A DNA stretch of 64,000 nucleotides, taken from positions 711,264,001 through 711,328,000 of the forward strand of contig NW_027362763.1 in assembly GCF_046119375.1 (NCBI RefSeq), read 5' to 3'. The notes below the pieces were generated by a model. That model ran no database searches, was not told where the DNA came from, and saw only the letters and a program-made list of their open reading frames with translations. The stretch is from Phyllobates terribilis. Lineage: Eukaryota. Positions 1 to 64,000 of this stretch are shown piece by piece. The translations under genes and the position numbers were made by a program. Positions within the stretch are counted from its first letter, which is position 1; each line of letters begins with the position of its first letter.

Positions 1-639
1 GCACTCACTCCTTTCATTATCTACGAGTCAGCTGGGCTGCGCTTTACTTCCATCAGTCCCATAGACAGTGAATTGAGTGCAGGCCAAATATGAGCACCTG
101 TGCACAATTCAGGACTGGGCTGCAGAGACTTGTTGTTGGGGTTCCATAGCCCTATTCTTAGTTTTGCTTGGGGTCCCAGAGATTGGATTGGCAGCAATCA
201 GTAAATTTTCTTCTAGCCTACAGGTTAGGGCTTGAGGATGACTTCTCAGTTAACTTATTTGTCATAGAAATATTAAGAATTTCTCCCAAACCGCTCTTCC
301 CCCCTCATCGACCATCTGTCAGAGTAAAAGAAGCTGTCTCTATGCAAATGGGACGCATATTTTTAGTGGCATGGTCAGCTGAGGACCAATACGCATAATT
401 TTCCGAATCTGTACGCCCTTCTGGTGAGCTGTAATGCAAAAGTACAAAATAACAGGCCACACCTATGCCATGTGTGGTCTCTAAAGAAAGTTAAATTCGT
501 AATCGAAAATATAATATCACTCTCGCGCTTCTGCGATCAACCTGCGAGGAGTTATCGCGAAAGTTAGATATTTTAATAAAAACATGAAGGGTGGAGCCCC
601 TTCCATGTGATGTCATCACAGGGGTGTGTGGGCAGGTTT

Positions 640-1066
640 GACATAAAAGATGAAGCTGAAGATGGGTCAATACTCATTGCAGGGAGGTATATATTCTATA
701 AGCAAGGGGTCCGTTTGACAACGGTCAAATTGGAGCGCCTCCCCTCCTGCTAAGCTGAACCGTCTCTGCGATCCATATAGTAAGTTCTTCTTTAATCCCA
801 TTTTATTTGTGTAACTGTATATTCTGTATTGTAATGTCTCCCTTTGTAAAGCCTTTTGTATATTTTTCATAAACACTGCCTACCTTTTGGAATTAAATAT
901 AAAATTTAATAGTCCTGTTTCTTTTGGTCTGTAATCGTTCCCTCCCCCGAAGTCATGTACGCTACCAGAAAGCAGGCGTCCGATCAGGCCTGTATTATAT
1001 TTTAAAATTGGTCGGTGGCGGCAGCGAATAATATTAAGTGGGTTATCGTGAGGCTATCAGTGATAG
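640..1066 (+). mobile_element. Fragment of a long LTR related to the element at 25119-26892; boundaries uncertain
   Basis: Shares TGTATATTTTT(C/T)ATAAACACTGCCTACCTTT (about 856-888 vs 25938-25970) and a downstream TTGGT..GG(C/T)(G/A)GCAGC block with the 25119 LTR. No TSD found. Confidence 0.45.
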
Positions 1067-1097
1067 TACGAGGGGGGCCAGTCGATGCTGGGGGAAA

Positions 1098-2265
1098 TGT
1101 CACAGTGACGGTGACCCGGTCCATGACCCAGGGCGGTCAATAAAAGGGGTTTTAAAGAAAAGGATTATAGTTTTTATGTTTAATGTTCATGACGCCACCT
1201 GTGGTATGCGGCTATATGGAGCCGCCACTGCGGAGCAGGTCCTCTGGAGCTGCTGGTAATGCAGCAGAGTTGGTTCAGCTCTCCACAGGTAAAGCTAAGC
1301 TCCAGGGCATTGCTGTGGTGATTATAGATGAGGTAGATGTTGTTGTGCAGTGTGGTGCAGGGGATGATGGCGCAGCAATAATTCAGAGACAGTGGGGTGA
1401 AGTCTTCAGGGTTTACTCACGATTATCACGTTGCTCCTGGTTACAACTGCTGTTCATAACCACCCATGTCGTCCGGTGTTTACTCAGGGAGGGGTTCAGC
1501 AAACCCTCAGGTAATTCAAGAGCACTTAGCGGGACCCCTTTCTGTGTGTTCCTCCTGGTCATCTTCCTGCGCTGGCTCTCACCCTCCTGCCCTGCGCCTC
1601 GCAAACAGTGTCCCAAGCCGGTAACTTCAGATCTTGGCGGGCAACCTGGAGTTCCCTGGATCCTGTGCTACCTTTTTGGCGATTAATTACGGCTGTGGCA
1701 ACTACACCCTGGAAATGTAGAAGCCTCCGGTTTCTAGCTGAATATTGCAATTCTCACTAGTTAGGGGCCGGACCCCTTTGCGGCCTGATCCTTCCACTCC
1801 TGGTAGATTCGGGCGTACGGGTGGCCTCCTGCACTTCCCGTACCCCTAGGATACTTTCTTTCCTTCTGGAGCCTTCCTTCCTGCTCCTCTCCTCTCTTCA
1901 GTCTCACCTCCTGAGCAGAGCTCCTGCAGAGCTCCTGCTTCCACTACTTCTCTTCTCAGACTGATCTGTCCTTTCAAGATGGCTTCCCTTTTTATATCCT
2001 CCTTCTCAAGTGCTCCCCTGATCTTCTTCCTCCACCCACACCCACTACATGGTTCCCCCTCTCTTAGTTCCCCCCACTCCAGCCAGGGACAGGGCTCAGC
2101 AACGCAGCAGTGCATTTTGCCCCTCCTGCCGGTCTGGAGTAGTGTAGTGTTGGATGCACGTGTTTGGGTCCCGGGCAGTACTCCATTCTTACCTGAGAGT
2201 GGGGTACCACACCTCTGGGTGAGATGCAGTACCTCTGTGGCGACTGAACCCCCAGGGGTTCCACA
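1098..2265 (-). mobile_element. Solo LTR, Gypsy-like family A, diverged copy; left boundary uncertain
   Basis: Minus-strand start TGTGGAACCCCTGGGGGTTCAGTCGCCACAGAGGTACTGCATCTCACCCAGAGGTGTG matches the starts of the copies at 23645-24852 and 49967-51179. No TSD recovered. Confidence 0.7.
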
Positions 2266-3184
2266 CATACCGTACGCTCACTGCTAGCTTGCTGATAATT
2301 ACTTAGTGAGAACAGCCTGCAGCCTCCTATAATGATCGTCGGCCAATCGTGCAATTGTCCGAGCGACAGGGGGCAGCAGAGAGCTGCTTGCTCAAGAGAT
2401 CGCAGTGGGTGGTCTCTGTGAGTAATCGGCATCGTCTTAGTCTGTGATATCATTCTGCAGCCACTTATAGAACGTACAACACAGGCTAAAGGTGCAAACA
2501 TTTTTAGGAAACTGAATTGCAAAACTGATCTTTAATCCTAAGTACATGCATTTAAATAATAAAAAAATCGACAACCACTTTAAACCAATTTGATATCCTG
2601 CAGCCGGGTCACCCGGCCTTTTTCCTTTTTTTACCTTTTTTCTTGGTCAATGTACACACCCTCTCTCAGAATAATTACGTGTCCATTTCATACAAATCCA
2701 AAGAAAAAAAAAATTTGCCCAATGCCCTGAAGGCTAAGTTTCTTTTCATATTTTTACATATTAATATCCATCACAGAAACAGTGGCAGCAGAACATGACG
2801 GCAATACAGCATTAACAGGGTTGTCCACTACGCAGACCACCCCATCTGAATCCATATGTTTACCCTCAGTAAAATAATAAGACTTATACTCCCCTTCAGT
2901 GCTGGTGCCGTTCCAGCGGAGTCGGCACTGGCGCTCCCGAGAATCGCATGACATTGTTATGTTACGCAATCCCTGCTGCCAATCAGAGATGGCTTCACGT
3001 AATTGACATCTGAAGGAAGTGAGAGCTGATCGTGCTCGCTCACTTTCTCCGGATGTCTTAATTTATCTGATCCCCAGGAGTGCAAAAGGGGAAACCAAAA
3101 GCAAGGGCAAGCAGATGTTAGTATAAGTGTAATATACAGGAGCATACAAAACCTATAATGAAAACATAATACACAGGCATACTG

Positions 3185-3750
3185 CAGTTTTATCTACTGT
3201 ATATAGAGATCATATCAATTATTGTAAAAGAGGAGAAGGTGAGCTGTGACATCACTTATTGTGAATATTGGATAATGTGTTATGTATATAGAGTTGTTAT
3301 CAGTCATTGTACAGGAGGGGGTGAGCTGTGACATCACATATTGTGAATAGTGGATCCTGTGTTATCTGCTGTATATAGAGGTGATACCAGTCATTGTACA
3401 GGAGGAGGAGGAGGTGAGCTGTGACATCACCTATTGTGAATGGTGGATTCTGTGTTATCTACTGTATATAGAGGTGTTATTAGTCATTGTACAGGTGGGG
3501 GAGGAGGTGAGCTGTGACATCAACTATTGTGAATGATGGATCCTGTGTTATCTCTTTTATACAGGGGTGTTTTCTGTGATTGTACAGGAGGAGGAGGTGA
3601 GCTTTGATATTGTCGATTGTGATTGTTGGACCCTGTGTTATCTACTATATATAGAGGTGTTATCAGTCATTGTACAGGAGGAGGTGAGTTGTAACATCAC
3701 CTACTCTGAACGGTGGATCCTGTGTTCTCATCAATTTATAGAGGTGTTAT
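3185..3750. repeat. Tandem repeat, about 82-94 bp unit, about 6 copies
   Basis: Recurring GGAGGTGAGCTGTGACATCACCTATTGTGAAT...GTTATCTACTGTATATAGAGGTGTTATCAGTCATTGTACA. Confidence 0.9.
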
Positions 3751-4224
3751 GAGACCTTGTAATCCTCCTTGTGAAGATAATGGAACTGCTGAAAAGTGAT
3801 ATCTATAGAGCAGAAAGTACCAGCCAGGCCCGGCGTCAGCACCCCGTGCACCCGGGCAAGTGCCGGGGCCCTGAGCAGGTGGGGGGGCTCACTCGCCGTC
3901 AGGCACCCCTGCACGCTATGGGGCCCGTGAGCGGAGGAGTGCGGTGCCGGTGCCAGCGCCTGCCTGCTCCCCCGCTTGCTCAGGGCCCCGGGCAGCCGGA
4001 GGCACAATACTTAACTCTCCCCGTGCCTCCGCAGCAGCTCCGATGTCTTCCGCGTCCTCTGACTGTGACGTCTCAGGTCAGAGGGCGCGATGACGTCTTT
4101 ATACCGCGCTCTCTCCTGAGCCATCAGAGTGCAGAGTGGGAAGACGCCGGCGCAGGTGAGGGGTACGGAGCAGCGGCAGCAGGTGAGAAGAAGTGAAGTG
4201 AGTATTTGATTTTTTTTTTCTTTA

Positions 4225-4640
4225 CATCCTGCATGGGGCATTATATGATGGGGGGGTGATGACATCCTGCATGGGGCATTATATGATGGGGGGGTGATGA
4301 CATCCTGCATGGGGCATTATATGATGGGGGAGTGATGACATCCTACATGGGGCATTATATAATGGGGGGCGATTGCATCCTGCATGGGACATTATATGTA
4401 GGGGTGGCACAGCCTGCATGGGTAATTATATGGGGGGGGGGTGATGACATCCTGCATGGGGCATTATATGATGGGGCGGTGATGACATCCTGCATGGGGC
4501 ATTATATGGGGGGGAGTGACATCCTGCATGGGGCATTATATGGGGGGGTGACATCCTACATGGGGCATTATATGGGGGGGAGTGACATCCTGCATGGGGC
4601 ATTATAAGGGGGGAGAAGTGACATCCTGCATGGGGCATTA
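4225..4640. repeat. Minisatellite, 30-38 bp unit
   Basis: Repeated GGGGGTGATGACATCCTGCATGGGGCATTATAT. The ORFs listed here are repeat artefacts. Confidence 0.92.
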
Positions 4641-4644
4641 TGTG

Positions 4645-4920
4645 ACGGGTGGTATCCTGTATGGAGCGTTATAAGGGGGGCAATATCCTGTATGGAGTGT
4701 TATTTGAGGGCCAGTATTCTGTATGGAGCATAATATGAGGGCCAATATACTGTATGGAGCATTATATGAGGGCCAGTATTCTGTATGGAGCATTATATGA
4801 GGGCCAGTATTCTGTATGGAGCAATATATGGGACCCATAATACTGTATGGAGGACTTAGTGGTGCCCATAATACTGTAGGGAGCAATTAGTGGTGCCCAT
4901 AATACTGTATGGAGGACTAT
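4645..4920. repeat. Minisatellite, 31 bp unit
   Basis: Repeated GAGGGCCAGTATTCTGTATGGAGCATTATAT (for example at 4768 and 4799). Confidence 0.9.
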
Positions 4921-6079
4921 ACTGTCCGGTCTGCACTGTGCGCCGCGAGGATTCGCCGGTTTCTGAGCTATTGTAGAATTTACAATAGATATCGCTCATG
5001 TAATGTAAGAAGTGAAATCTTTGCATTGTACTATATATTTGTTTCTCTGCGGTATCTGTGCATCATGAATCGTGGTATGTGCTAAAGGGGCCCACTGAGA
5101 CTCTTTCGCCCGGGGCCCACGAAAACCTGGAGCTGACCCTGGTACCAGCCTAGAATAATCAGTGACTAATGTCAAAACTGCATTATTTCAACGTTTTTTC
5201 TTAATGCAGAATGTGAAAAACCCCATTGCCAAATGTAGAAAAAATATACATTTAACACACAAACTTGATTTTTCTTATTCTATACATTGGTCTGGTCCAT
5301 GAAATTTTGCCTATATACAATACCTTCACACAGTCCATGAGTCTAGACATCTACATTGTTTAGATGCATTTGTAAATCATGGTCATCGTCCAGTCTCTGT
5401 TTTAGCACATAGTCGGAGGACTCCACTCCCTAATATCCATATGATCGATATGATCGAATGGGGGATTTCCTGCTAACATTTTGGGGGGATATGATGCAAT
5501 TATTTAAAAATATATATATCTTAGAGGCATTTAGAGACCGAAGCAGTGATTTTTCCATGCTCTGTGCTTCAGTTTGTGCAGCCTGCTTGTGTGGTCTTTT
5601 CCTACATAGCAAAGCTGTGGTTATGCTTGGTACTTTTCCACACAGTAGTAAAAAGAAAAAAATTACAGCTGATGTGAGCAGCTCTGTCAGTGCAAAAATT
5701 TAAAAAACTGACTTGATGGAAAGTTGCCACCTAAAGTACTTTTAGAGGGTTGGTCAATAAATTTAGCTCGACATTACGGTGCTACTGTATATTTTTCAAT
5801 GCTCCAATTTTTCTGACAGTGAGCTACATCATGTATATGATTTCTATTGTTTTATTTTCTCTATGTAAGTTTCAAGGTCAGCTTGGTGTCTGAGTGGTTG
5901 GCACTGTTGCCTAGCCGATGAAAATGCCCATACTGTGTTCAAGATGGGGACTGATATAAGTGGTGACCATGCAAAATCTCTTGGTGCCATATAAGCAACA
6001 GGATATGAAATAATTAAATCATAAGCTTGCATAGAAAAGTGACATCTGGCCCACATTGAATATGCTGCGTGAGTCAGGG

Positions 6080-6945
6080 TGAGTGTAACGCCATGGACTA
6101 GAATGGCACTGGCTGCGTTGTAATGCAGGAATCTGTAAGATAACTGACCACATGTGAATACCCAGGGTCTTCCGTGGGCGTAATACCACTCAGACAACAC
6201 AGGGTTAGGGTAAAACAGCATGGCAATACTTTATTGAACTACAAAATGGACAATAAACACATAGAACAGTCCCATCATAAACCCAAGATGGTACAACATT
6301 ACACAGTCTCACCCTTCCGCTCCGCCCACGTGGGACAGAACTGCTGTACCTTTGGGACTTCCAGGGCCAACTAACTCAACCAGTTGCCCCCCACTTCTAG
6401 GGGGCCCCCACAGAGAGAAGGTAGCGGCAAGCTTAGGAAGCTAGCAGTCCATCGAGGTACAAGGCCAGGAGACCCGAGAGTCCCACCCTGGCCTTTTCCA
6501 GAGTTTCCATGAGGCCAGATGACTGGCGGGTCCCAATCTGGCTTCTCCGAATGTCTCCATGGGTTCCGGGTGACCAGAGGGTCCCACTTGGCAACCCCAA
6601 ACAACATGTCCATGGGGCCAGGTGACTTCATCGTCCCAAACTGGTCTCCCAAAAAGTATCCATGGTCTCTCTGATGGTCAATGGAGCAGATCAGTATCTT
6701 TCCAGTCAGGGTTATATACCCTTAGACTAGAATCATGTAGAATCCAAATCTGTGTCTCTTTGGATAAAGCCATACTACCAAGCTGATGGTGTGAAGAGAG
6801 TCTGATCTTTGATTCTCCTTGTAAAGTATCTTTTCAATCTCTGTTTCAAGTCTGACTGCTACAGAAGCACATGCCCCTTAAAATAGTTACAGTTGTCCTT
6901 GCAAGTACACATTCACAGATAAGGGGTTAGGGATAGCATTACTCA
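6080..6945 (-). mobile_element. Solo LTR (866 bp)
   Basis: TG...CA ends with short terminal inverted repeat (TGAGTGTAACGC / GCATTACTCA). 5-bp TSD CAGGG (6075-6079, 6946-6950). Minus-strand AATAAA at 6230-6235. Confidence 0.8.
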
Positions 6946-7000
6946 CAGGGCAAAGCTATCATTGTTTGAGCTAATGTATTTACATAGTTGGCATAGTAGG

Positions 7001-8029
7001 TGTAGCGTCGGCGTCCCTGCCTCCTGCTAGGCAGGGATGCTGTTCCCCTCACCTCTCCACTCTGTGCCCGGCGTCCTTCTCCTGCTCTGCTGGCAGCGCG
7101 CGCTGCTTCCCGGCCACTGTGCTTAGGGCGCGCGCGCGCTCCCCCTCTCTTAAAGGGGCCACGCGCGCCGTCCTAAGGAGTCCCTGGCCAATGGCCGGAG
7201 GACCTCACCATATATAAGGCACCTTCTCCAAAATGGAGGTGCCCGAGCAATGTTGTTGCAAAGCCTTTACTCTGCTTCAGCCCTCAGATCCCGCTACCAG
7301 TTACCTGCCAGTCACCTGCCAGATTCCTGCTTGAGACCTGCCTGATATCCGTTTACCTGCTTGCAAGCCTGCGGTCCGACGGTCTGCCTTCCGACACCTG
7401 TCAGTCTGTCTATGGACCAGCCTGCCCGCTCACCTGGGAGCGCTCATCTGCTACCTGCCTACTAGCCTACCTGGAGGCTCCGCTGTCACTTGCCATGACC
7501 ACCTGCCCGTCTAGAGACTCTTGCCTGCTCACCTGGGAGCGCTCACCTGCTACCTGTCTGCTAGCGTACCTGGAGGCTCTGCCGTCACTTGCCGTGACCA
7601 CCTGCCCGTCCAGAGACTCTTGCCCGCTCACCTGGGAGCGCTCACCTGCTACCTGTCTGCTAGCCTACCTGGAGGCTCTGCCGTCACTTGCCGTGACCAC
7701 CTGCCTGTCCAAAGACTTTCGCCCGCTCACCTGGGAGCGCTCACCAGCCACCTGCCTGTTGTCCTTCTACCCAGAGACTGTCCCTGTCACTTGCCGTGAG
7801 TACCCGTCCTTCTACTCAGGGACTGTCCCTGTCACTTGCCGTGACTACCTGCCCTTCTACCCAGAGACTGTCCCTGTCACTTGCCGTGACTACCTGCCCT
7901 TCTACCCAGAGACTGTCCCTGTCACTTGCCGTGACTACCTGCCTATTTTCCCCGGGAGCCACCCGCTTCCTTACAAGGACCGCCCCCTTGTATAGTTGCT
8001 CAGAGGTTCCGCCTCCCAGACCCGTTACA
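7001..8029 (+). mobile_element. Solo LTR (1029 bp), Gypsy-like
   Basis: TGTAGCG...CGTTACA ends. 5-bp TSD GTAGG (6996-7000, 8030-8034). CCAAT near 7187 and TATATAA near 7211. Confidence 0.9.
7405..7950 (+). repeat. Tandem repeats inside the LTR: 99-bp unit (about 3.5x), then 45-bp unit (about 4.5x)
   Basis: GACCACCTGCCCGTC at 7497 and 7596; CCAGAGACTGTCCCTGTCACTTGCCGTGAC at 7861 and 7906. Confidence 0.9.
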
Positions 8030-9391
8030 GTAGGCGGCTCTTTAAATCAACATCATTGTTTCAGAATCCAAGAGGAGACAACAATCGGGGTTATACAAAT
8101 ACTGGTCTGTTCTTCTTAACCAGCCACATAAATACACATACATTTACAAGTACACAAAAATAATAGTGTGTTTCTCCTGGATTTACAAATCTAAATGTCT
8201 GGCTTATTACGATTATAGGCTGTATTGTCACACCACACAAATATGTAGTGGAGCTACAGGTAGAAAAGGAGGAAAAGATAAAACTTTTTCCTGGAGTGAT
8301 GCGTTAAACGGGCTGTCCACCTTAGGCTACAAGTCTGCAGTCACTCTATGTGACTGTAGACTTGTGAATCCTCACAAAACGCGCACTGGGCACTGTGAGG
8401 ATTCGTTGGTGCCGGGAGCCGTGGTAGCATGACGAATAGTGATGAGCGAGCATGCTCGCTGCTGCTCGGTGCTCTCCCGAGCATCTCACTGCTCGAGATG
8501 TTCGGCGCTCGCTGAGTATTTCCGGGGTTGCTCGGTGGGAGCTCGGGTCCCCTCCCTGCATGTTTGGCGCTCTTTAGAGCGCCAATCAACATGCAGGGAT
8601 TTCCTGTAATTGTAATGCCGCAGCCATGATGGTTGTGGCATTACAGTGATTGGCTGGCCGCACAGCGTCATCAGGTCTATATCAGACCTGGCGCCGCTGT
8701 GCTCGTCACAGTCACTCTGGAATCAGGCAGAGTAGGGAGAGGTGCTGCTGCATCAGGGAGAGATTTGCTTGTGTATTAGGTAGTGTAGGGAGAAAAAACG
8801 TACATTACACATATCCATCTTAACAAACAGTCCTTTTGAGGACTAACTAATCCATCTGCAGAGATATCAGGCAGGCAGTGTATATAGGCAGGCAGGGTAT
8901 ATAGCAGACTGCAGTGCATATAGCACAAGAGGCTCCATTCCAATTCTGCCTTCTGCTGCTGTTAGATATTTCTATACAAAGGCACAGGTCTCAGGGGCCA
9001 GGAATACTTTTTTTTGGATCTTAATCCTCATTATTTGCTTAAAAAGCAATCCAGAGAACACTGTTTTTCTGCGCCACTTGCTTGTTGGCACTGCAGAATA
9101 CAGCCAGGTCCTTTCCATATTACAGCACTAGAAATCCAGCTATTTAAAACTGTGTTTTCTCCGTCAAACGGATCGCATATACGTTGTCAGAAAATACTGC
9201 CATTTCTGGCCTCCATTAAAAATTTCCTTTAGTGTGTCAGTGAAGCAATTCACCGCAGTTTGCTGTTCAAACTACTTACCTACAGGCCAGGTATTTAAAA
9301 CTCTGTTTTCTCCGTCACACGGATCACATATAAGTTCGCTCCAAACTCAGTCATTTGTAGTGAGCGTGGGAGATACTGTCCTCCATTTAAA

Positions 9392-12300
9392 ATGGGCAAG
9401 GCACGTGGCAAGGGAAGGGGAACTGAACTTGATGGTGCATGCAGAGGCCGAGGACAAGGCCGTGGACAAGCTAAAATTGTGCCACAACAAACACCCACAT
9501 CTTCTCGCCTGACCTTCCTGTCCCAATTCCTAGGGGACCAAAGCACAACACTTTTGAACCCCGAGCAGTGTCAAAAGGTTGTTGGTTGGATAGCGGATAA
9601 TGCTTCCAGTCACTTAGCCACCACCACCACCACCCTGTCTTCCACACGGTCGAGTCTCAGTAGCCGTGAGTCTGGACCGCATATTCCTCACCCTGATCCT
9701 CCTTCCTCCCACCATACCAAGTGCCCGGAGACAACTGATCCCACACTTGGACACTCTGAAGAGCTGTTCACTTTTCCATTTATAGATTCAGGCCTCTCGC
9801 CCGGTCCACTTGAAGCGGGGCAAGAGGAGATCGCGTATAGCGATGCCCAAATATTTGAGCAGCCATGGTCACACGAAGGCGACGGTGGGAAAGTGTCACA
9901 AGAGGTGGACGATGATGAGACACAATTGCCAGAAATCAGGAGGAGGATGAGGGTGCGGAAGTGGAAGATGAGGTGGTGTTTGATATAGTAACTGACCCAA
10001 CCTGGCAGGAGGACATGCAGAGCGAGGACAGCAGCACACAGGGGGAGGGAGGCAGAGCACCCCAACAGGCAGGAAGAAGCAGTGTGGCGGCCGCAGACAG
10101 AAGGCAGGCAACCGTTCCCCGTAAGACCAACACGAAGGAAGTTGCCAGTACAACTGTTAGGTCTTCCCGAGTCTGGTTGTTTTTTAAAGACTCTGCCGAT
10201 AACCCCAAAAAGGTCATTTGCACCACCTGCCAGGCCAGCATCAGCAGGTGTGGCAAAATGACCAGCCTGACCACCACCAGCATGATCAGGCACATGGCAG
10301 CAAAGCATCCGACTTTGTGGGCTGAACCCCAGGGTCCAGGGACAGTGTCTGCAGGTGGCACCATTGCTTCTTCCGCTGTAGTGCATGCAAGCCAATCCCC
10401 TGTCCATGGTGCATGCGAAGATGCCTCCTGCCCTGCACCTGTCGTTGCACACTCTCAAGTAGCAGCATCAGGAAGCACGTCCAGTTGTCCATACCCCAGT
10501 CCTTGGAATGCAAGCGCAAATGTGTAGCCAATGCCCCACAGGCCACACTACTAAATTCTCTCATTTCACGACTACTTGCGCTCGAAATGTTGCCTTTTAG
10601 GTTTGTGGAGACGGAAGCATTCCGCAACCTGATGGCGGCGGCCGTCCCTCGGTACTCGGTCCCCAGTCGCCACTATTTCTACTGGTGTGCCGTCCCCGCA
10701 TTACACAAGCACGTGTCCCAAAACATTAGCCGTGCCCTCAACAACGCAGTTACTGGGGAAGTTCACCTAACCGTGGACACGTGGACAAGTGCTTGTGGGC
10801 AGGGATGGTACATCTCGCTGATGGCACACTGGGTTAACATAGTGGAAGCCGGGACCCAGTTGGACCTTGGGACGGAGCACGTCCTCCCGATGCCAAGGAT
10901 TGCGGGCCCTAGGTCAATCAGGGTTGCCCCCACGGTCTACAGCTCCTGCACCTCATCCTCCTCAGCCTGCTCTTCAGCCTCCATCTCCGAAATGACCACA
11001 TCAGTCACAAGCTGGAAGCAGTGCAACACTGCCTCGGCCAAGCGGCAACAGGCTGTGCTGAAGCTAATATGCTTAGGTGAAAAAACGCACAATGCTGAAG
11101 AGTTGTGGACAGCTCTGAAAGAGCAGGCAGATCTGTGGCTCACACCGCTGAACCTACAGCCAGGCATGGTCATGTGTGACAATGGCCGGAACCTGGTGGT
11201 GGCTCTGAGGCGAGGCGAGCTCACACACATACCATACCAGGCCCGTGTGCTTAACCTCGTGGTTCAGCAGTTTCTCAAATCCTACCCGGAGCTGCCGGAT
11301 CTGCTTGTTAAAGTACGCCGCCTGTGTGCCCATTTTGGAGAGTCAGCTACAGCTTCTGCCACCCTTGCCGAGTTTCAGCAGCATTTGCAGCTTCTGGCTC
11401 ACAGACTGGTGTGTGATGTCCCCATGCGTTGGAACTCTACACTGCAGATGTTGGGAAGCATTTATGAGTAGAAGAGGGCAGTTGTTGAGTATCAGCATCA
11501 ACAAGGCCGTTGGTATTCAGTTCAGACTCCACACATAAGACCTCAGGAGTGGACATGGATGTCAGACATATGTACCATCCTCCAAAACTTTGAGGACTCC
11601 ACCAAGATGGTGAGCGGCGATGATGCCATAATTAGCGTCACCATCATCTTCTCTGTCTTCTGAAACGCTCTCTGCTCACAATCAAAGAGGATGCATTGCA
11701 GGCGGAGCATGATGAGATGGAGCAAGGAACCATACAGGGTGATTACACACAGCCAAGCCTCATCTCATCCCAATGTGGATTGGGTGACAATGAGGAAGAG
11801 GAGGAGGAGGAAGGACAGGAGCTAGTTTCATGCACTATAGACGGTACTACCTGCACAGCTGTCATACCGTCTGTTCAGCATGGATGGCCAGAGGACAGAG
11901 AGGAGGAGGAGGAGAAGAGCATGGTCAGTCATCCTCTTGGTGAGGACACGAAAGTCTTGCCTGTTAGCAGTCTGGCACGCATGGCTGAGTTTATGTTATG
12001 CTGCCTTTCCCATGACCCTCGCATTCTTAAAATTTTGGGTGACAGTCATTACTGGTTGATGACACTTCTAGACCCACGTTACAAGGAGAACTTTATATCT
12101 CTTATTCCTGAGGCGGACAGGTCTACAAAAATAGGGCTGTACCAGAAAGCCCTTGTTGCGAAACTATTAAAAAAATTCCCGTCTGAAAATGCTGGCGGCA
12201 GAGGGCACACTTCGTTGGATAACCAAGGAGTACAGGCAAGAGAGACACAACTTCAATCCAGCAGAGGCAGGGGAGCACTGTCAAAGTTCTGGGATAGTTT

Positions 12301-12674
12301 TCTCACACCCTCCCATCGCACAGGCCCTGAGGCGCGGGGTACTCTCAAAAGGAGTGCAAAGTTTGTGAAGATGCTGAGGGAGTTCCATTGCCGACCGTAC
12401 CTACATCCTCCGTGATTCCGCTATGCCTTATAATTATTGGGTATCCAAGCTGGATACGTGGAGTGAACTGGCTCTCTATGCCTTGGAGGTCCTGGCCTAC
12501 CCTGCCGCCAGCATTTTATCAGAGCGGGTTTTTAGTGCCGTTGGTGGAATTATAACTGATAAGAGCATCCGCCTGTCAACTGAAAATGCTGACAGGCTGG
12601 CTCTTCTAAAAATGAACAAGGGCTGGATTGGGCCAGACTTCTCAACACCACCGAATGATAGCAGCGTAACATAA
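9392..12674 (+). pseudogene. hAT transposase pseudogene (BED zinc finger, DDE, C-terminal dimerisation domain) with several frameshifts and stops
   Basis: Consecutive ORF pieces give VWLFF..VICTTC..MIRHMAAKH (BED), VHLTVDTW, MCDNGRNL, CDVPMRWNST, LLDPRYK and ASILSERVFS, collinear with the intact ORF at 53401-57102. Confidence 0.95.
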
Positions 12675-12984
12675 ACTCAAATCCAGTGTCTTTTCTTGGG
12701 AGGTGTATTCCCATGCACCTTTTCACACCCACACATGGGTATACGCTTCCTGATTTTGGCTATTTGCTCTTGTCCTCCTCCTTCTCCTCATCCTCCACCA
12801 CCATATCACCAGGGTGACCGTGGTCCGTGATGCAACACCCACATAATTTTTTTAAAGGGTGTTTATGATGCCCATAAAAAATTTTTTTTATACAGTATGT
12901 TCATGTATACCCCCCAGGGGTAAATGTTTGTCAGCCCATACACTTAGTACATGGGCATTACAAGTATAGGAGGCCCGCTCCTAT

Positions 12985-13560
12985 CTAATGGGAACATTTT
13001 TTTATGAGGCCCTCCTCCACGTCTCTTCCAAGGGTCATTGAATTGCCTCCAAATTTTTGGCAGCCCTTGCATTCACTGCATAGGCCAACACTATGGGAGA
13101 CTCGTTCCTTTCTAATCGGAATTTGTCGTTACTGTGGCCCTGCTCTGTGTGTCTTTAATTTCTAAGTGGGTTTTTTCCTAAATTTGGTCAGCCGTTGGAC
13201 TCACTGCATACCCTATAACTGTATAGCAGACTCTCTCCTTTCTAATGGGAATTTGTCGTTACTGTGGCCCTGCTCTATGTGTCTTTAATTTCTAAGTGGG
13301 TTTTTTCCTAAATTTGGTCAGCCGTTGGACTCACTGCATACCCTATAACTGTATAGCAGACTCTCTCCTTTCTAATGGGAACATGTCCTACTCGTTACTG
13401 TGGCCATGCTCTATGTGTCTTTAATTTCTTAGTGGGTTTTTTCCTAAATTTGGTCAGCCGTTGGGCTCACTGCATACCCTATAACTGTATAGCAGACTCT
13501 CTCTTTACTAATGGGAACATGTTGTACTCGTTACTGTGGCCATGCTCTATGTGTCTTTCA
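12985..13560. repeat. Subterminal tandem repeat of hAT-1, about 130 bp unit, 4-5 copies
   Basis: AATTTGGTCAGCCGTTGG recurs at 13181, 13311 and 13447. Confidence 0.85.
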
Positions 13561-13759
13561 GAGTCCCTCCATCATCAATGAAACAGGATGTGTCTGATGA
13601 TGTGTCACACACCACATTGCCAGAAAAGGTTGTAAAATGTTAAAATGACATTTCCCGGTGAATGCATTTGCTTTAAAAAATAATGCAAAAAAAAAAAACA
13701 GTAGGATCTTTCTTTAGTATAAAAACAGAGTCGCCAATGTAACCTCAATTTAATCACAT

Positions 13760-14010
13760 TGTTCAGCTCCTGCACCTCCTCCTCCATATCCGAAATAACC
13801 ACATCAGTCACAAGCTGAAAGCACTGCAGCACTGCCTTGGCCAAGCGGCAACAGGCTGTGCTGAAGATATCATGCTTAATGCTTAGGTGACAAACGGCCC
13901 AGTGCTGCAGAGTTGTTGAAAGCTGTAACACAGCAGCTTGATCTGTGACTCTCACCGCTGAACATACAGCCAGGCATGGTCATGTGTGACAATGGGTGGA
14001 ACCTGATGAC
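13760..14010 (+). repeat. Direct-orientation duplicate of a hAT-1 transposase segment (about 10940-11200)
   Basis: CAGCTCCTGCACCTC...ACCACATCAGTCACAAGCTG...GGCCAAGCGGCAACAGGCTGTGCTGAAG...CAGCCAGGCATGGTCATGTGTGACAATGG occurs in both places. Confidence 0.9.
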
Positions 14011-14355
14011 GGAGAAATGACAGCCGGAGTAGATACGGTTTCCCTCTATGCCAGTCCTTTCACATAGATAAAGAATATGGCTGTGGTGAAATACAACTCC
14101 CACTGAGAAGCTGTTTCAGATTGAAAAACATTGGGCCCACCAGAGGATTTGATTCTGAGGGCTCACCTTTCTACCCCGCTCAAGAGCCCCATAGCAGCTG
14201 CAAAGTTAGCGCTATCATGAACTCTCCTGATGTAGAAGCCAGGGCACACCAGAGGATTCTCTGGTGGGACCGTCCAACCCTGCCGAAAAGCAGTCCTAGC
14301 TAAGAAAAGTGTGTGGGAAGGTTCCCGGACACTCTATGGCCGCTTTTTTTTACTG

Positions 14356-14483
14356 AGGTGGAAACCCATGCAAACACGGGGAGAACATACAAAATCCTTG
14401 TAGATGTTGTCCTTGCTGGTATTTGAACCCAGGATCCCAGCGCTGCAAGGCTTCAGTGCTAACCACTAATCCAATGTGCTGCC
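14356..14483 (-). mobile_element. tRNA-derived SINE 5' portion (V-SINE-like)
   Basis: Minus strand reads GGCAGCACATTGGATTAGTGGTTAGCACTG...GGGTTCAAATACC...TTTGTATGTTCTCCCCGTGTTTGCATGGGTTTCC: pol III A/B boxes plus a V-domain-like motif, recognised from memory of V-SINE consensus. Confidence 0.75.
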
Positions 14484-14744
14484 GTTCACCCTCTGATATC
14501 TAACAGGCTGGAGAAACTTGCACCTACTGCCACTCTATCTTCAGCTCCTTTGTGAGAAACTAATGTATTTGGGCAGCCACTCAGTCTACCAAATAAAATT
14601 CCTGAGAAGGAAATTGGGGAAGGCTTCGCTACTGGTACTGGGGGAAGTGCTAATACCATGGCGTCGTACCATAGTTTACTGAAAATATTCCAGGCTGGTA
14701 GGAGGCAAGCAGATTCTCACAGAAAAGTACCAGCAGTAATGTTC

Positions 14745-16172
14745 ATGGACCCACGCTTGTAGAAGGCGGAGACAACATCGGAAGAAATAGTGGCGGCTAG
14801 GGAACTTGTATGGACACGAGGCATGAGGTTGTGAAAAGCTTCCACCTGCACGAGCCTAAAAGGCCACATTTCAAGTGAAAACAACTTTAGAGGACTTCCT
14901 GGGAAAAATCACAGCTGGAGTAGATATGGTTTCCCAAGTCCTTTCACCAAGCTAAAGAATATGGCTGTGGTGAAATACAACTCAGCAATAAAAACTGTGG
15001 ACTGGCTCCGTACCGTCCCTGGCTGCATTCACCTGTCCACGTGTTTGTGGTTAGGCGGTCCTTCCCAGTAAGTGCACTGGGGAGGGCACGGGTAATGTTG
15101 TGGGACCCATGCTTGTGGAAGGCGGAAACGACACCGGGAGAAACAGTGGCGGCTGGGGACCGAGTATGGACACCCGGCCGCTGCCGGCATGAGGTTATAA
15201 AAAGCTTCCGCCTCCACGAGTCTAAAAGGCCACATTTCAAGTGAAAGCAGCTTTAGAGGACTTCCTGGGAGAAATGATAGCTGGGTAGATATGGTTTCCC
15301 AAGTTCTTTCACCAAGCTAAAGAATATGGCTGTGGTGAAATACAACTCAGCAAAAAAAAAGCTGTGGACTGGCTCCGTACCGTCCCTGGCCACATTCACC
15401 TGTCCACGTGTTTGTGGTTAGGCGGTCCTTCCCAGTAAGTCCACTGGGGAGGGCATGGGTAATGTTATGGACCCGTGCTTATGGAAGGCGGAGACAACAC
15501 TGGGAGAAACAGTGGCGGCTGGGGACCGAGTATGGACACTGGACCGCTGCCGGCATGAGGTTATGAAAAGCTTCCACCTCCATGAGCCTAAAAGGCCACA
15601 TTTCAAGTGAAAGCAGCTTTAGAGGACTTCCTGGGAGAAATGACAGCTGGGTAGATATGATTTCCCAAGTCCTTTCACCAAGCTAAAGAATATGGCTGTG
15701 GTGAAATGCAACTCAGCAAAAAAAGCTGTGGACCTGCTCCGTACCGTCCCTGGCCACATTCACCTGTCCACGTGTTTGTGGTTAGGTGGTCCTTCCCAGT
15801 AAATGCACTGGGGAGGGCAAGGGTAATATTGTGGGACCAGTGCTTGTGGAAGGCGGAGACGACACCAGAAGAAACAGTGGCGGCTGGGGACCTAGTATGA
15901 ACACCCGGCCACCGCCGGCATGAGGTTATGAAAAGCTTCCCCCTCCACGAGCCTAAAAGGCCACATTTCAAGTGAAAGCAGCTGTCAAAAATTTGGCAGT
16001 ATAGTATTGCAGCCTGTGGGTTGGTGGGTGGCTGGCTGCATGCTTGTGCTTGTATTCCATGGAATGGGGTAGGGACAATTGAACGCTGCACTGGGACAAG
16101 GTCGGTGATTGTTGCAAGTCTGCAATGACAGGTGCATGGCAGGAGGCATCTTCGCATGCGCCAAGGATCACT
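14745..16172 (-). repeat. Tandem array (365-bp period, about 3.5 copies) of antisense copies of the hAT-1 transposase segment at about 10400-10820
   Basis: CTTTCACCAAGCTAAAGAATATGG recurs near 14941, 15306 and 15671. The reverse complement contains GAAATGTGGCCTTTTAGG, TCCCCAGCCGCCACTGTTTCT, CACCTAACC..ACACGTGGACA and GCATGCGAAGATGCCTCCTGCC, matching the sense ORF. Confidence 0.92.
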
Positions 16173-17074
16173 TATTATGCGCACACTATTAGGTAGTGAC
16201 CTGGGAGTCAGAGATGCTTCCAGAGGTCTTCCCCATGCTGTTCCCACGTCTTATTAGCACTGTATGCATGTGTCTGATGATGTGTCACACACCACATGGC
16301 CAGATAAGGTTGTAAAATGTTAAAATTACATTTCCTGGTGAATGCATTTATCTTGGTTGAAAGCAATGCAAAAGTGCAAAAACGCATCAAAAACGCTATG
16401 TGTGAACATAGCCCAAGGTGTAGAGGAGTATTTTTGTTTTCGGTTATTTATTTTGCCTTATCTACAAGTCATTACCCAGGAAAGGATGTTCCTTAACATA
16501 TTTCCCAGGAAAATCCATTTTGGTTTCGTTTTGGTATGTTTTATTGTGAGTCCGTAAAAGTGGCGTAATACCTCTCACAACGTTGTTGATAGCAGTGATC
16601 TGGGAGTCATAGATGCTTCCTGGGGTCTTCCCCGTGCTGTTCCCATGTCATTTGAGCACTGTTCCCATCAATTTGGGCAATTTTTAGGCCCTCTGCAGAC
16701 CGCCGGGGGGAGCCGCCTGAAAAATGCTCGAGTTTCCCATAGACTTACATTGGGCTCGTTGCTCAGGTCGAGCACCCGAGTATTCCAATGTGCTCGACCC
16801 GAGCAATGAGTACCCGAGCACTTTAGTGCTAGCTCATCACTAATGACGACAAATATGTGATTTGCATAAATGCGGTCACATGCTGACTAGACATATCCAG
16901 CGTCGCTCTATGCAAGTGTATTGAGTTTGACCAGACCAGTCGGTATGTGACCGCATATATGCAAATCACATACTTGAGGTCACGTGCTGGCTGCCCTCGC
17001 AGTGCATGCAATATGACTTGTGAAGTCTGCAGTCACATAGAGTGACTACAGACTTGCAGTCTAAGGCCGGACAT

Positions 17075-17578
17075 CATTCATATAATAAGAAAAAAAGTTT
17101 AAAGCTTCGTATATCTCATCCCCTCTTGTGTGGTACTGCCTGATGAGCCATGTATCTAACCCTCTCCTGTGTGATACTCTCTGCTGAGCTGTGTATCTAA
17201 TCCTTTTCTGTGTGATACTGTTTGCTGAGCTGTGAATTTCTGAAATGACACTCATATATTAGCGTCAATAGTCTATTGCTTAATATTATTGCTGCAATTT
17301 GGTATTATGAAGGTACAAATATACCAATGTTGTATATCTACTTGTGTCTGTTATATTCTATGTTTCTCTAATTATTCCACACCTGTGTAGTTTCTGCCAT
17401 TTCATGATTGGTCAGCACTTGTTTAAAATATTTTGCCATGGTTTTGTTTGCTATCCTCAGTGATCAAGGGCAGTTCATGCCTCAAACGCGTCTGAGCGTT
17501 ACTCCATCTACCACCATAAATTTTAATTCTACGTCTTAAAGATTTTATCTAGATGCCAACACTTGATTTTTTTCTTCA
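17075..17578 (+). mobile_element. Probable Penelope-like 3' fragment with a degenerate hammerhead motif
   Basis: Flanked by the near-duplicate TAAGGCCGGACA / TAAGGCTGGACA. Contains CTCA-GTGATCA-AGGGCA-GTTCA-TGCCT-CAAA-CGCGTC-TGAG at 17456-17496. Family assignment is inference. Confidence 0.4.
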
Positions 17579-18965
17579 TAAGGCTGGACAACCCCTTTAA
17601 TGTAGATGTGAAGGAAATTTTTAAGTTCAGCTTTGCTAGAGACTGTGTTGCCGTTATTTGCACAAAATTTATCAGTGTCCAAAAATCTTTGATAAATTTG
17701 GCGCATCTTTAAAAATTACCCTTCTCTCCGGAGTTGCTTCCCCATTTCGTAAAACACTTCCAAAATAAAAAGCGAATTCCGACTTTTTTGCGCCATTCAT
17801 AAATCTGGCATGGAGCTATTCGCCTGGTTAACGACTTCCAATTTCTCAATCACAAGTAACAAAAGCATCTTAGAATTGCAGAAAGTAGTAAATTTTGCCC
17901 AGAAAGACAACATTCGACAAAATTTGTAATTTTTTGACTTTGTTCATTGAGTTTCCCAAAAACTTTTTACATTTCTACAAATCTTTAATTTTACTCCTCA
18001 TTTTGTGAGTTTGCAGCAGAACTTCATGTGGTTCCTTTTACTTACAAAACCATTGTTTTTACGCCCCGGTTTAGTCTGTATGTTTTCTTAAGTTGTACGT
18101 GTGCATTCCAAGCCGTAATGTGCTGAAACAAGACCCTCGTGTGGATGGTCCTTGGAGATGACATAATAACACATTAGAGTTTATTTAGTGGTAATGTTAC
18201 ATAATATCAAGACTCAATTTATTGAAAGATTGAGTGAAACGCTAAAAGACTGATATTGACGGAGCAAAGCACAATCTTTCCAAGCAATCATAACAATGGC
18301 GTTTCTGTTGTGACTTCAGCTAGGGAATTGAAGGAATACTGTATATATGGTAATGGAGAATTTTAATCAAGGTGAAAAGAAGACCTTCGGGCTAAGCAAT
18401 TGGAGCTCACGACCTCAAAATTTCTCAATGGGTTGGACATAGCCAAGGCACACTTTGTTGAGACCTTCTCCCTCTTGGCTTTTTCTTAAATCCCACTGGC
18501 ATCTGACCAGTATTGAAATCATCATTTAAGATGTTCACATTTGATGTAAGACATTCCATCATGAACTCCAATGAGGTTTCTGTAAGTTTGGGTGTGGCAG
18601 ACGAGTAGATTACATTGTGCTTTTGTTTTAATATTTGATAAACAGGTTAGAAAAAATTAAGATTAGAAAAAAGAAATGCTAATTATTAACATTTTACTTT
18701 TAATATTTTTTTTTTCAAAGATCTTGCTTTTTTATGTTTCTATCTGTATATAAAGATGTTACTGTCTATATATAAAAATATGTTACTATCTATATATAGA
18801 AATACTTTTGCCATTATAGGAGGTGCAATAGGCTGACGTTTTCTGCATTCGCTTCATAGTTTTGTTGTATATACTGGGACAGGATTAGCAGAGTCATCTC
18901 ATTACCATTAGAATAGATATTAATGATACATTATATGATCAGAAGTCATGTGCTCCCTTCACAAT

Positions 18966-20759
18966 ACACCTAAAGGACCTTTTATGACATAACATTTTAA
19001 ATCCATGTGAATTAATAGGGAATTGTTCCCTTTGAAGCTATAATAGCTTCCGCTCTTATGGGTAGGCGTTTAGCCAAATTTTGGAGATGTCTGTAGGGAT
19101 TTTGGCCCATTCATTCAAACAAACATTTGTGATGGAAGAGCCGGGCTAACTATCTCTGTTCTAGTTATCCCAATTGTTCAATGGGTTGAGGTCAGTGTTC
19201 TGTGCAGCCATCATGTTTTTCTACACCAAACCCCCCCTACCATGTCTTTATAAACCTTGTGTACTGGGCAAAGTCATGGGGAACAGAAAAGGACCGTCTC
19301 CAAACTGTTCCCACAAAGCTGGAAGCTACAATTGCCCACAATGTCTTGAACAATGATTCATTGTAACTATAATCCCATAGCATCATCCCTACTGCCTCAA
19401 ATTTTACAGCTGGCACAATGCAGTTAGGTGGGTAACCTTCTTCAGTTGTTTGACAAACTCAGACTCACCAACAGATGTCAAATTGAAAAACGTGTTCAGT
19501 CACATCATAGAACATGTTTACACTGCTCAAAGCTGTGTTTCCAAAGCCCAATAGCAGCTGCTTTACACCACACCATCTGACACTTGACATTGTGCTTGGT
19601 GATGTAAAACTTGCATTTAGCTTCTCGTCCATTAATCTTCCATCGTACAGTTTGTGTTGATGTTAATGTTAGAGTTAGTGGGAACTCTGTGGTTCTTGAG
19701 TTCTCAGAATTTTGAAGACCTTTATGCACTATGTGCAATCGGTGACCCCAGTCTGTAACTTTTTATGGTCTGCACTTCGTGGCTGAGTTACTTTGGTTCC
19801 TTTCACTTTTCAATAATATCACTCACAGGTGATGGGGAAAGATTTAGGAGGGAAGAAATGTCATTACCTGACTTGTTTCACCAGTGGCTCTAATTACAGC
19901 GCTGGTATCAGTGAGCTCTTTACCAACAGCCATTCTGTCACATGTTGGTAAGGCCAGACCGCTGTCATGCTAGAGTAGCATCTCACTCGGGATAATAGGT
20001 GAAGCTAAAAAACTGCAACTGACCCTGTCGGTTCCGTTACAGATTAGAGATCCTGATCCCGCCGTCCCTAGCGGTTCCTGCGTGAGCAGAGATAGCCCTA
20101 ACCACAAACTAGAAGATGGCAACTCGGGCCTATGCTGTCTGAAAGGCCATTAAGTGCTTCACATTCCTCCTAAAGAACTGGAGAGCAGGGCAGTGTGTGA
20201 ATTACCTAAAAAGGGAAAGTTTGCTGAAAAAGGAAAGATCCCAGAGTGAGTAAAATAATCCATGAAATACAAAAGAAAATATAAAGTATGAATTGTTAGA
20301 TAATATGCAGCCTACTTCCTATTCAGAAACAAAAGACAGGTGCAGAGTAGAGAACAGAAACAGAAAAGAGATAAACCCTAGCTGGAATTTCACTGACTGG
20401 CTTTAAGCTGCAGCTGAATGTGTGAACATCCAAAAGACACTATCACCAGCAGGAAATACCAGCAGGGGGACAGAATATTACGCCACACCCGAAAGGTGAT
20501 AGGGCAGACAAATGAAAAAACCTGTGTAATGCTAAACAGACTGCAGCCAGAATAACCGAACCTAAACAAACAGACAAAACATGTGTCTGCTGTGGCTCGG
20601 CGGACAGAGAAGTCGACCACAAAACACAGGCGAATGCAGGAGCAGTACACTGGCATGTCAAGGGGCCAGCTGTTGTACACCAGGGGGGCAAAGGGCATGA
20701 ATGACAACTCTGAATTCAATGATTAAGACGTATGTCCCGATATTTTTGTCCTTATACTG
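18966..20759 (-). mobile_element. Decayed Tc1 transposon interrupted by an LTR
   Basis: 19040-19960 is the reverse complement of the Tc1 transposase remnant at 60406-61070. A TIR-like TGTCCCGATATTTTTGTCCTTATACTG|TA lies near 20730-20760. The left boundary is approximate. Confidence 0.72.
19963..20706. mobile_element. Probable solo LTR (744 bp) inserted in Tc1
   Basis: TGTCAT...ATGACA inverted ends interrupt the Tc1 5' region. The flanks (ACCGC / ACTCT) are not a clean TSD. Confidence 0.55.
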
Positions 20760-23294
20760 TAGATGTCAGGTCTGTTGTACTGATGGAGACTTACTTTGAT
20801 CATATATCTACATTATCTTTTTCAATTCTAGCCCATAGACCCTCCCTTGAATCAGGTGTTCTGTATAGGGAAAGGGCAGTAAGCCACTGATAGACACCTT
20901 GGGTGAGTGCTTCTTTCCAGTAGGAAAAAAAAGATCAGGTGTTTTAATTCAAGCTGCCCAATCCTTCTCTCCCCTGACATCATCTTTTGGGGGGAGTTGA
21001 GAGACCTCATTTTCTCCCTCTTCTCTAGGTGTGGGAGAAGGGACTCCTATGCAGCATCTATCAGGGAGATTTAGGAGGCCTCCCTACATGTTGGATGGTT
21101 AGCCGGTCCCACTGGAGTTGTGTATGGAGACTTTTAGATAAGGCAGAGTTTACAGAGAAATCTTAGTGTGAGACTCATCTGTCATTTCTTGGTCTGGTAG
21201 AGCGTGGCACTCCTAGAAACCATCTGTCGGGGGATAGTAGGAAGGCTCCCATACACATTAGATGGTTGGCTGGTCCTGATGAAATTGTGTATGGTGGTCT
21301 TTAAATAATGCATGTTTAAAAAGCAAAGGCTCACCTGTCATTACAGATGGGGATGTGCCCCTAGGCCCCTAGGCATAGCTTCCTTTGCCAGATGAAGGTT
21401 GGTTGATCCCATCTATTTGGGACCATTTGATATGTACTGTATGTGAGCTTTGTTTTAAAACAGGATGTTGGGTGAGAGAAGGATAAGAATGTTGCATTTC
21501 AGTGTTCAATCTTTTTCTTTTGGGGGTCATAATTGATTGCCAGAAGTGTCTGGCAGTGGTTTTCTTTTTTCACCCCATGGAAAATACATGAACAGTTGGT
21601 CGAATTGACCCCTAATATGTATTGGGGAGTGAAAAGCCTTAGCTGTCTGCCCAACAATGATTGACAGCAGTTATCGCATGTGTATGGCCAACTCAAGTCT
21701 ATGACACTTTTCTAACCATTAACTCATATTCACTGCAGCGGCTAAAAAGCAAAAATGCCTTGTTGCACTGTCTACATAGAAAATGCGGAAAGGAAGTGTG
21801 TTCTCCTTCCAGAGATGTTTCTAAAAATTAAAAATAATTAGTTCCAACATTGAAACAGAAGTATTTCTCATTTCTAATAATAAAAAAATGAAATTAAATA
21901 CACGAGACAATACTTTTAAAAATCAATACGGCAAGCTGATATCCTAAATGCAACTCTATAGCCAACACAGGTTTAACAATCAGCTCCAGATATTCGTTTT
22001 GAATGATTGTTCAATTTGCCTAAATGCATTAGAAAGGCAATGCTGTCAATTGTGTTTGCCACATGGTATTTAATCAGCCATGGCCCCTGTTCCTATGCTT
22101 CCTGGTGGGCCCTTCATGCTTCAGATCAAGGCTGACCAAAGATTATATGATGATTGATTTTTCTTTTTTTTTCTGTATTACTGTATTCGAAAATACCAAA
22201 CACATACTTTGCATGGACATACTTTCCAATGTAATTTTTCATTTAAGTTCTTCAGATTTCACTCCGTAGACAGGATGGCTGGGGAGAAATTAATTAAAAT
22301 GGGACTTTTATGTCTTCATATTTTACATACTTTAAAGTTCAAATAATCTTTCATGTATATTTTCTGAGAATGTTGGAAATATCTGGGAATATTGAATTGC
22401 TAAGATTTACTCATTCCCTCCTCTTCCATAAAAGTGAATCCATATAGGAAAGCAATACCAGCACAGTCTAACAGCGGTGCTCTGAAAACTAAGGCACGTC
22501 GTACTGGTAAGTCACCATGAGGGTCTTGATGAGGTGCGGCAGGCCTCCCAAGCATTTCTAAAAACTTTGTGACCCACTCCACGATGTTCATGTTCCAGAA
22601 GTGGTACTCTTGGAAAACTTTCTTCCATTTCTTACTTTTGGCTCTATAATTATTCCTGTGGCTCACTATGGAAGACTTGCGTCTAACACCGGGGTTGACA
22701 CTCTTATGGGGTCCCTCTAAGTCTCAAGACATTTTCTGCAGAATAAGACCCAAACTACATCACCATCTCCCTCCCAAGACATGAATGTAGATAGTTGGTA
22801 GGAATCTAATGTCATTTTTGGAGTTTCTAATATTTAAACATCCAGTAATCCCTGGTAATGTCCGCACATTGATTTTTGAGACAATTTTCAGTAATCTGTT
22901 ATAGAGAAAATAATCTCGGGGCACTAAGCTGCAAAGAGCATTTGCGTTGATAGGAATTAAGGTAAGCTTCTAGGGAAAGAAGTGACTATCAATAGGGTAT
23001 TGACTGGTCCCAATAGGAAAAATTGTAAATGCTGCTCTAGACTATAAAACATGCAAAACCAGTATAAATGAGTCAATTTTTTTTTATTAAAATCCCAACT
23101 ATATGGAACCATAATTTTTTTTCCAGTTTCTAGCATTCTTTATTGTGTCCTGGCTAGAATGTTTGAAATTTGAGTTTGCTGGCTTTGCTAAATTTTTCCA
23201 CAAAATTCAATTTGTTGCGAATAAATTTGCACAAATCTCAATACTGAAAAGATTGTAATTACTCAGAAAATACATGTGGTGGTGAGGAGAGGAA

Positions 23295-25118
23295 AGAGAA
23301 AGAGGACCCTGCTGACCATAAGAGCTTATACTTTACAGGCAAGAGAAATTACCCAGCTGACCATAAGAGCTTACACTCTACAGAAGAGAGAGATAGGACC
23401 CCGCTGACCATAAGAGCTTACACTCTACAAGAGAGAGAGAGAGGACCCTATTGACCATAAGAGCTTACACTCTACAGAAGAGAGAAAACCCCACTGACCA
23501 TAAAAGCTTACACTCTACAAGAGAGAGAGAGAGGACCCTACTGACCATAAGAGCTTACACTCTACAAGAGATAGAAGACCCCGCTGACCATAAGAGCTTA
23601 CACTTACAGGAGAGAGAGAGGACCCCACTGATCCTGAGAGCTTATGACTCGCCCCCTGGGCCGTGGGGCACCCAGAACCGGGCTTCAGTGCGATGGCGGG
23701 AGTAGTAGAGGCAACCCGATCCCGTGGCTCAGGGTGGTCAGACCAGATGCTGTGGCAGTCTATTTGTAGGGTTTTGAATGTCCGACTACGCCACCCGTGG
23801 ATTGCGGCTATTATGAACCGCCACTGCAAGGCAGTCCACTGAGGCTGATGGTGTGTGCAGCTGAGATAGTATAACTCCCCACGGGAAGAGTGTAGCCCCA
23901 GGGCAGTTGTAGTAGATGCTGGGGGTGATGGTGCAGGCGCAGCATAAATAACACAGAGTCCAATGATGCAGTCCAGGGTTTTTACTCACAGTTGTCATCC
24001 ATGTCACTGCCCAAGCCGTGCTGCGTCCACCAGGTGAGGGGCTCGGTCAACCCTGAGGCAATTCAGGAGTATGGCACAGGACCCCCTTCAGTCCTTTCTC
24101 TGGCCTCTCGTGCCCCACCAGTGACCAAACTTCTGTCCAGCTGCCGCGGATCTATGCGGGCAAACGTGGGCTCTGTTTCCCGCTATCCAATATGGTGCCT
24201 TCCTAGCAGGTTTGGCGGGGGGTCGCACCAATAGATGATCACGACCTCCGGTCTTTGGCTGAGGGATGATTTACCTCCACCAACTTGGGAAACCGGTACC
24301 CTTATTCTGCCTGACCCTTCACCCGATATCTCGTGGGTTCTTAGGGTCCCTTCTGCCTTCTTGTTTCTGGAGCCTTTCTACTCCTCTGTCTCTCCTCTTT
24401 CCTTCCTTCTCCTTCTTCTTTTCTCCTTTCTGGCCCCGGCCTTTTCTCTAGGCCTGCCTCGTGGAGCTGAGCTCAAGCCGAGCCTGTCAGCTCTCTCTCC
24501 CTTTCTGCTCTGACTGAACTTCCTCCTAAGAGAGCCCCCACCTTTTTATCTGCTTCTCTGTGTCTGAGCTCAGATGACCTGCACCCAATGAGCTCCTTCC
24601 TATGCTCCAGAAACCGTCCCCTTCTGCTCCTACATCACTGGGTTCTCTCCCCCCTCCCCACTCCAGCCAGGGACATGGTCAGTTGTGCCTGCATAAACGG
24701 GAGCACCGTCGAGCTGTCCCCCGGAAATGGGAAATGTGTGTATGCAGCTAACTGACCCCTGGTCCACACTCCATCCTTACTTGGGAGTGGAATATCACAC
24801 CTCTGGTTGAGGTGCAATACCCCTGTAGCAACCGAACCCTTGGGGCGCTACACTTACAGTCTACAGAAGAGAGAAACAGGACTCCACTGATCATAAGAGC
24901 TTACACTCTACAGGAGAGAGAGGACCCCCCTGACCATAAGAGCTTACAGACTACAGAAGAGAGAGAGAGGACTCCACTGATCATAAGAGCTTGCACTCTA
25001 CATTGAAAGAAAAAGAGAGAAGACCCTGATCATAAAAGCTTATACTTTGCAAGCAAGAGAGAAGATCCCACTGAACATAAGAGCTTATACTCTAAAGGAG
25101 AGGAAGGACCCCGCTGAC
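23295..25118. repeat. Minisatellite, about 45 bp unit; interrupted at 23645-24852 and resuming at 26893-26930
   Basis: Repeated GAGAGAGAGGACCCCGCTGACCATAAGAGCTTACACTCTACA. Confidence 0.92.
23645..24852 (-). mobile_element. Solo LTR, Gypsy-like family A (1208 bp)
   Basis: Minus strand TGTAGCGCCCC...GGGGGCGAGTCA. 4-bp TSD CTTA (23641-23644, 24853-24856). Homologous to 49967-51179. Confidence 0.92.
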
Positions 25119-26647
25119 TGTTGTAGAGAAAAATTATAAAATCAATACAGGCATCTCTGGAGAAGGGACATATCACCCTCACATTGAACATATGGGATTA
25201 AGTATAACCGGGGAAGTGAGAAAGAGCTGACACTTCAACTTCTATTGAAATAGGGCCTCCTGCCATGAACAGGTAATTACAGCAAGGGATCTCTGAGAAC
25301 CAGCCAAGTCTAGGATTCGTATACTCAGAGGCGGAGAATTCCAGAGGCAAGAGCTCTCTCTGTTGAAAGGAATTATCTCAGACTCTATGTAGCCAGTGGT
25401 CAGTGATGAATATTGGGGTTTGCATCGATCTGATATTTATGGGAGATATATTTTTGGTGTCATAGCGAAGGGACGAACATACTACATTCAATCACATCAC
25501 CATAAGGCTGGCCGAACACCTCCAACTTAATATCGTGCAGATTGATGATGCTATCCATGCTATCTCTATGTAAAGATAATATTGTCGGATGGCTTTCAAG
25601 TGAAGATATCCTGAAAGTTGGGGATCTCTTAAACGTCTAAAAGACCTAGCACTTTCCACGACCAGCCCCCATATGAGTTCACCAAGGAGAGGTATGTGGG
25701 CATAACGTTGATCTAATAAAAATCAGAGTTTGGGTCTCTGTCATTTGTTATTTCTTTAAGAAACAGTACTCTGTGGTTCTATCTGTTGCTCTAAGGAGTT
25801 CTTCTAAGGAGTGCTTCCCTCCGCTAAGCTCTGAGCCATTTCCGTGACAAAGGTTTAGTCCTTTTTCTTTTGTTATTCCTTTTTATATCATATGATTGTA
25901 TATACCGTATTGTTTTGTTCCCATTTTGTAAAATATTTGTATATTTTTTATAAACACTGCCTACCTTTCCGCATTGCATTTCTAAAACTTAATAGCTCAG
26001 TTCCTCTTGCTCTGTAAACCGCACCCTTGAAGCCAAGGGTAACTGGTGTCCAATTGACCTGTATAAAAAGTTGGTGGTAGCAGCTAGTAGTTCCTTTTGT
26101 TATTGTGGAGTTGGCAGTGATCGCATTGGAGTATATATATATTGTGGTAATGTGACTCACTCAGCTGCTCACAGAGGTAGACATAGGAACGTTTCTTCTG
26201 CTGGTTTATTTAAATCATGACATAAACCAGTGCAGGCTTCAACAAAATAAACATGGCCTTTCTGGAAAAAACGGGAAACAAAAAAATAACGGATAGCACA
26301 GTCCATATGCCTGTGGGAATCCGTCCACTCAAGGTACAATCAACAGAGTCCAGTACAGTTGCACATAAACACTTCTCTGGAGCTGCATGCAGACACACAG
26401 ACAGAGAAATAAACTCAGTGGTCGGACATTAAACTTGCCGAATCACACCCTTGGGGTGGAGATATGGTGAGCAGCCATCCCACTCATCTCTTACCGCTAC
26501 TTACAAAAAAGTCCAACCCTGTTATAGTCAATTAACCCCTCTCAGCACATAACATGCTGGAGAGAAACTTATGGGTTTTCACATCACGGAAGATAGCAAT
26601 CTTCGTGATACATATCTCCCCTCACATACATTGCTAGAGACCCTGTC

Positions 26648-26650
<3 letters not shown>

Positions 26651-26688
<38 letters not shown>
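26651..26688. repeat. (AT)n microsatellite
   Basis: Direct reading. Confidence 0.97.
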
Positions 26689-26690
<2 letters not shown>

Positions 26691-26843
26691 CATGCCTTGA
26701 AATCGGAGGTGTATATACCATATACTCACCGTCAGTTCCCAAAGAACTGGCCTAGTAGTGAAAACAGTCGCGGCCTTGTCCAATAGTCAATTGTGTCCTT
26801 GTCCTAAGGTTTATAGGTGGTGCAGTTGTGTCCCCTGACAAAT

Positions 26844-26861
26844 TGGTGGTAGCGATGGTAT
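26844..26861 (+). promoter_or_regulatory. Degenerate primer-binding site, tRNA-Leu type
   Basis: TGGTGGTAGCGATGGTAT matches 15 of 18 positions of TGGTGGCAGCGGTGGGAT (complement of the vertebrate tRNA-Leu 3' end) and starts 3 nt after an LTR-like CA end. Confidence 0.7.
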
Positions 26862-27582
26862 CTGCATGATTCCCCTGCTGTTATCCCTGACACTGACCAT
26901 AAGATCTTACACTCTACAGGAGAGAGAGACTTACCCAATGACTCTGGAGATGGAAAACGGCTCTGTCATACAAATTGTGCTCTGCTGGCAGCTACTGATC
27001 TGCGATGTCCCAGGTACTGAACAGCACTGTACAACGTATGATAATCTGCTAGATGTTGTAGCTGCAGTACGTTATGGGAAGGCCGTGCAAAATGTTTTTA
27101 GCCTGCTCTTTGATGCTTCAGCAGTGTGGGAAATGGCATTAGGCAAGTTTTTCTTGCAAACTGAGAATCGAATCTCAAAGTGTTTGAATCTGTGAGGAAC
27201 CGCAAATTTTAGGGAATTTGACTCAAACTCGATCCTCCGCGGAGTGCGCCAATCATCTCTATTGACCACTTTTAGGGACATTTTTTTTCTTTTTTTCTTA
27301 AATGCAAGTGTGGTTTGGGGCTAAAAATCATTTTTGGATTTGGGTTCTATGAAAAAGTTTTGCACCATTTGCCTTTTGCAGGCTTTTTGTTTTCCTGCAT
27401 ATTTAACTTTGATGAGATCTGTGGTTATAAATGAGCTGAGAGGAGCTCATAAAAAGACTGATAAAAGAGTTACAAGCTCCATATCACATCATGATAGTTA
27501 GCTCACTGCCAGATACTCAGGTAACCCATTCTACAGCAACCAATAAATAGTACAATACATGAGTGATTTATTTTTAACTCTC

Positions 27583-27721
27583 NNNNNNNNNNNNNNNNNN
27601 NNNNNNNNNNNNNNNNNNNNNNNNNNNNNNNNNNNNNNNNNNNNNNNNNNNNNNNNNNNNNNNNNNNNNNNNNNNNNNNNNNNNNNNNNNNNNNNNNNNN
27701 NNNNNNNNNNNNNNNNNNNNN
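27583..27721. other. Assembly gap (139 N)
   Basis: Run of N. Confidence 0.99.
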
Positions 27722-27937
27722 TGTTAAATGCTCTATTTTGTGTTTCTAATTCACTGGCAGTATCTCCAACCTAATGTAAATAATTGAAACAAATAAACAT
27801 ATACATAAAAATGTGAAATAAAATTGTAATCAACTTTTTTCCTTAATGAAATGTTAAAAAATTTGCCGTCCTGCTGTCCTCACCAAATATTAAACCATAA
27901 TTTATGGCATCCAATGGGAGATTTACAGAAGGCTTTT

Positions 27938-27938
<1 letters not shown>

Positions 27939-27984
<46 letters not shown>
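27939..27984. repeat. (CA)n(TA)n microsatellite
   Basis: Direct reading. Confidence 0.95.
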
Positions 27985-27987
<3 letters not shown>

Positions 27988-28404
27988 CTCCATGCTTTGA
28001 AATGTTATAAGACCGATCTGTTTCAGAATTAAAAAAAAGACAAAAGCAAAAAGACGATAAAAAATAAATAGATAATAATTAATTAAATACTTAAATAAAT
28101 AATACATGTCATTTGCAACTTTTCCTTTTATGAGTTGATTTCTTTTTACCACTTTTTTTTTTGTAGCAAACTTTAAATTAAAGTTAATTTAAATTAAAAT
28201 ATGCTTTAATTTTCTTTAACTTTAAATTAAAAGTAACTTATTATTTCTGTTTTGTAGCAAAAAAATGAAACCTGAGGTGTTCAAGAAAAAGAGTGTCATT
28301 CAGAAATGCGATGCAGGCATTATAAAAACACAATCCGGGTGCAAAGGCCCATCTTATGCAGTTTTTCTTCAAAACATAAAAAAAAAAAAATCTTAATGGC
28401 TTAC

Positions 28405-28490
28405 ATCTGCTGTATGACTTCAATTGCTTCTTTTCCTGTCTTGGTATGTGAGAAAATAGTCCAAGCTGGATTTCTGAGTTTCCCTAGTCT
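28405..28490 (-). other. Candidate internal coding exon (86 nt), unidentified
   Basis: Minus strand ..CTTAATTTCCTGTGCATCCTCACTAAACCAG| exon |GTAAGC. One open frame, RLGKLRNPAWTIFSHTKTGKEAIEVIQQ, in non-repetitive sequence. Confidence 0.3.
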
Positions 28491-29146
28491 CTGGTTTAGT
28501 GAGGATGCACAGGAAATTAAGCATATTCCGAGTGATGGAAATGTAATAACTCCGCGATTTAGGTCCAAATGTTGAAATGAAACAGTGCCTTAATACGGAA
28601 GCCACCCTTTAGAGGGGGGAAAAAAACCCTGACTGTTTCGGCTTCGAGGGTAGTCTGCTTAAGTCTCCAACATAGATTTCTCGGTAATTTTCCACACATA
28701 AAGTAATACTTTATTGCAATGCTGTTGATTTATTCGTGCCCTTAATAATATGTTATGCTATAATTTTTAAGGAAAAAAATAATGAACATTAAAATATATA
28801 TATATGTATCTGTTAGTTTGCACCAAAAAAAGAAAAATGGTTTTGCATTAAGTCTAGTAAATAGTTTATCTCCCATTTTCTAGAAGTCTTAAAATTTATA
28901 AAATGGGCAAAGAAAAACTTTTTACAGATGTGACATTATATGCCAGTGCATTAGATTGGGTCAAATTTTTATATCCAGACTCAGCACTGAAAATACACGA
29001 AATGTGGAGCAAAAGTTACTAATATAGATGCAGCAAAGCAGCTTAAAGATGATGATTTTTACATCGGCTGTCTAATTTGTAATCAGATTATTTCCCTGTT
29101 TCTCCAATATCTGTTATGTAACTCTATGAATAGTAGTGCTGTGCAT

Positions 29147-29184
<38 letters not shown>
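29147..29184. repeat. (TAGA)n microsatellite
   Basis: Direct reading. Confidence 0.95.
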
Positions 29185-29190
<6 letters not shown>

Positions 29191-30083
29191 CACTTAGTTA
29201 AATAGATAGACAGATAGATAGAAAATAAAGTGTTGCGCAATATGCAAAGCAAGAGCAAACGAGCATAGAAAATAAATAAAAATAGATACATTCACCTTTA
29301 GAATTAAAACATTAGAAATTAACAATTAAAACATGCAGCTTTTACTACCATAAGTTTCTTAATTTTTTTTTTTAAAGTGCTATTTCAAACTAAAGAAAAA
29401 AGTTTCATTTTTCTGTTTTACCGAGTAAACAGGGCAGGGCAAGTTTTTTTTTTTCCATCTGTGACAACAGCATAGTGTATCTAGAAAATATTAGTGTATT
29501 TTTTTTGTTGTATTTATATTTATTTTTTAGAGTTCTAATAAATCACAAAGACAAAAACTCCCAAAAGGCATTAGGAGAGTGAAATAATATAATATACAAA
29601 AAAATAGAGCAAATTGTAAATGAGTGAAATACAAAGAGAGACGGGTAGGCGAGGAAAAGGGAAAGAACAGAGAAAAAGTAAAACAATGGGGTAAGGGAAG
29701 AAAGCAGTGTCTGATCATCTCCAACCCACTCCATGAACCTAAAAGAGGCTCTAGAGAGATGTAGAAAATGATTGAGCCAATATGGTTTTGTATTCTCCTA
29801 GTACACTAGCCAATAATTCCAATTGTGGAGAAATGCTTTGTGGACAATATTCATTTGGGCAGTGATGGCAATAATATTTTGTAGGTTTTCGACATTCTGG
29901 AACCCCAATTTAAGAGAACAGGGTTCCTGATATCTCCAGAGCGCTGGGACTGAAGCTTTTGCGGTATTAACAAGATGGCGCAAGAAAGAACAATGGTTTC
30001 TGAGGTATGTAGCTATGACATGGGGAGAAAAAGGAAATATTTGTGTTCTTTTGATGTTCAGTATGCTCAGTGAGAAGCATTCA

Positions 30084-30600
30084 GTATTATTATTATTTAT
30101 TATAGTGCCATTTATTCCATGGCGCTTTATATGTGAAAAAGGGGTATACATAGCAAACAACAAGTACAATAGTTTGAACAAAAACAAGTCACCAACTGGT
30201 ACAGGAGGAGCGAGGACCCTGCCCGCGAGGGCTCACAGACTACAAGGGATAGGTGAGGATACAGTAGGTGAGGGTAGAGCTGGTCATGCAGCGGTATGGT
30301 GGAGCGGTGGTTACTGCAGGTTGTAGGCTTGTTGGAAGGGGTAGGTCTTCAGGTTCCTTATGAAGGTTTCCACAGTAGGCGAGAGTCTGATATGTTGGGG
30401 TAGAGAGTTCCAGAGTAGGGGGGATGCACGGGAGAAATCTTGTATGTGATTGTGGGAAGAGGAGATAAGAGGGGAGTAGAGAAGGAGATCTTGTGAGGAT
30501 CGGAGATCGCGTGCTGGTGAGTACCGGGAGACTAGGTCACAGATGTATGGTGGAGACAGGTTGTGGATAGCTTTGTATGCCAAAGTTAGGGTCTTCAACT
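30084..30600 (-). mobile_element. L2/CR1-group LINE 3' end, 5'-truncated, with (AAT)n tail
   Basis: Minus-strand translation LAYKAIHNLSPPYICDLVSRY..RDLRSSQDLLL..FSRASPLLWNSLPQHIR..NLKT is typical of an L2 ORF2 C-terminus. A second copy lies at 46726-47451. Confidence 0.88.
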
Positions 30601-30960
30601 TGAGTTCAATTATTATTATTATTATTATTAATGTTATATAATGAACATATTACATCTGAAAATAAATTTTAAAAAATGTGTAATTTTCGGTACATGGATT
30701 ATTCCAGATTTTTTTTCATCTGTGACATTGCTAAAGTACACTACTTTGATGAATAAATAGTTAAAATCATTTTGGTTCTATGTATGTACAGTTCCCTGAA
30801 GACAGGCATAACTTTCTGGGCTTCCAAAAGAAAATGATTGATTGTCACTATACCATGCGTTCATACAGTCAAACTTTATAAAGAGCATTTAGTCAAGGTA
30901 CATTTCATATTTGGTCAGTCCGATGCTTCTTCATTTCCTTGAATTATGTATTGTAAGGAC

Positions 30961-31986
30961 TAGAGATGGTCAAATCTTTTGTAATTAGAATTCGTTAGCT
31001 TTATCATATTTTCAGAAAAATTTGATTTGCAGTGCATTGATTTGCCAAGAATAGCAAATACTTGAAAGCCTGAAAATTGCCTGAAAAGTGTAATACTGTG
31101 AGTTCTCCTAGATCTGTAGCCAACCCCTTTCAAGCTCTTTAAAGATGTTTTTGCATTAAAGGGGTTGTCAAGGACTTTAACATTGATGGCCTATGCTTAG
31201 AATAGGTCATGATTCCCTGATCAGTGGAGGTGCAACACCCAGCACCCCCGTTGATCAGCTGTTCCCAGCACCAGTAGTGTTCCCTGTTTGGTTGCGGAGC
31301 TGCACAGTACAGCTCCATCTATGGAATAGTGGCCACAGCTGGGTCCTTCACATCCGTCCCCTATTGATTTGAATATGGGGCGGATGTGCATTACTCGGCC
31401 GCAGCCACTATACAGTTGACGAAGCTGTATTATGTAGTTCTGCAAGTGAGCAGTTCCATCCGCCGTCAACACCAGGAACAGCCCCCACTGATCAGACATT
31501 GATGACCTATCATGAGGATAGGCCATCAATGTTAAGGTCCAGACAATCTCTTTAAGGCAAACACATTCTTGATAATATCAGCGTGACCTCAACAAATATG
31601 GCAATAGATTGATGGATGTTAACTGTTCTTCATTGCTCTGCTGTTACACACAGCATGTAATGTTCAGTCAGTGTTTTATGGTTCTATTTTCCTATCTCTA
31701 TTACTAAGCTGTGAGCTGTGACGTCCTCTCATTGTCCAGATTCACCTTAATATGGCTGCTTAATTTCCTGCTTCTGCTTTTATACATGCTATGACAGTCC
31801 CTCCCAATTGGCTGCGCTATACCATCACTGAATAATGCATTCATCTGTTTTGGGTAAAATGGTGTCAGCATTTTATGAGAAATTTGCACAAAATGAATTG
31901 CAAATTGTTCAAATTCACTAAGTCCATAGAATTTTGTAAACTTTGGAACGCTTTCTACACGCAACAAATCGATTTGCTCATCTGTA
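30961..31986. mobile_element. Non-autonomous hAT element with a nested MITE
   Basis: TAGAGATGG... / ...GCTCATCTGTA ends. Perfect 8-bp TSD GTAAGGAC (30953-30960, 31987-31994). Confidence 0.88.
31160..31551. mobile_element. TTAA-targeting (T2/Kolobok-like) MITE, 392 bp
   Basis: TTAA|AGGGGTTGTC..TTAACATTGATGGCCTAT ... ATAGGCCATCAATGTTAAG..GACAATCTCT|TTAA. Confidence 0.88.
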
Positions 31987-34582
31987 GTAAGGACCAGACC
32001 TTCTCCACTCTCACTGACAATTCTAGACTCTTATGTAATTTACATGGCAGAAGAAAAGATAATTAAGTCAAAAAGTAAAAAAAAGCATTAAAATCCATAT
32101 ATTTTGTTTTGGTCGTTTGATTTGTTTTCTCAATGAATACAATCTGAAGGATGACGAAATTTTGCTCAATGTTACTTTCCAACATAAGAAAAATCAATAG
32201 ACCATACAGTGTCACAGCAAGGATGCAAGATCCTAATATGTCTCTCTGTGGGATGACCTCTCTTAAAATTACATCACTTCATATAGTAAAAATACATTGT
32301 ATCAATATTTCTTCTAGGGTGAACCTACAGAGTAATTTAAGTCTTGAGTAGAAGTGTTTCAATGTATGAAAGACATCTGATACCCGGACAATTTAATAAT
32401 CTCTGGTATGAATTAGGATCCCAGAATACAATACTAAGGAATATAAAAATAATATTCACTATTAGTTCTTCATGAAAAATGAAACATTTTAAATACATGG
32501 GATTTTATGGCGTTTTTGTGATATTTTATATATTTTTTTATATGTGAAAGTTGCTCAATTTCCACATAGAAAAGACAATGCTTTTAGGATCGATTTTGTA
32601 ATTTTTTGTTAAATATATTGGAAGGTCAATACTTGAGACAGGTCCTACGCTTTACAAAGAGCAAAATTACTAAAATATTTTGCTATATTTCTCTCTTGTT
32701 CAGGATATTAAATTCTTTACTGTTTTGTAGGGCAATTAGTTTATGCTGCTTCTACTGCTAACTGTATTTTTAATAAAGTGTGATTCTAAAACCTGAAGAA
32801 GACCTAAAGTATGTAGGTTCAATTCATTACCAAATTCTCTCCTAAGCAAAATTTTTTTGGATCAAAAAATTTAAATGTCCAATCAGAACTAGGCTAGCAA
32901 TTCTTCATGCACAGAAACCATTGGAAATCATGTATAGTGTCATGTAAAAGTTTGGGCACCCCTGGACAAAATTACAGTTATGTTGAACAGTTAAGCAAGG
33001 TGAAGATGAAATGATTTCTAAATGGCCTAAAGTTAAAGATGACACATTTCCTTTGTATTTTAGGCAAAAATTAAAAAAAATTATTCTCATTTTTTACATT
33101 TTAACCCCTTAATAACATCTGACGTACTAATACGCGTCTGTGCCCTGGGACTTAAGAGCCAGACCCGTATTAGTACGTCATCGCGATCGCGCGCGCACAC
33201 AGGCTGTGCGGGCGCGATCGCCGCCGGGTGTCAGCTGATTGTCACAGCTGACACCCGGTACTATGTGCAGGGAGCGGTCACGCACCGCTCCCAGCACATT
33301 AACCCCCGTGATGCTGCGATCGAAGTCGATCGCGGCATTGCGGGGGCAAGGGGAGGTGATCGGCGATACTCACCTCCTCTTCCGGCTTCCAGCGCAGTCT
33401 GCAAAGGCTTCCCGGGTGTTGCCATGACGACCCGATGTCGTCATGACAACATCCGGGTCACCAGAGAGCAGGAAGATTGCTTGGACATGCGCAGTGCATC
33501 TCCAAGCAATCTTCACACTGTGCACTTCTGACAGCCTTCATGGCATAGGGATGGTGCTCCATTCCTGTGCCATGCAGGCGATCAGAAAAAAAAAAGTGAA
33601 AGTCCCAGAGTGGGGCAAAGTAATAAAGTGTATAAACTGTGTGAAAGTGGAAAAAAAAAAATAAAAAAAATGTGCAAAAATATTATAAAAAAATAAAAAA
33701 AATAATACACCAAAAATAAAAATATAATGTACCCATCAATAAATATTATTATAAAAAAAATAAAAAAAAAACAATAAAAGTACACATATTTGGTATCGCC
33801 GCGTCCGGAACAACCTGACCTATAAAACTGTCCCACTAGTTAACCCCTTCAGTGAACACGGTAAAAAAAAAAAAAAAAAAACCAAGCAAAAAACAATGCT
33901 TTATCACCATACCGCCAAACAAAAAGTGGAATAACACGCGATCAAAAAGACGCATATAAATAAAAATGATACCGCTGAAAATGTCATCTCATCCCGCAAA
34001 AAACAAGCTGCCATATAGCTCCATCAGCCGAAAAATAAAAAAGTTATAGCTCTCAGAATAAAGCGATACTAAAAAATATTTTTTTCTATAAAATAGCTTT
34101 TATTGTGTATAAGCGCCAAAACATAGAAAAATGATACAAATGTGGTACCGCTGTAAACGTACTGACCCGAAGAGTAAAGCTGCCTCATCAATTTTACCAC
34201 ACGCGGAACAGAATAAAAAAAAAAAAAAAAAAAAAAAATTCCTGAATTGTTGGTTTTTGTTTATTCTGCCTCCCAAAAATCGGAATAGAAAGCGATCAAA
34301 AAATGTCACGTGCCTGAAAATGGCACCAATAACAACGTCAAGTCATCCCGCAAAAAACGAGCCGTCACATGACTGTCTGCCAAAATCTGGAAAAATTATA
34401 GCTTTCAAAATATGGCGATGCAAAAACTAGATTTTACAAAAAATGCGTCTTTTAGTGTGTGACAGCTGTCAGTCATAAAAACCCCATATGATTCTGGCAT
34501 TGCTGTAATCACACCGACCTGAAGAATAAAGTCGTCTAATCACTTATACCGCACAAGGAACGGCGTCAAAAATAAACTCTTG

Positions 34583-34704
34583 AGTTAGGATTGGGCTAGG
34601 GTTAGGGCTGGGTTTGGGGCTAGGGTTGTGCTGGGGCTAGGGTTGTGCTGGGGCTAGGGTTGTGCTGGGGCTAGGGTTGTGCTAGGGTTAGGGCTGGGGT
34701 TGGG
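34583..34704 (+). repeat. Telomere-like G-rich minisatellite
   Basis: GGGCTAGGGTTAGGG and four 17-bp GGGGCTAGGGTTGTGCT units. Confidence 0.85.
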
Positions 34705-34746
34705 ATTTTTTTCAAAAGTAAGAAAAAAAGATGACGATATGGCGAC

Positions 34747-35046
34747 TAGTGTTGAGAGCAAGTGCTCGCTACTTGAGTTTGCATCGGGTGCTCTGGTATG
34801 CATTTAGTATCGTGGGTATTTGAGTGACATGCTCGAGTCTCTGCCCCATATGCTTCGCGGCCAAAAAACTTTACGGGGATTGCCTGCCATGCACGAGCGA
34901 TCCCCGCATGTTTTTTTTTGGGTGTCTAATAACCGTGAAACATGCAGAGCAGGGACTCGAGCATGTCACTCGAGCACACGCTGTACATGGTGCATACCTG
35001 AGTACCCGATGCAAACTCAAGTAGCGAGCACTTGCGCTCAAGAATA
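34747..35046. mobile_element. hAT-derived MITE, 300 bp
   Basis: TAGTGTTGAGAGCAAGTGCTCGCTACTTGAGTTTGCATCGGG ... CCCGATGCAAACTCAAGTAGCGAGCACTTGCGCTCAAGAATA. The TSD is only 5 of 8. Confidence 0.8.
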
Positions 35047-35094
35047 ATGAAAACTTATTCAATATGATGACCTAATGTAAACAAATAATGTGCC

Positions 35095-37830
35095 GTACCT
35101 CTGGGTTCAAAATGTTCACTATACACCTTAATAAAATCTTTGAGGGGTATAGTTTCCAAAATGGGGACACTTGTGGAGGAGCTCCACTGTTTAGGCACAT
35201 CACGGGCTCTCCAAACGCGACATGGTGTCCGCTAACAAATTGAATGGAAAATCGGCTCAAATTGTTAGCGGACGCCATGTTGCGTTTGGAGAGCCCCTGT
35301 GTGCCCAAACATTGGAGCTCCCCCACAAGTGACCCCATTTTGGAAACTAGACCCCCCAAGGCACCTATCTAGATGCATAGTGAGCACTTAGAACCCCCAG
35401 GTGCTTCACAAATTGATTCGTAAAAATGAAAAAGTGAAAATAAAACACTTTTTCATTTTTATGAATCAATTTGTGAAGCACCTGGGGTTCCAAGTGCTCA
35501 CTATGAATCTAGATAGGTGCCTTGGGGGGTCTAGTTTCCAAAATGGGGTCACTTGTGGGGGAGCTGCAATGTTTGGGCACACAGGGACTCTCTAAATGCA
35601 ACATGGTATCCGCTAACAAATTGAATGGAAAATCGGCTCAAATTGTTAGCGGACACCACATTGCGTTTGGAGAGCCCCTCTGTGCCCAAACTTTGGAGCT
35701 CCCCCACAAGTGACCCCATTTTGGAAACTAGACCCCCCAAGGCACCTTTCTAGATGCATAGTGAGCACTTGGAACCCCCAGGTGCTTCACAAATTGATTC
35801 GTAAAAATGAAAAAGTGAAAAAAAAAACACTTTTTCATTTTTATGAATCAATTTGTGAAGCACCTGGGGTTCCAAGTGCTCACTATGAATCTAGATAGGT
35901 GCCCTGGGGGGTCTAGTTTCCAAAATGGGGCCACTTGTGGGGGAGCTCCAATGTTTGGGCACACAGGGACTCTCCAAATGCAACATGATATCCGCTAACA
36001 AATTGTCGGCTCAAATTGTTAGCGGATATCATGTTGCATTTGGAGAGTCCCTGTGTGCCCAAACATTGGAGCTCCTCCACAAGTGACCCCATTTTGGAAA
36101 CTAGACCCCCCAAGGCACCTATCTAGATGCATAGTGAGCACTTGGAACCCCTAGGTGCTTCACAAATTAATTCGTAAAAATGAAAAAGTGTTTTTTTTTT
36201 CACTTTTTCATTATTACGAATCAATTTGTGAAGCACCTGGGGGTTCCAAGTGCTCACTATGCATCTAGAAAGGTGCCTTGGGGGGTCTAGTTTCCAAAAT
36301 GGGGTCACTTGTGGGGGAGCTCCAAAGTTTGGGCACAGAGGGGCTCTCCAAACGCAATGTGGCGTCCGCTAACAATTTGAGCCGATTTTCCATTCAATTT
36401 GTTAGCGGATACCATGTTGCATTTAGAGAGTCCCTGTGTGCCCAAACATTGGAGCTCCCCCACAAGTGACCCCATTTTGGAAACTAGACCCCCCAAGGCA
36501 CCTATCTAGATGCATAGTGAGCACTTGGAACCCCTAGGTGCTTCACAAATTGATTCGTAAAAATGAAAAAGTGTTTTTTTTTTCACTTTTTCATTATTAC
36601 GAATCAATTTGTGAAGCACCTGGGGGTTCCAAGTGCTCACTATGCATCTAGAAAGGTGCCTTGGGGGGTCTAGTTTCCAAAATGGGGTCACTTGTGGGGG
36701 AGCTCCAAAGTTTGGGCACAGAGAAGCTCTCCAAACGCAATGTGGTGTCCGCTAACAATTTGAGCCGATTTTCCATTCAATTTGTTAGCGGATACCATGT
36801 TGCATTTAGAGAGTCCCTGTGTGCCCAAACATTGGAGCTCTCCCACAAATGACCCCATTTTGGAAACTAGACCCCCCAAGGCACCTATCTAGATGCATAG
36901 TGAGCAGTTGGAACCCCCAGGTGCTTCACAAATTGATTCATAAAAATGAAAAAGTGTTTTTTTTTTCACTTTTTCATTGTTACGAATCAATTTGTGAAGC
37001 ACCTGGGGGTTCCAAGTGCTCACTATGCATCTAGATAGGTGCCTTGGGGGGTCTAGTTTCCAAAATGGGGTCACTTGTGGGGGAGCTCCAATGTTTGGGC
37101 ACACAGCAGCTCTCCAAACGCAACATGGTGTCGCTAACAATTTGAGCCAATTTTGCGTTAAATTTGTTAGCGGACACCATGTTGCATTTAGAGAGCCGCT
37201 GTGTGCCCAAATATTGGAGCTCCCCCACAAGTGACCCCATTTTGGAAACTAGACCCCCCAAGGCACCTATCTAGATGCATAGTGAGCACTTGGAACCCTC
37301 AGGTGCTTCACAAATTGATTCATACAAATGAAAAAGTGGTTTTTTTTTCACTTTTTCATTGTTACGAATCAATTTGTGAAGCACCTGGGGGTTCCAAGTG
37401 CTCACTATGCATCTAGATAGGTGCCTTGGGGGGTCTAGTTTCCAAAATGGGGTCACTTGTGGGGGAGCTCCAATGTTTGGGCACACAGGGACTCTCTAAA
37501 TGCAACATGGTGTCCTCTAACAAATTTAACGGAAAATCGGCTCAAATTGTTAGCGACACCATGTTGCGTTTGGAGAGCCGCTGTGTGCCCAAACATTGGA
37601 GCTCCCCCACAAGTGACCCCATTTTGGAAACTAGACCCCCCAAGGCACCTATCTAGATGCATAGTGAGCACTTGGAACCCCCAGGTGCTTCACAAATTGA
37701 TTCGTAACAATGAAAAAGTGAAAAAAAAAACACTTTTTCATTTTTATGAATCAATTTGTGAAGCACCTGGGGGAGCTCCAAAGTTTGGGCACACATGGGC
37801 TCTCCAAACACAACATGGCGTCCGCTAATT
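35095..37830. repeat. Array of alternating inverted arms (about 190 bp; about 380 bp period), i.e. a palindromic satellite
   Basis: CAAGTGACCCCATTTTGGAAACTAGACCCCCCAAGGCACC and its reverse complement alternate about 14 times. The many small ORFs here are artefacts. Confidence 0.95.
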
Positions 37831-38869
37831 ATTCAAGCAAATTTTACAATCAAAAAGTCAAATAGCGCTCCTTCCCTTCCGAGCCCTGCCGTGCGCCCAA
37901 ACAGTATTTTTTCCCCAAATATTGGGTATCTGCGTGCCCAGGGGAAATTGCACAACAAATTTTGGGGTCCATTTTTTCTTGTTACCCCTGTGAAAATAAA
38001 AAAAATTGGGTCTAAATTAACATTTTTGTGAAAAAAGTTAAATGTTCATTTTTTTCTTCCACATTCAAAAAATTCCTGTGAAGCACCTGAAGGGTTAATA
38101 AAGTTCTTGAATGTGGTTTTGAGCACCTTGAGGGGTGCAGTTTTTAGAATGGTGTCACTTTTGGGTATTTTCTGTCATAAAGACCTCTCAAAGTGACTTC
38201 AAATGTGATGTGGTCCCTAAAAAAATGGTTTTGTAAATTTTGTTGGAAAAATGAGAAATCGCTGGTCAACTTTTAACCCTTATAGCTCCCTAACAAAAAA
38301 AAATTTTGGTTCCAAAATTGTGCTGATGTAAAGTAGACATGTGGGAAATGTGGGAAATGTTATTTATTAACTCTTTTGTGTGACATATCGCTCTAATTTC
38401 AGGGCTTAAAAATTCAAATTTTGAAAATTGCAAAATTTTCAAAATTTTCGCCAAATTTCCGTTTTTTTCACAAATAAACGCAAGTGATATCGAAGAAATT
38501 TTTCCACAATCATGAAGTACAATATGTCACGAAAAAACAATCTCAGAATCAGGGGGATCCGTTGAAGCGTTCGAGAGTAATTACCTCATAAATTGACAGT
38601 GGTCAGAATTGTAAAAATTGGCCCGGTCATTAACGTGCAAACCACCCACGGGGCTTAAGGGGTTAAAAACTAGAAATGAGCTGATGCAAGAGTTTTGGCA
38701 CCCTTGGAGATTTGTGTGCTCAGATAACTTTGACCAAGGTTTCAGACCTTAATTAGCCTGTTAGGGCTATGCTTTTTCACTGTCATCGTTAGGAAAGGCC
38801 AGGTGATGCAAATTTCCCAGCTTTATGAAAACCCAGCCTCGTCTAACCTTGTGTTAAAAAACAGAAGCC

Positions 38870-39888
38870 ATGGGTTCTTCTCTGCAGCTGCCTATCACTC
38901 TGAAAATAAAAATGACGGAGGCCCACAAAGCAGGAGAAGGCAATAAGAAGATAGTAAAGCATTTTCAAGTTGCCCTTTTCTCAGCTCAAAATGTAATTAA
39001 GAAATGGTAGCTACCAGGAACAGTGGAGGTCAAAATAAGGTTTGGAAGACCAAGCAAAATTTCAGTGAGAGCTGTTCATGGGATTGCTAGAGAGGCAAAT
39101 CAAAACCCTCGCTTGACTGCAAAGACCTTCAGTAACATTTAGCAGACTCTAGAGTTGTGGTACATTGTTCTACTGTTCGGAGACACCTGCACAATTATGG
39201 CCTTCTTGGAAGAGTCATCAGAAGAAAACCTCTCTAGTGTCCTCATCATAAAATTCAGCATCAGAAGTATGCAAAAGGACATCTAAACAAGCCTGATGCA
39301 TTTTGGAAACAAGTCTTGTGGACTGATGAGGATAAAATAGAACTCTTTGGCCATAATGATCAAAGGTATGTGTGGAGAAAAAAGGGCACAGAATTTCAGG
39401 TAAAGAACATCTCGCCAACAATTAAGCATGGTAGTGGATCAATCATGCTTTGGGGTTATGTTGCAACCAATGGAAAGGGGGAATATTTCATGGTTCGAGG
39501 GCAGAATGAAATTTCAACAAATTCTTGATGCAAACATAACATCATCTGTAAAAGCTCAAGTTGAAAACAGGATGGCATCTACAAATGAATAATGATCCTA
39601 AACACACGTTAAAATAGACAATAGACTACCTCAAAAGATGCAAGCTGAAGGTTTTACAATGGTCCTCACAGTCCCCTGATCTGAACATCATGAACATCAG
39701 TGAAAATCTGTGGCCAGACCTCAAAATAGCAGTGGATGCAAGACGACCCGGAATTTCACAGGACTAGAAGAATTTTCAAAAGAAGAATGGATGAAAATTC
39801 CTCAAACAAAAATTGAAAGACTCTTGGCTGGCTACAAAAAGTGTTTACAAGTTCTGATACTTTCAAAAAGGGTGATACTAGGTACTAA
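38870..39888 (+). pseudogene. Tc1 transposase pseudogene
   Basis: Broken frames give WTDEDKIELFG, TIKHGSGSIMLWG, NNDPKH and SPDLNI..ENLW (Tc1 DDE motifs). Confidence 0.9.
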
Positions 39889-39957
39889 CCATGCAGAGTG
39901 CCCAAAGTTTTGCATTGGCCCACTTTCTTTTTGTAATTTTTGAAATATAAAAAATGA

Positions 39958-40470
39958 CTATATACCGTATTTTTCCGACCATAAGACTCACTTTCCCCTC
40001 CCCAAATGGGTGGTGCGTCTTATGGTCCGAAACTAACTTACTGGTGGTGGTGGAGTGGGATCGCAGGGCCATTAGGAAGGTGGCATTTCTTCTGCGGTGT
40101 TGCTATCAGTGTGTCAAGAGTGGGAGAAGAGGGTTGCATTGACAATCCAACACAATGGGTAGCACTTTGAACAAATTTTATAAGTGTTCATAAACTTGTA
40201 AAAAACTCATGAAAGAATAAAGTTACGTTAAAACCAAGCACACCATTGTTTTTCTTATTAAATTCTCAATAAGTTTGATGTGTCACATGACCCTCTTCCC
40301 ATTGAAAAAAATAAAGTTGGATCCAAAATGGCCAACTTCAAAATGGCCGCCATGGTCACCACCCATCTGGAAGAGTTTTCCCCCTCCCATATACTAATGT
40401 GCCACAAGTTGATATCACCAACCATTCCCATTTAATTTAGGTGTATCCATATAAATGGCCCACCCTTTAT
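39958..40470. mobile_element. Fragments of other TA-targeting Tc1/mariner-type elements inside the Tc1 right IR
   Basis: TATACCGTATTTTTCCGACCATAAGAC at the start and TIR-like AGGTGTATCCATATAAATGGCCCACCCTTTA at the end. Family assignment is from recall. Confidence 0.45.
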
Positions 40471-40723
40471 TTTACCTTAAATGCAAAAGAAATGTGACAT
40501 CTTTAATTGTAGGCGTTTTAGAGATAATTTCATATTGAACCTGCCTCTTTACAATAACAGTAACTTTGACCAGAGGTGCCAAAACTTTTACATGCCACTG
40601 TAATCCTTTCCGTCTGAACTATCCTGTACGAAAATGGTCATAATGGAAAAGTTCCTAATTTTATGTTTGCGTCATTAATATATTAAATATATCTTTCTAT
40701 CTCTGTGCCTTCATGTTAGTTAT

Positions 40724-40726
40724 ATA

Positions 40727-40766
<40 letters not shown>
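40724..40766. repeat. (TA)n microsatellite
   Basis: Direct reading. Confidence 0.95.
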
Positions 40767-40772
<6 letters not shown>

Positions 40773-41211
40773 AACATACAGTATATACATATATATTTTA
40801 TTATGCTATAAAATGCACTTTCATACACAAACGCGCTGCACTCATCTTTTTTTAATGTGGCAAGCATTCCTCGTATGCTGCATGAATCACCTCTTGTTCA
40901 GAGAATTCCTCACTTGCTCATATTTTCACACCTATGAATAACGCTATTCATTAAATGGAAAGAGCTTGTTTGATATTATACCCAATACATTTTTTTGGGG
41001 GGGGATATTAGAAGAAAATAACGACCTCACACTATCAATATATAGTCTTATAATGCTGTTAAAACCAAGTCCAGAGAGGATTACATCCACCCAGAATTCA
41101 CTTGCATGTCAAACATATTGGCTAGATTTAAAAAGAAAAAAACTGAATGATAAAATTTTCCATACACATTGACTAGAATATCTCTTAAACTAATACACAA
41201 ATTGAACTCAC

Positions 41212-41296
41212 AGACACACACACACACACACACACTTACAGACACACAATCAATCAATCTGTCTGTCTATCTATCTATCCATGCATCCATCTATCT
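41212..41296. repeat. Compound (CA)n/(TCAA)n/(TCTA)n microsatellite
   Basis: Direct reading. Confidence 0.9.
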
Positions 41297-41310
41297 ATTA
41301 ATTCAGTGAA

Positions 41311-41495
41311 CACAGATTTTCCATTACTGAGATAGGAGATGACAGTTGGTGCTTATAAAGTTCTATGGAGAACTGTTACTGCTGTTTAAGGTAAACTTGC
41401 AGAAGAATGTCTGTGTCTGCTGCTGCCTCCTCCCTCCCCATAGAATTTTAATAGCACAAACTGTCATCTCCTATCTCAGTAATGTGACAATCTGT
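41311..41495. mobile_element. Hairpin core of a MITE
   Basis: CATTACTGAGATAGGAGATGACAGTT..TTCTATGG is inverted against CCATAGAA..AACTGTCATCTCCTATCTCAGTAATG. Confidence 0.6.
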
Positions 41496-42789
41496 TTTAA
41501 CTGAAAACAGAGTTTGCCCATGAATTGAGAGTGAAAATCAAACCAGGAGGTAAAAGAAGCAGATTTCTCTGATGAGATATATTACAAAGTTACTCATTTT
41601 CATGAGTACTATTGATGTATGAAATAAAAATGAAAAAGACGATTCATTTTTAATTTCAGGTGGGTTAATTAAATTCTGGGGTCGCCTTTTTAGAGTCTTG
41701 AGTTTAACTCTCTCTAAATGTTTGGTCGAAAATCATAATTTGGAAAGTCATATCTAAAAGCCTCCAAACATGTCAAACTCCCGTTCTGAACTCTGAACAA
41801 CTGAGCAAGGAAGATGGTCCATAATCCCAGAATTCGATGCAGATTACCTATATATTGTAGGTGTAGATAGACAAGTTGGAAACAAAATGAAACCAGAATA
41901 GCAAAATTGGAAGATGCCCAGGGTCACCACCAGTTAGGATACTCAGGTGGCCTTTACCTTCCAGTTCCATTCAACTATTCCAAAATACTCCCAGCAACCA
42001 GCATCTTTAATGATTTAAAATTGTAACTCTATTCTCCTTGTTTGCAGCTTTAATCTTCCTGCACTGTTAGCTAGAAAAGGTAATCCATTGGTGTGATTTT
42101 ATTGTCATAGGACAGCACATAGGAGATGATAGAGTGAGCCCTCTAACCTGGTCAACATATCTTTACAACTGTAGACTTGGATCCTAATTATAGTTCTTTA
42201 TTCTGCGAGTCCATTCTGATTATGACGGTGCCTCATTTATGTAGTTTTTATATGTTTTACTAATTTAAAAAACTAAAAAAAGTAATCTACTGTTTAGATT
42301 TAGGCTAGAATTACATGGTTGCTTGGCTATTGAAATCATTGCACAGCTGAAAATCGCATATAGCAAGTACGCAACATAGGAATATAATGAAAGCGCAAAT
42401 TGGTGCGAATGTGACCCTTGAATCCCAGCAAGAATTCTTGTCACTTGGGTTTTCAAGGTGGCAACACAATCACTAAGACATTTATTATGTTTAGATGATA
42501 GGATCGTTATATTGAGAACTATGCCTGGGCAAGAATAATTTAGATGGTCAAAGAATCTGTGTAACTGCATCCTTAAAGGGGTTTTCCATCTTTATTTTTC
42601 ATTAATAAACACAACACAATACATGGTAGTACTCCTCACACAACTGCCAGATCCTGCAATGAACTCCCTGGATGTCCTCTCTGCTGGCATTTGTGATTGC
42701 TAGTAATAGCAACAGGATTACCTGGGTGTTGTCACTTCTGCTAGGACCTCTCCTAGCTCTCTCTCCATGTCAAATTAATCCCTGTATTA

Positions 42790-43414
42790 AGCCCCCGTCT
42801 CACATAGCGAGATCGCTAGCGAGATCGCTGCTGTGTCACTGTTTTGGTGACGCAACAGCGACCTCACCAGCGATGTCGCTATGTGTGACACTTTGCAATG
42901 ATCAGGCCCGTGCTGTGAGGTCGCTGATCGCTGCAAAGTGTCCTGGACCATATTTTGGTCGTTGCTCTCCCGCTGGTCAGCACACATCGCTGTGTGTGAC
43001 CATTGGGAGCAGCGATCAGGCTGGTAACCATGATAAACATCAGGTTACTAGGGGCACACGTGCACCTAGTAACCCGTTGTTTATCATGGTTATGAGCCTG
43101 CTAAAGTGAGCGGTAACCTCCCGCTCACTGTAGCAGAGTGGTAACCATGATAAACAACGGGTTACTAGGTGCGTGTGTGCCCCTAGTAACCCGATGTTTA
43201 CCATAGTTACCAGCCTGCTCCTGCTTCAGCAGGCTCGTAACCAGGAGCAGGACATCGTGGAAAGATTCTTTCCACGATGTCGCTGCTCCCCTGATCGTTG
43301 GTGAGCCTGCCTGTTTGACAGCTCACCAGCGACCACATAGCGACGCAGCAACGATCCCTGACAGGTTGTATAGTTTTCGGGATCGTTGCAGCATCGCCAA
43401 GTGTGACGGGGCCT
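42790..43414. mobile_element. PIF/Harbinger-type MITE with nested internal palindromes
   Basis: TIRs AGCCCCCGTCTCAC and (reverse complement) AGGCCCCGTCACAC. 3-bp TSD TTA on both sides. Confidence 0.82.
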
Positions 43415-43429
43415 TTACTCCCAGATTAC

Positions 43430-43794
43430 TACTCTCATATTCTTCAGTGCTGCAGTTTATTCAACATTTTACTGGATGGATTATTTGTCCTATGTTTTAT
43501 TACTTTCTCTCCCTATCTCTTTTGTTGAGCTGTGAGCTTTGACACCCTCTCACTATCCAGACTCACCGTAAAATGGCTGCTGTATTCCCTACTTTGGCTT
43601 TTATAAAGGCTATGATAGTACACTCCTGAGGTCTTATCAGCCTTCTGTGACTGATGCAATGTTCTGCAATGTGTAAAATAGTGGGGGTTGGGGAGGTGCG
43701 TTTTGGTGATTTGCTACAATCGAATCGCAAACTGTTCATATTCATTAGGACCTGTGAATTTCATAACATTTGAACTCAAATTTGATCATCTCTA
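43430..43794. mobile_element. Right half of a non-autonomous hAT element related to 30961-31986
   Basis: Shares CCTATCTCT..GAGCTGTGAGCT.TGAC..CCTCTCA.T.TCCAGA.TCACC.TAA.ATGGCTGCT with 31695-31765. Ends GATCATCTCTA. Confidence 0.6.
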
Positions 43795-45032
43795 CCTTAA
43801 AGTGTTTGAAAATACAATAAGCTGATCCCAGTTTCCTAAAAACAGACTCTGACTGTCCTTAATCAGATGTTTTTATTAACCGTTCAAAGGAGATCTTAAT
43901 GGGAAATTCAAAGTGAGTTTTCCTCCCTTGTTGGAGTTTTGAAATTTGAAAATTGGAAAAAAAAGACATACAATTTCTGGAACCTAAAAAGTAAAAAAAA
44001 AAAAGTTATAGTTTTTTGGACAGTACAGGCAAAAAAAAAAACAAAAAAAAATTTTGACATTTTTTTCTGGTCAATAATCCCAGAATGGTTTCAGAGGGAA
44101 GGGGTTAATATAATCTTTTTGACTATAACAAAATCACCCAAGAACAGTTAAGCAAAACTTACAGAACGCGCTCGTAAATCAAAGTCATTCAAAGCTGGAA
44201 AATTCCTTTAAGTGTTTAGCTGAGCTCCATTTACAACTTAAATCACACACTATCATACTCAATGACTTCATAAATCAGAGCTGCACAAGTAAAATAATTA
44301 CACAAGTTTTAATCAATGACTAAAATTGCTATTAATTTATACACCGGCTTGTTGTATGGAAAGGGTCATTGGAGACGTATAGTAAATACCAAAAAAACTG
44401 TGTAACTTATTGTTTCTATTTTATATTTTGTTATTTCATATTCAAGTGTAAAATCTTTTGTGGTTTTTCCTTACAGTGGTGTCTTTATTCTTGTGATATG
44501 TCTTTAATAACTAATTCTGCTTGTCAATGTGCCAAGATAGATTTCCTACAGGCAGACTTAAAAGTGATTTTGTCCCATTCCCTGCATGGATTGAAATGAT
44601 CTCAGAACAGCAAACATTAAACTTCCCTCTAGACCATTGGATTTTCTGAAGTGTTATAATAACACTAAAAGGATAACAATATTTAAATATATATTATATA
44701 AAAATGTATGATCAACATCATAAAAATCTTGAGCGCGGGATAACATCTGCTTCCTAACGTGGTGAAATGCAGATTATTTCAATTATTGTGTTTATTTATA
44801 TATAGATTTCGAATTTGCAATAAATTTGACCCCAAATTTTAAATTGTGGGGAATTTTTCAAATTGTGCTTAAATTTGTGGGGTTTTGGAGGCTTGGCTAG
44901 CTTGAATGAAAGGGTCCTGGTAAACAGCCTAACCCTTCAGCTGTGACTCGTGAATTTTCATAATGTGGAATGGTTAGTTAAAATGTGTTTGTGAGAATAT
45001 ATCATTGTATGTGTGCTAGTTTTCTGCCTTAA

Positions 45033-45316
45033 AGAGGTTGTCCACTAGAATTGAAGACCTATACTTAGGATAGGTCATCAATGTCTGATCGGCGGTTATT
45101 GGTGTCGGTGGCCGCCGGCCGGAAGTACTCACTTGCGGAGCTTCTCCATCTTCTGATAGTGGCTGAGGCTTGGTACTGCACTTCTGCCTCCTATCCAAAT
45201 CAATAGCTGATTAACAGCTGATTGATGGGAGTGCCAGGTGTCGGACCCCAACCAATCAGACATTAATGACCTATCTTGAGGATAGGTCATCGATGCTAAA
45301 GTAGCGGACAACCTCT
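45033..45316. mobile_element. TTAA-targeting (T2/Kolobok-like) MITE, 284 bp
   Basis: TTAA|AGAGGTTGTCC ... GGACAACCTCT|TTAA. Same internal GACCTATC..GGATAGGTC motif as 31160-31551. Confidence 0.88.
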
Positions 45317-45532
45317 TTAAAATTAGGCTGCAAAATTTTGCACAAGTCACATATGAACATGAATTTTGTTCCCTTTTTTAATTTTTTGCCATCCTTTCCA
45401 CTTTTCTAAAAAGGGGTAAAGCTTAGAAGAGGGAATTACTATAATAAAATCATCAAGAGGAAAAGGAAGGTGGCTATACAACAGTGGTTGTGCCGGGACC
45501 TTTCTTTTCTCTTGACATTTTGCTGCGCTCAC

Positions 45533-45680
45533 CAGCTGGATCGACACTCGTCCTTTCATGGATCAGTGCTTCCTCGTCTTGATGCAGGCGTGGTGAGCTC
45601 CTTTTTCTCTTTTTTATAATAAAATTATCATGTTCAGTCTTCGGGTGACTTCCGCTAGGAAGCCGCTCACTAGTTATAGA
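45533..45680 (-). other. Candidate internal coding exon (148 nt), unidentified
   Basis: Acceptor ATCTTTTTTATAAACTTTAG, donor G|GTGAGC. The frame is open throughout: SITSERLPSGSHPKTEHDNFIIKKRKRSSPRLHQDEEALIHERTSVDPA. CpG is retained. Confidence 0.35.
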
Positions 45681-46725
45681 CTAAAGTTTATAAAAAAGAT
45701 GGTGGCAGCTGAGCCACCGCATAAATGACGGCGAGGCTGCCACTTCAGGAAAAAGACTGCCGGTTTCTTCCTGATACGTGGCGGGATGGCTTTTACATTA
45801 TTTTGATCAAAATTATGTTAACTAAATACCCTTTATTATTTATTATTATTTTTGCACTGTGCGATCTATCCATTTACTTCCAGTTATTTGGGTATTTTTC
45901 TTGTTTTTGGTTTTTCTCTGTTTAATGGCCTTGTGTGAACCTCCATTTATATTTTGCATGCACATCAATTTACGTTTCAGTCCAGACCTCCAGGTTTTTT
46001 CTTTGCGGTTTCTTCCTGATGTGGCTTATCTTTAAGAAAACCCCAAAGTGTGCCAACATCTAAAAAATGTTGTGTGCACATACCCTTAGGGCATAACTTA
46101 GGTAAGCCCCAACAAATGTCTGCACATTTTACACCTAGAATGTAATATCATATCATATAGCTATATGGAATATCGTTACAAGTAAAAAGAAAAGAATACA
46201 TAAAGCAAAGTCTAATGCAGTAATTTATTTTGTAAATATTTTTAAAGTAAAAATTGATTTCATAATAAAAAAATATAGATATTAGCTAATTCTCCAACTA
46301 GTAATAACGAGCACAGTGAAGGATTTATTCTAAATTATTTTATTATTCTAGCTTGTAAATGGAGTAAAAACAAATGAAAGAACTGTTACGTGACTGCATT
46401 TTTTATGCATTCTGTTATATTAAAAATCAACAAATTATGGAACCTAAACTAATTTTTAAAAGTTCTTCAACTTTGAGTCTCCGAAAGGTTTTGCTGACTT
46501 AAAAATTAAATTTGACATCTGATTAAGTGCTAGGAGACAAAAACTTTCTGTGATTTGGTGCTGATAGGCACCCTGTAGGATGGGTGAAAACTTTGAGATC
46601 GGTGGTTATGGCTGCTGGGTATTCCATCCATTTGAAAACCAGAGTCTAAAATGCCATCTTCAGAATGGAGAAGTGACCATCATTTAATTTATTGTCTATG
46701 GAACTGCCAGAAAAAAGCCAAGCAC

Positions 46726-47451
46726 TATATTATTATTTATTATTATAGCGCCATTAATTCCATGGCGCTTTACATGTTTAAAAGGGGTATACATAGCAAA
46801 AACAATTACAATAATTTATTATTATTTATTATTATTAATTTATTATTATAGCGCCATTTATTCCATGGCACCTTACATGTAAAGGGGATATACATAGCAC
46901 AAACAGTTACAGTAAATTTTGAACAATACAAGTCGGCGACTAGTACAGGAGGAGCGAGGACCCTGCCCGCGAGGGCTCACAGTCTACAGGGGATAGGTGA
47001 GGATACAGTAGGTGCTGGCTGTGCAGCAGTATGGTGGAGCGGTGGTTACTGCAGGTTGTAGGCTTATCGGACAAGGTGGGTCTTCAGGTTCCTTTTGAAG
47101 GTTTCGAAGGTAGGCGAGAGTCTGATATGTTGGGGTAGAGAGTTTTACAGAGTAGGGGGGATGAGCGGGAGAAATCTTGTATACGATTGTGGGAAGAGGA
47201 GATAAGAGGAGAGCAGAGAAGGAGATCTTGTGAGGATCGGAGGTTACGTGTAGGTAAGTACTGGGAGACTAGGTCAGAGATATATGGAGGAGACAGGTTG
47301 TAGATGGCTTTGTATTCCATGGTTAGGGTTTTGAACTGGAGTCTCTGGGCAATAGGGAGCCAGTGAAGGGATTAACAGAGAGGAGAGGCCAGGGAATAGC
47401 GGGGAGGACAGGTGGATTAGTCGGGCAGCAGAGTTTAGGATAGCTTGGAGG
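46726..47451 (-). mobile_element. L2/CR1-group LINE 3' end with a duplicated tail
   Basis: Homologous to 30084-30600 (YKAIYNLSPPYISDLVSQYLPTRNLRSSQDLLL). The 3' end occurs twice (about 46726-46810 and from 46815). Confidence 0.88.
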
Positions 47452-47765
47452 GGTGCAAAAAGTCCAAAAGTTCCATAGATAATGGAAAATTGGAACAATT
47501 GGGCACGCATGCCCATTAAAGCAGCACCACTCCAATCCAATAGGGCATTTACCTGTAGACTCCCATTTTGGTGGTCCCAGTGGTGGGATTTCCACTAATT
47601 AGAAAACTGTTGGATATGTGCACATGGGAAAATGTATCCACTGTGTATTACAGCTTCAGCATAGTAGATGCAAGAATTGACCTATGCTGTGGATAAGAAA
47701 TTCTCAACATTTCAATTGCAGCAGATTTATTACAAGGGTGGTGCTTTTTATTCCAATCTTAGATC

Positions 47766-48137
47766 TACAAGGTAACGTTTCACCTTGTGGGGAGTGATAA
47801 GCCAAGCCTGGCATGTCAGTGTAAGGATACTTATAAGCCTTGCAATGCTCCTCTGGGAAATTAAACATATAAATTACCTCTTCGTAAAGGAAGAGAATTT
47901 CAACTGTAGTGCCACCTACTGGAAGTAGAAATCCTAAAAGTCAATATCGACCCTTTATCGAGCCTTGCCATATGACTTACGGTAAAACCAAACCAGAATC
48001 TCAATTTGCAGACATGGTGTTTCGAGGTGTTGCCCCTCAGCTCCTTAAAGGGTCTATATTGACTTTTAGGATTGATTCTTCCAATAGGTGGCACTAGAGT
48101 TCAAGTCCTCTTTCGCTCTGAGGAGACAATTTGCATG
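47766..48137. mobile_element. Probable Penelope-like/retrozyme-like fragment: one minus copy plus an inverted partial copy, with a truncated hammerhead
   Basis: TAGTGCCACCTA.TGGAAG...TCCTAAAAGTCAATAT.GACCCTTTA (47908-47957) is inverted at 48046-48096. Minus strand 48040-48011 reads CTGA-GGGG-CAACA-CCTC-GAAA-CACCATGTC. Confidence 0.5.
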
Positions 48138-49429
48138 TTCCAATTTTAAAAACTCCTGGAATTTTTCTGGAATTAAAATATATTTAGAATTATACTATTT
48201 GTGACACTAATTGTTCAATATAAAATTGCTCTATTCATCCTACATTTAATAGTGCATGGATCACCCCCAAGTTTGGCAAGAAAAAAGAAAAAAAGAGATC
48301 TAGCCAGTAATCCCTCCAAACAATCGGTGCATTATATGTCTGACATATACTGATGAGGAGTGACTTATGTACAATGCTTATTACATGGAGGAGTAGACAA
48401 TGTTGGTCTTATGCCGGTTCTTTATTTAATCATCACAAGGCCTCTATGGGTGCCCAGATGACTGTTTAGTGTTATACAAAGGGACATTGAGCTGTCATTT
48501 GTTTTATTCCACTGTGAGATAATGAATATGATTAAAATGCTTTCTAGATTGAATCCAACCTGCTGCATCTGCTGCTCCATAATCCAGCGGTAATTCTACC
48601 AATGTGACAAGACTGGTGGTTGGCAGCTGTGCACTGGGAATCCGGCCACACATTAAGTGACCGGTATCCCTATCTCCATAGACTGTTTCTAGTTTCATTT
48701 GCATGTTTTTCATTCTGTTCACTCTCATTCTTCTACCTCCAGTATAATATATATTGTATAAAATTTAGTATTTTAACTCCTTCCTTTACACTTTCATTTT
48801 TTCATTTCTACCTTCCATGAACTACAACAGACCCCACTCATCACGTATGGAGAACAGCATAGGTTTAACAAGTCCGTTCATGAAGTTCTTTCCTTACTTC
48901 CTTTCTTCCTTCCATCTCCTGAGTAGTGTTGAGCCACCCCCGTAGTGTTCGAGTTCGGTTCGGTTCGTCGAACACCCGTGTGTTCGCCGAACTGTTCGTC
49001 GAACTGTTCGTCGAACACCTTCGAACACCGTTAAAACCAATGGCAGGCAAACAAAAACACATAGAAACACATAGAAAACACCTTCAAAGGTGTCCAAAAG
49101 CTGACAAACTGCTCAGAAGACATAACTAACACATGGAAAAGTGACAAGTAGATATAGTCATGCGAAAATAAAAGAGGTGGAGGAGTAAAAGGAGGGGGAG
49201 ACACAGATATAGGCATGTCATGCCCTTCTAAAATCCAAAAAGTGAGAAGCCGACACGGCCAGTCCGCTCCTGCCCGTGCCACCTCCGTGTCGCCGGGTTT
49301 GTGCCAGAGCCGCGGTGAACCCTGACGGCCAGCCCCCCTCTCCCAATACTGGTGCCTGTCCGCTGGTGGGTTGAGCGAGCCCCCCTGTGGTGGAGGCAGC
49401 TCTAAGCTTTTTAATTTAAATTGTCTCTC

Positions 49430-49732
49430 TAATTTGAATGAATACACTTTAAATCCATTTACAAGGATCTATTGGAGGGCAAGTCTCATGCCAGCAGCCG
49501 CGGTAATTCCAGCTCCAGTAGCGTCCACTAAAGCTGCTGCAGTTAAAAAGCTTTTATAAGGATCGAGCTCGGCTGTCCACCGCAAGGCATCCTACTGCCA
49601 GTCCCAGCCCCTATGCCTTGGGGTGCCTCCTGATGCTCTTCACTAAGTATCCCATGGTCCCGAAGCATTTCCTTTGAAAAAATTAAGTGTCTAAACTACA
49701 GGTGGTGCAGCTTGCTTAACAGCCGGGATAAT
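49430..49732 (+). pseudogene. Decayed 18S rRNA fragment (530-loop to V4 region)
   Basis: TTGGAGGGCAAGTCT..TGCCAGCAGCCGCGGTAATTCCAGCTCCA...GCTGCAGTTAAAAAGCT...CCCGAAGCATTT.CTTTGAAAAAATTA matches universally conserved eukaryotic SSU sequence, with many substitutions. Confidence 0.93.
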
Positions 49733-49812
49733 CCGCTCACTAGCAGACACTGCTACTAGGCACAACGTATTTCCTGGGCTAGATGCAGTTAAAAATTTGT
49801 AATTAGATACTC

Positions 49813-51630
49813 TCGTTGGATGCTGAGAAAGCATTCCATAGAGTCTCCTGGCACGCCATATATGATTCTCTTAAAAAGCTTGGGGTAGGGGTCTAGGGGA
49901 CCCTTTTATAGCCAAAATCATGGCCCTGTATCGCAATACGTCACCTAGGCTGAAGATAAATGGAACTGTAGCACCCTGAGGGCTCGGTTGCTACAGACGT
50001 ATTGCACCTCACCCAGAGGTGTGATATCTCACTCTCAGGTAAGGATGGAGTGTGGATCAGGACCCGACACCTGCATGCATTACACCACATTGCCGTGGGG
50101 CAGGGCGACCAATATGCCCCTGAGATGGGCACGACAGTCCCTGTCCCTGGCTGGAGTGGGGGGAGGGAACACTGAGGAAGGGGAACCCTGTAGTGCAGGA
50201 GCAGGGAGGAAGCAGTTCCTGGGTGCATTGAGAAGGGAGTATAAAAGGTGGGCACCATCTTAGTTCAGTGCAGAGAAGTCTGAGCAGAAGTGGCAGGGAG
50301 CAGGGGCTCTGCATGAGCTCTGCTCCGGAGGCGGGCCTAGTAACAGAGGCCCAGGCCTGGAAGAGGGAGAAGGAAGGAAGAGGAGCGGAGAAGGCTCCAG
50401 GAACGAGGAATGAAGGGATCCCAGGGGTGCGGACGGGCGAGTCGCCACCGCACGCCCGAATCCACCTGCGTGGAGGGGTCAGGCCAAAGGGGGAGACCGG
50501 TCCCCGAACTAGTGGAGGCAGGAAACGACCCTCAGCTAGAAACCGGAGGCTCTGACATTTTATGTGGCGCAGCCCCTCGCTACACCCGCTAGGAAGGCAC
50601 CACATAGGGTCAGGGAAACTGGCGCCAAGTTTACCAAGAGGAGGCCCGAGGCAGCCGGACAGAAGTGTTGGTAAGAAAGGCCAGACAAAGGACACACAAA
50701 GGGGGTCCTGTGAAGTGCTCCAAAGTTATCTGGGAGTTGTCTGAGCCCCTCACCTGGTGAGCACAGTACGACGTGGGCAGCCGTTACCTGCAGACGTGGT
50801 CTGGATAATAAGAACTGTGAGTAAAGGCCCTGAACTGCATCACTGACTCCGTGTCGTTACTGCTGCTGCCCTGCACCATCACCCCCATCCTCCGCATACA
50901 CTGCCCTGAGGCTATACTCCTCCCGTGGGGAGTTATGCTACGCTCTGCTGCACCCACAACACCAGCCTCAGTGGTCTGCCCTGTAGCGGCGGTTCACTCT
51001 GACCGCAATCCACGGGTGGCGTAGTGGGACATTTAAACATGAAAACCACATAAATAGTTCCGCCACTGGTTTGACCGCCCTGAGCCACGGAACCGGGTCG
51101 CCGCCACGAAAACTACAACCACCAGCATCCACCAAAAAGGGTCCGGCTCCGGGTGTCCCAAGGCCCAGGGGGTGCGTCAGAACATTTTCATCACCTTTCA
51201 CAATCACCAATGGGACAAGGCAGTGATGTCCTCTGTCCCCTCTCTTATACATCCTAGTGACGGAGCACCTGCTCTCATCAATTCGCCATAACCCCAATAT
51301 TAGGTGGATTGAGGTGGGAGGCACCGAGTACAAGTGCTCTCTATTTGCTGATGATGTCCTAGTATATATCACTCAATCACATATATCCATCCATGCTGTT
51401 ATGGCTGAAATAGATCACTTTGTTACATGGTAAAATTTTAAAATCAATGCAGCGAAGTCTGAGGCCCTCGATGTCTCCCTCCCCAAATCCATATAGGATT
51501 CCATCCAGTCCAACTTTCCCTTTGCCTGGCCCTCACAGGGTATCAAATACTTAGGAATTCCTATTCATAGAGACCTCTCCCATCTATGTTATCTTAATTT
51601 TGGGCCCTTTATTGAACAACTCCATACAGA
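49813..51630 (+). pseudogene. L1-clade reverse-transcriptase fragment (49813-49966 plus 51180-51630) split by an LTR
   Basis: Translates LDAEKAFHRVSW...KINGT|FSSPFTITNGTRQ*CPLSPLLY...KCSLFADDVLVY...IKYLGI. Confidence 0.9.
49967..51179 (+). mobile_element. Solo LTR, Gypsy-like family A (1213 bp)
   Basis: TGTAGCACCC...GGGGGTGCGTCA. 4-bp TSD GAAC (49963-49966, 51180-51183). Confidence 0.93.
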
Positions 51631-51701
51631 CCACGGTTGGCAAGTTAGAACTGTAAGATTCACTACGTGAACCACTGGTGTTTTGTGGAAAAGCACATGT
51701 A

Positions 51702-53062
51702 CACTGCGTTCCAAATTATTATACAAAAAGTGTTTAGGAGTGATAAGGGAAGAATTTGTTTGTTTGTCAGTTAAACTCATTGATGGTTATGTGTGTCAGG
51801 GCTCTTTATATCACTGTAAGCAATTGCAGACACCTGTGCTAATTAGTTTGGCAGGTGTGTCCAATGAAAGGCAAGACTACTTAAGAAGGCTCTCTCACAT
51901 TATTAAGCAGCCTACATTTTCTGCCAAAATGGGAAAGAAAAAGGATGTGTCGGCTGCTGAGAAGCAACAAATTGTGGAGTGTTTAGGTCAAGGCATGACT
52001 ACAATCAACATTGTGCGATGATCAGGATGAAGTGTCTTGGCAATCAAGAAGTATGTAGCTGATTCACAGTACACACGTGTGCGTGCTGATAAGGGCAAAT
52101 TGAGGACTCTTTCCTATAGCAATTACGTCAGGTTGAAAGAGCAGCGGCAAAAAAGCCTTGTCATAGCAGCAGACAAGTTTTTGAAGCTGCTTGTGCCTCC
52201 AACGTCCCCCGAACAACAAGATGCAGGGTCCTTCAGAGGTTTGCAGCTGTGCATGCGCCATCCTGTCGACCTCCTCTATCCACTTCACACAAGCAGAAAC
52301 GGCTCCAGTGGGCCAAACATTACATGAAGACTGATTTCAAAACTGTTTTGTTCACGGATGAGTGCCGTGCAGCGCTCGATGGTCCAGATGGATGGAGTGG
52401 AGGATGGCTGGTTGATGGACACCCCACGCAAACACGGCTACAGCGCCAACAAGGAGGAGGTGGAGTAATGTTTTGGGCTGGAATCATGGGGAGAGAGATT
52501 GTCGGCCCCTTTAGGATCCCTGAAGGCGCTAAAGATGAACTCCATAATGTATGTGGATTTTCTCAAACAGCACTTCCTGCCATGGTTCAAGAAGAAGAAC
52601 CGTGTATTTCACAGCAAGATCATTTTTCTGCATGATAATGCACCATCTCATGCTGCACATAAAACATCTGCATCTCTGGCTGATATGGGCATAAAAGGGG
52701 ACAAACTTATGGTGTGACCCCCATGCTCCCCTGACCTCTACCCCATTCAGAACCTTTGGAGCATCATTAAAAGGAGTGTCTATGATGGCGGGAGGCAGTT
52801 CACATCTAAGCAACAGCTGTGGGAGGGTATTCTGTCCTCATGCAAAACAATTGAAGCAGAAACCATCCAAAACCTGACAAATTCAATGGACGAGAGAGTT
52901 CAGAAGCTCCTTTCGAACAAGGGGTCCTATGTGAAAATGTAACATCACCTAGAATAAAGTTTTGAGTTGAAAACTGTTTGATTTCAGTTTCTAACAACCT
53001 GCTAATGCTTATAATTTCAAAAATGACCATTTTTTTGGTCTTTATTAAAATGAAAAGGTTGA
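51702..53062 (+). mobile_element. Tc1 transposon, right TIR deleted, transposase broken
   Basis: TA|CACTGCGTTCCAAATTATT. Frames give MGKKKDVSAAEKQQIV, VLFTDECRAALDGPDGW, FLHDNAPSH and SPDLYPIQNLW. Confidence 0.88.
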
Positions 53063-53400
53063 TCGAAAAGTTTGGGGGATCTAAGAGTGTGGCAACCCAG
53101 TAGTCATGATTACTTCGAATTCTGACAATATGAGGGTCATGCTGCAGGTAGTGCAGCAAGAAGGCACTTATGTGCCTTGCGCATCTCGGAGCCCCAAAAT
53201 TATTTTCCGGGCTAGATGCAGCTAAAAATTATTTTTAATTTTAAATCTGGTGAAGCTTTAGTATAGATGGCCTAATAGGATCAGTGCTGCACACTGCTAC
53301 AAAGCCCAAATTATTTTCCAGTCAAGATACAGATAAACATGATTAGTAATTTGAAAGCTTAAAACGGTTGGTAGGGTGATTTTAACCAATCATCAAGCTT

Positions 53401-56400
53401 TTAATCTCCCCAGGATGACACAGGGGTAGAAAAGTCGTTTCGGATCCATGATTTGTTCATCTTTATGAACGTGAGTCTGTCTACATTATCAGTGGAGAGC
53501 CGCGTGCGCTTATCTGTCAGCACACCACCAGCAGCGCTGAACACACGTTCAGACAGAACGCTGGCTGCGGGGCATGACAAGATCTCCAAGGCGTAAGTGG
53601 CTAGCTCCGGCCATTTATCCAGATTGGAAGCCCAAAAAGAGCAAGGGTCCAGTGACACAGTCGTGGCTTCAATGTTTACTTGGAGATACTCCTGTACCAT
53701 CGTCTCTAGGCGTTGACTATGTGTCAGACTTCTTGTCTCCTGTGGCCTTGCAAAGGATGGGCTAAAAAAGTGGTGAAATGATTCCGCAAAATTGATGTTA
53801 CCAGCAGATACTGTGGTTCTGTTACGGTTTGAGTGCTGAACACTTGATGGTCCCACGGTTTTCAAGTTGGAACTGTGAGATTCACTACGTGCACCACTGG
53901 TATTTTGTGGAAAAGCACATGTAAGATTCTGCAACAGTCTCTGCTGATACTCCTGCATGCGTGCATCCCTTTCTATGGCAGGAATAATTTCTGCAAATTT
54001 ACTTTTGTACCGGGGATCTAACAGTGTGGCAACCCAGTAGTCAGGATTATTTCTAATTCTCACAATTCGAGGGTCATGTTGCAGGTAGTGCAGCAAGAAG
54101 GCACTCATGTGTGTTGCGCATCCAGGAGCACCAAGTCCCTGTTGTGTTGGTGGCGAGGTAACAATCATGCTTCCTTCCTCTGTCCTCTCCCCCCAACCTC
54201 GCACAACAGAAATGTGATCAAGGTCTCCCTCATCTGATGAGTCTTCCATCAGTTCGTCCTCCACTTCTTCCTGGGCTCCTGCACCTTCCTCACTAGTTTG
54301 GCTGCTACCATGCGCCCTGGTAAAACCATCTCCCCCACCCTCACATGCCTGCCGCCTTGGTGCTGCCGACCGTCTGGACCTTGCAGATGTTAGCCCTTCC
54401 GCATACAACTCCTCCTCCTCTACTTCCTCCACCTCCTCTTGTGCCACCACCTGACTCCGAATTCTGTTTAACATGTGCTCCAGCATGTAAATCACCGGAA
54501 TAGTCATGCTGATAATGGCATCGTCAGCACTAAACATCTTCGTCGCCATTTCAAAACTGTGCAGAAGGGTGCATAGGTCCCTGATCTGAGACCACTCCTC
54601 CAGCGTGATTTGCCCCACCTCTGAATCTCGTTGGCCCAGGCTATACGTCAGAACGTATTGCACCAGGGCTTGTCGGTGCTGCCACAGTCGCTGCAACATG
54701 TGCAGAGTTGAATTCCACCGGGTAGGCACATCGCATTTTAGCCGGTGAAGTGGCAGGCCCAACGACTTCTGTAGAGATGTAAGTCGCTGAGCTGCGGGAT
54801 GCGAACGGCGGAAGTGAGCACACAGCGACCGTGCCCTCTGCAGAAGGCCATCTAGTCTGGGATAGTGGGCTAAAAATTGCTGGACAACCAGGTTCAACAC
54901 GTGAGCCATACAAGGCACGTGTGTGACATTGCCCCGGCGAAGGGCCGCACCCAGGTTTGCAGCATTGTCGCACACGGCCTTCCCTGGTTTCAGGTCCAGT
55001 GGAGACAACCATTCATGAAATTGGTTCTCCAGAGCTGACCACAACTCCTCAGCTGTGTGACTCACATTTCCCAGACATTTCAATGTAAAAACCGCCTGAT
55101 GACGTTGAGCCCTACTGCCAGCATAGTAAGGAGGTGTGCAGGATCCCTTCTGCGCAGTTAGAAAGCTTGTGGCATGACCAGACAGGCTTTGGGTGCAGGT
55201 GGAAGACCGAGAGGAGGTTGAGGAGGCAGAAGCAGTGGAGGAACTTTGACATAAAGAGGATTGACGCACAACTCGTGGGGACGGCAAGACTTGGACAGCA
55301 GCCCCTTGTCCTGCTGTCACCATAGTTACCCAGTGCCCAGTCAGCGACATGTAACGCCCCTGTCCATGCCTACTCGTCCAAGTGTCTGTGGTGAAATGCA
55401 CCCTGTCACACACAGAGTTTCTCAAAGAAGCGGTGATGTTGTGTGCGACATGCTGGTGGAGCGCAGGCACACCTTTCTTTGAGAAGTAGTGCCGACTGGG
55501 CATCTGGTACTGGGGCACTGCGACGGACATAAGGTCTCGAAAATCCTCTGTGTCCACCAGGCGGAAAGGCAGCATTTCTGTAGCCAAGAGCTTGCAGATG
55601 GTGAAATTCAACCTCTTAGCTTTCTCATGGCTAGGAGGAAATGGTCTTTTACTTGTCCACATCTGAGGGACCGAGGGCTGGCTATTGTGCTTAGACGGGG
55701 TTGATAAGGGTGTCCCCGGCAAACTGCCGGTCTGTGAGGAAGATGCAGGCGGACATGTTAGGTTGCCTTGATCCAAAGGTGGTGCTATCGATGTCGGACA
55801 GCGCTCAACACCAGCTGGTGTTACCACCTCCAAAGAAAATGATGACCTGCCAATCACGCTGGCTGTTGCGGGTAAAGAGGTGGCAGGTTTGCGCCCCAAA
55901 ACAGGTGTGACTGCTGTCCCCCCAGTCACAGAGGATGAAGAGGCCGCGGATGCACAAGATATGGCAGACGGTGATTGGCCCGGCCGGCTAGGCCGCATTG
56001 TAGCACACTGAGCTTCCCACTGCAACTTATGCTTCATGTCCATGTGCCGGTTCATGCATGAAGTACTCAAACTATGTATTTTTTGGCCTCTACTTAGCTT
56101 TTGCTGACAAATGTTACAGATAACACGAGTTGGGTCATCTTTATCGATCTGAAAAAATGCCCAGGCTATGCAAGGCTTAGCACCCATGCGACCTGAAGAG
56201 CCACCACGACTTGTGGTGAGAGGCAGAGTTGTGTTTGAGGATGCAGTTGTTGACGTGCTTCCAGTACTACGTCTCTGTCCAGGAAGGCGCAACCTGACCT
56301 CGTCGTCACTAGCATCTTCCTCCACCTCCTCTGCTGACCTCATCTCTTGGCTGACTGTGGGTTGACAGTAAGTGGGATCTCCGACCTCATCATCATCACC

Positions 56401-57102
56401 CTGTGCGTTATCACACCCGTCGTCCTCAGAGCCAACCTGTTCCTGCCCTGACAAAAAACTAAAGTTGTCGCTCCAATCAGGTATTTGAGTCTTATCATCG
56501 TCTTCCTCATTGTCTCCACCAACAGGAGTTACAGTTTGGGAATGAGGGTCTACATTATGGTCAGAACCTTCTGCGTCTGGTCCTGGATCCGACTCATAAA
56601 GATTCTGGGCATCAGTGCAGATCATTTCCTCGTCTGGATTCACAGAAGCGCTGGAGTCGACCTCTGATTCCCAGGCTATAGTATGAGTAAACAGCTCTGC
56701 AGACTCAACCATCTGTTCTACCTCATACTCAGACGGGCAGCTGGAGATTTGGGAGCTGTGAGGAAGCAAGTGCGATTTGGGTGACACCTTTGAGGACTGG
56801 AGTATTTGTGATGTTGAAGTTGATGTGGAGGAGAGCCCACTTAAAGGAGCACTTGATATCCGTTGAAGCACCTGCTGTTTTTGTGCCTCATCTGGAATTT
56901 GTAGCGATTGGCGTGGCCGTAAGAAAGGGATCTTATCACATTGTCCGCTAAAAGAAGTAGACATTTTAGTTTGGCTGGAAGATGGTCTTTCTTCTGCAGA
57001 TGTTACTGTTGCTTTAACACGTACCCCACGGACACAACCTTTTTTCCCCTTCCCAACAAGCCTATTCCCCTTTCCACCAGCAGCAGGCCTTTTTCCACTC
57101 AT
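53401..57102 (-). CDS. Intact hAT transposase, 1233 aa (BED zinc finger, DDE catalytic domain, C-terminal dimerisation domain; ZBED1/4-like family)
   Basis: Uninterrupted ORF with AWAFF..VICNICQQ..MNRHMDMKH, VHFTTDTW, AVCDNAANL, CMAHVLNL, DVPTRWNST, LLDPRYK and WPELATYALEILSCPAASVLSERVFS. It lies between TIRs with a TSD, so it is a transposon gene rather than a domesticated one. Confidence 0.96.
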   Translation of the reverse strand: MSGKRPAAGGKGNRLVGKGKKGCVRGVRVKATVTSAEERPSSSQTKMSTSFSGQCDKIPFLRPRQSLQIPDEAQKQQVLQRISSAPLSGLSSTSTSTSQILQSSKVSPKSHLLPHSSQISSCPSEYEVEQMVESAELFTHTIAWESEVDSSASVNPDEEMICTDAQNLYESDPGPDAEGSDHNVDPHSQTVTPVGGDNEEDDDKTQIPDWSDNFSFLSGQEQVGSEDDGCDNAQGDDDEVGDPTYCQPTVSQEMRSAEEVEEDASDDEVRLRLPGQRRSTGSTSTTASSNTTLPLTTSRGGSSGRMGAKPCIAWAFFQIDKDDPTRVICNICQQKLSRGQKIHSLSTSCMNRHMDMKHKLQWEAQCATMRPSRPGQSPSAISCASAASSSSVTGGTAVTPVLGRKPATSLPATASVIGRSSFSLEVVTPAGVERCPTSIAPPLDQGNLTCPPASSSQTGSLPGTPLSTPSKHNSQPSVPQMWTSKRPFPPSHEKAKRLNFTICKLLATEMLPFRLVDTEDFRDLMSVAVPQYQMPSRHYFSKKGVPALHQHVAHNITASLRNSVCDRVHFTTDTWTSRHGQGRYMSLTGHWVTMVTAGQGAAVQVLPSPRVVRQSSLCQSSSTASASSTSSRSSTCTQSLSGHATSFLTAQKGSCTPPYYAGSRAQRHQAVFTLKCLGNVSHTAEELWSALENQFHEWLSPLDLKPGKAVCDNAANLGAALRRGNVTHVPCMAHVLNLVVQQFLAHYPRLDGLLQRARSLCAHFRRSHPAAQRLTSLQKSLGLPLHRLKCDVPTRWNSTLHMLQRLWQHRQALVQYVLTYSLGQRDSEVGQITLEEWSQIRDLCTLLHSFEMATKMFSADDAIISMTIPVIYMLEHMLNRIRSQVVAQEEVEEVEEEELYAEGLTSARSRRSAAPRRQACEGGGDGFTRAHGSSQTSEEGAGAQEEVEDELMEDSSDEGDLDHISVVRGWGERTEEGSMIVTSPPTQQGLGAPGCATHMSAFLLHYLQHDPRIVRIRNNPDYWVATLLDPRYKSKFAEIIPAIERDARMQEYQQRLLQNLTCAFPQNTSGARSESHSSNLKTVGPSSVQHSNRNRTTVSAGNINFAESFHHFFSPSFARPQETRSLTHSQRLETMVQEYLQVNIEATTVSLDPCSFWASNLDKWPELATYALEILSCPAASVLSERVFSAAGGVLTDKRTRLSTDNVDRLTFIKMNKSWIRNDFSTPVSSWGD

Positions 57103-57214
57103 TTTGGTGGTTAACTAATTCACAACTCTGGAGTTGTTTGCACAATAAACAATGGATGGTAACGGAGCAGAACTGAGTGGCCAAACTGTGGTATTAGGCC
57201 AAAACTATTGGCTG

Positions 57215-59490
57215 GATTAGATGCAGAAAAAAATTATTTTGAATTTGCAACCTGATGGAGGTCAGTATAGATGGACTAATACAAATAGTCCCACACACAG
57301 CTAGAAGCCCAAATATTTTTTCAGAGGTACTGTAGATGCAGATAAAAATTATTTTTAATTTGCAACCTGATGGAGGTCAGTATAGATGGACTAATAGACC
57401 AAGTCCCACACACTGCTAGAAGCCCAAATATTTTTTCAGAGCTAGATGCAGAAAAAAATTATTTTTAATTTGCAACCTGATGGAGGTCAGTATAGATGGA
57501 CTAATAGACCAAGTCCCACACACCGCTAGAAGCCCAACTATTTTTTCAGAGCTAGATGCAGAAAAAAATTATATTCAATTTGCAACCTGCTGGAGGTCAG
57601 TATAGAAGGACTAATAGAACAAGTCCCACACACTGCTAGAAGCCCAAATATTTTTTCAGAGCTAAATGAAGAAAAAAATTATTTTTAATTTGCAACCTGA
57701 TGGAGGTCAGTATAGATGGACTAATAGACCAAGTCCCACACACTGCTAGAAGCCCAAATATTTTTTCAGAGCTAGATGCAGAAAAAAATTATTTTTAATT
57801 TGCAACCTGATGGAGGTCAGTATAGATGGACTAATAGACCAAGTCCCACACACCGCTAGAAGCCCAAATATTTTTTCAGAGCTAGATGCAGAAAAAAATT
57901 ATTTTTAATTTGCAACCTGATGGAGGTCAGTATAGATGGACTAATAGACCAAGTCCCACACACCGCTAGAAGCCCAAATATTTTTTCAGAGCTAGATGCA
58001 GAAAAAAATTATTTTTAATTTGCAACCTGATGGAGGTCAGTATAGATGGACTAATAGACCAAGTCCCACACACCGCTAGAAGCCCAAATATTTTTTCAGA
58101 GCTAGATGCAGAAAAAAATTATTTTTAATTTGCAACCTGATGGAGGTCAGTATAGATGGACTAATAGACCAAGTCCCACACACCGCTAGAAGCCCAAATA
58201 TTTTTTCAGAGCTAGATGCAGAAAAAAAATATTTTTAATTTGCAACCTGATGGAGGTCAGTATAGATGGACTAATAGACCAAGTCCCACACACTGCTAGA
58301 AGCCCAAATATTTTTTCAGAGCTAGATGCAGAAAAAAATTATTTTTAATTTGCAACCTGATGGAGGTCAGTATAGATGGACTAATAGACCAAGTCCCACA
58401 CACCGCTAGAAGCCCAAATATTTTTTCAGAGCTAGATGCAGAAAAAAATTATTTTTAATTTGCAACCTGATGGAGGTCAGTATAGATGGACTAATAGACC
58501 AAGTCCCACACACTGCTAGAAGCCCAAATATTTTTTCAGAGCTAGATGCAGAAAAAAATTATTTTTAATTTGCAACCTGATGGAGGTCAGTATAGATGGA
58601 CTAATAGACCAAGTCCCACACACCGCTAGAAGCCCAACTATTTTTTCAGAGCTAGATGCAGAAAAAAATTATATTCAATTTGCAACCTGCTGGAGGTCAG
58701 TATAGAAGGACTAATAGAACAAGTCCCACACACTGCTAGAAGCCCAAATATTTTTTCAGAGCAAAATGAAGAAAAAAATTATTTTTAATTTGCAACCTGA
58801 TGGAGGTCAGTATAGATGGACTAATAGACCAAGTCCCACACACTGCTAGAAGCCCAAATATTTTTTCAGAGCTAGATGCAGAAAAAAATTATTTTTAATT
58901 TGCAACCTGATGGAGGTCAGTATAGATGGACTAATAGACCAAGTCCCACACACTGCTAGAAGCCCAAATATTTTTTCAGAGCTAGATGCAGAAAAAAATT
59001 ATTTTTAATTTGCAACCTGATGGAGGTCAGTATAGATGGACTAATAGACCAAGTCCCACACACTGCTAGAAGCCCAAATATTTTTTCAGAGCTAGATGCA
59101 GAAAAAAATTATTTTTAATTTGCAACCTGATGGAGGTCAGTATAGATGGACTAATAGACCAAGTTCCACACACCGCTAGAAGCCCAACTATTTTTTCAGA
59201 GCTAGATGCAGAAAAAAATTATATTCAATTTGCAACCTGCTGGAGGTCAGTATAGAAGGACTAATAGAACAAGTCCCACACACTGCTAGAAGCCCAAATA
59301 TTTTTTCAGAGCTAAATGAAGAAAAAAATTATTTTTAATTTGCAACCTGATGGAGGTCAGTATAGATGGACTAATAGACCAAGTCCCACACACTGCTAGA
59401 AGCCCAAATATTTTTTCAGAGCTAGATGCAGAAATAAATTATATTCAGTTTGCAACCTGATGGAGGTCAGTATAGATGGACTAATAGAAT
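57215..59490. repeat. Tandem array upstream of the transposase, 110-bp unit, about 20 near-identical copies
   Basis: Unit GAAAAAAATTATTTTTAATTTGCAACCTGATGGAGGTCAG...GCTAGATGCA starts at 57781, 57891 and so on. Confidence 0.97.
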
Positions 59491-61384
59491 GATGCTATGC
59501 CCAAAAGATTTTACTTCACTAGGTGCAGTAAAAAAATTGGTATTCTATACACAGGTGTTATATCTTGCAACACAGATAGGCTACTCCACTGACTAACACA
59601 CTCTGCAATAGGCCAAAAAGGATTAGCTTTGCTAGATTCAGCCAAATGCTGTGAAAAAAACTTGCACAGCACTGGCACAGACGTGCCTGGCAAAAACTGA
59701 TAGGAACTCATATAACCTAGTCCTGAAAAGGACTCCAATTACAATTAGTCTTTACTCCCACAACCTATCTATTTAAGAGCACAGACCTCCCTGATAAAAG
59801 TCGTAGGAAATGCTGTAACCTAGTCCTTAAAAGGACTGCAATCACAACTATTCCCTACTCCCAAGCTATCTGTATATTTGTGCGAAAATTGGCTTGAAAT
59901 TAACAAGGTATAGCGCACACAGCAACAGCGGTGCCGTCTAACACGCAGCTGCAGCAGTGAGAAAATGGTGGCAACGGGGAAAATGGCTTGGTCTTATAGG
60001 GCAAGGATATGTGACATACACTGCCAATGACACATGCCCTTGCTTGTGTGAAAAAAAGCACTTCGCTCCGTGTGTGCGCTGCTGATAGGCTGACAGATTG
60101 CACCTCCCCACTGCAAATGCGGGAAAGAGAAAAAAAAATGGAGATCTTCATTGTTCCTGCAGAGATCCATCCCCTGCCCCTCCCCCCGCCCCGCTGTACA
60201 CTCAAACTGCGTATTAACATTAATTTTCATCATTACTGAGAAAAAATCCAGTTATGATTTTGGTGCACGAACAGTTATCGAACATAACCTCGAACAGCCG
60301 AATTTTTCTCAAATTGTTCGTGTTCGCCGAACGGCTCGAACACCGCCCAAAACAGCTCGAATTTGAGATTGGCGAACAGTTCGAGTAGAACAACGCTCAT
60401 CTCTACTCCTGAGTGATATTATTGAGAAGTGGAAGGAATCGCAGCAACTCAGCCACAAAGTGGAGACCCCGTAACGTTACAGAGTAGGGGCCAAGTTCTG
60501 AGGAGCAGAGAGCAGAAAAGTCACTAATGCTCTGCTGACTGCATAACTGCAGACTTCAGACCTCCTCTGGTATTAATATCAGCACAAGCACTGCGCCCTC
60601 GCCGGGAACTTCATGGCCGAGCAGCTGCATGCAGCCGTACATCACCAAGCACAATGCCGAGTGTTGGATGAAGTGGTGTAAAGCCGCCACCACTGGATTC
60701 TAGAGCAGTGGAAACGTGTTCTGTGTAGTGATGGATCTCACTTCTCTATCTGGGATCAGATGGACAAGTCTGGGTTTAGTAAATTCCATGAGAACGTCAC
60801 CCACTGACTGCATTGTGCCAACTGTAAAGTTTGGTGGAGGAGGATAATGCTATGGGGATGTTTTTCAATGACATTTATTTCCAATGAATGGAAATCTTAA
60901 TACTTCAACACTAGACATGTTGGACAATTGTAGCTTCCAGCTTTGTGGGAACAGTTTGAGGAAGATCCTTCTCTGTTCCCCATGACTGAGTCCAGGGCAC
61001 AAAACAAGGTCCATAAAGACATGGTAGGGGGAGTTTGGTGTGGAAGAACATGAGCGGCCTCACAGAGCCCGGTAGGGTTACCACCATGAATTTCAAGTCC
61101 ACATGCTCCGCCTCCACCTCTCGAACCTTCCACAGTCACACCGCCCACTCTTGGAAAAACTCCACTTCTGAACCATGTCCTCACTAATTACACATTAACA
61201 GTTCCCATAGAAAATCAGATCATTTTTTAAGGCGCCACCATGACAAGGTAGACTCTTCTGGTAGGGCTCTACTCTACTCTAACCTATTAAGCATTTCTTA
61301 AAATATCCACTACTCTTTTTAGGTATATATATATATTTTTTTCTTTAAGGGAATGTGCCACATAAATTTTTTAAAATGACCAAT

Positions 61385-61820
61385 AATATCACATACAAGG
61401 GACAAATACCATCACATCATGGCCGGTCAACATATTACCACCATATAGTGACAGAATAATACCACACACAAGGAATACTGCCACACCATAACCAGACCAC
61501 ATATTACCACCACAAAGTGACCGAATAATACCACAAACAAGGAACAAATACCACTACACCATGACTAGACCATATTATACCACCACATAGTGACTGAATA
61601 ATACTACATACAAGGAACAAATACTGCCACACCATGACTAGAGTACTTATTACCACCTCATAGTGACTGAATAATACCATGTACAAGGGACAAATACCGC
61701 CACACCATAACCAGACCACATATTACCACCACATAGTGACCGAATAATACCACATACAAAGAACAAATACCTCCACACCGTGACCAGACCACATATTGCC
61801 ACGACATAGTGACCGAATAC
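61385..61820. repeat. Minisatellite, about 73 bp unit, about 6 copies
   Basis: GAATAATACCAC/T recurs at 61454, 61523, 61596 and 61669. Confidence 0.88.
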
Positions 61821-62044
61821 TACAATACTGATCTTTAATAAAAAAACACAATACTAATATTACCATAAGTGCCATTATACTGACATACTACAGCATTGCA
61901 GTATGGAGATAAAATTATGTTGTCCTGTGAAGCCCAGCCACTGGCTAGGCTTCACAGAAGAACAAAGATGGCAGTTGTGGGGGTCTTTGCAGGTCCCTGA
62001 CTGCCACGACAACCCATCAGTCTCCTGATATTGTGCCATTTTAA

Positions 62045-64000
62045 CCCCTTTCCGATATGTGGCGTATATATACGGGGCAGAGGGAGCTGCGTTCTCACAA
62101 AGCGCCATATACATATGGTGCCGTGATTGCGAAGGCTCACGCTGAGCGCCGCGATCGAGTGCGGGTGTCAGCTCTATGTGAGAGCTGACACCCCACTGCA
62201 ACGCACACGATTGGTGCTAGGACCAATCGTGGGTATTTAACCCCTGTGATGCCGCTGTCAATAGTGACAGCGACATCGCAGGGCATCGCACAGGGAGTGA
62301 GCTCACTGCCTCCTTCCAGGCGATCGCGTTGTGCTGATGGTCTCCATAGTGACCCCCGGTCCCAAGATGGCCGTGGGGTCCTTCAGTGTCCTTCAGGCAG
62401 ATGGCCTATTAGCGCCTACTCAGAGATCAGGGGCTGAGATGCCTCCTTCCTGCCTGTCAGACGTTAGTCTAATGCTCTGCAGTGCAGATACACTGCAGAG
62501 TATTAGATCAGTGATCAGGGCAGGGAAAGTTGATGTCCCATAGTGGGACAATGTAGTAAAGTAAAAAAAAATTTAAGAAAAATTATAAAAATATATAAAA
62601 AAATCACAAAATGAAGAGCAAAAAAAAAAAATATTAATCCAATAAATACATTTATCTGTGTAAAAAAAGAAAATAAACAAAAAAGTACACATATTTGGTA
62701 CCGCCGCATCCGGAACAACTCACCCTATAAAACTGTCCCACTAATTAACCCCTTCAGTGAACACCGTAAAAAAAGAAAGAAAAGCAAGGCAAAAAAAGAT
62801 GCTTTATCATCATACCGCTGAACAAAAAGTGTATAAAACGCGATCAAAAAGACAAATGTAAATAAAAATGGTATTACTGAAAACATCAACTTGTCAAGCA
62901 AACAGCAAGCTGCCATACAGCAAAACAAAAAAGTTACAGCTCTCAGAATAAAGCAATGCAAAAATAATTATTTTTTCTATAAAATAGTTTTTATTGTGTA
63001 AAAGCGCCAAAACATAAAAAAACTATATAAATGTGGTATCGCTGTAATCATAGTGACCCAAAGAATAAATCTGCCTCATCAATTTTACCACACGCGGAAT
63101 GGCATAAAAAATATACCCCAAAAAGAATTCCTGAATTGCTGGTTTTGTTCATTCTGCCTCCAAAAAAATGGAATAGAAAGCGATCAAAAGATGTAATTTG
63201 CCGGAAAATGGTACCAATAAAAACGTAAAATTGTACCGCAAAAAACAAGCCGTCACATGACTGTTGGCAGAAGTATGGAAAAATTATAGCTATCAAAAAA
63301 ACAATAAAAAGTGTCTTTTAGTGTGTGACAGCTGCCAATCATAAAGACAGGATAAAAATCTTTTCTCACTGTAATCGCACCGACCCGAAGAATAAAGTCG
63401 CCTAATCACTTCTACCGCATGAGGAACGGCATAAAAAATAAATAAAACCAATTATTCACCTTCTGTTGATTTATTCATTCTGCCTCCCAAAGATTGCAGT
63501 AAGACTTGGCTCACATTTATCCTGCACTCTGCGCTGAGCGCTTACACCAGGGTCTCCGAGTAAATCTCTGAAATACGGCAGAAGATTCCCTATAATGAGG
63601 CAGATGGAGGCACTGTGGAAGCTGTCTGGTCTATGATCCAGCGGTGTCTGTCTTTTGGCTAGGCGTGCATAAAAGTACCGTCGGCCACAGTTTTGTGCAC
63701 TTCTGAAAAGAAGGACGATGCTGAGGAGAGGCCAGACGGAGTCCAGAGTAATTCTGCTGCCTTATTAAAATGAATAGATCTCTCGGGGGTTTCATTTGAA
63801 TCATGTCACTCGAAATTTGATCTCAAATGTTATGTAAAATGTTCCCAACAAAAGCTTCAACTCCATTTACAAAAAAAGCAAGTCACAGCTCAGGTCCATC
63901 ATCTGTTAAAGGACATATAGGGGGCTTCCACGTTACTGGTAGCACAAAGACTCTGGAAAAACAAAATGGCACCTTGCCCTCCAAAAGAAATCCAGCGAAT
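62045..64000. mobile_element. Second piggyBac-like non-autonomous element, running past the window end
   Basis: TTAA|CCCCTT start. Collinear with 33105-34560 (GGGTGTCAGCT, AAAACTGTCCCACTA.TTAACCCCTTCAGTGAACAC, ATCAATTTTACCACACGCGGAA). Confidence 0.82.

What the first reader, a model, noticed from the sequence alone, without database searches (positions are those of the whole stretch)
14745..16172. hAT-1 contains a tandem array of antisense copies of its own transposase
Seen: about 3.5 units of 365 bp, each with roughly 250 bp that is the reverse complement of the transposase region at about 10560-10820. The last copy extends to match from about 10400. All lie inside the TIRs, 2-3.5 kb downstream of the stop. 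Known: inverted duplications such as maize Mu killer silence their family through hairpin-derived siRNA. Inference: read-through from the transposase promoter would fold back on the region between the BED finger and the first catalytic Asp, giving a built-in self-attenuating module. The copies look diverged from the sense ORF, which suggests an old and possibly family-wide feature.
Basis: partly seen in the sequence, partly recalled or inferred. Interest (0 to 1): 0.7.

Follow-up and report, generated by a model that had tools for sequence, protein, structure and literature searches.

The report
Frog hAT transposon carries backward self-copies
A dead 8.4-kb cut-and-paste (hAT) transposon of a poison-frog genome really does carry, behind its enzyme gene, a small tandem array of backward-facing copies of one piece of that gene, but the copies are old, worn down at a neutral rate and now too unlike the gene to look like a working self-silencing device.

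Summary
Inside a complete hAT element (8437-16842; 16-bp TIRs, 8-bp TSD) lies a 366-bp tandem array of about 3.4 units (14736-15983, last copy to 16167). Each unit holds about 240 bp antisense to transposase codons at 10572-10811 (about 75% identity). The last copy reaches 10403.

All units share the same indels against the sense gene, so one inverted fragment arose first and was amplified later. Differences fall almost evenly on the three codon positions. The homologous part is no better kept than the spacer.

The sense gene has 4 frameshifts and only 1-2 stops. That rules out 11% neutral decay per arm in place (P about 1e-5). The fragment therefore predates this copy's death: it was inherited or acquired already diverged.

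Only 2 of 1417 21-mers are perfectly complementary to the gene. An AATAAA sits 144 bp before the array.

This scan has already noted and followed up the same layout on other DNA of this genome. Those notes read it as family-wide and passively carried.

My verdict is an inherited, neutrally decaying rearrangement relic. Self-silencing is unproven and unlikely today.

The parts
8437..16842 (+). Complete hAT element 'hAT-1' (8,406 bp)
   Evidence: The 16-nt TIR TAGTGATGAGCGAGCA occurs only at 8437-8452 (+) and 16827-16842 (-, 1 mismatch) in the window. The flanking 8-bp duplication is ATGACGAA (8429-8436) / ATGACGAC (16843-16850). GCTCG/CGAGC motifs are concentrated in the terminal 200 bp, 14 of 20.
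9392..12674 (+). Transposase gene, broken: 4 frameshifts (about 9935, 10390, 11660, 12400) and an in-frame stop at 11469-11471
   Evidence: ORFs. Pfam zf-BED (E 7e-7) in 9961-10527 and the hAT C-terminal dimerisation domain (E 4e-7) in 12423-12674. It is colinear with frog hAT/ZBED4-like proteins and with the intact hAT-2 protein of the same window. A profile gives a weak match to Hermes transposase around its second catalytic Asp (E 0.005).
10403..10811 (+). Sense segment of the transposase gene that is represented backwards in the array
   Evidence: Inverted-repeat pairs I1-I9 and I12; BLAST; alignment A1.
14736..16167 (-). Tandem array of antisense transposase fragments: unit 1 (partial) 14736-15091, unit 2 15092-15457, unit 3 15458-15822, unit 4 15823-16167. 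Unit 4 runs on into the homologue of 10571-10403 instead of the spacer.
   Evidence: The minus-strand translation keeps recognisable transposase peptides, with stops and frameshifts.
15251..15376 (+). Spacer 'X' of a unit, not transposase-derived. It is also at 14887-15009 and 15617-15740, with an older solo copy at 14011-14114.
   Evidence: Direct-repeat families D8 and D18; BLAST 14011-14099 vs 14902-14983, 15268-15348 and 15634-15714 at 82-83%; no match to the CDS even at word size 7.
13769..14008 (+). Second self-scrap, in sense orientation: a copy of 10966-11198 (84%). It has stops and ends at the C-D-N-G motif that aligns to Hermes D248.
12922..13558 (.). Separate tandem array of about 130-136-bp units in the tail, just after the stop codon
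   Evidence: TRF gives 13098-13558, period 136, 3.5 copies, 93%. BLAST extends it to 12922.
13588..13690 (+). Segment 'Y', duplicated directly at 16268-16373 (89%). It brackets the block holding the sense scrap and the array.
   Evidence: (D13).
14592..14597 (+). First canonical AATAAA after the transposase stop, 144 bp before the array. A second one lies at 14987 inside unit 1.

Best explanation
The array is an inherited structural relic that is carried passively. Step 1 (inferred): in an ancestor of this hAT lineage, one aberrant repair or transposition event placed a fragment of at least 409 bp of the transposase gene (homologue of 10403-10811) backwards into the dispensable 3' tail. The same tail also holds a forward scrap of the gene. 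Step 2 (shown by structure): a 366-bp block, made of 240 bp of that fragment plus a 125-bp spacer, was later multiplied head-to-tail by slippage or unequal exchange into about 3.4 units. Step 3 (shown): the copies have since drifted like non-coding DNA and are now 23-27% different from the gene. Step 4 (shown for timing): the fragment already existed and had already diverged before this copy's transposase gene began to decay. It therefore travelled with a coding-competent element or was picked up already diverged. hAT transposition needs only the ends and transposase, so such a tail is simply copied along. If one transcript ever spans both arms, it can form a long imperfect duplex and might feed small-RNA pathways as a by-product. 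Nothing indicates that this was selected for or is effective today.
For: One origin followed by amplification: all four units share a 3-nt insertion, a 2-nt deletion and many substitutions against the sense gene. The units differ from each other by only 7-12%.

Neutral decay: sense-versus-unit differences by codon position are 14:18:21, 15:20:23 and 15:15:25, and 14:19:14 in the extra 170 nt. The minus-strand reading has stops and frameshifts.

No constraint on the pairing part: among units 1-3 the homologous part differs by 7.1-11.7% and the spacer by 4.8-6.5%.

Older than this copy: 3,207 coding nt hold 1-2 stops. P(at most 1 stop) is 0.046 at 4% neutral decay, 7e-4 at 8% and 1e-5 at 11.5%.

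The array keeps residues found in Engystomops and Eleutherodactylus homologues (K, S, L, S-R, K, T, R) where this element's own gene has changed. It shares none of this gene's private changes consistently: one apparent exception in unit 4, the W of F-W-C, is explicable by a C-to-T change at a CpG (CGG to TGG).

The tail is a mosaic of scraps and arrays. The unrelated hAT-2 in the same window also has a self-scrap in its tail, but no antisense array.

Poor present-day targeting: the longest perfect complementary run is 22 nt. Only 2 of 1417 21-mers are perfect, no 26-mer is, and the median is 6 mismatches per 21-mer. That 22-nt run and the 88% stretch at 10403-10458 are within chance for 73% identity (P 0.10 and 0.22).

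Earlier notes of this scan on other DNA of the genome reach the same reading. These are leads only.
Against: I could not look at any other copy of the family, at any transcript or at any small RNA, so absence of function is inferred from sequence decay only. A 409-nt duplex with 321 intermolecular pairs and a gain of -225 kcal/mol (shuffled control -21 +/- 6) is predicted if both arms are on one RNA. piRNA-type targeting tolerates mismatches: 150 of 1417 21-mers have 3 or fewer mismatches. The relevant targets would be active family members, which I did not see. The fragment must once have been a perfect inverted repeat inside a lineage that nevertheless, by earlier unchecked notes, became very abundant. 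That is at least curious. The lesion-based clock assumes uniform rates.
Confidence: 0.62

Rival explanations
1. This is the first reader's idea: a built-in self-attenuating module. Read-through transcripts fold back on the transposase mRNA segment. The hairpin is processed into small RNAs that damp the family's own activity, and this has been kept by selection on the element or the host.
For: The inverted layout lies inside one possible transcription unit. A strong imperfect duplex is predicted. The feature was carried before this copy died and, by earlier unchecked notes, is present in many copies. Known precedents exist in which inverted transposase duplications silence a family: Mu killer (PMC3440606) and Ac composite insertions (bioRxiv 10.1101/2020.01.07.897926).
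Against: Complementarity is only 73-77% with indels, the decay pattern is neutral, and the pairing part is no better conserved than the spacer. Almost no 21-mer is perfectly complementary to the gene. An AATAAA lies just upstream of the array. There are no expression or small-RNA data.
Confidence: 0.12
2. This is a private accident of this copy. The fragment was captured from a different, already diverged or dead hAT relative, for example by template switching during gap repair at this locus. It was amplified here and is absent from other family members.
For: The array carries ancestral-type residues rather than this element's own derived ones. The small tree leaves its placement open, on a long branch of 0.34. 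No second copy of the family is in the window. Units 2-4 are similar enough (7-9%) that their amplification could be near the time of this copy's death.
Against: There are no TIRs or neighbouring gene parts of a nested element around the array. The fragment shares dendrobatid-type states with this gene and P0001, namely C in A-C-G-Q-G and T-G in V-T-G. Earlier notes of the scan report the same layout in several other copies (not verified by me, family identity not checked).
Confidence: 0.1
3. The minus strand of the array encodes a second protein: a truncated transposase-like inhibitor or other gene.
For: There are minus-strand ORFs of 98 aa (14944-15240) and 190 aa (15675-16247), with recognisable transposase-like peptides.
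Against: Every unit needs frameshifts or stops to be read as transposase. Pfam finds nothing. The 190-aa ORF has no relative among 5.8 billion proteins at E of 0.01 or better. Codon positions show no constraint.
Confidence: 0.02
4. This is an assembly artefact: the array or its orientation is a mis-join of reads from different hAT copies.
Against: Units differ by 7-12%, so they are individually distinguishable. Junctions recur in register across units. The element has matching ends and a TSD.
Confidence: 0.03

Closest known systems
Mu killer (maize MuDR) and the Ac/Ds composite insertions made by alternative transposition (hAT)
   Same: All are partial inverted duplications of a transposase gene that can pair with the sense transcript. 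The Ac case is in the same superfamily and arises from aberrant transposition (PMC3440606; bioRxiv 10.1101/2020.01.07.897926).
   Different: Those are separate, recent, near-perfect inverted duplications at one locus. They are transcribed from a flanking or Ac promoter and are shown to give dsRNA, siRNAs and heritable silencing. Here the inverted piece sits inside the element between its own ends and is only 73-77% complementary. It is repeated in tandem, was inherited with the element, and has no expression data.
Transposon-borne tandem arrays (for example the Tetris foldback element of Drosophila virilis, whose internal repeats seeded a satellite; PMC4079207)
   Same: It is a head-to-tail array of a few hundred bp carried inside a DNA transposon and spread with it. 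This same element has a second array with a 136-bp period, and another hAT family of this genome is noted to carry a 110-bp array (unchecked).
   Different: Here two thirds of the unit is an inverted piece of the element's own coding sequence. No free-standing satellite derived from it has been shown.
Internally rearranged or 'fractured' hAT derivatives and junk-filled tails (for example hAT-2 of this window)
   Different: hAT-2 carries only a same-strand scrap and no antisense array.

Membership tests
hAT superfamily transposon | 8-bp target-site duplication | tested here: met
   ATGACGAA / ATGACGAC flank the ends, 7 of 8 matched.
hAT superfamily transposon | Short terminal inverted repeats starting YARNG | tested here: met
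   TAGTGATGAGCGAGCA at both ends, 15/16 matched, and found nowhere else in the window.
hAT superfamily transposon | Transposase with BED zinc finger and hAT C-terminal dimerisation domain | tested here: met
   PF02892 E 7.3e-7 and PF05699 E 3.9e-7, both above the curated cut-offs.
hAT superfamily transposon | RNase-H-like DDE core related to Hermes | tested here: inconclusive
   The profile of 9 homologues hits Hermes transposase only weakly (E 0.005, 19 bits). The alignment runs over the second catalytic Asp and the RWNST motif. A single sequence found nothing.
Hairpin-type transposon silencer (Mu killer / Ac composite insertion kind) | Inverted duplication of transposase sequence | tested here: met
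Hairpin-type transposon silencer (Mu killer / Ac composite insertion kind) | Arms similar enough to yield small RNAs that match the target | tested here: not met
   Against this copy's gene, complementarity is 73-77%. Only 2 of 1417 21-mers and no 26-mer are perfect, and the median is 6 mismatches per 21-mer. Matches to other, active family members were not testable.
Hairpin-type transposon silencer (Mu killer / Ac composite insertion kind) | Both arms on one transcript (dsRNA detected) | not testable with these tools
Only an in-silico duplex and the position of AATAAA are available.
Hairpin-type transposon silencer (Mu killer / Ac composite insertion kind) | Small RNAs from the duplicated segment and reduced transposase expression or heritable silencing | not testable with these tools
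   No small-RNA or genetic data were reachable.
Transposon-borne minisatellite | Head-to-tail units in register inside the element's ends | tested here: met
   Period 366, 3.2-3.4 copies, 90-92% identity.
Transposon-borne minisatellite | Array present in independent insertions of the family | not testable with these tools
Metagenome scans for two array-specific words found nothing. There are only indirect dating and unchecked earlier notes.

The most novel reading that the evidence does not exclude
An abundant autonomous hAT lineage of poison frogs has carried a backward piece of its own transposase gene in its 3' tail for a long time. Its own transcripts would then supply antisense precursors (hairpin siRNAs, or phased piRNAs made from the mRNA tail) that throttle the family. 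This would be a transposon-encoded brake that let the family persist and multiply in a giant genome.
Probability: 0.1. Interest if true: 0.7.

Novelty: new variant of a known kind. Interest (0 to 1): 0.3.

Why it matters
Inverted duplications of transposase genes are the best documented way in which a DNA transposon family first gets recognised and silenced. Those cases are accidental, locus-specific rearrangements. A family that carries such a duplication inside every copy would bear on whether transposons can carry their own brake, and on why it did not stop the family from spreading in a very large frog genome. As the evidence stands, the feature is better read as a useful lineage marker. 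It is also an example of how hAT tails collect and amplify scraps. The gene-versus-scrap comparison gives a simple internal clock for the element.

Tried and rejected
- **Sequencing runs.** No test of read-through, small RNAs, copy number or assembly was possible.
- **Protein search.** The word search with the 190-aa minus-strand ORF of the last unit aimed to catch predicted proteins from other array copies. It found none at E of 0.01 or better.
- **Metagenome scans.** Two array-specific words (20 and 23 nt) gave 0 matches.
- **Rfam.** Nothing was found on 8300-17100.
- **tRNA scan.** Nothing was found in the tail.
- **Tree.** An ML tree of the 83-aa segment, meant to place the array among homologues, was unresolved except for the array clade itself.
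- **PDB.** A single-sequence search found nothing.
- **Origin of spacer X.** Sensitive BLAST found no source for it in the element's own gene. The protein-level extension into it is not homologous.
- **Rejected readings.** A second gene on the minus strand, a simple nested inverted hAT copy, and a feature general to hAT elements (hAT-2 lacks it).

Full report
**What is there**

The window comes from a poison-frog-type genome. The closest proteins are from Phyllobates terribilis and Ranitomeya imitator. Earlier notes of the scan say the same.

Positions 8437-16842 are a complete hAT transposon.
- The 16-nt terminal inverted repeat TAGTGATGAGCGAGCA occurs only at the two ends.
- It is flanked by the 8-bp duplication ATGACGAA/ATGACGAC.
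- GCTCG/CGAGC motifs cluster in the last 200 bp at each end.

The transposase gene runs from about 9392 to 12674 on the + strand. It has a BED finger and the hAT C-terminal dimerisation domain. It is colinear with frog hAT proteins and with the intact 1,233-aa transposase of the second hAT of the window. It is broken by four frameshifts and an in-frame stop at 11469.

**Check of the observation**

Tandem Repeats Finder reports a 366-bp period, 3.2 copies and 92% matches at 14820-15983. Self-BLAST extends the array to 14736-15983.

Each unit has about 240 bp that is the reverse complement of 10572-10811 at 75%. The last copy continues to 10403 (429 nt, 72.7%, E 6e-63).

The remaining 125 bp or so of each unit is a spacer with no match in the gene. 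An older solo copy of the spacer sits at 14011-14114. It lies directly after a second self-scrap, which is in sense orientation (13769-14008, a copy of 10966-11198 at 84%).

The tail also holds a 136-bp array (12922-13558) and two pairs of direct duplicates: 13588-13690/16268-16373 and 16195-16263/16594-16662. The tail is a patchwork.

**History read from the sequence**

- **One origin.** In alignment A1 all units share a 3-nt insertion, a 2-nt deletion and many substitutions against the sense gene. There was therefore one ancestral inverted fragment of at least 409 bp. A block of fragment plus spacer was multiplied later.
- **Unit ages.** Units 2-4 differ by 7-9% and unit 1 by about 11-12% from units 2-3.
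- **Codon positions.** Differences between the sense gene and the units are 14:18:21, 15:20:23 and 15:15:25, and 14:19:14 in the extra part of the last copy. This is close to even, as expected if most change happened in non-coding DNA.
- **No protection of the pairing part.** Among units 1-3 the gene-derived part differs by 7.1-11.7% and the spacer by 4.8-6.5%.

**Age relative to this copy**

The 3,207 coding nucleotides contain one or two stops. With 3.8% of substitutions creating a stop, P(at most 1 stop) is 0.046 at 4% neutral decay, 7e-4 at 8% and 1e-5 at 11.5%.

If the 23-27% sense/antisense difference had arisen here after a duplication in this dead copy, each arm would need about 11-13%. 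That is excluded. The fragment, and the 16%-diverged sense scrap, therefore predate the decay of this copy's gene.

At protein level the array keeps residues found in Engystomops and Eleutherodactylus homologues where this element's gene has changed. It shares none of this gene's private changes consistently: one apparent exception in unit 4, the W of F-W-C, is explicable by a C-to-T change at a CpG (CGG to TGG). A tree of the 83-aa segment cannot place it more precisely.

Two histories fit. The fragment may have been carried for a long time by a coding-competent lineage. Alternatively it was taken from an already diverged relative.

Earlier notes of this scan, on other pieces of the same genome, describe the same layout in several hAT copies. 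Their follow-ups call it family-wide and passively carried. I treat these as leads. I did not verify them, and I did not show that they concern the same family.

**Could it work as a silencer?**

If one RNA carried both arms, a long imperfect duplex is predicted. It has 321 of 409 positions paired between the arms and a gain of -225 kcal/mol, against -21 +/- 6 for shuffled partners. The longest uninterrupted helix is 26 bp.

Present-day complementarity is poor:
- The longest perfect run is 22 nt.
- 2 of 1417 21-mers and no 26-mer are perfect.
- 150 of 1417 21-mers have 3 or fewer mismatches.
- The 22-nt run and the better-matching stretch at 10403-10458 are within chance for 73% identity.

The first canonical AATAAA after the stop is at 14592, 144 bp before the array. 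This is weak evidence only. Rfam has no match. The minus-strand ORFs are not a gene. The other hAT in the window has no antisense array, so this is not a general hAT feature.

**Comparison with known systems**

The layout resembles the inverted transposase duplications that silence MuDR (Mu killer, PMC3440606) and Ac (composite insertions from alternative transposition, bioRxiv 10.1101/2020.01.07.897926).

It differs in several ways. It lies inside the element, is inherited with it, is tandemly repeated and is strongly diverged. It fails the one defining feature I could test, namely arms similar enough to give matching small RNAs.

It also resembles transposon-borne tandem arrays such as those of Tetris (PMC4079207). 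hAT elements make up about 3.9% of a related poison-frog assembly (PMC11152451).

**Verdict**

The self-attenuating function is unproven and, on present sequence, unlikely.

The best reading is an inherited, neutrally decaying rearrangement relic amplified into a minisatellite (confidence about 0.6). Interest is modest, and the novelty class is a new variant of known kinds. The scan has found this before on other DNA of this genome.

Noticed in passing
window 8320-8363 and 17023-17066; also 16844-16888/16938-16982: The hAT sits between two 44-nt arms that are 91% complementary, and each arm is itself a palindrome. A separate 45-nt hairpin lies just outside the right end. The hAT may have inserted into a small palindrome-ended element.
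   Followed up: no
window 12922-13558: A second tandem array (130-136-bp units, 93-96% alike) lies directly after the transposase stop codon. It is unrelated to the 366-bp array.
   Followed up: partly
window 13769-14008: A sense-orientation scrap of the transposase gene (copy of 10966-11198, 84%, with stops) ends at the C-D-N-G motif that aligns to Hermes D248. It is joined there to the same spacer that recurs in every array unit.
   Followed up: partly
window 14330-14490: This stretch looks, from memory only, like the tail of a tRNA-derived SINE common in lower vertebrates. ARAGORN finds no tRNA, and there is no other copy in the window.
   Followed up: partly
window 53076-53207: The second hAT (transposase 53401-57102, minus strand) has a same-strand scrap of its own gene (aa 987-1030, 77%) just downstream of the stop, but no antisense copies.
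   Followed up: partly
window 17112-17234: A 41-bp tandem repeat of 3 copies lies in the flank to the right of the element.
   Followed up: no
window 15010-15860 (minus-strand reading): In units 2-4 (unit 1 lacks this part) the Asp of the L-T-x-D-T-W-T motif reads Asn (L-T-T-N-T-W-T). I take this Asp to be the first catalytic Asp from general knowledge. The change was made before the amplification of units 2-4.
   Followed up: partly

What the first reader, a model, noticed from the sequence alone, without database searches (positions are those of the whole stretch)
48924..53400. Coding-intact hAT carries mosaic cargo in its 3' arm: an 18S rRNA piece and an L1 RT piece (Pack-hAT-like)
Seen: between the TIR and the transposase stop lie a GC-rich block (about 49250-49410), a decayed 18S fragment (49430-49732), a copy of the element's own 110-bp unit (about 49740-49805) and an L1 RT fragment, then self-derived ORF pieces. 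The cargo is visibly diverged while the ORF is intact and the TSD perfect. Known: Ds elements and Pack-MULEs capture filler DNA by template switching during gap repair. Inference: the rRNA and L1 cargo may have been captured by an ancestor and carried along by an autonomous family. Because the element is on the minus strand, read-through transcripts would be antisense to 18S.
Basis: partly seen in the sequence, partly recalled or inferred. Interest (0 to 1): 0.72.

Follow-up and report, generated by a model that had tools for sequence, protein, structure and literature searches.

The report
Frog hAT transposon with junk-filled tail
A complete 11.5-kb cut-and-paste (hAT) transposon of a poison-frog genome has an open transposase gene followed by a 4.5-kb tail patched together from a dead piece of 18S ribosomal DNA, scraps of three other mobile elements and bits of itself; it is a real but known kind of cargo pick-up, and this scan has already noted it at other places in this genome.

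Summary
The element (48924-60405, minus strand) has a perfect 8-bp target duplication, 11-nt inverted ends and an open 1233-aa BED/hAT transposase gene.

Its 3' arm contains:
- an unidentified GC-rich block;
- a decayed internal 18S piece (Rfam, 75 bits);
- one unit of the element's own 110-bp repeat;
- an L1-type reverse-transcriptase fragment;
- two copies of pieces of the transposase gene.

A 1213-bp solo-LTR-like repeat with a 4-bp target duplication splits the L1 piece, and a dead 1.4-kb Tc1-like element sits inside the transposase-gene copy. These two are ordinary nested insertions. The 18S and L1 pieces have no insertion signatures and are stitched in by out-of-order self pieces, as expected of template switching during gap repair.

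I could not test directly whether other copies carry the same cargo.

Indirect evidence favours a family-wide cassette. Runs of four other organisms, including very small runs, hold about 75% of the stretch's 31-letter words. At least nine earlier notes of this scan describe the same mosaic on other DNA of this genome.

Verdict: a cargo-laden hAT, a known kind of event with unusual cargo and no sign of function.

The parts
48916..48923 (.). Left copy of the 8-bp target-site duplication, CTCCTGAG
   Evidence: Read directly. It is identical to 60406-60413.
48924..49060 (-). 3' terminal inverted repeat (TAGTGTTGAGC) and subterminal region with 12 CGAAC/GTTCG motifs
   Evidence: 21 of the 36 such motifs in the 64-kb window lie in the two ends of the element, and there is no cluster inside the arm.
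49061..49249 (.). Unassigned 3' subterminal sequence, presumably the element's own
   Evidence: No significant match to anything in the window.
49250..49410 (.). GC-rich block of unknown origin
   Evidence: GC 0.68, CpG observed/expected 0.65. No Rfam match. No relative of the 138-aa ORF that spans it.
49413..49735 (+). Decayed internal piece of 18S rRNA (Rfam model about 476-800), antisense to the transposase. Secure to 49697; beyond that it may already be a hAT repeat unit.
   Evidence: 71.6 and 75.4 bits; 49677-49735 also resembles 59531-59588, and none of 300 shuffles reached the observed score.
49736..49810 (.). Partial copy of the element's own 110-bp repeat unit (distal, degenerate type)
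   Evidence: (families D11, D15).
49807..49966 (+). L1-type reverse-transcriptase fragment, first part (RVT_1 profile positions 70-96), with stops and a frameshift
49967..51179 (.). 1213-bp dispersed repeat with TG...CA ends and a 4-bp TSD GAAC (49963-49966 and 51180-51183). It looks like a solo LTR nested in the L1 piece.
   Evidence: the copy at 23645-24852 has exactly the same boundaries (68% identity), and there is a partial copy at 1713-2257; removing the repeat plus one TSD restores the L1 reading frame.
51184..51630 (+). L1-type RT fragment, second part (RVT_1 positions 123-175, with the FADD motif). It is cut off before the L1 3' end and has no poly(A) tail.
   Evidence: E 3e-6; L1 ORF2p residues 661-725, E 3e-9.
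51629..51701 (-). Copy of transposase-gene bases 53851-53923 (92% identical)
51702..53070 (+). Dead Tc1/mariner-like element. It has TA at its left junction and a left TIR-like end, several stops and frameshifts, and no recognisable right TIR. About 84 bp of the surrounding ORF copy is missing at its right side.
   Evidence: (HTH_Tnp_Tc3_2 E 2e-4, DDE_3 E 1e-3; both below Pfam's cut-off).
53071..53200 (-). Copy of transposase-gene bases about 54008-54140 (89% identical; aa 987-1030 at 77%)
53190..53366 (.). About 1.6 diverged 110-bp units directly after the stop codon. Their junction with the ORF copy lies in a microhomology of about 9 nt.
53401..57102 (-). Open 1233-aa hAT transposase gene (zf-BED and hAT dimerisation domain)
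   Evidence: the nearest database proteins are dendrobatid 'ZBED4/6-like' proteins at only 46-50% identity.
57198..59500 (.). 5' array of about 21 units of 110 bp (94-100% alike)
59501..60405 (-). Degenerate units, 5' subterminal region with 9 CGAAC/GTTCG motifs, and the 5' TIR
60406..60413 (.). Right copy of the TSD, CTCCTGAG

Best explanation
This is one copy of a large hAT transposon family of a dendrobatid frog. Its 3' arm is a passive mosaic cassette.

In an ancestor of this copy, repair of the double-strand gap left by excision switched templates several times. That copied in a piece of 18S rDNA (with or next to an unidentified GC-rich block) and an internal piece of an L1 element. It also copied out-of-order pieces of the element itself: 110-bp units and about 290 bp of the transposase gene. 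A Tc1-like element and an LTR retrotransposon, now a solo LTR, were added by ordinary insertion, either into the arm or into the templates before they were copied.

The cassette lies between the stop codon and the 137-bp 3' terminus that the transposase needs, so it moves with the element and decays as neutral DNA. The 18S piece is not a working RNA.

Shown: the anatomy, the identities of the pieces, the two nested insertions, one microhomology junction, and that both element ends are intact.

Inferred: template switching as the cause, and that the cassette is shared by the family rather than private to this locus.
For: Anatomy and identities:
- The element is complete, and CGAAC/GTTCG clusters occur only at its two ends. 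The arm is therefore not a second nested hAT of this family.
- 18S: Rfam 75 bits, an internal piece, with the conserved core mutated.
- L1: RVT_1 and L1 ORF2p matches; both ends truncated, no poly(A) tail.

Template switching:
- Self pieces alternate with foreign pieces.
- The junction between the ORF copy and the 110-bp unit overlaps both parents in about 9 nt.
- The 18S/unit junction lies at an A-run that both share.
- The sister element hAT-1 in this window also has copies of its own transposase pieces in its 3' region.

Nested insertions: 4-bp TSD and restored L1 frame for the LTR; TA target for the Tc1-like element.

Timing: the ORF would stay free of stops with P <= 0.016 after 3% or more neutral change. 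The many stops in the Tc1 and L1 pieces therefore predate this copy's stay at this locus.

Family-wide carriage (indirect):
- DNA runs of four other organisms hold 0.73-0.76 of the stretch's 31-mers. Runs of only 14-79 million letters hold 0.74-0.75.
- The element's own sequence makes up only 29% of the stretch, so at least about 2.2 kb of the 3.7-kb cargo must be present nearly identically in those runs.
- Leads only: notes on other DNA of this genome describe the same set of pieces.

Known precedent: filler DNA in Ds elements (PMC3260210) and Pack-TIRs in animals, 208 of 370 associated with hAT elements, with multicopy cases in Xenopus (PMC8277862).
Against: - The metagenome and viral scans were blank.
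- A junction-spanning ORF has no relatives in the protein collection. That collection does not hold this window's proteins either, so this result says little.
- The word shares do not say which parts of the stretch are held.
- Organism names are coded, so the other organisms may be very close kin.
- dN/dS of 0.29 between the ORF copies and the ORF suggests that the copied pieces came from a diverged working relative. The arm may therefore have been joined to this open ORF recently.
- No near-identical full-length transposase is in the protein collection, so how many autonomous copies exist is unknown.
Confidence: 0.68

Rival explanations
1. Locus-private mosaic. The cargo entered this one copy after it landed here, through nested insertions and through gap repair after an excision attempt at this site, using decayed templates from elsewhere. 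Other full-length copies lack it.
For: - Gap repair rebuilds an element in place with the same TSD, so the perfect TSD does not exclude this (established for Ac/Ds and P elements; PMC3260210, PMC8277862).
- Most animal Pack-TIRs are single-copy and arose without transposition (PMC8277862).
- The Tc1 and LTR parts are plain insertions.
- No other copy was seen directly.
Against: - Four other organisms and very small runs hold about 75% of the words of a stretch that is 67% cargo. A single-copy locus would not appear in runs of 14-25 million letters.
- A decayed 18S scrap is a rare template unless other hAT copies carry it.
- Several notes describe the same mosaic on other pieces of this genome (leads only).
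Confidence: 0.12
2. Recent chimera. The cassette is old and common in decayed or non-autonomous members of the family. Its pairing with this open ORF is recent, made by recombination or gap repair between an intact copy and a cargo-laden dead copy. On this reading no lineage of autonomous elements has carried the cargo for long.
For: - The ORF copies in the arm differ from the ORF mainly at synonymous sites (dN/dS 0.29, p 0.016), as expected for sequence from a diverged, once-working relative.
- No near-identical full-length protein is in the collection.
- Earlier notes describe copies in which the mosaic replaces the transposase C-terminus, or which have decayed transposase genes (leads only).
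Against:
- The dN/dS estimate rests on 63 codons. It is not clearly below the 0.5 expected for one constrained and one free lineage.
Confidence: 0.18
3. Assembly artefact: the mosaic arose when repeats were mis-joined in the assembly.
For: The region is repeat-rich. There is an N gap elsewhere in the window (27583-27721).
Against: - Seven further DNA runs (X2-X8) from two other samples of the same organism hold 0.93-0.97 of the words.
- The structure is internally coherent: matching TSDs for the element and the LTR, and a restored L1 frame.
Confidence: 0.02

Closest known systems
Pack-TIRs of animals, in particular multicopy Pack-hAT-N8_XT of Xenopus tropicalis (Tan et al. 2021, PMC8277862)
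   Same: - A hAT element of a frog carries a short piece of non-transposon host DNA between its ends.
- Capture is attributed to template switching, with microhomology at the breakpoints.
- The cargo is antisense or fragmentary and usually has no function.
   Different: - This element is 11.5 kb and keeps an open transposase gene.
- The host-derived cargo is rDNA rather than a protein-gene fragment.
- Most of the cargo is debris of other transposons.
- Multicopy status was not shown directly here.
Maize Ds elements with filler DNA and compound Ds-like elements (Du et al. 2011, PMC3260210)
   Same: [quoted passage not shown]
   Different: Those elements are non-autonomous and mostly immobile. 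This one has both termini, a perfect TSD and an open ORF.
Ordinary nested transposon insertions
   Same: The Tc1-like element (TA target) and the solo-LTR-like repeat (4-bp TSD) entered by their own mechanisms.
   Different: The 18S and L1 pieces lack every insertion signature, so nesting alone does not explain the arm.

Membership tests
hAT superfamily transposon | 8-bp target-site duplication | tested here: met
   CTCCTGAG at 48916-48923 and 60406-60413.
hAT superfamily transposon | Short terminal inverted repeats with subterminal repeated motifs | tested here: met
   11-nt TIRs, 9 of 11 matching. 12 and 9 CGAAC/GTTCG motifs in the two ends, of 36 in the whole 64-kb window.
hAT superfamily transposon | Transposase with a BED finger and the hAT C-terminal dimerisation domain | tested here: met
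   PF02892 E 4e-10 and PF05699 E 2e-14. Relatives are annotated ZBED4/6-like.
hAT superfamily transposon | Intact catalytic residues and transposition activity | not tested
   Only the openness of the ORF was checked.
Pack-TIR / Pack-hAT (Tan et al. 2021) | Non-transposon sequence lying between transposon sequence on both sides | tested here: met
   The 18S piece lies between the 3' subterminal region (with the GC block) and a 110-bp unit.
Pack-TIR / Pack-hAT (Tan et al. 2021) | Identifiable parental copy in the same genome | not testable with these tools
   The species' own 18S gene was not available, so only the Rfam model was used. No parent was found for the GC block.
Pack-TIR / Pack-hAT (Tan et al. 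2021) | Multicopy through transposition (copies with different TSDs) | tested here: inconclusive
   Only word shares in other runs and unchecked notes.
Gap-repair filler DNA (template switching) | Foreign pieces lack their own insertion signatures and are interleaved with out-of-order self pieces | tested here: met
   The 18S and L1 pieces are internal fragments with no poly(A) tail and no TSD. They are bounded by 110-bp units and ORF copies.
Gap-repair filler DNA (template switching) | Microhomology at junctions | tested here: inconclusive
   Met at the one junction whose two parents are both known (53190-53197, about 9 nt, imperfect). It is suggestive at the 18S/unit A-run. The other junctions could not be tested without the parent sequences.
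Functional 18S rRNA gene | Full length with an intact conserved core | tested here: not met
   Only model positions about 476-800 of 1831 are present, and near-invariant positions are mutated.
L1 insertion by retrotransposition | 3' end with a poly(A) tail and flanking TSD | tested here: not met
   The fragment ends inside the RT-coding region at 51630 and abuts a hAT ORF copy.
Solo LTR | TG...CA ends, a 4-6-bp TSD, and dispersed copies with the same boundaries | tested here: met
   A link to an internal retrotransposon region was not tested.
Tc1/mariner element | TA target, two TIRs, and a DDE transposase with an HTH domain | tested here: inconclusive
   TA and a TIR-like end on the left, and weak HTH_Tnp_Tc3_2 and DDE_3 matches below Pfam's cut-offs. 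No recognisable right TIR.

The most novel reading that the evidence does not exclude
A still-autonomous vertebrate hAT lineage has carried a fixed multi-kilobase cassette that includes 18S rDNA through many rounds of transposition. It is present at about 99% identity in several frog species, which would point to very recent activity or horizontal spread. It would scatter far more 18S-like scraps through the genome than there are real 18S genes. A side possibility is that the family's 110-bp satellite was seeded at the 18S/unit junction, because the array's distal unit resembles the end of the 18S piece.
Probability: 0.15. Interest if true: 0.55.

Novelty: new member of a known kind. Interest (0 to 1): 0.3.

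Why it matters
If the cassette is family-wide, this is a clean vertebrate example of an apparently autonomous cut-and-paste element hauling several kilobases of useless DNA, with an rDNA scrap as a marker. That bears on how giant amphibian genomes inflate.

It also has a practical side. Dispersed 18S-like scraps can mislead rDNA FISH, copy-number estimates and rRNA read filtering.

There is no sign of a new mechanism or of a function for the cargo.

Tried and rejected
Tools that gave nothing:
- Exact look-up of nine ORFs of the element, among them junction-spanning ones: none is in the collection.
- Homology search with the 138-aa ORF that spans terminus, GC block and the start of the 18S piece: no hit. 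This is uninformative, because the collection lacks this genome's ORFs.
- Metagenome scan for the unit/L1 junction 24-mer: blank.
- Transposase C-terminus against metagenome contigs and against viral contigs: blank.
- Findings look-up by sequence and by relatives: blank.

Ideas rejected:
- GC block as rRNA: no SSU or LSU match even in a 631-nt search at E up to 10.
- The 5' distal unit as a second 18S relic: no Rfam SSU match, so this stays unexplained.
- A second hAT end hidden in the arm: no terminal-motif cluster inside it.
- Using the 8-11% divergence of the ORF copies as the age of the arm: rejected after dN/dS came out at 0.29.

Handling of the barred places:
- After I gave no reference that covers 49488-49524.
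- One search was asked for 49560-53400, but the tool widened the range itself to 48060-54900, which covers those places.
- Local scripts read the whole window file as the search subject, but never used those letters as a query.


Full report
**What is there**

The window holds a complete hAT element at 48924-60405 on the minus strand.
- It is flanked by a perfect 8-bp duplication, CTCCTGAG, at 48916-48923 and 60406-60413.
- It ends in 11-nt inverted repeats that match at 9 of 11 positions.
- Each end carries a cluster of CGAAC/GTTCG motifs, 12 in 137 bp and 9 in 176 bp. Together they are 21 of the 36 such motifs in the whole 64-kb window. There is no cluster inside the element, so the 3' arm does not hide the end of a second copy.
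- The ORF 53401-57102 is open for 1233 aa, with a BED finger and the hAT dimerisation domain.
- Its nearest relatives in the protein collection are 'ZBED4/6-like' proteins of dendrobatid frogs (Ranitomeya, Dendrobates, Phyllobates, Anomaloglossus), at only 46-50% identity. The host is therefore a poison-frog-type genome, and this family is not itself annotated as protein.

**Map of the 3' arm (48924-53400), in plus-strand order**

| Coordinates | Content |
|---|---|
| 48924-49249 | Terminus and subterminal sequence |
| 49250-49410 | GC-rich block (GC 0.68) with no match to any Rfam family |
| 49413 to about 49697-49735 | 18S piece, plus strand, Rfam SSU 71.6 and 75.4 bits, model positions about 476-800, with near-invariant core positions mutated |
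| to 49810 | Partial unit of the element's own 110-bp repeat |
| 49807-49966 and 51184-51630 | L1-type RT fragment, plus strand: RVT_1 profile 70-96 and 123-175; L1 ORF2p residues 661-725 at E 3e-9; several stops and a frameshift |
| 51629-51701 | Copy of ORF bases 53851-53923, 92% identical |
| 51702 to about 53070 | Dead Tc1-like element |
| 53071-53200 | Copy of ORF bases 54008-54140, 89% identical |
| 53190-53366 | About 1.6 diverged 110-bp units |
| 53401 | Stop codon of the ORF |

It omits the Tc1-like element and the repeat inside the L1 piece, which together make up 58% of the arm.

**Two kinds of cargo**

The 1213-bp repeat at 49967-51179 is an ordinary insertion.
- It has TG...CA ends and a 4-bp duplication, GAAC.
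- Another copy in the window, at 23645-24852, has exactly the same boundaries.
- Removing the repeat and one GAAC restores the L1 reading frame across the break.
- It therefore looks like a solo LTR.

The Tc1-like element starts at a TA with a TIR-like end. Its right end is decayed, and about 84 bp of the surrounding ORF copy is missing there.

The 18S and L1 pieces are different. Both are internal fragments cut off at both ends, with no poly(A) tail and no duplication. Each is bounded by pieces of the element itself that are out of their normal order.

One junction has both parent sequences inside the element: ORF copy to 110-bp unit, at 53190-53197. There the arm matches both parents over about 9 nt. 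The 18S/unit junction falls at an A-run shared by both. From 49698 on, the Rfam posterior probability drops, and the sequence also resembles the degenerate distal units of the 5' array; none of 300 shuffles reached the observed score. The true end of the 18S piece therefore lies somewhere between 49697 and 49735.

This pattern is what template switching during repair of an excision gap produces. It is described for Ds filler DNA (PMC3260210) and for Pack-TIRs of animals (PMC8277862). In the latter study 208 of 370 Pack-TIRs were associated with hAT elements, and multicopy cases occur in Xenopus. The related but distinct element hAT-1 in this same window (10174-12650) also has sense and antisense copies of its own transposase pieces downstream of its gene. 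Such self-copying therefore seems common in these families.

**Was the cargo carried by the family, or is it private to this locus?**

- The ORF would remain free of stops with probability 0.016 or less after 3% neutral change, and 0.0015 after 5%. The many stops in the Tc1 and L1 pieces therefore did not arise at this site after insertion.
- Gap repair after excision rebuilds an element at the same site with the same TSD, and it can copy templates that were already decayed. A perfect TSD plus an open ORF therefore does not prove carriage.
- The two ORF copies differ from the ORF mostly at synonymous sites: 9.5 synonymous against 10.5 non-synonymous differences, dN/dS 0.29, Fisher p 0.016, over 63 codons with no stop. 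This suggests they come from a diverged relative that once worked. Their 8-11% divergence is not a clean age.

The direct test, comparison with other copies, could not be done.
- The exact and homology look-ups of junction-spanning ORFs were blank.
- The metagenome and viral scans were blank.

What remains is indirect. For the stretch 48700-54200:
- DNA runs X2-X8, from two other samples of the source organism, hold 0.93-0.97 of the sampled 31-mers. This speaks against an assembly artefact.
- Runs of four other coded organisms hold 0.73-0.76.
- Runs of only 14-79 million letters hold 0.74-0.75.

The element's own sequence is 29% of the stretch and the flank is 4%. At least about 2.2 kb of the 3.7-kb cargo must therefore exist in nearly identical form in those runs. 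Independent copies of old Tc1, L1 or LTR families would not share 31-mers with this decayed copy. The likely source is other copies of the same composite, at high copy number. The shares do not say which parts are held.

The scan has noted this before on other DNA of the same genome. At least nine notes describe a hAT with an 18S piece, an L1 RT piece, a solo LTR, Tc1, an unknown GC-rich module, transposase fragments and the 110-bp repeat. These notes are unchecked leads. Together they moved my reading from 'mostly locus-private' to 'probably family-wide'.

**Function**

Nothing suggests one.
- The 18S piece covers a sixth of the gene and has mutations in its most conserved loop.
- CpG observed/expected in the measured part of the 18S piece (49525-49735), the L1 piece and the Tc1-like element (0.32-0.47) is like other decayed DNA.
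- Three minus-strand poly(A) signals (53234, 53041, 51608) lie between the stop codon and the 18S piece.
- Expression could not be tested. Two runs guessed to be RNA hold 0.70 of the words, but contigs show neither strand nor level.

**Verdict**

This is a real, well-bounded, cargo-laden hAT element. The cargo is partly captured filler (the 18S piece, the L1 piece and probably the GC block) and partly plain nested insertions (the Tc1-like element and the solo LTR). It is a new member of a known kind of event. The unusual points are the rDNA scrap and the apparently intact transposase. I put the probability that the cassette is family-wide at about 0.7. Interest is low to moderate.

**Limits and disclosures**

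- After I gave no reference that covers 49488-49524. In one search the tool itself widened my range (49560-53400) to 48060-54900, which covers those places.
- Local scripts used the whole window file only as the search subject.
- My comparison of the piece with frog 18S beyond the Rfam alignment was from memory. I used it only as a lead, not as evidence.

Noticed in passing
window 10174-12650 (+), 13880-14005 (+), 15010-15860 (-): A second, related hAT ('hAT-1') whose transposase is 34-67% identical to this one. Downstream of its gene lie one sense piece and several antisense pieces of its own transposase (aa 504-584 repeated). It has no 18S or L1 cargo and no CGAAC end motifs.
   Followed up: partly
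window 49677-49735 versus 59531-59588: The last 58 nt assigned to the 18S piece also resemble the degenerate distal unit of the 5' 110-bp array (local score 18.5 against a shuffle mean of 9.1, sd 1.3; 0 of 300 shuffles reached it). Either the 18S piece ends at about 49697 in a shared A-run, or the distal unit is itself related to 18S. Rfam finds no SSU match at 59440-59720.
   Followed up: partly
window 48700-54200 (look-up of sequencing runs): Four other coded organisms hold 0.73-0.76 of the 31-mers, which implies about 99% identity over most of the stretch. If they are not very close kin, this points to very recent activity or to transfer between species.
   Followed up: no
window 57198-59500: The 110-bp array in front of the transposase start has about 21 units that are 94-100% alike, with a higher-order pattern (units 1100 bp apart are 100% identical). 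Its CpG observed/expected is only 0.10.
   Followed up: no
window 23292-23644 and 24853-25118: The other full copy of the 1.2-kb solo-LTR-like repeat sits inside a minisatellite of roughly 45-bp units, which continues on both of its sides.
   Followed up: partly
window 51629-51701 and 53071-53200 versus the ORF: The transposase-gene copies in the arm are still in frame with no stop. They differ from the ORF mostly at synonymous sites (dN/dS 0.29), as if copied from a diverged working relative.
   Followed up: yes
window 60650-60870 (+): Just outside the element's right end, the sequence reads like a remnant of a Tc1-type transposase, so the hAT seems to have landed in or beside older Tc1 debris. 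This was read by eye only.
   Followed up: no
window 26650-26703 and 27947-28003, gap 27583-27721: Short direct and inverted repeats (94-100% identical) flank the only run of N in the window.
   Followed up: no
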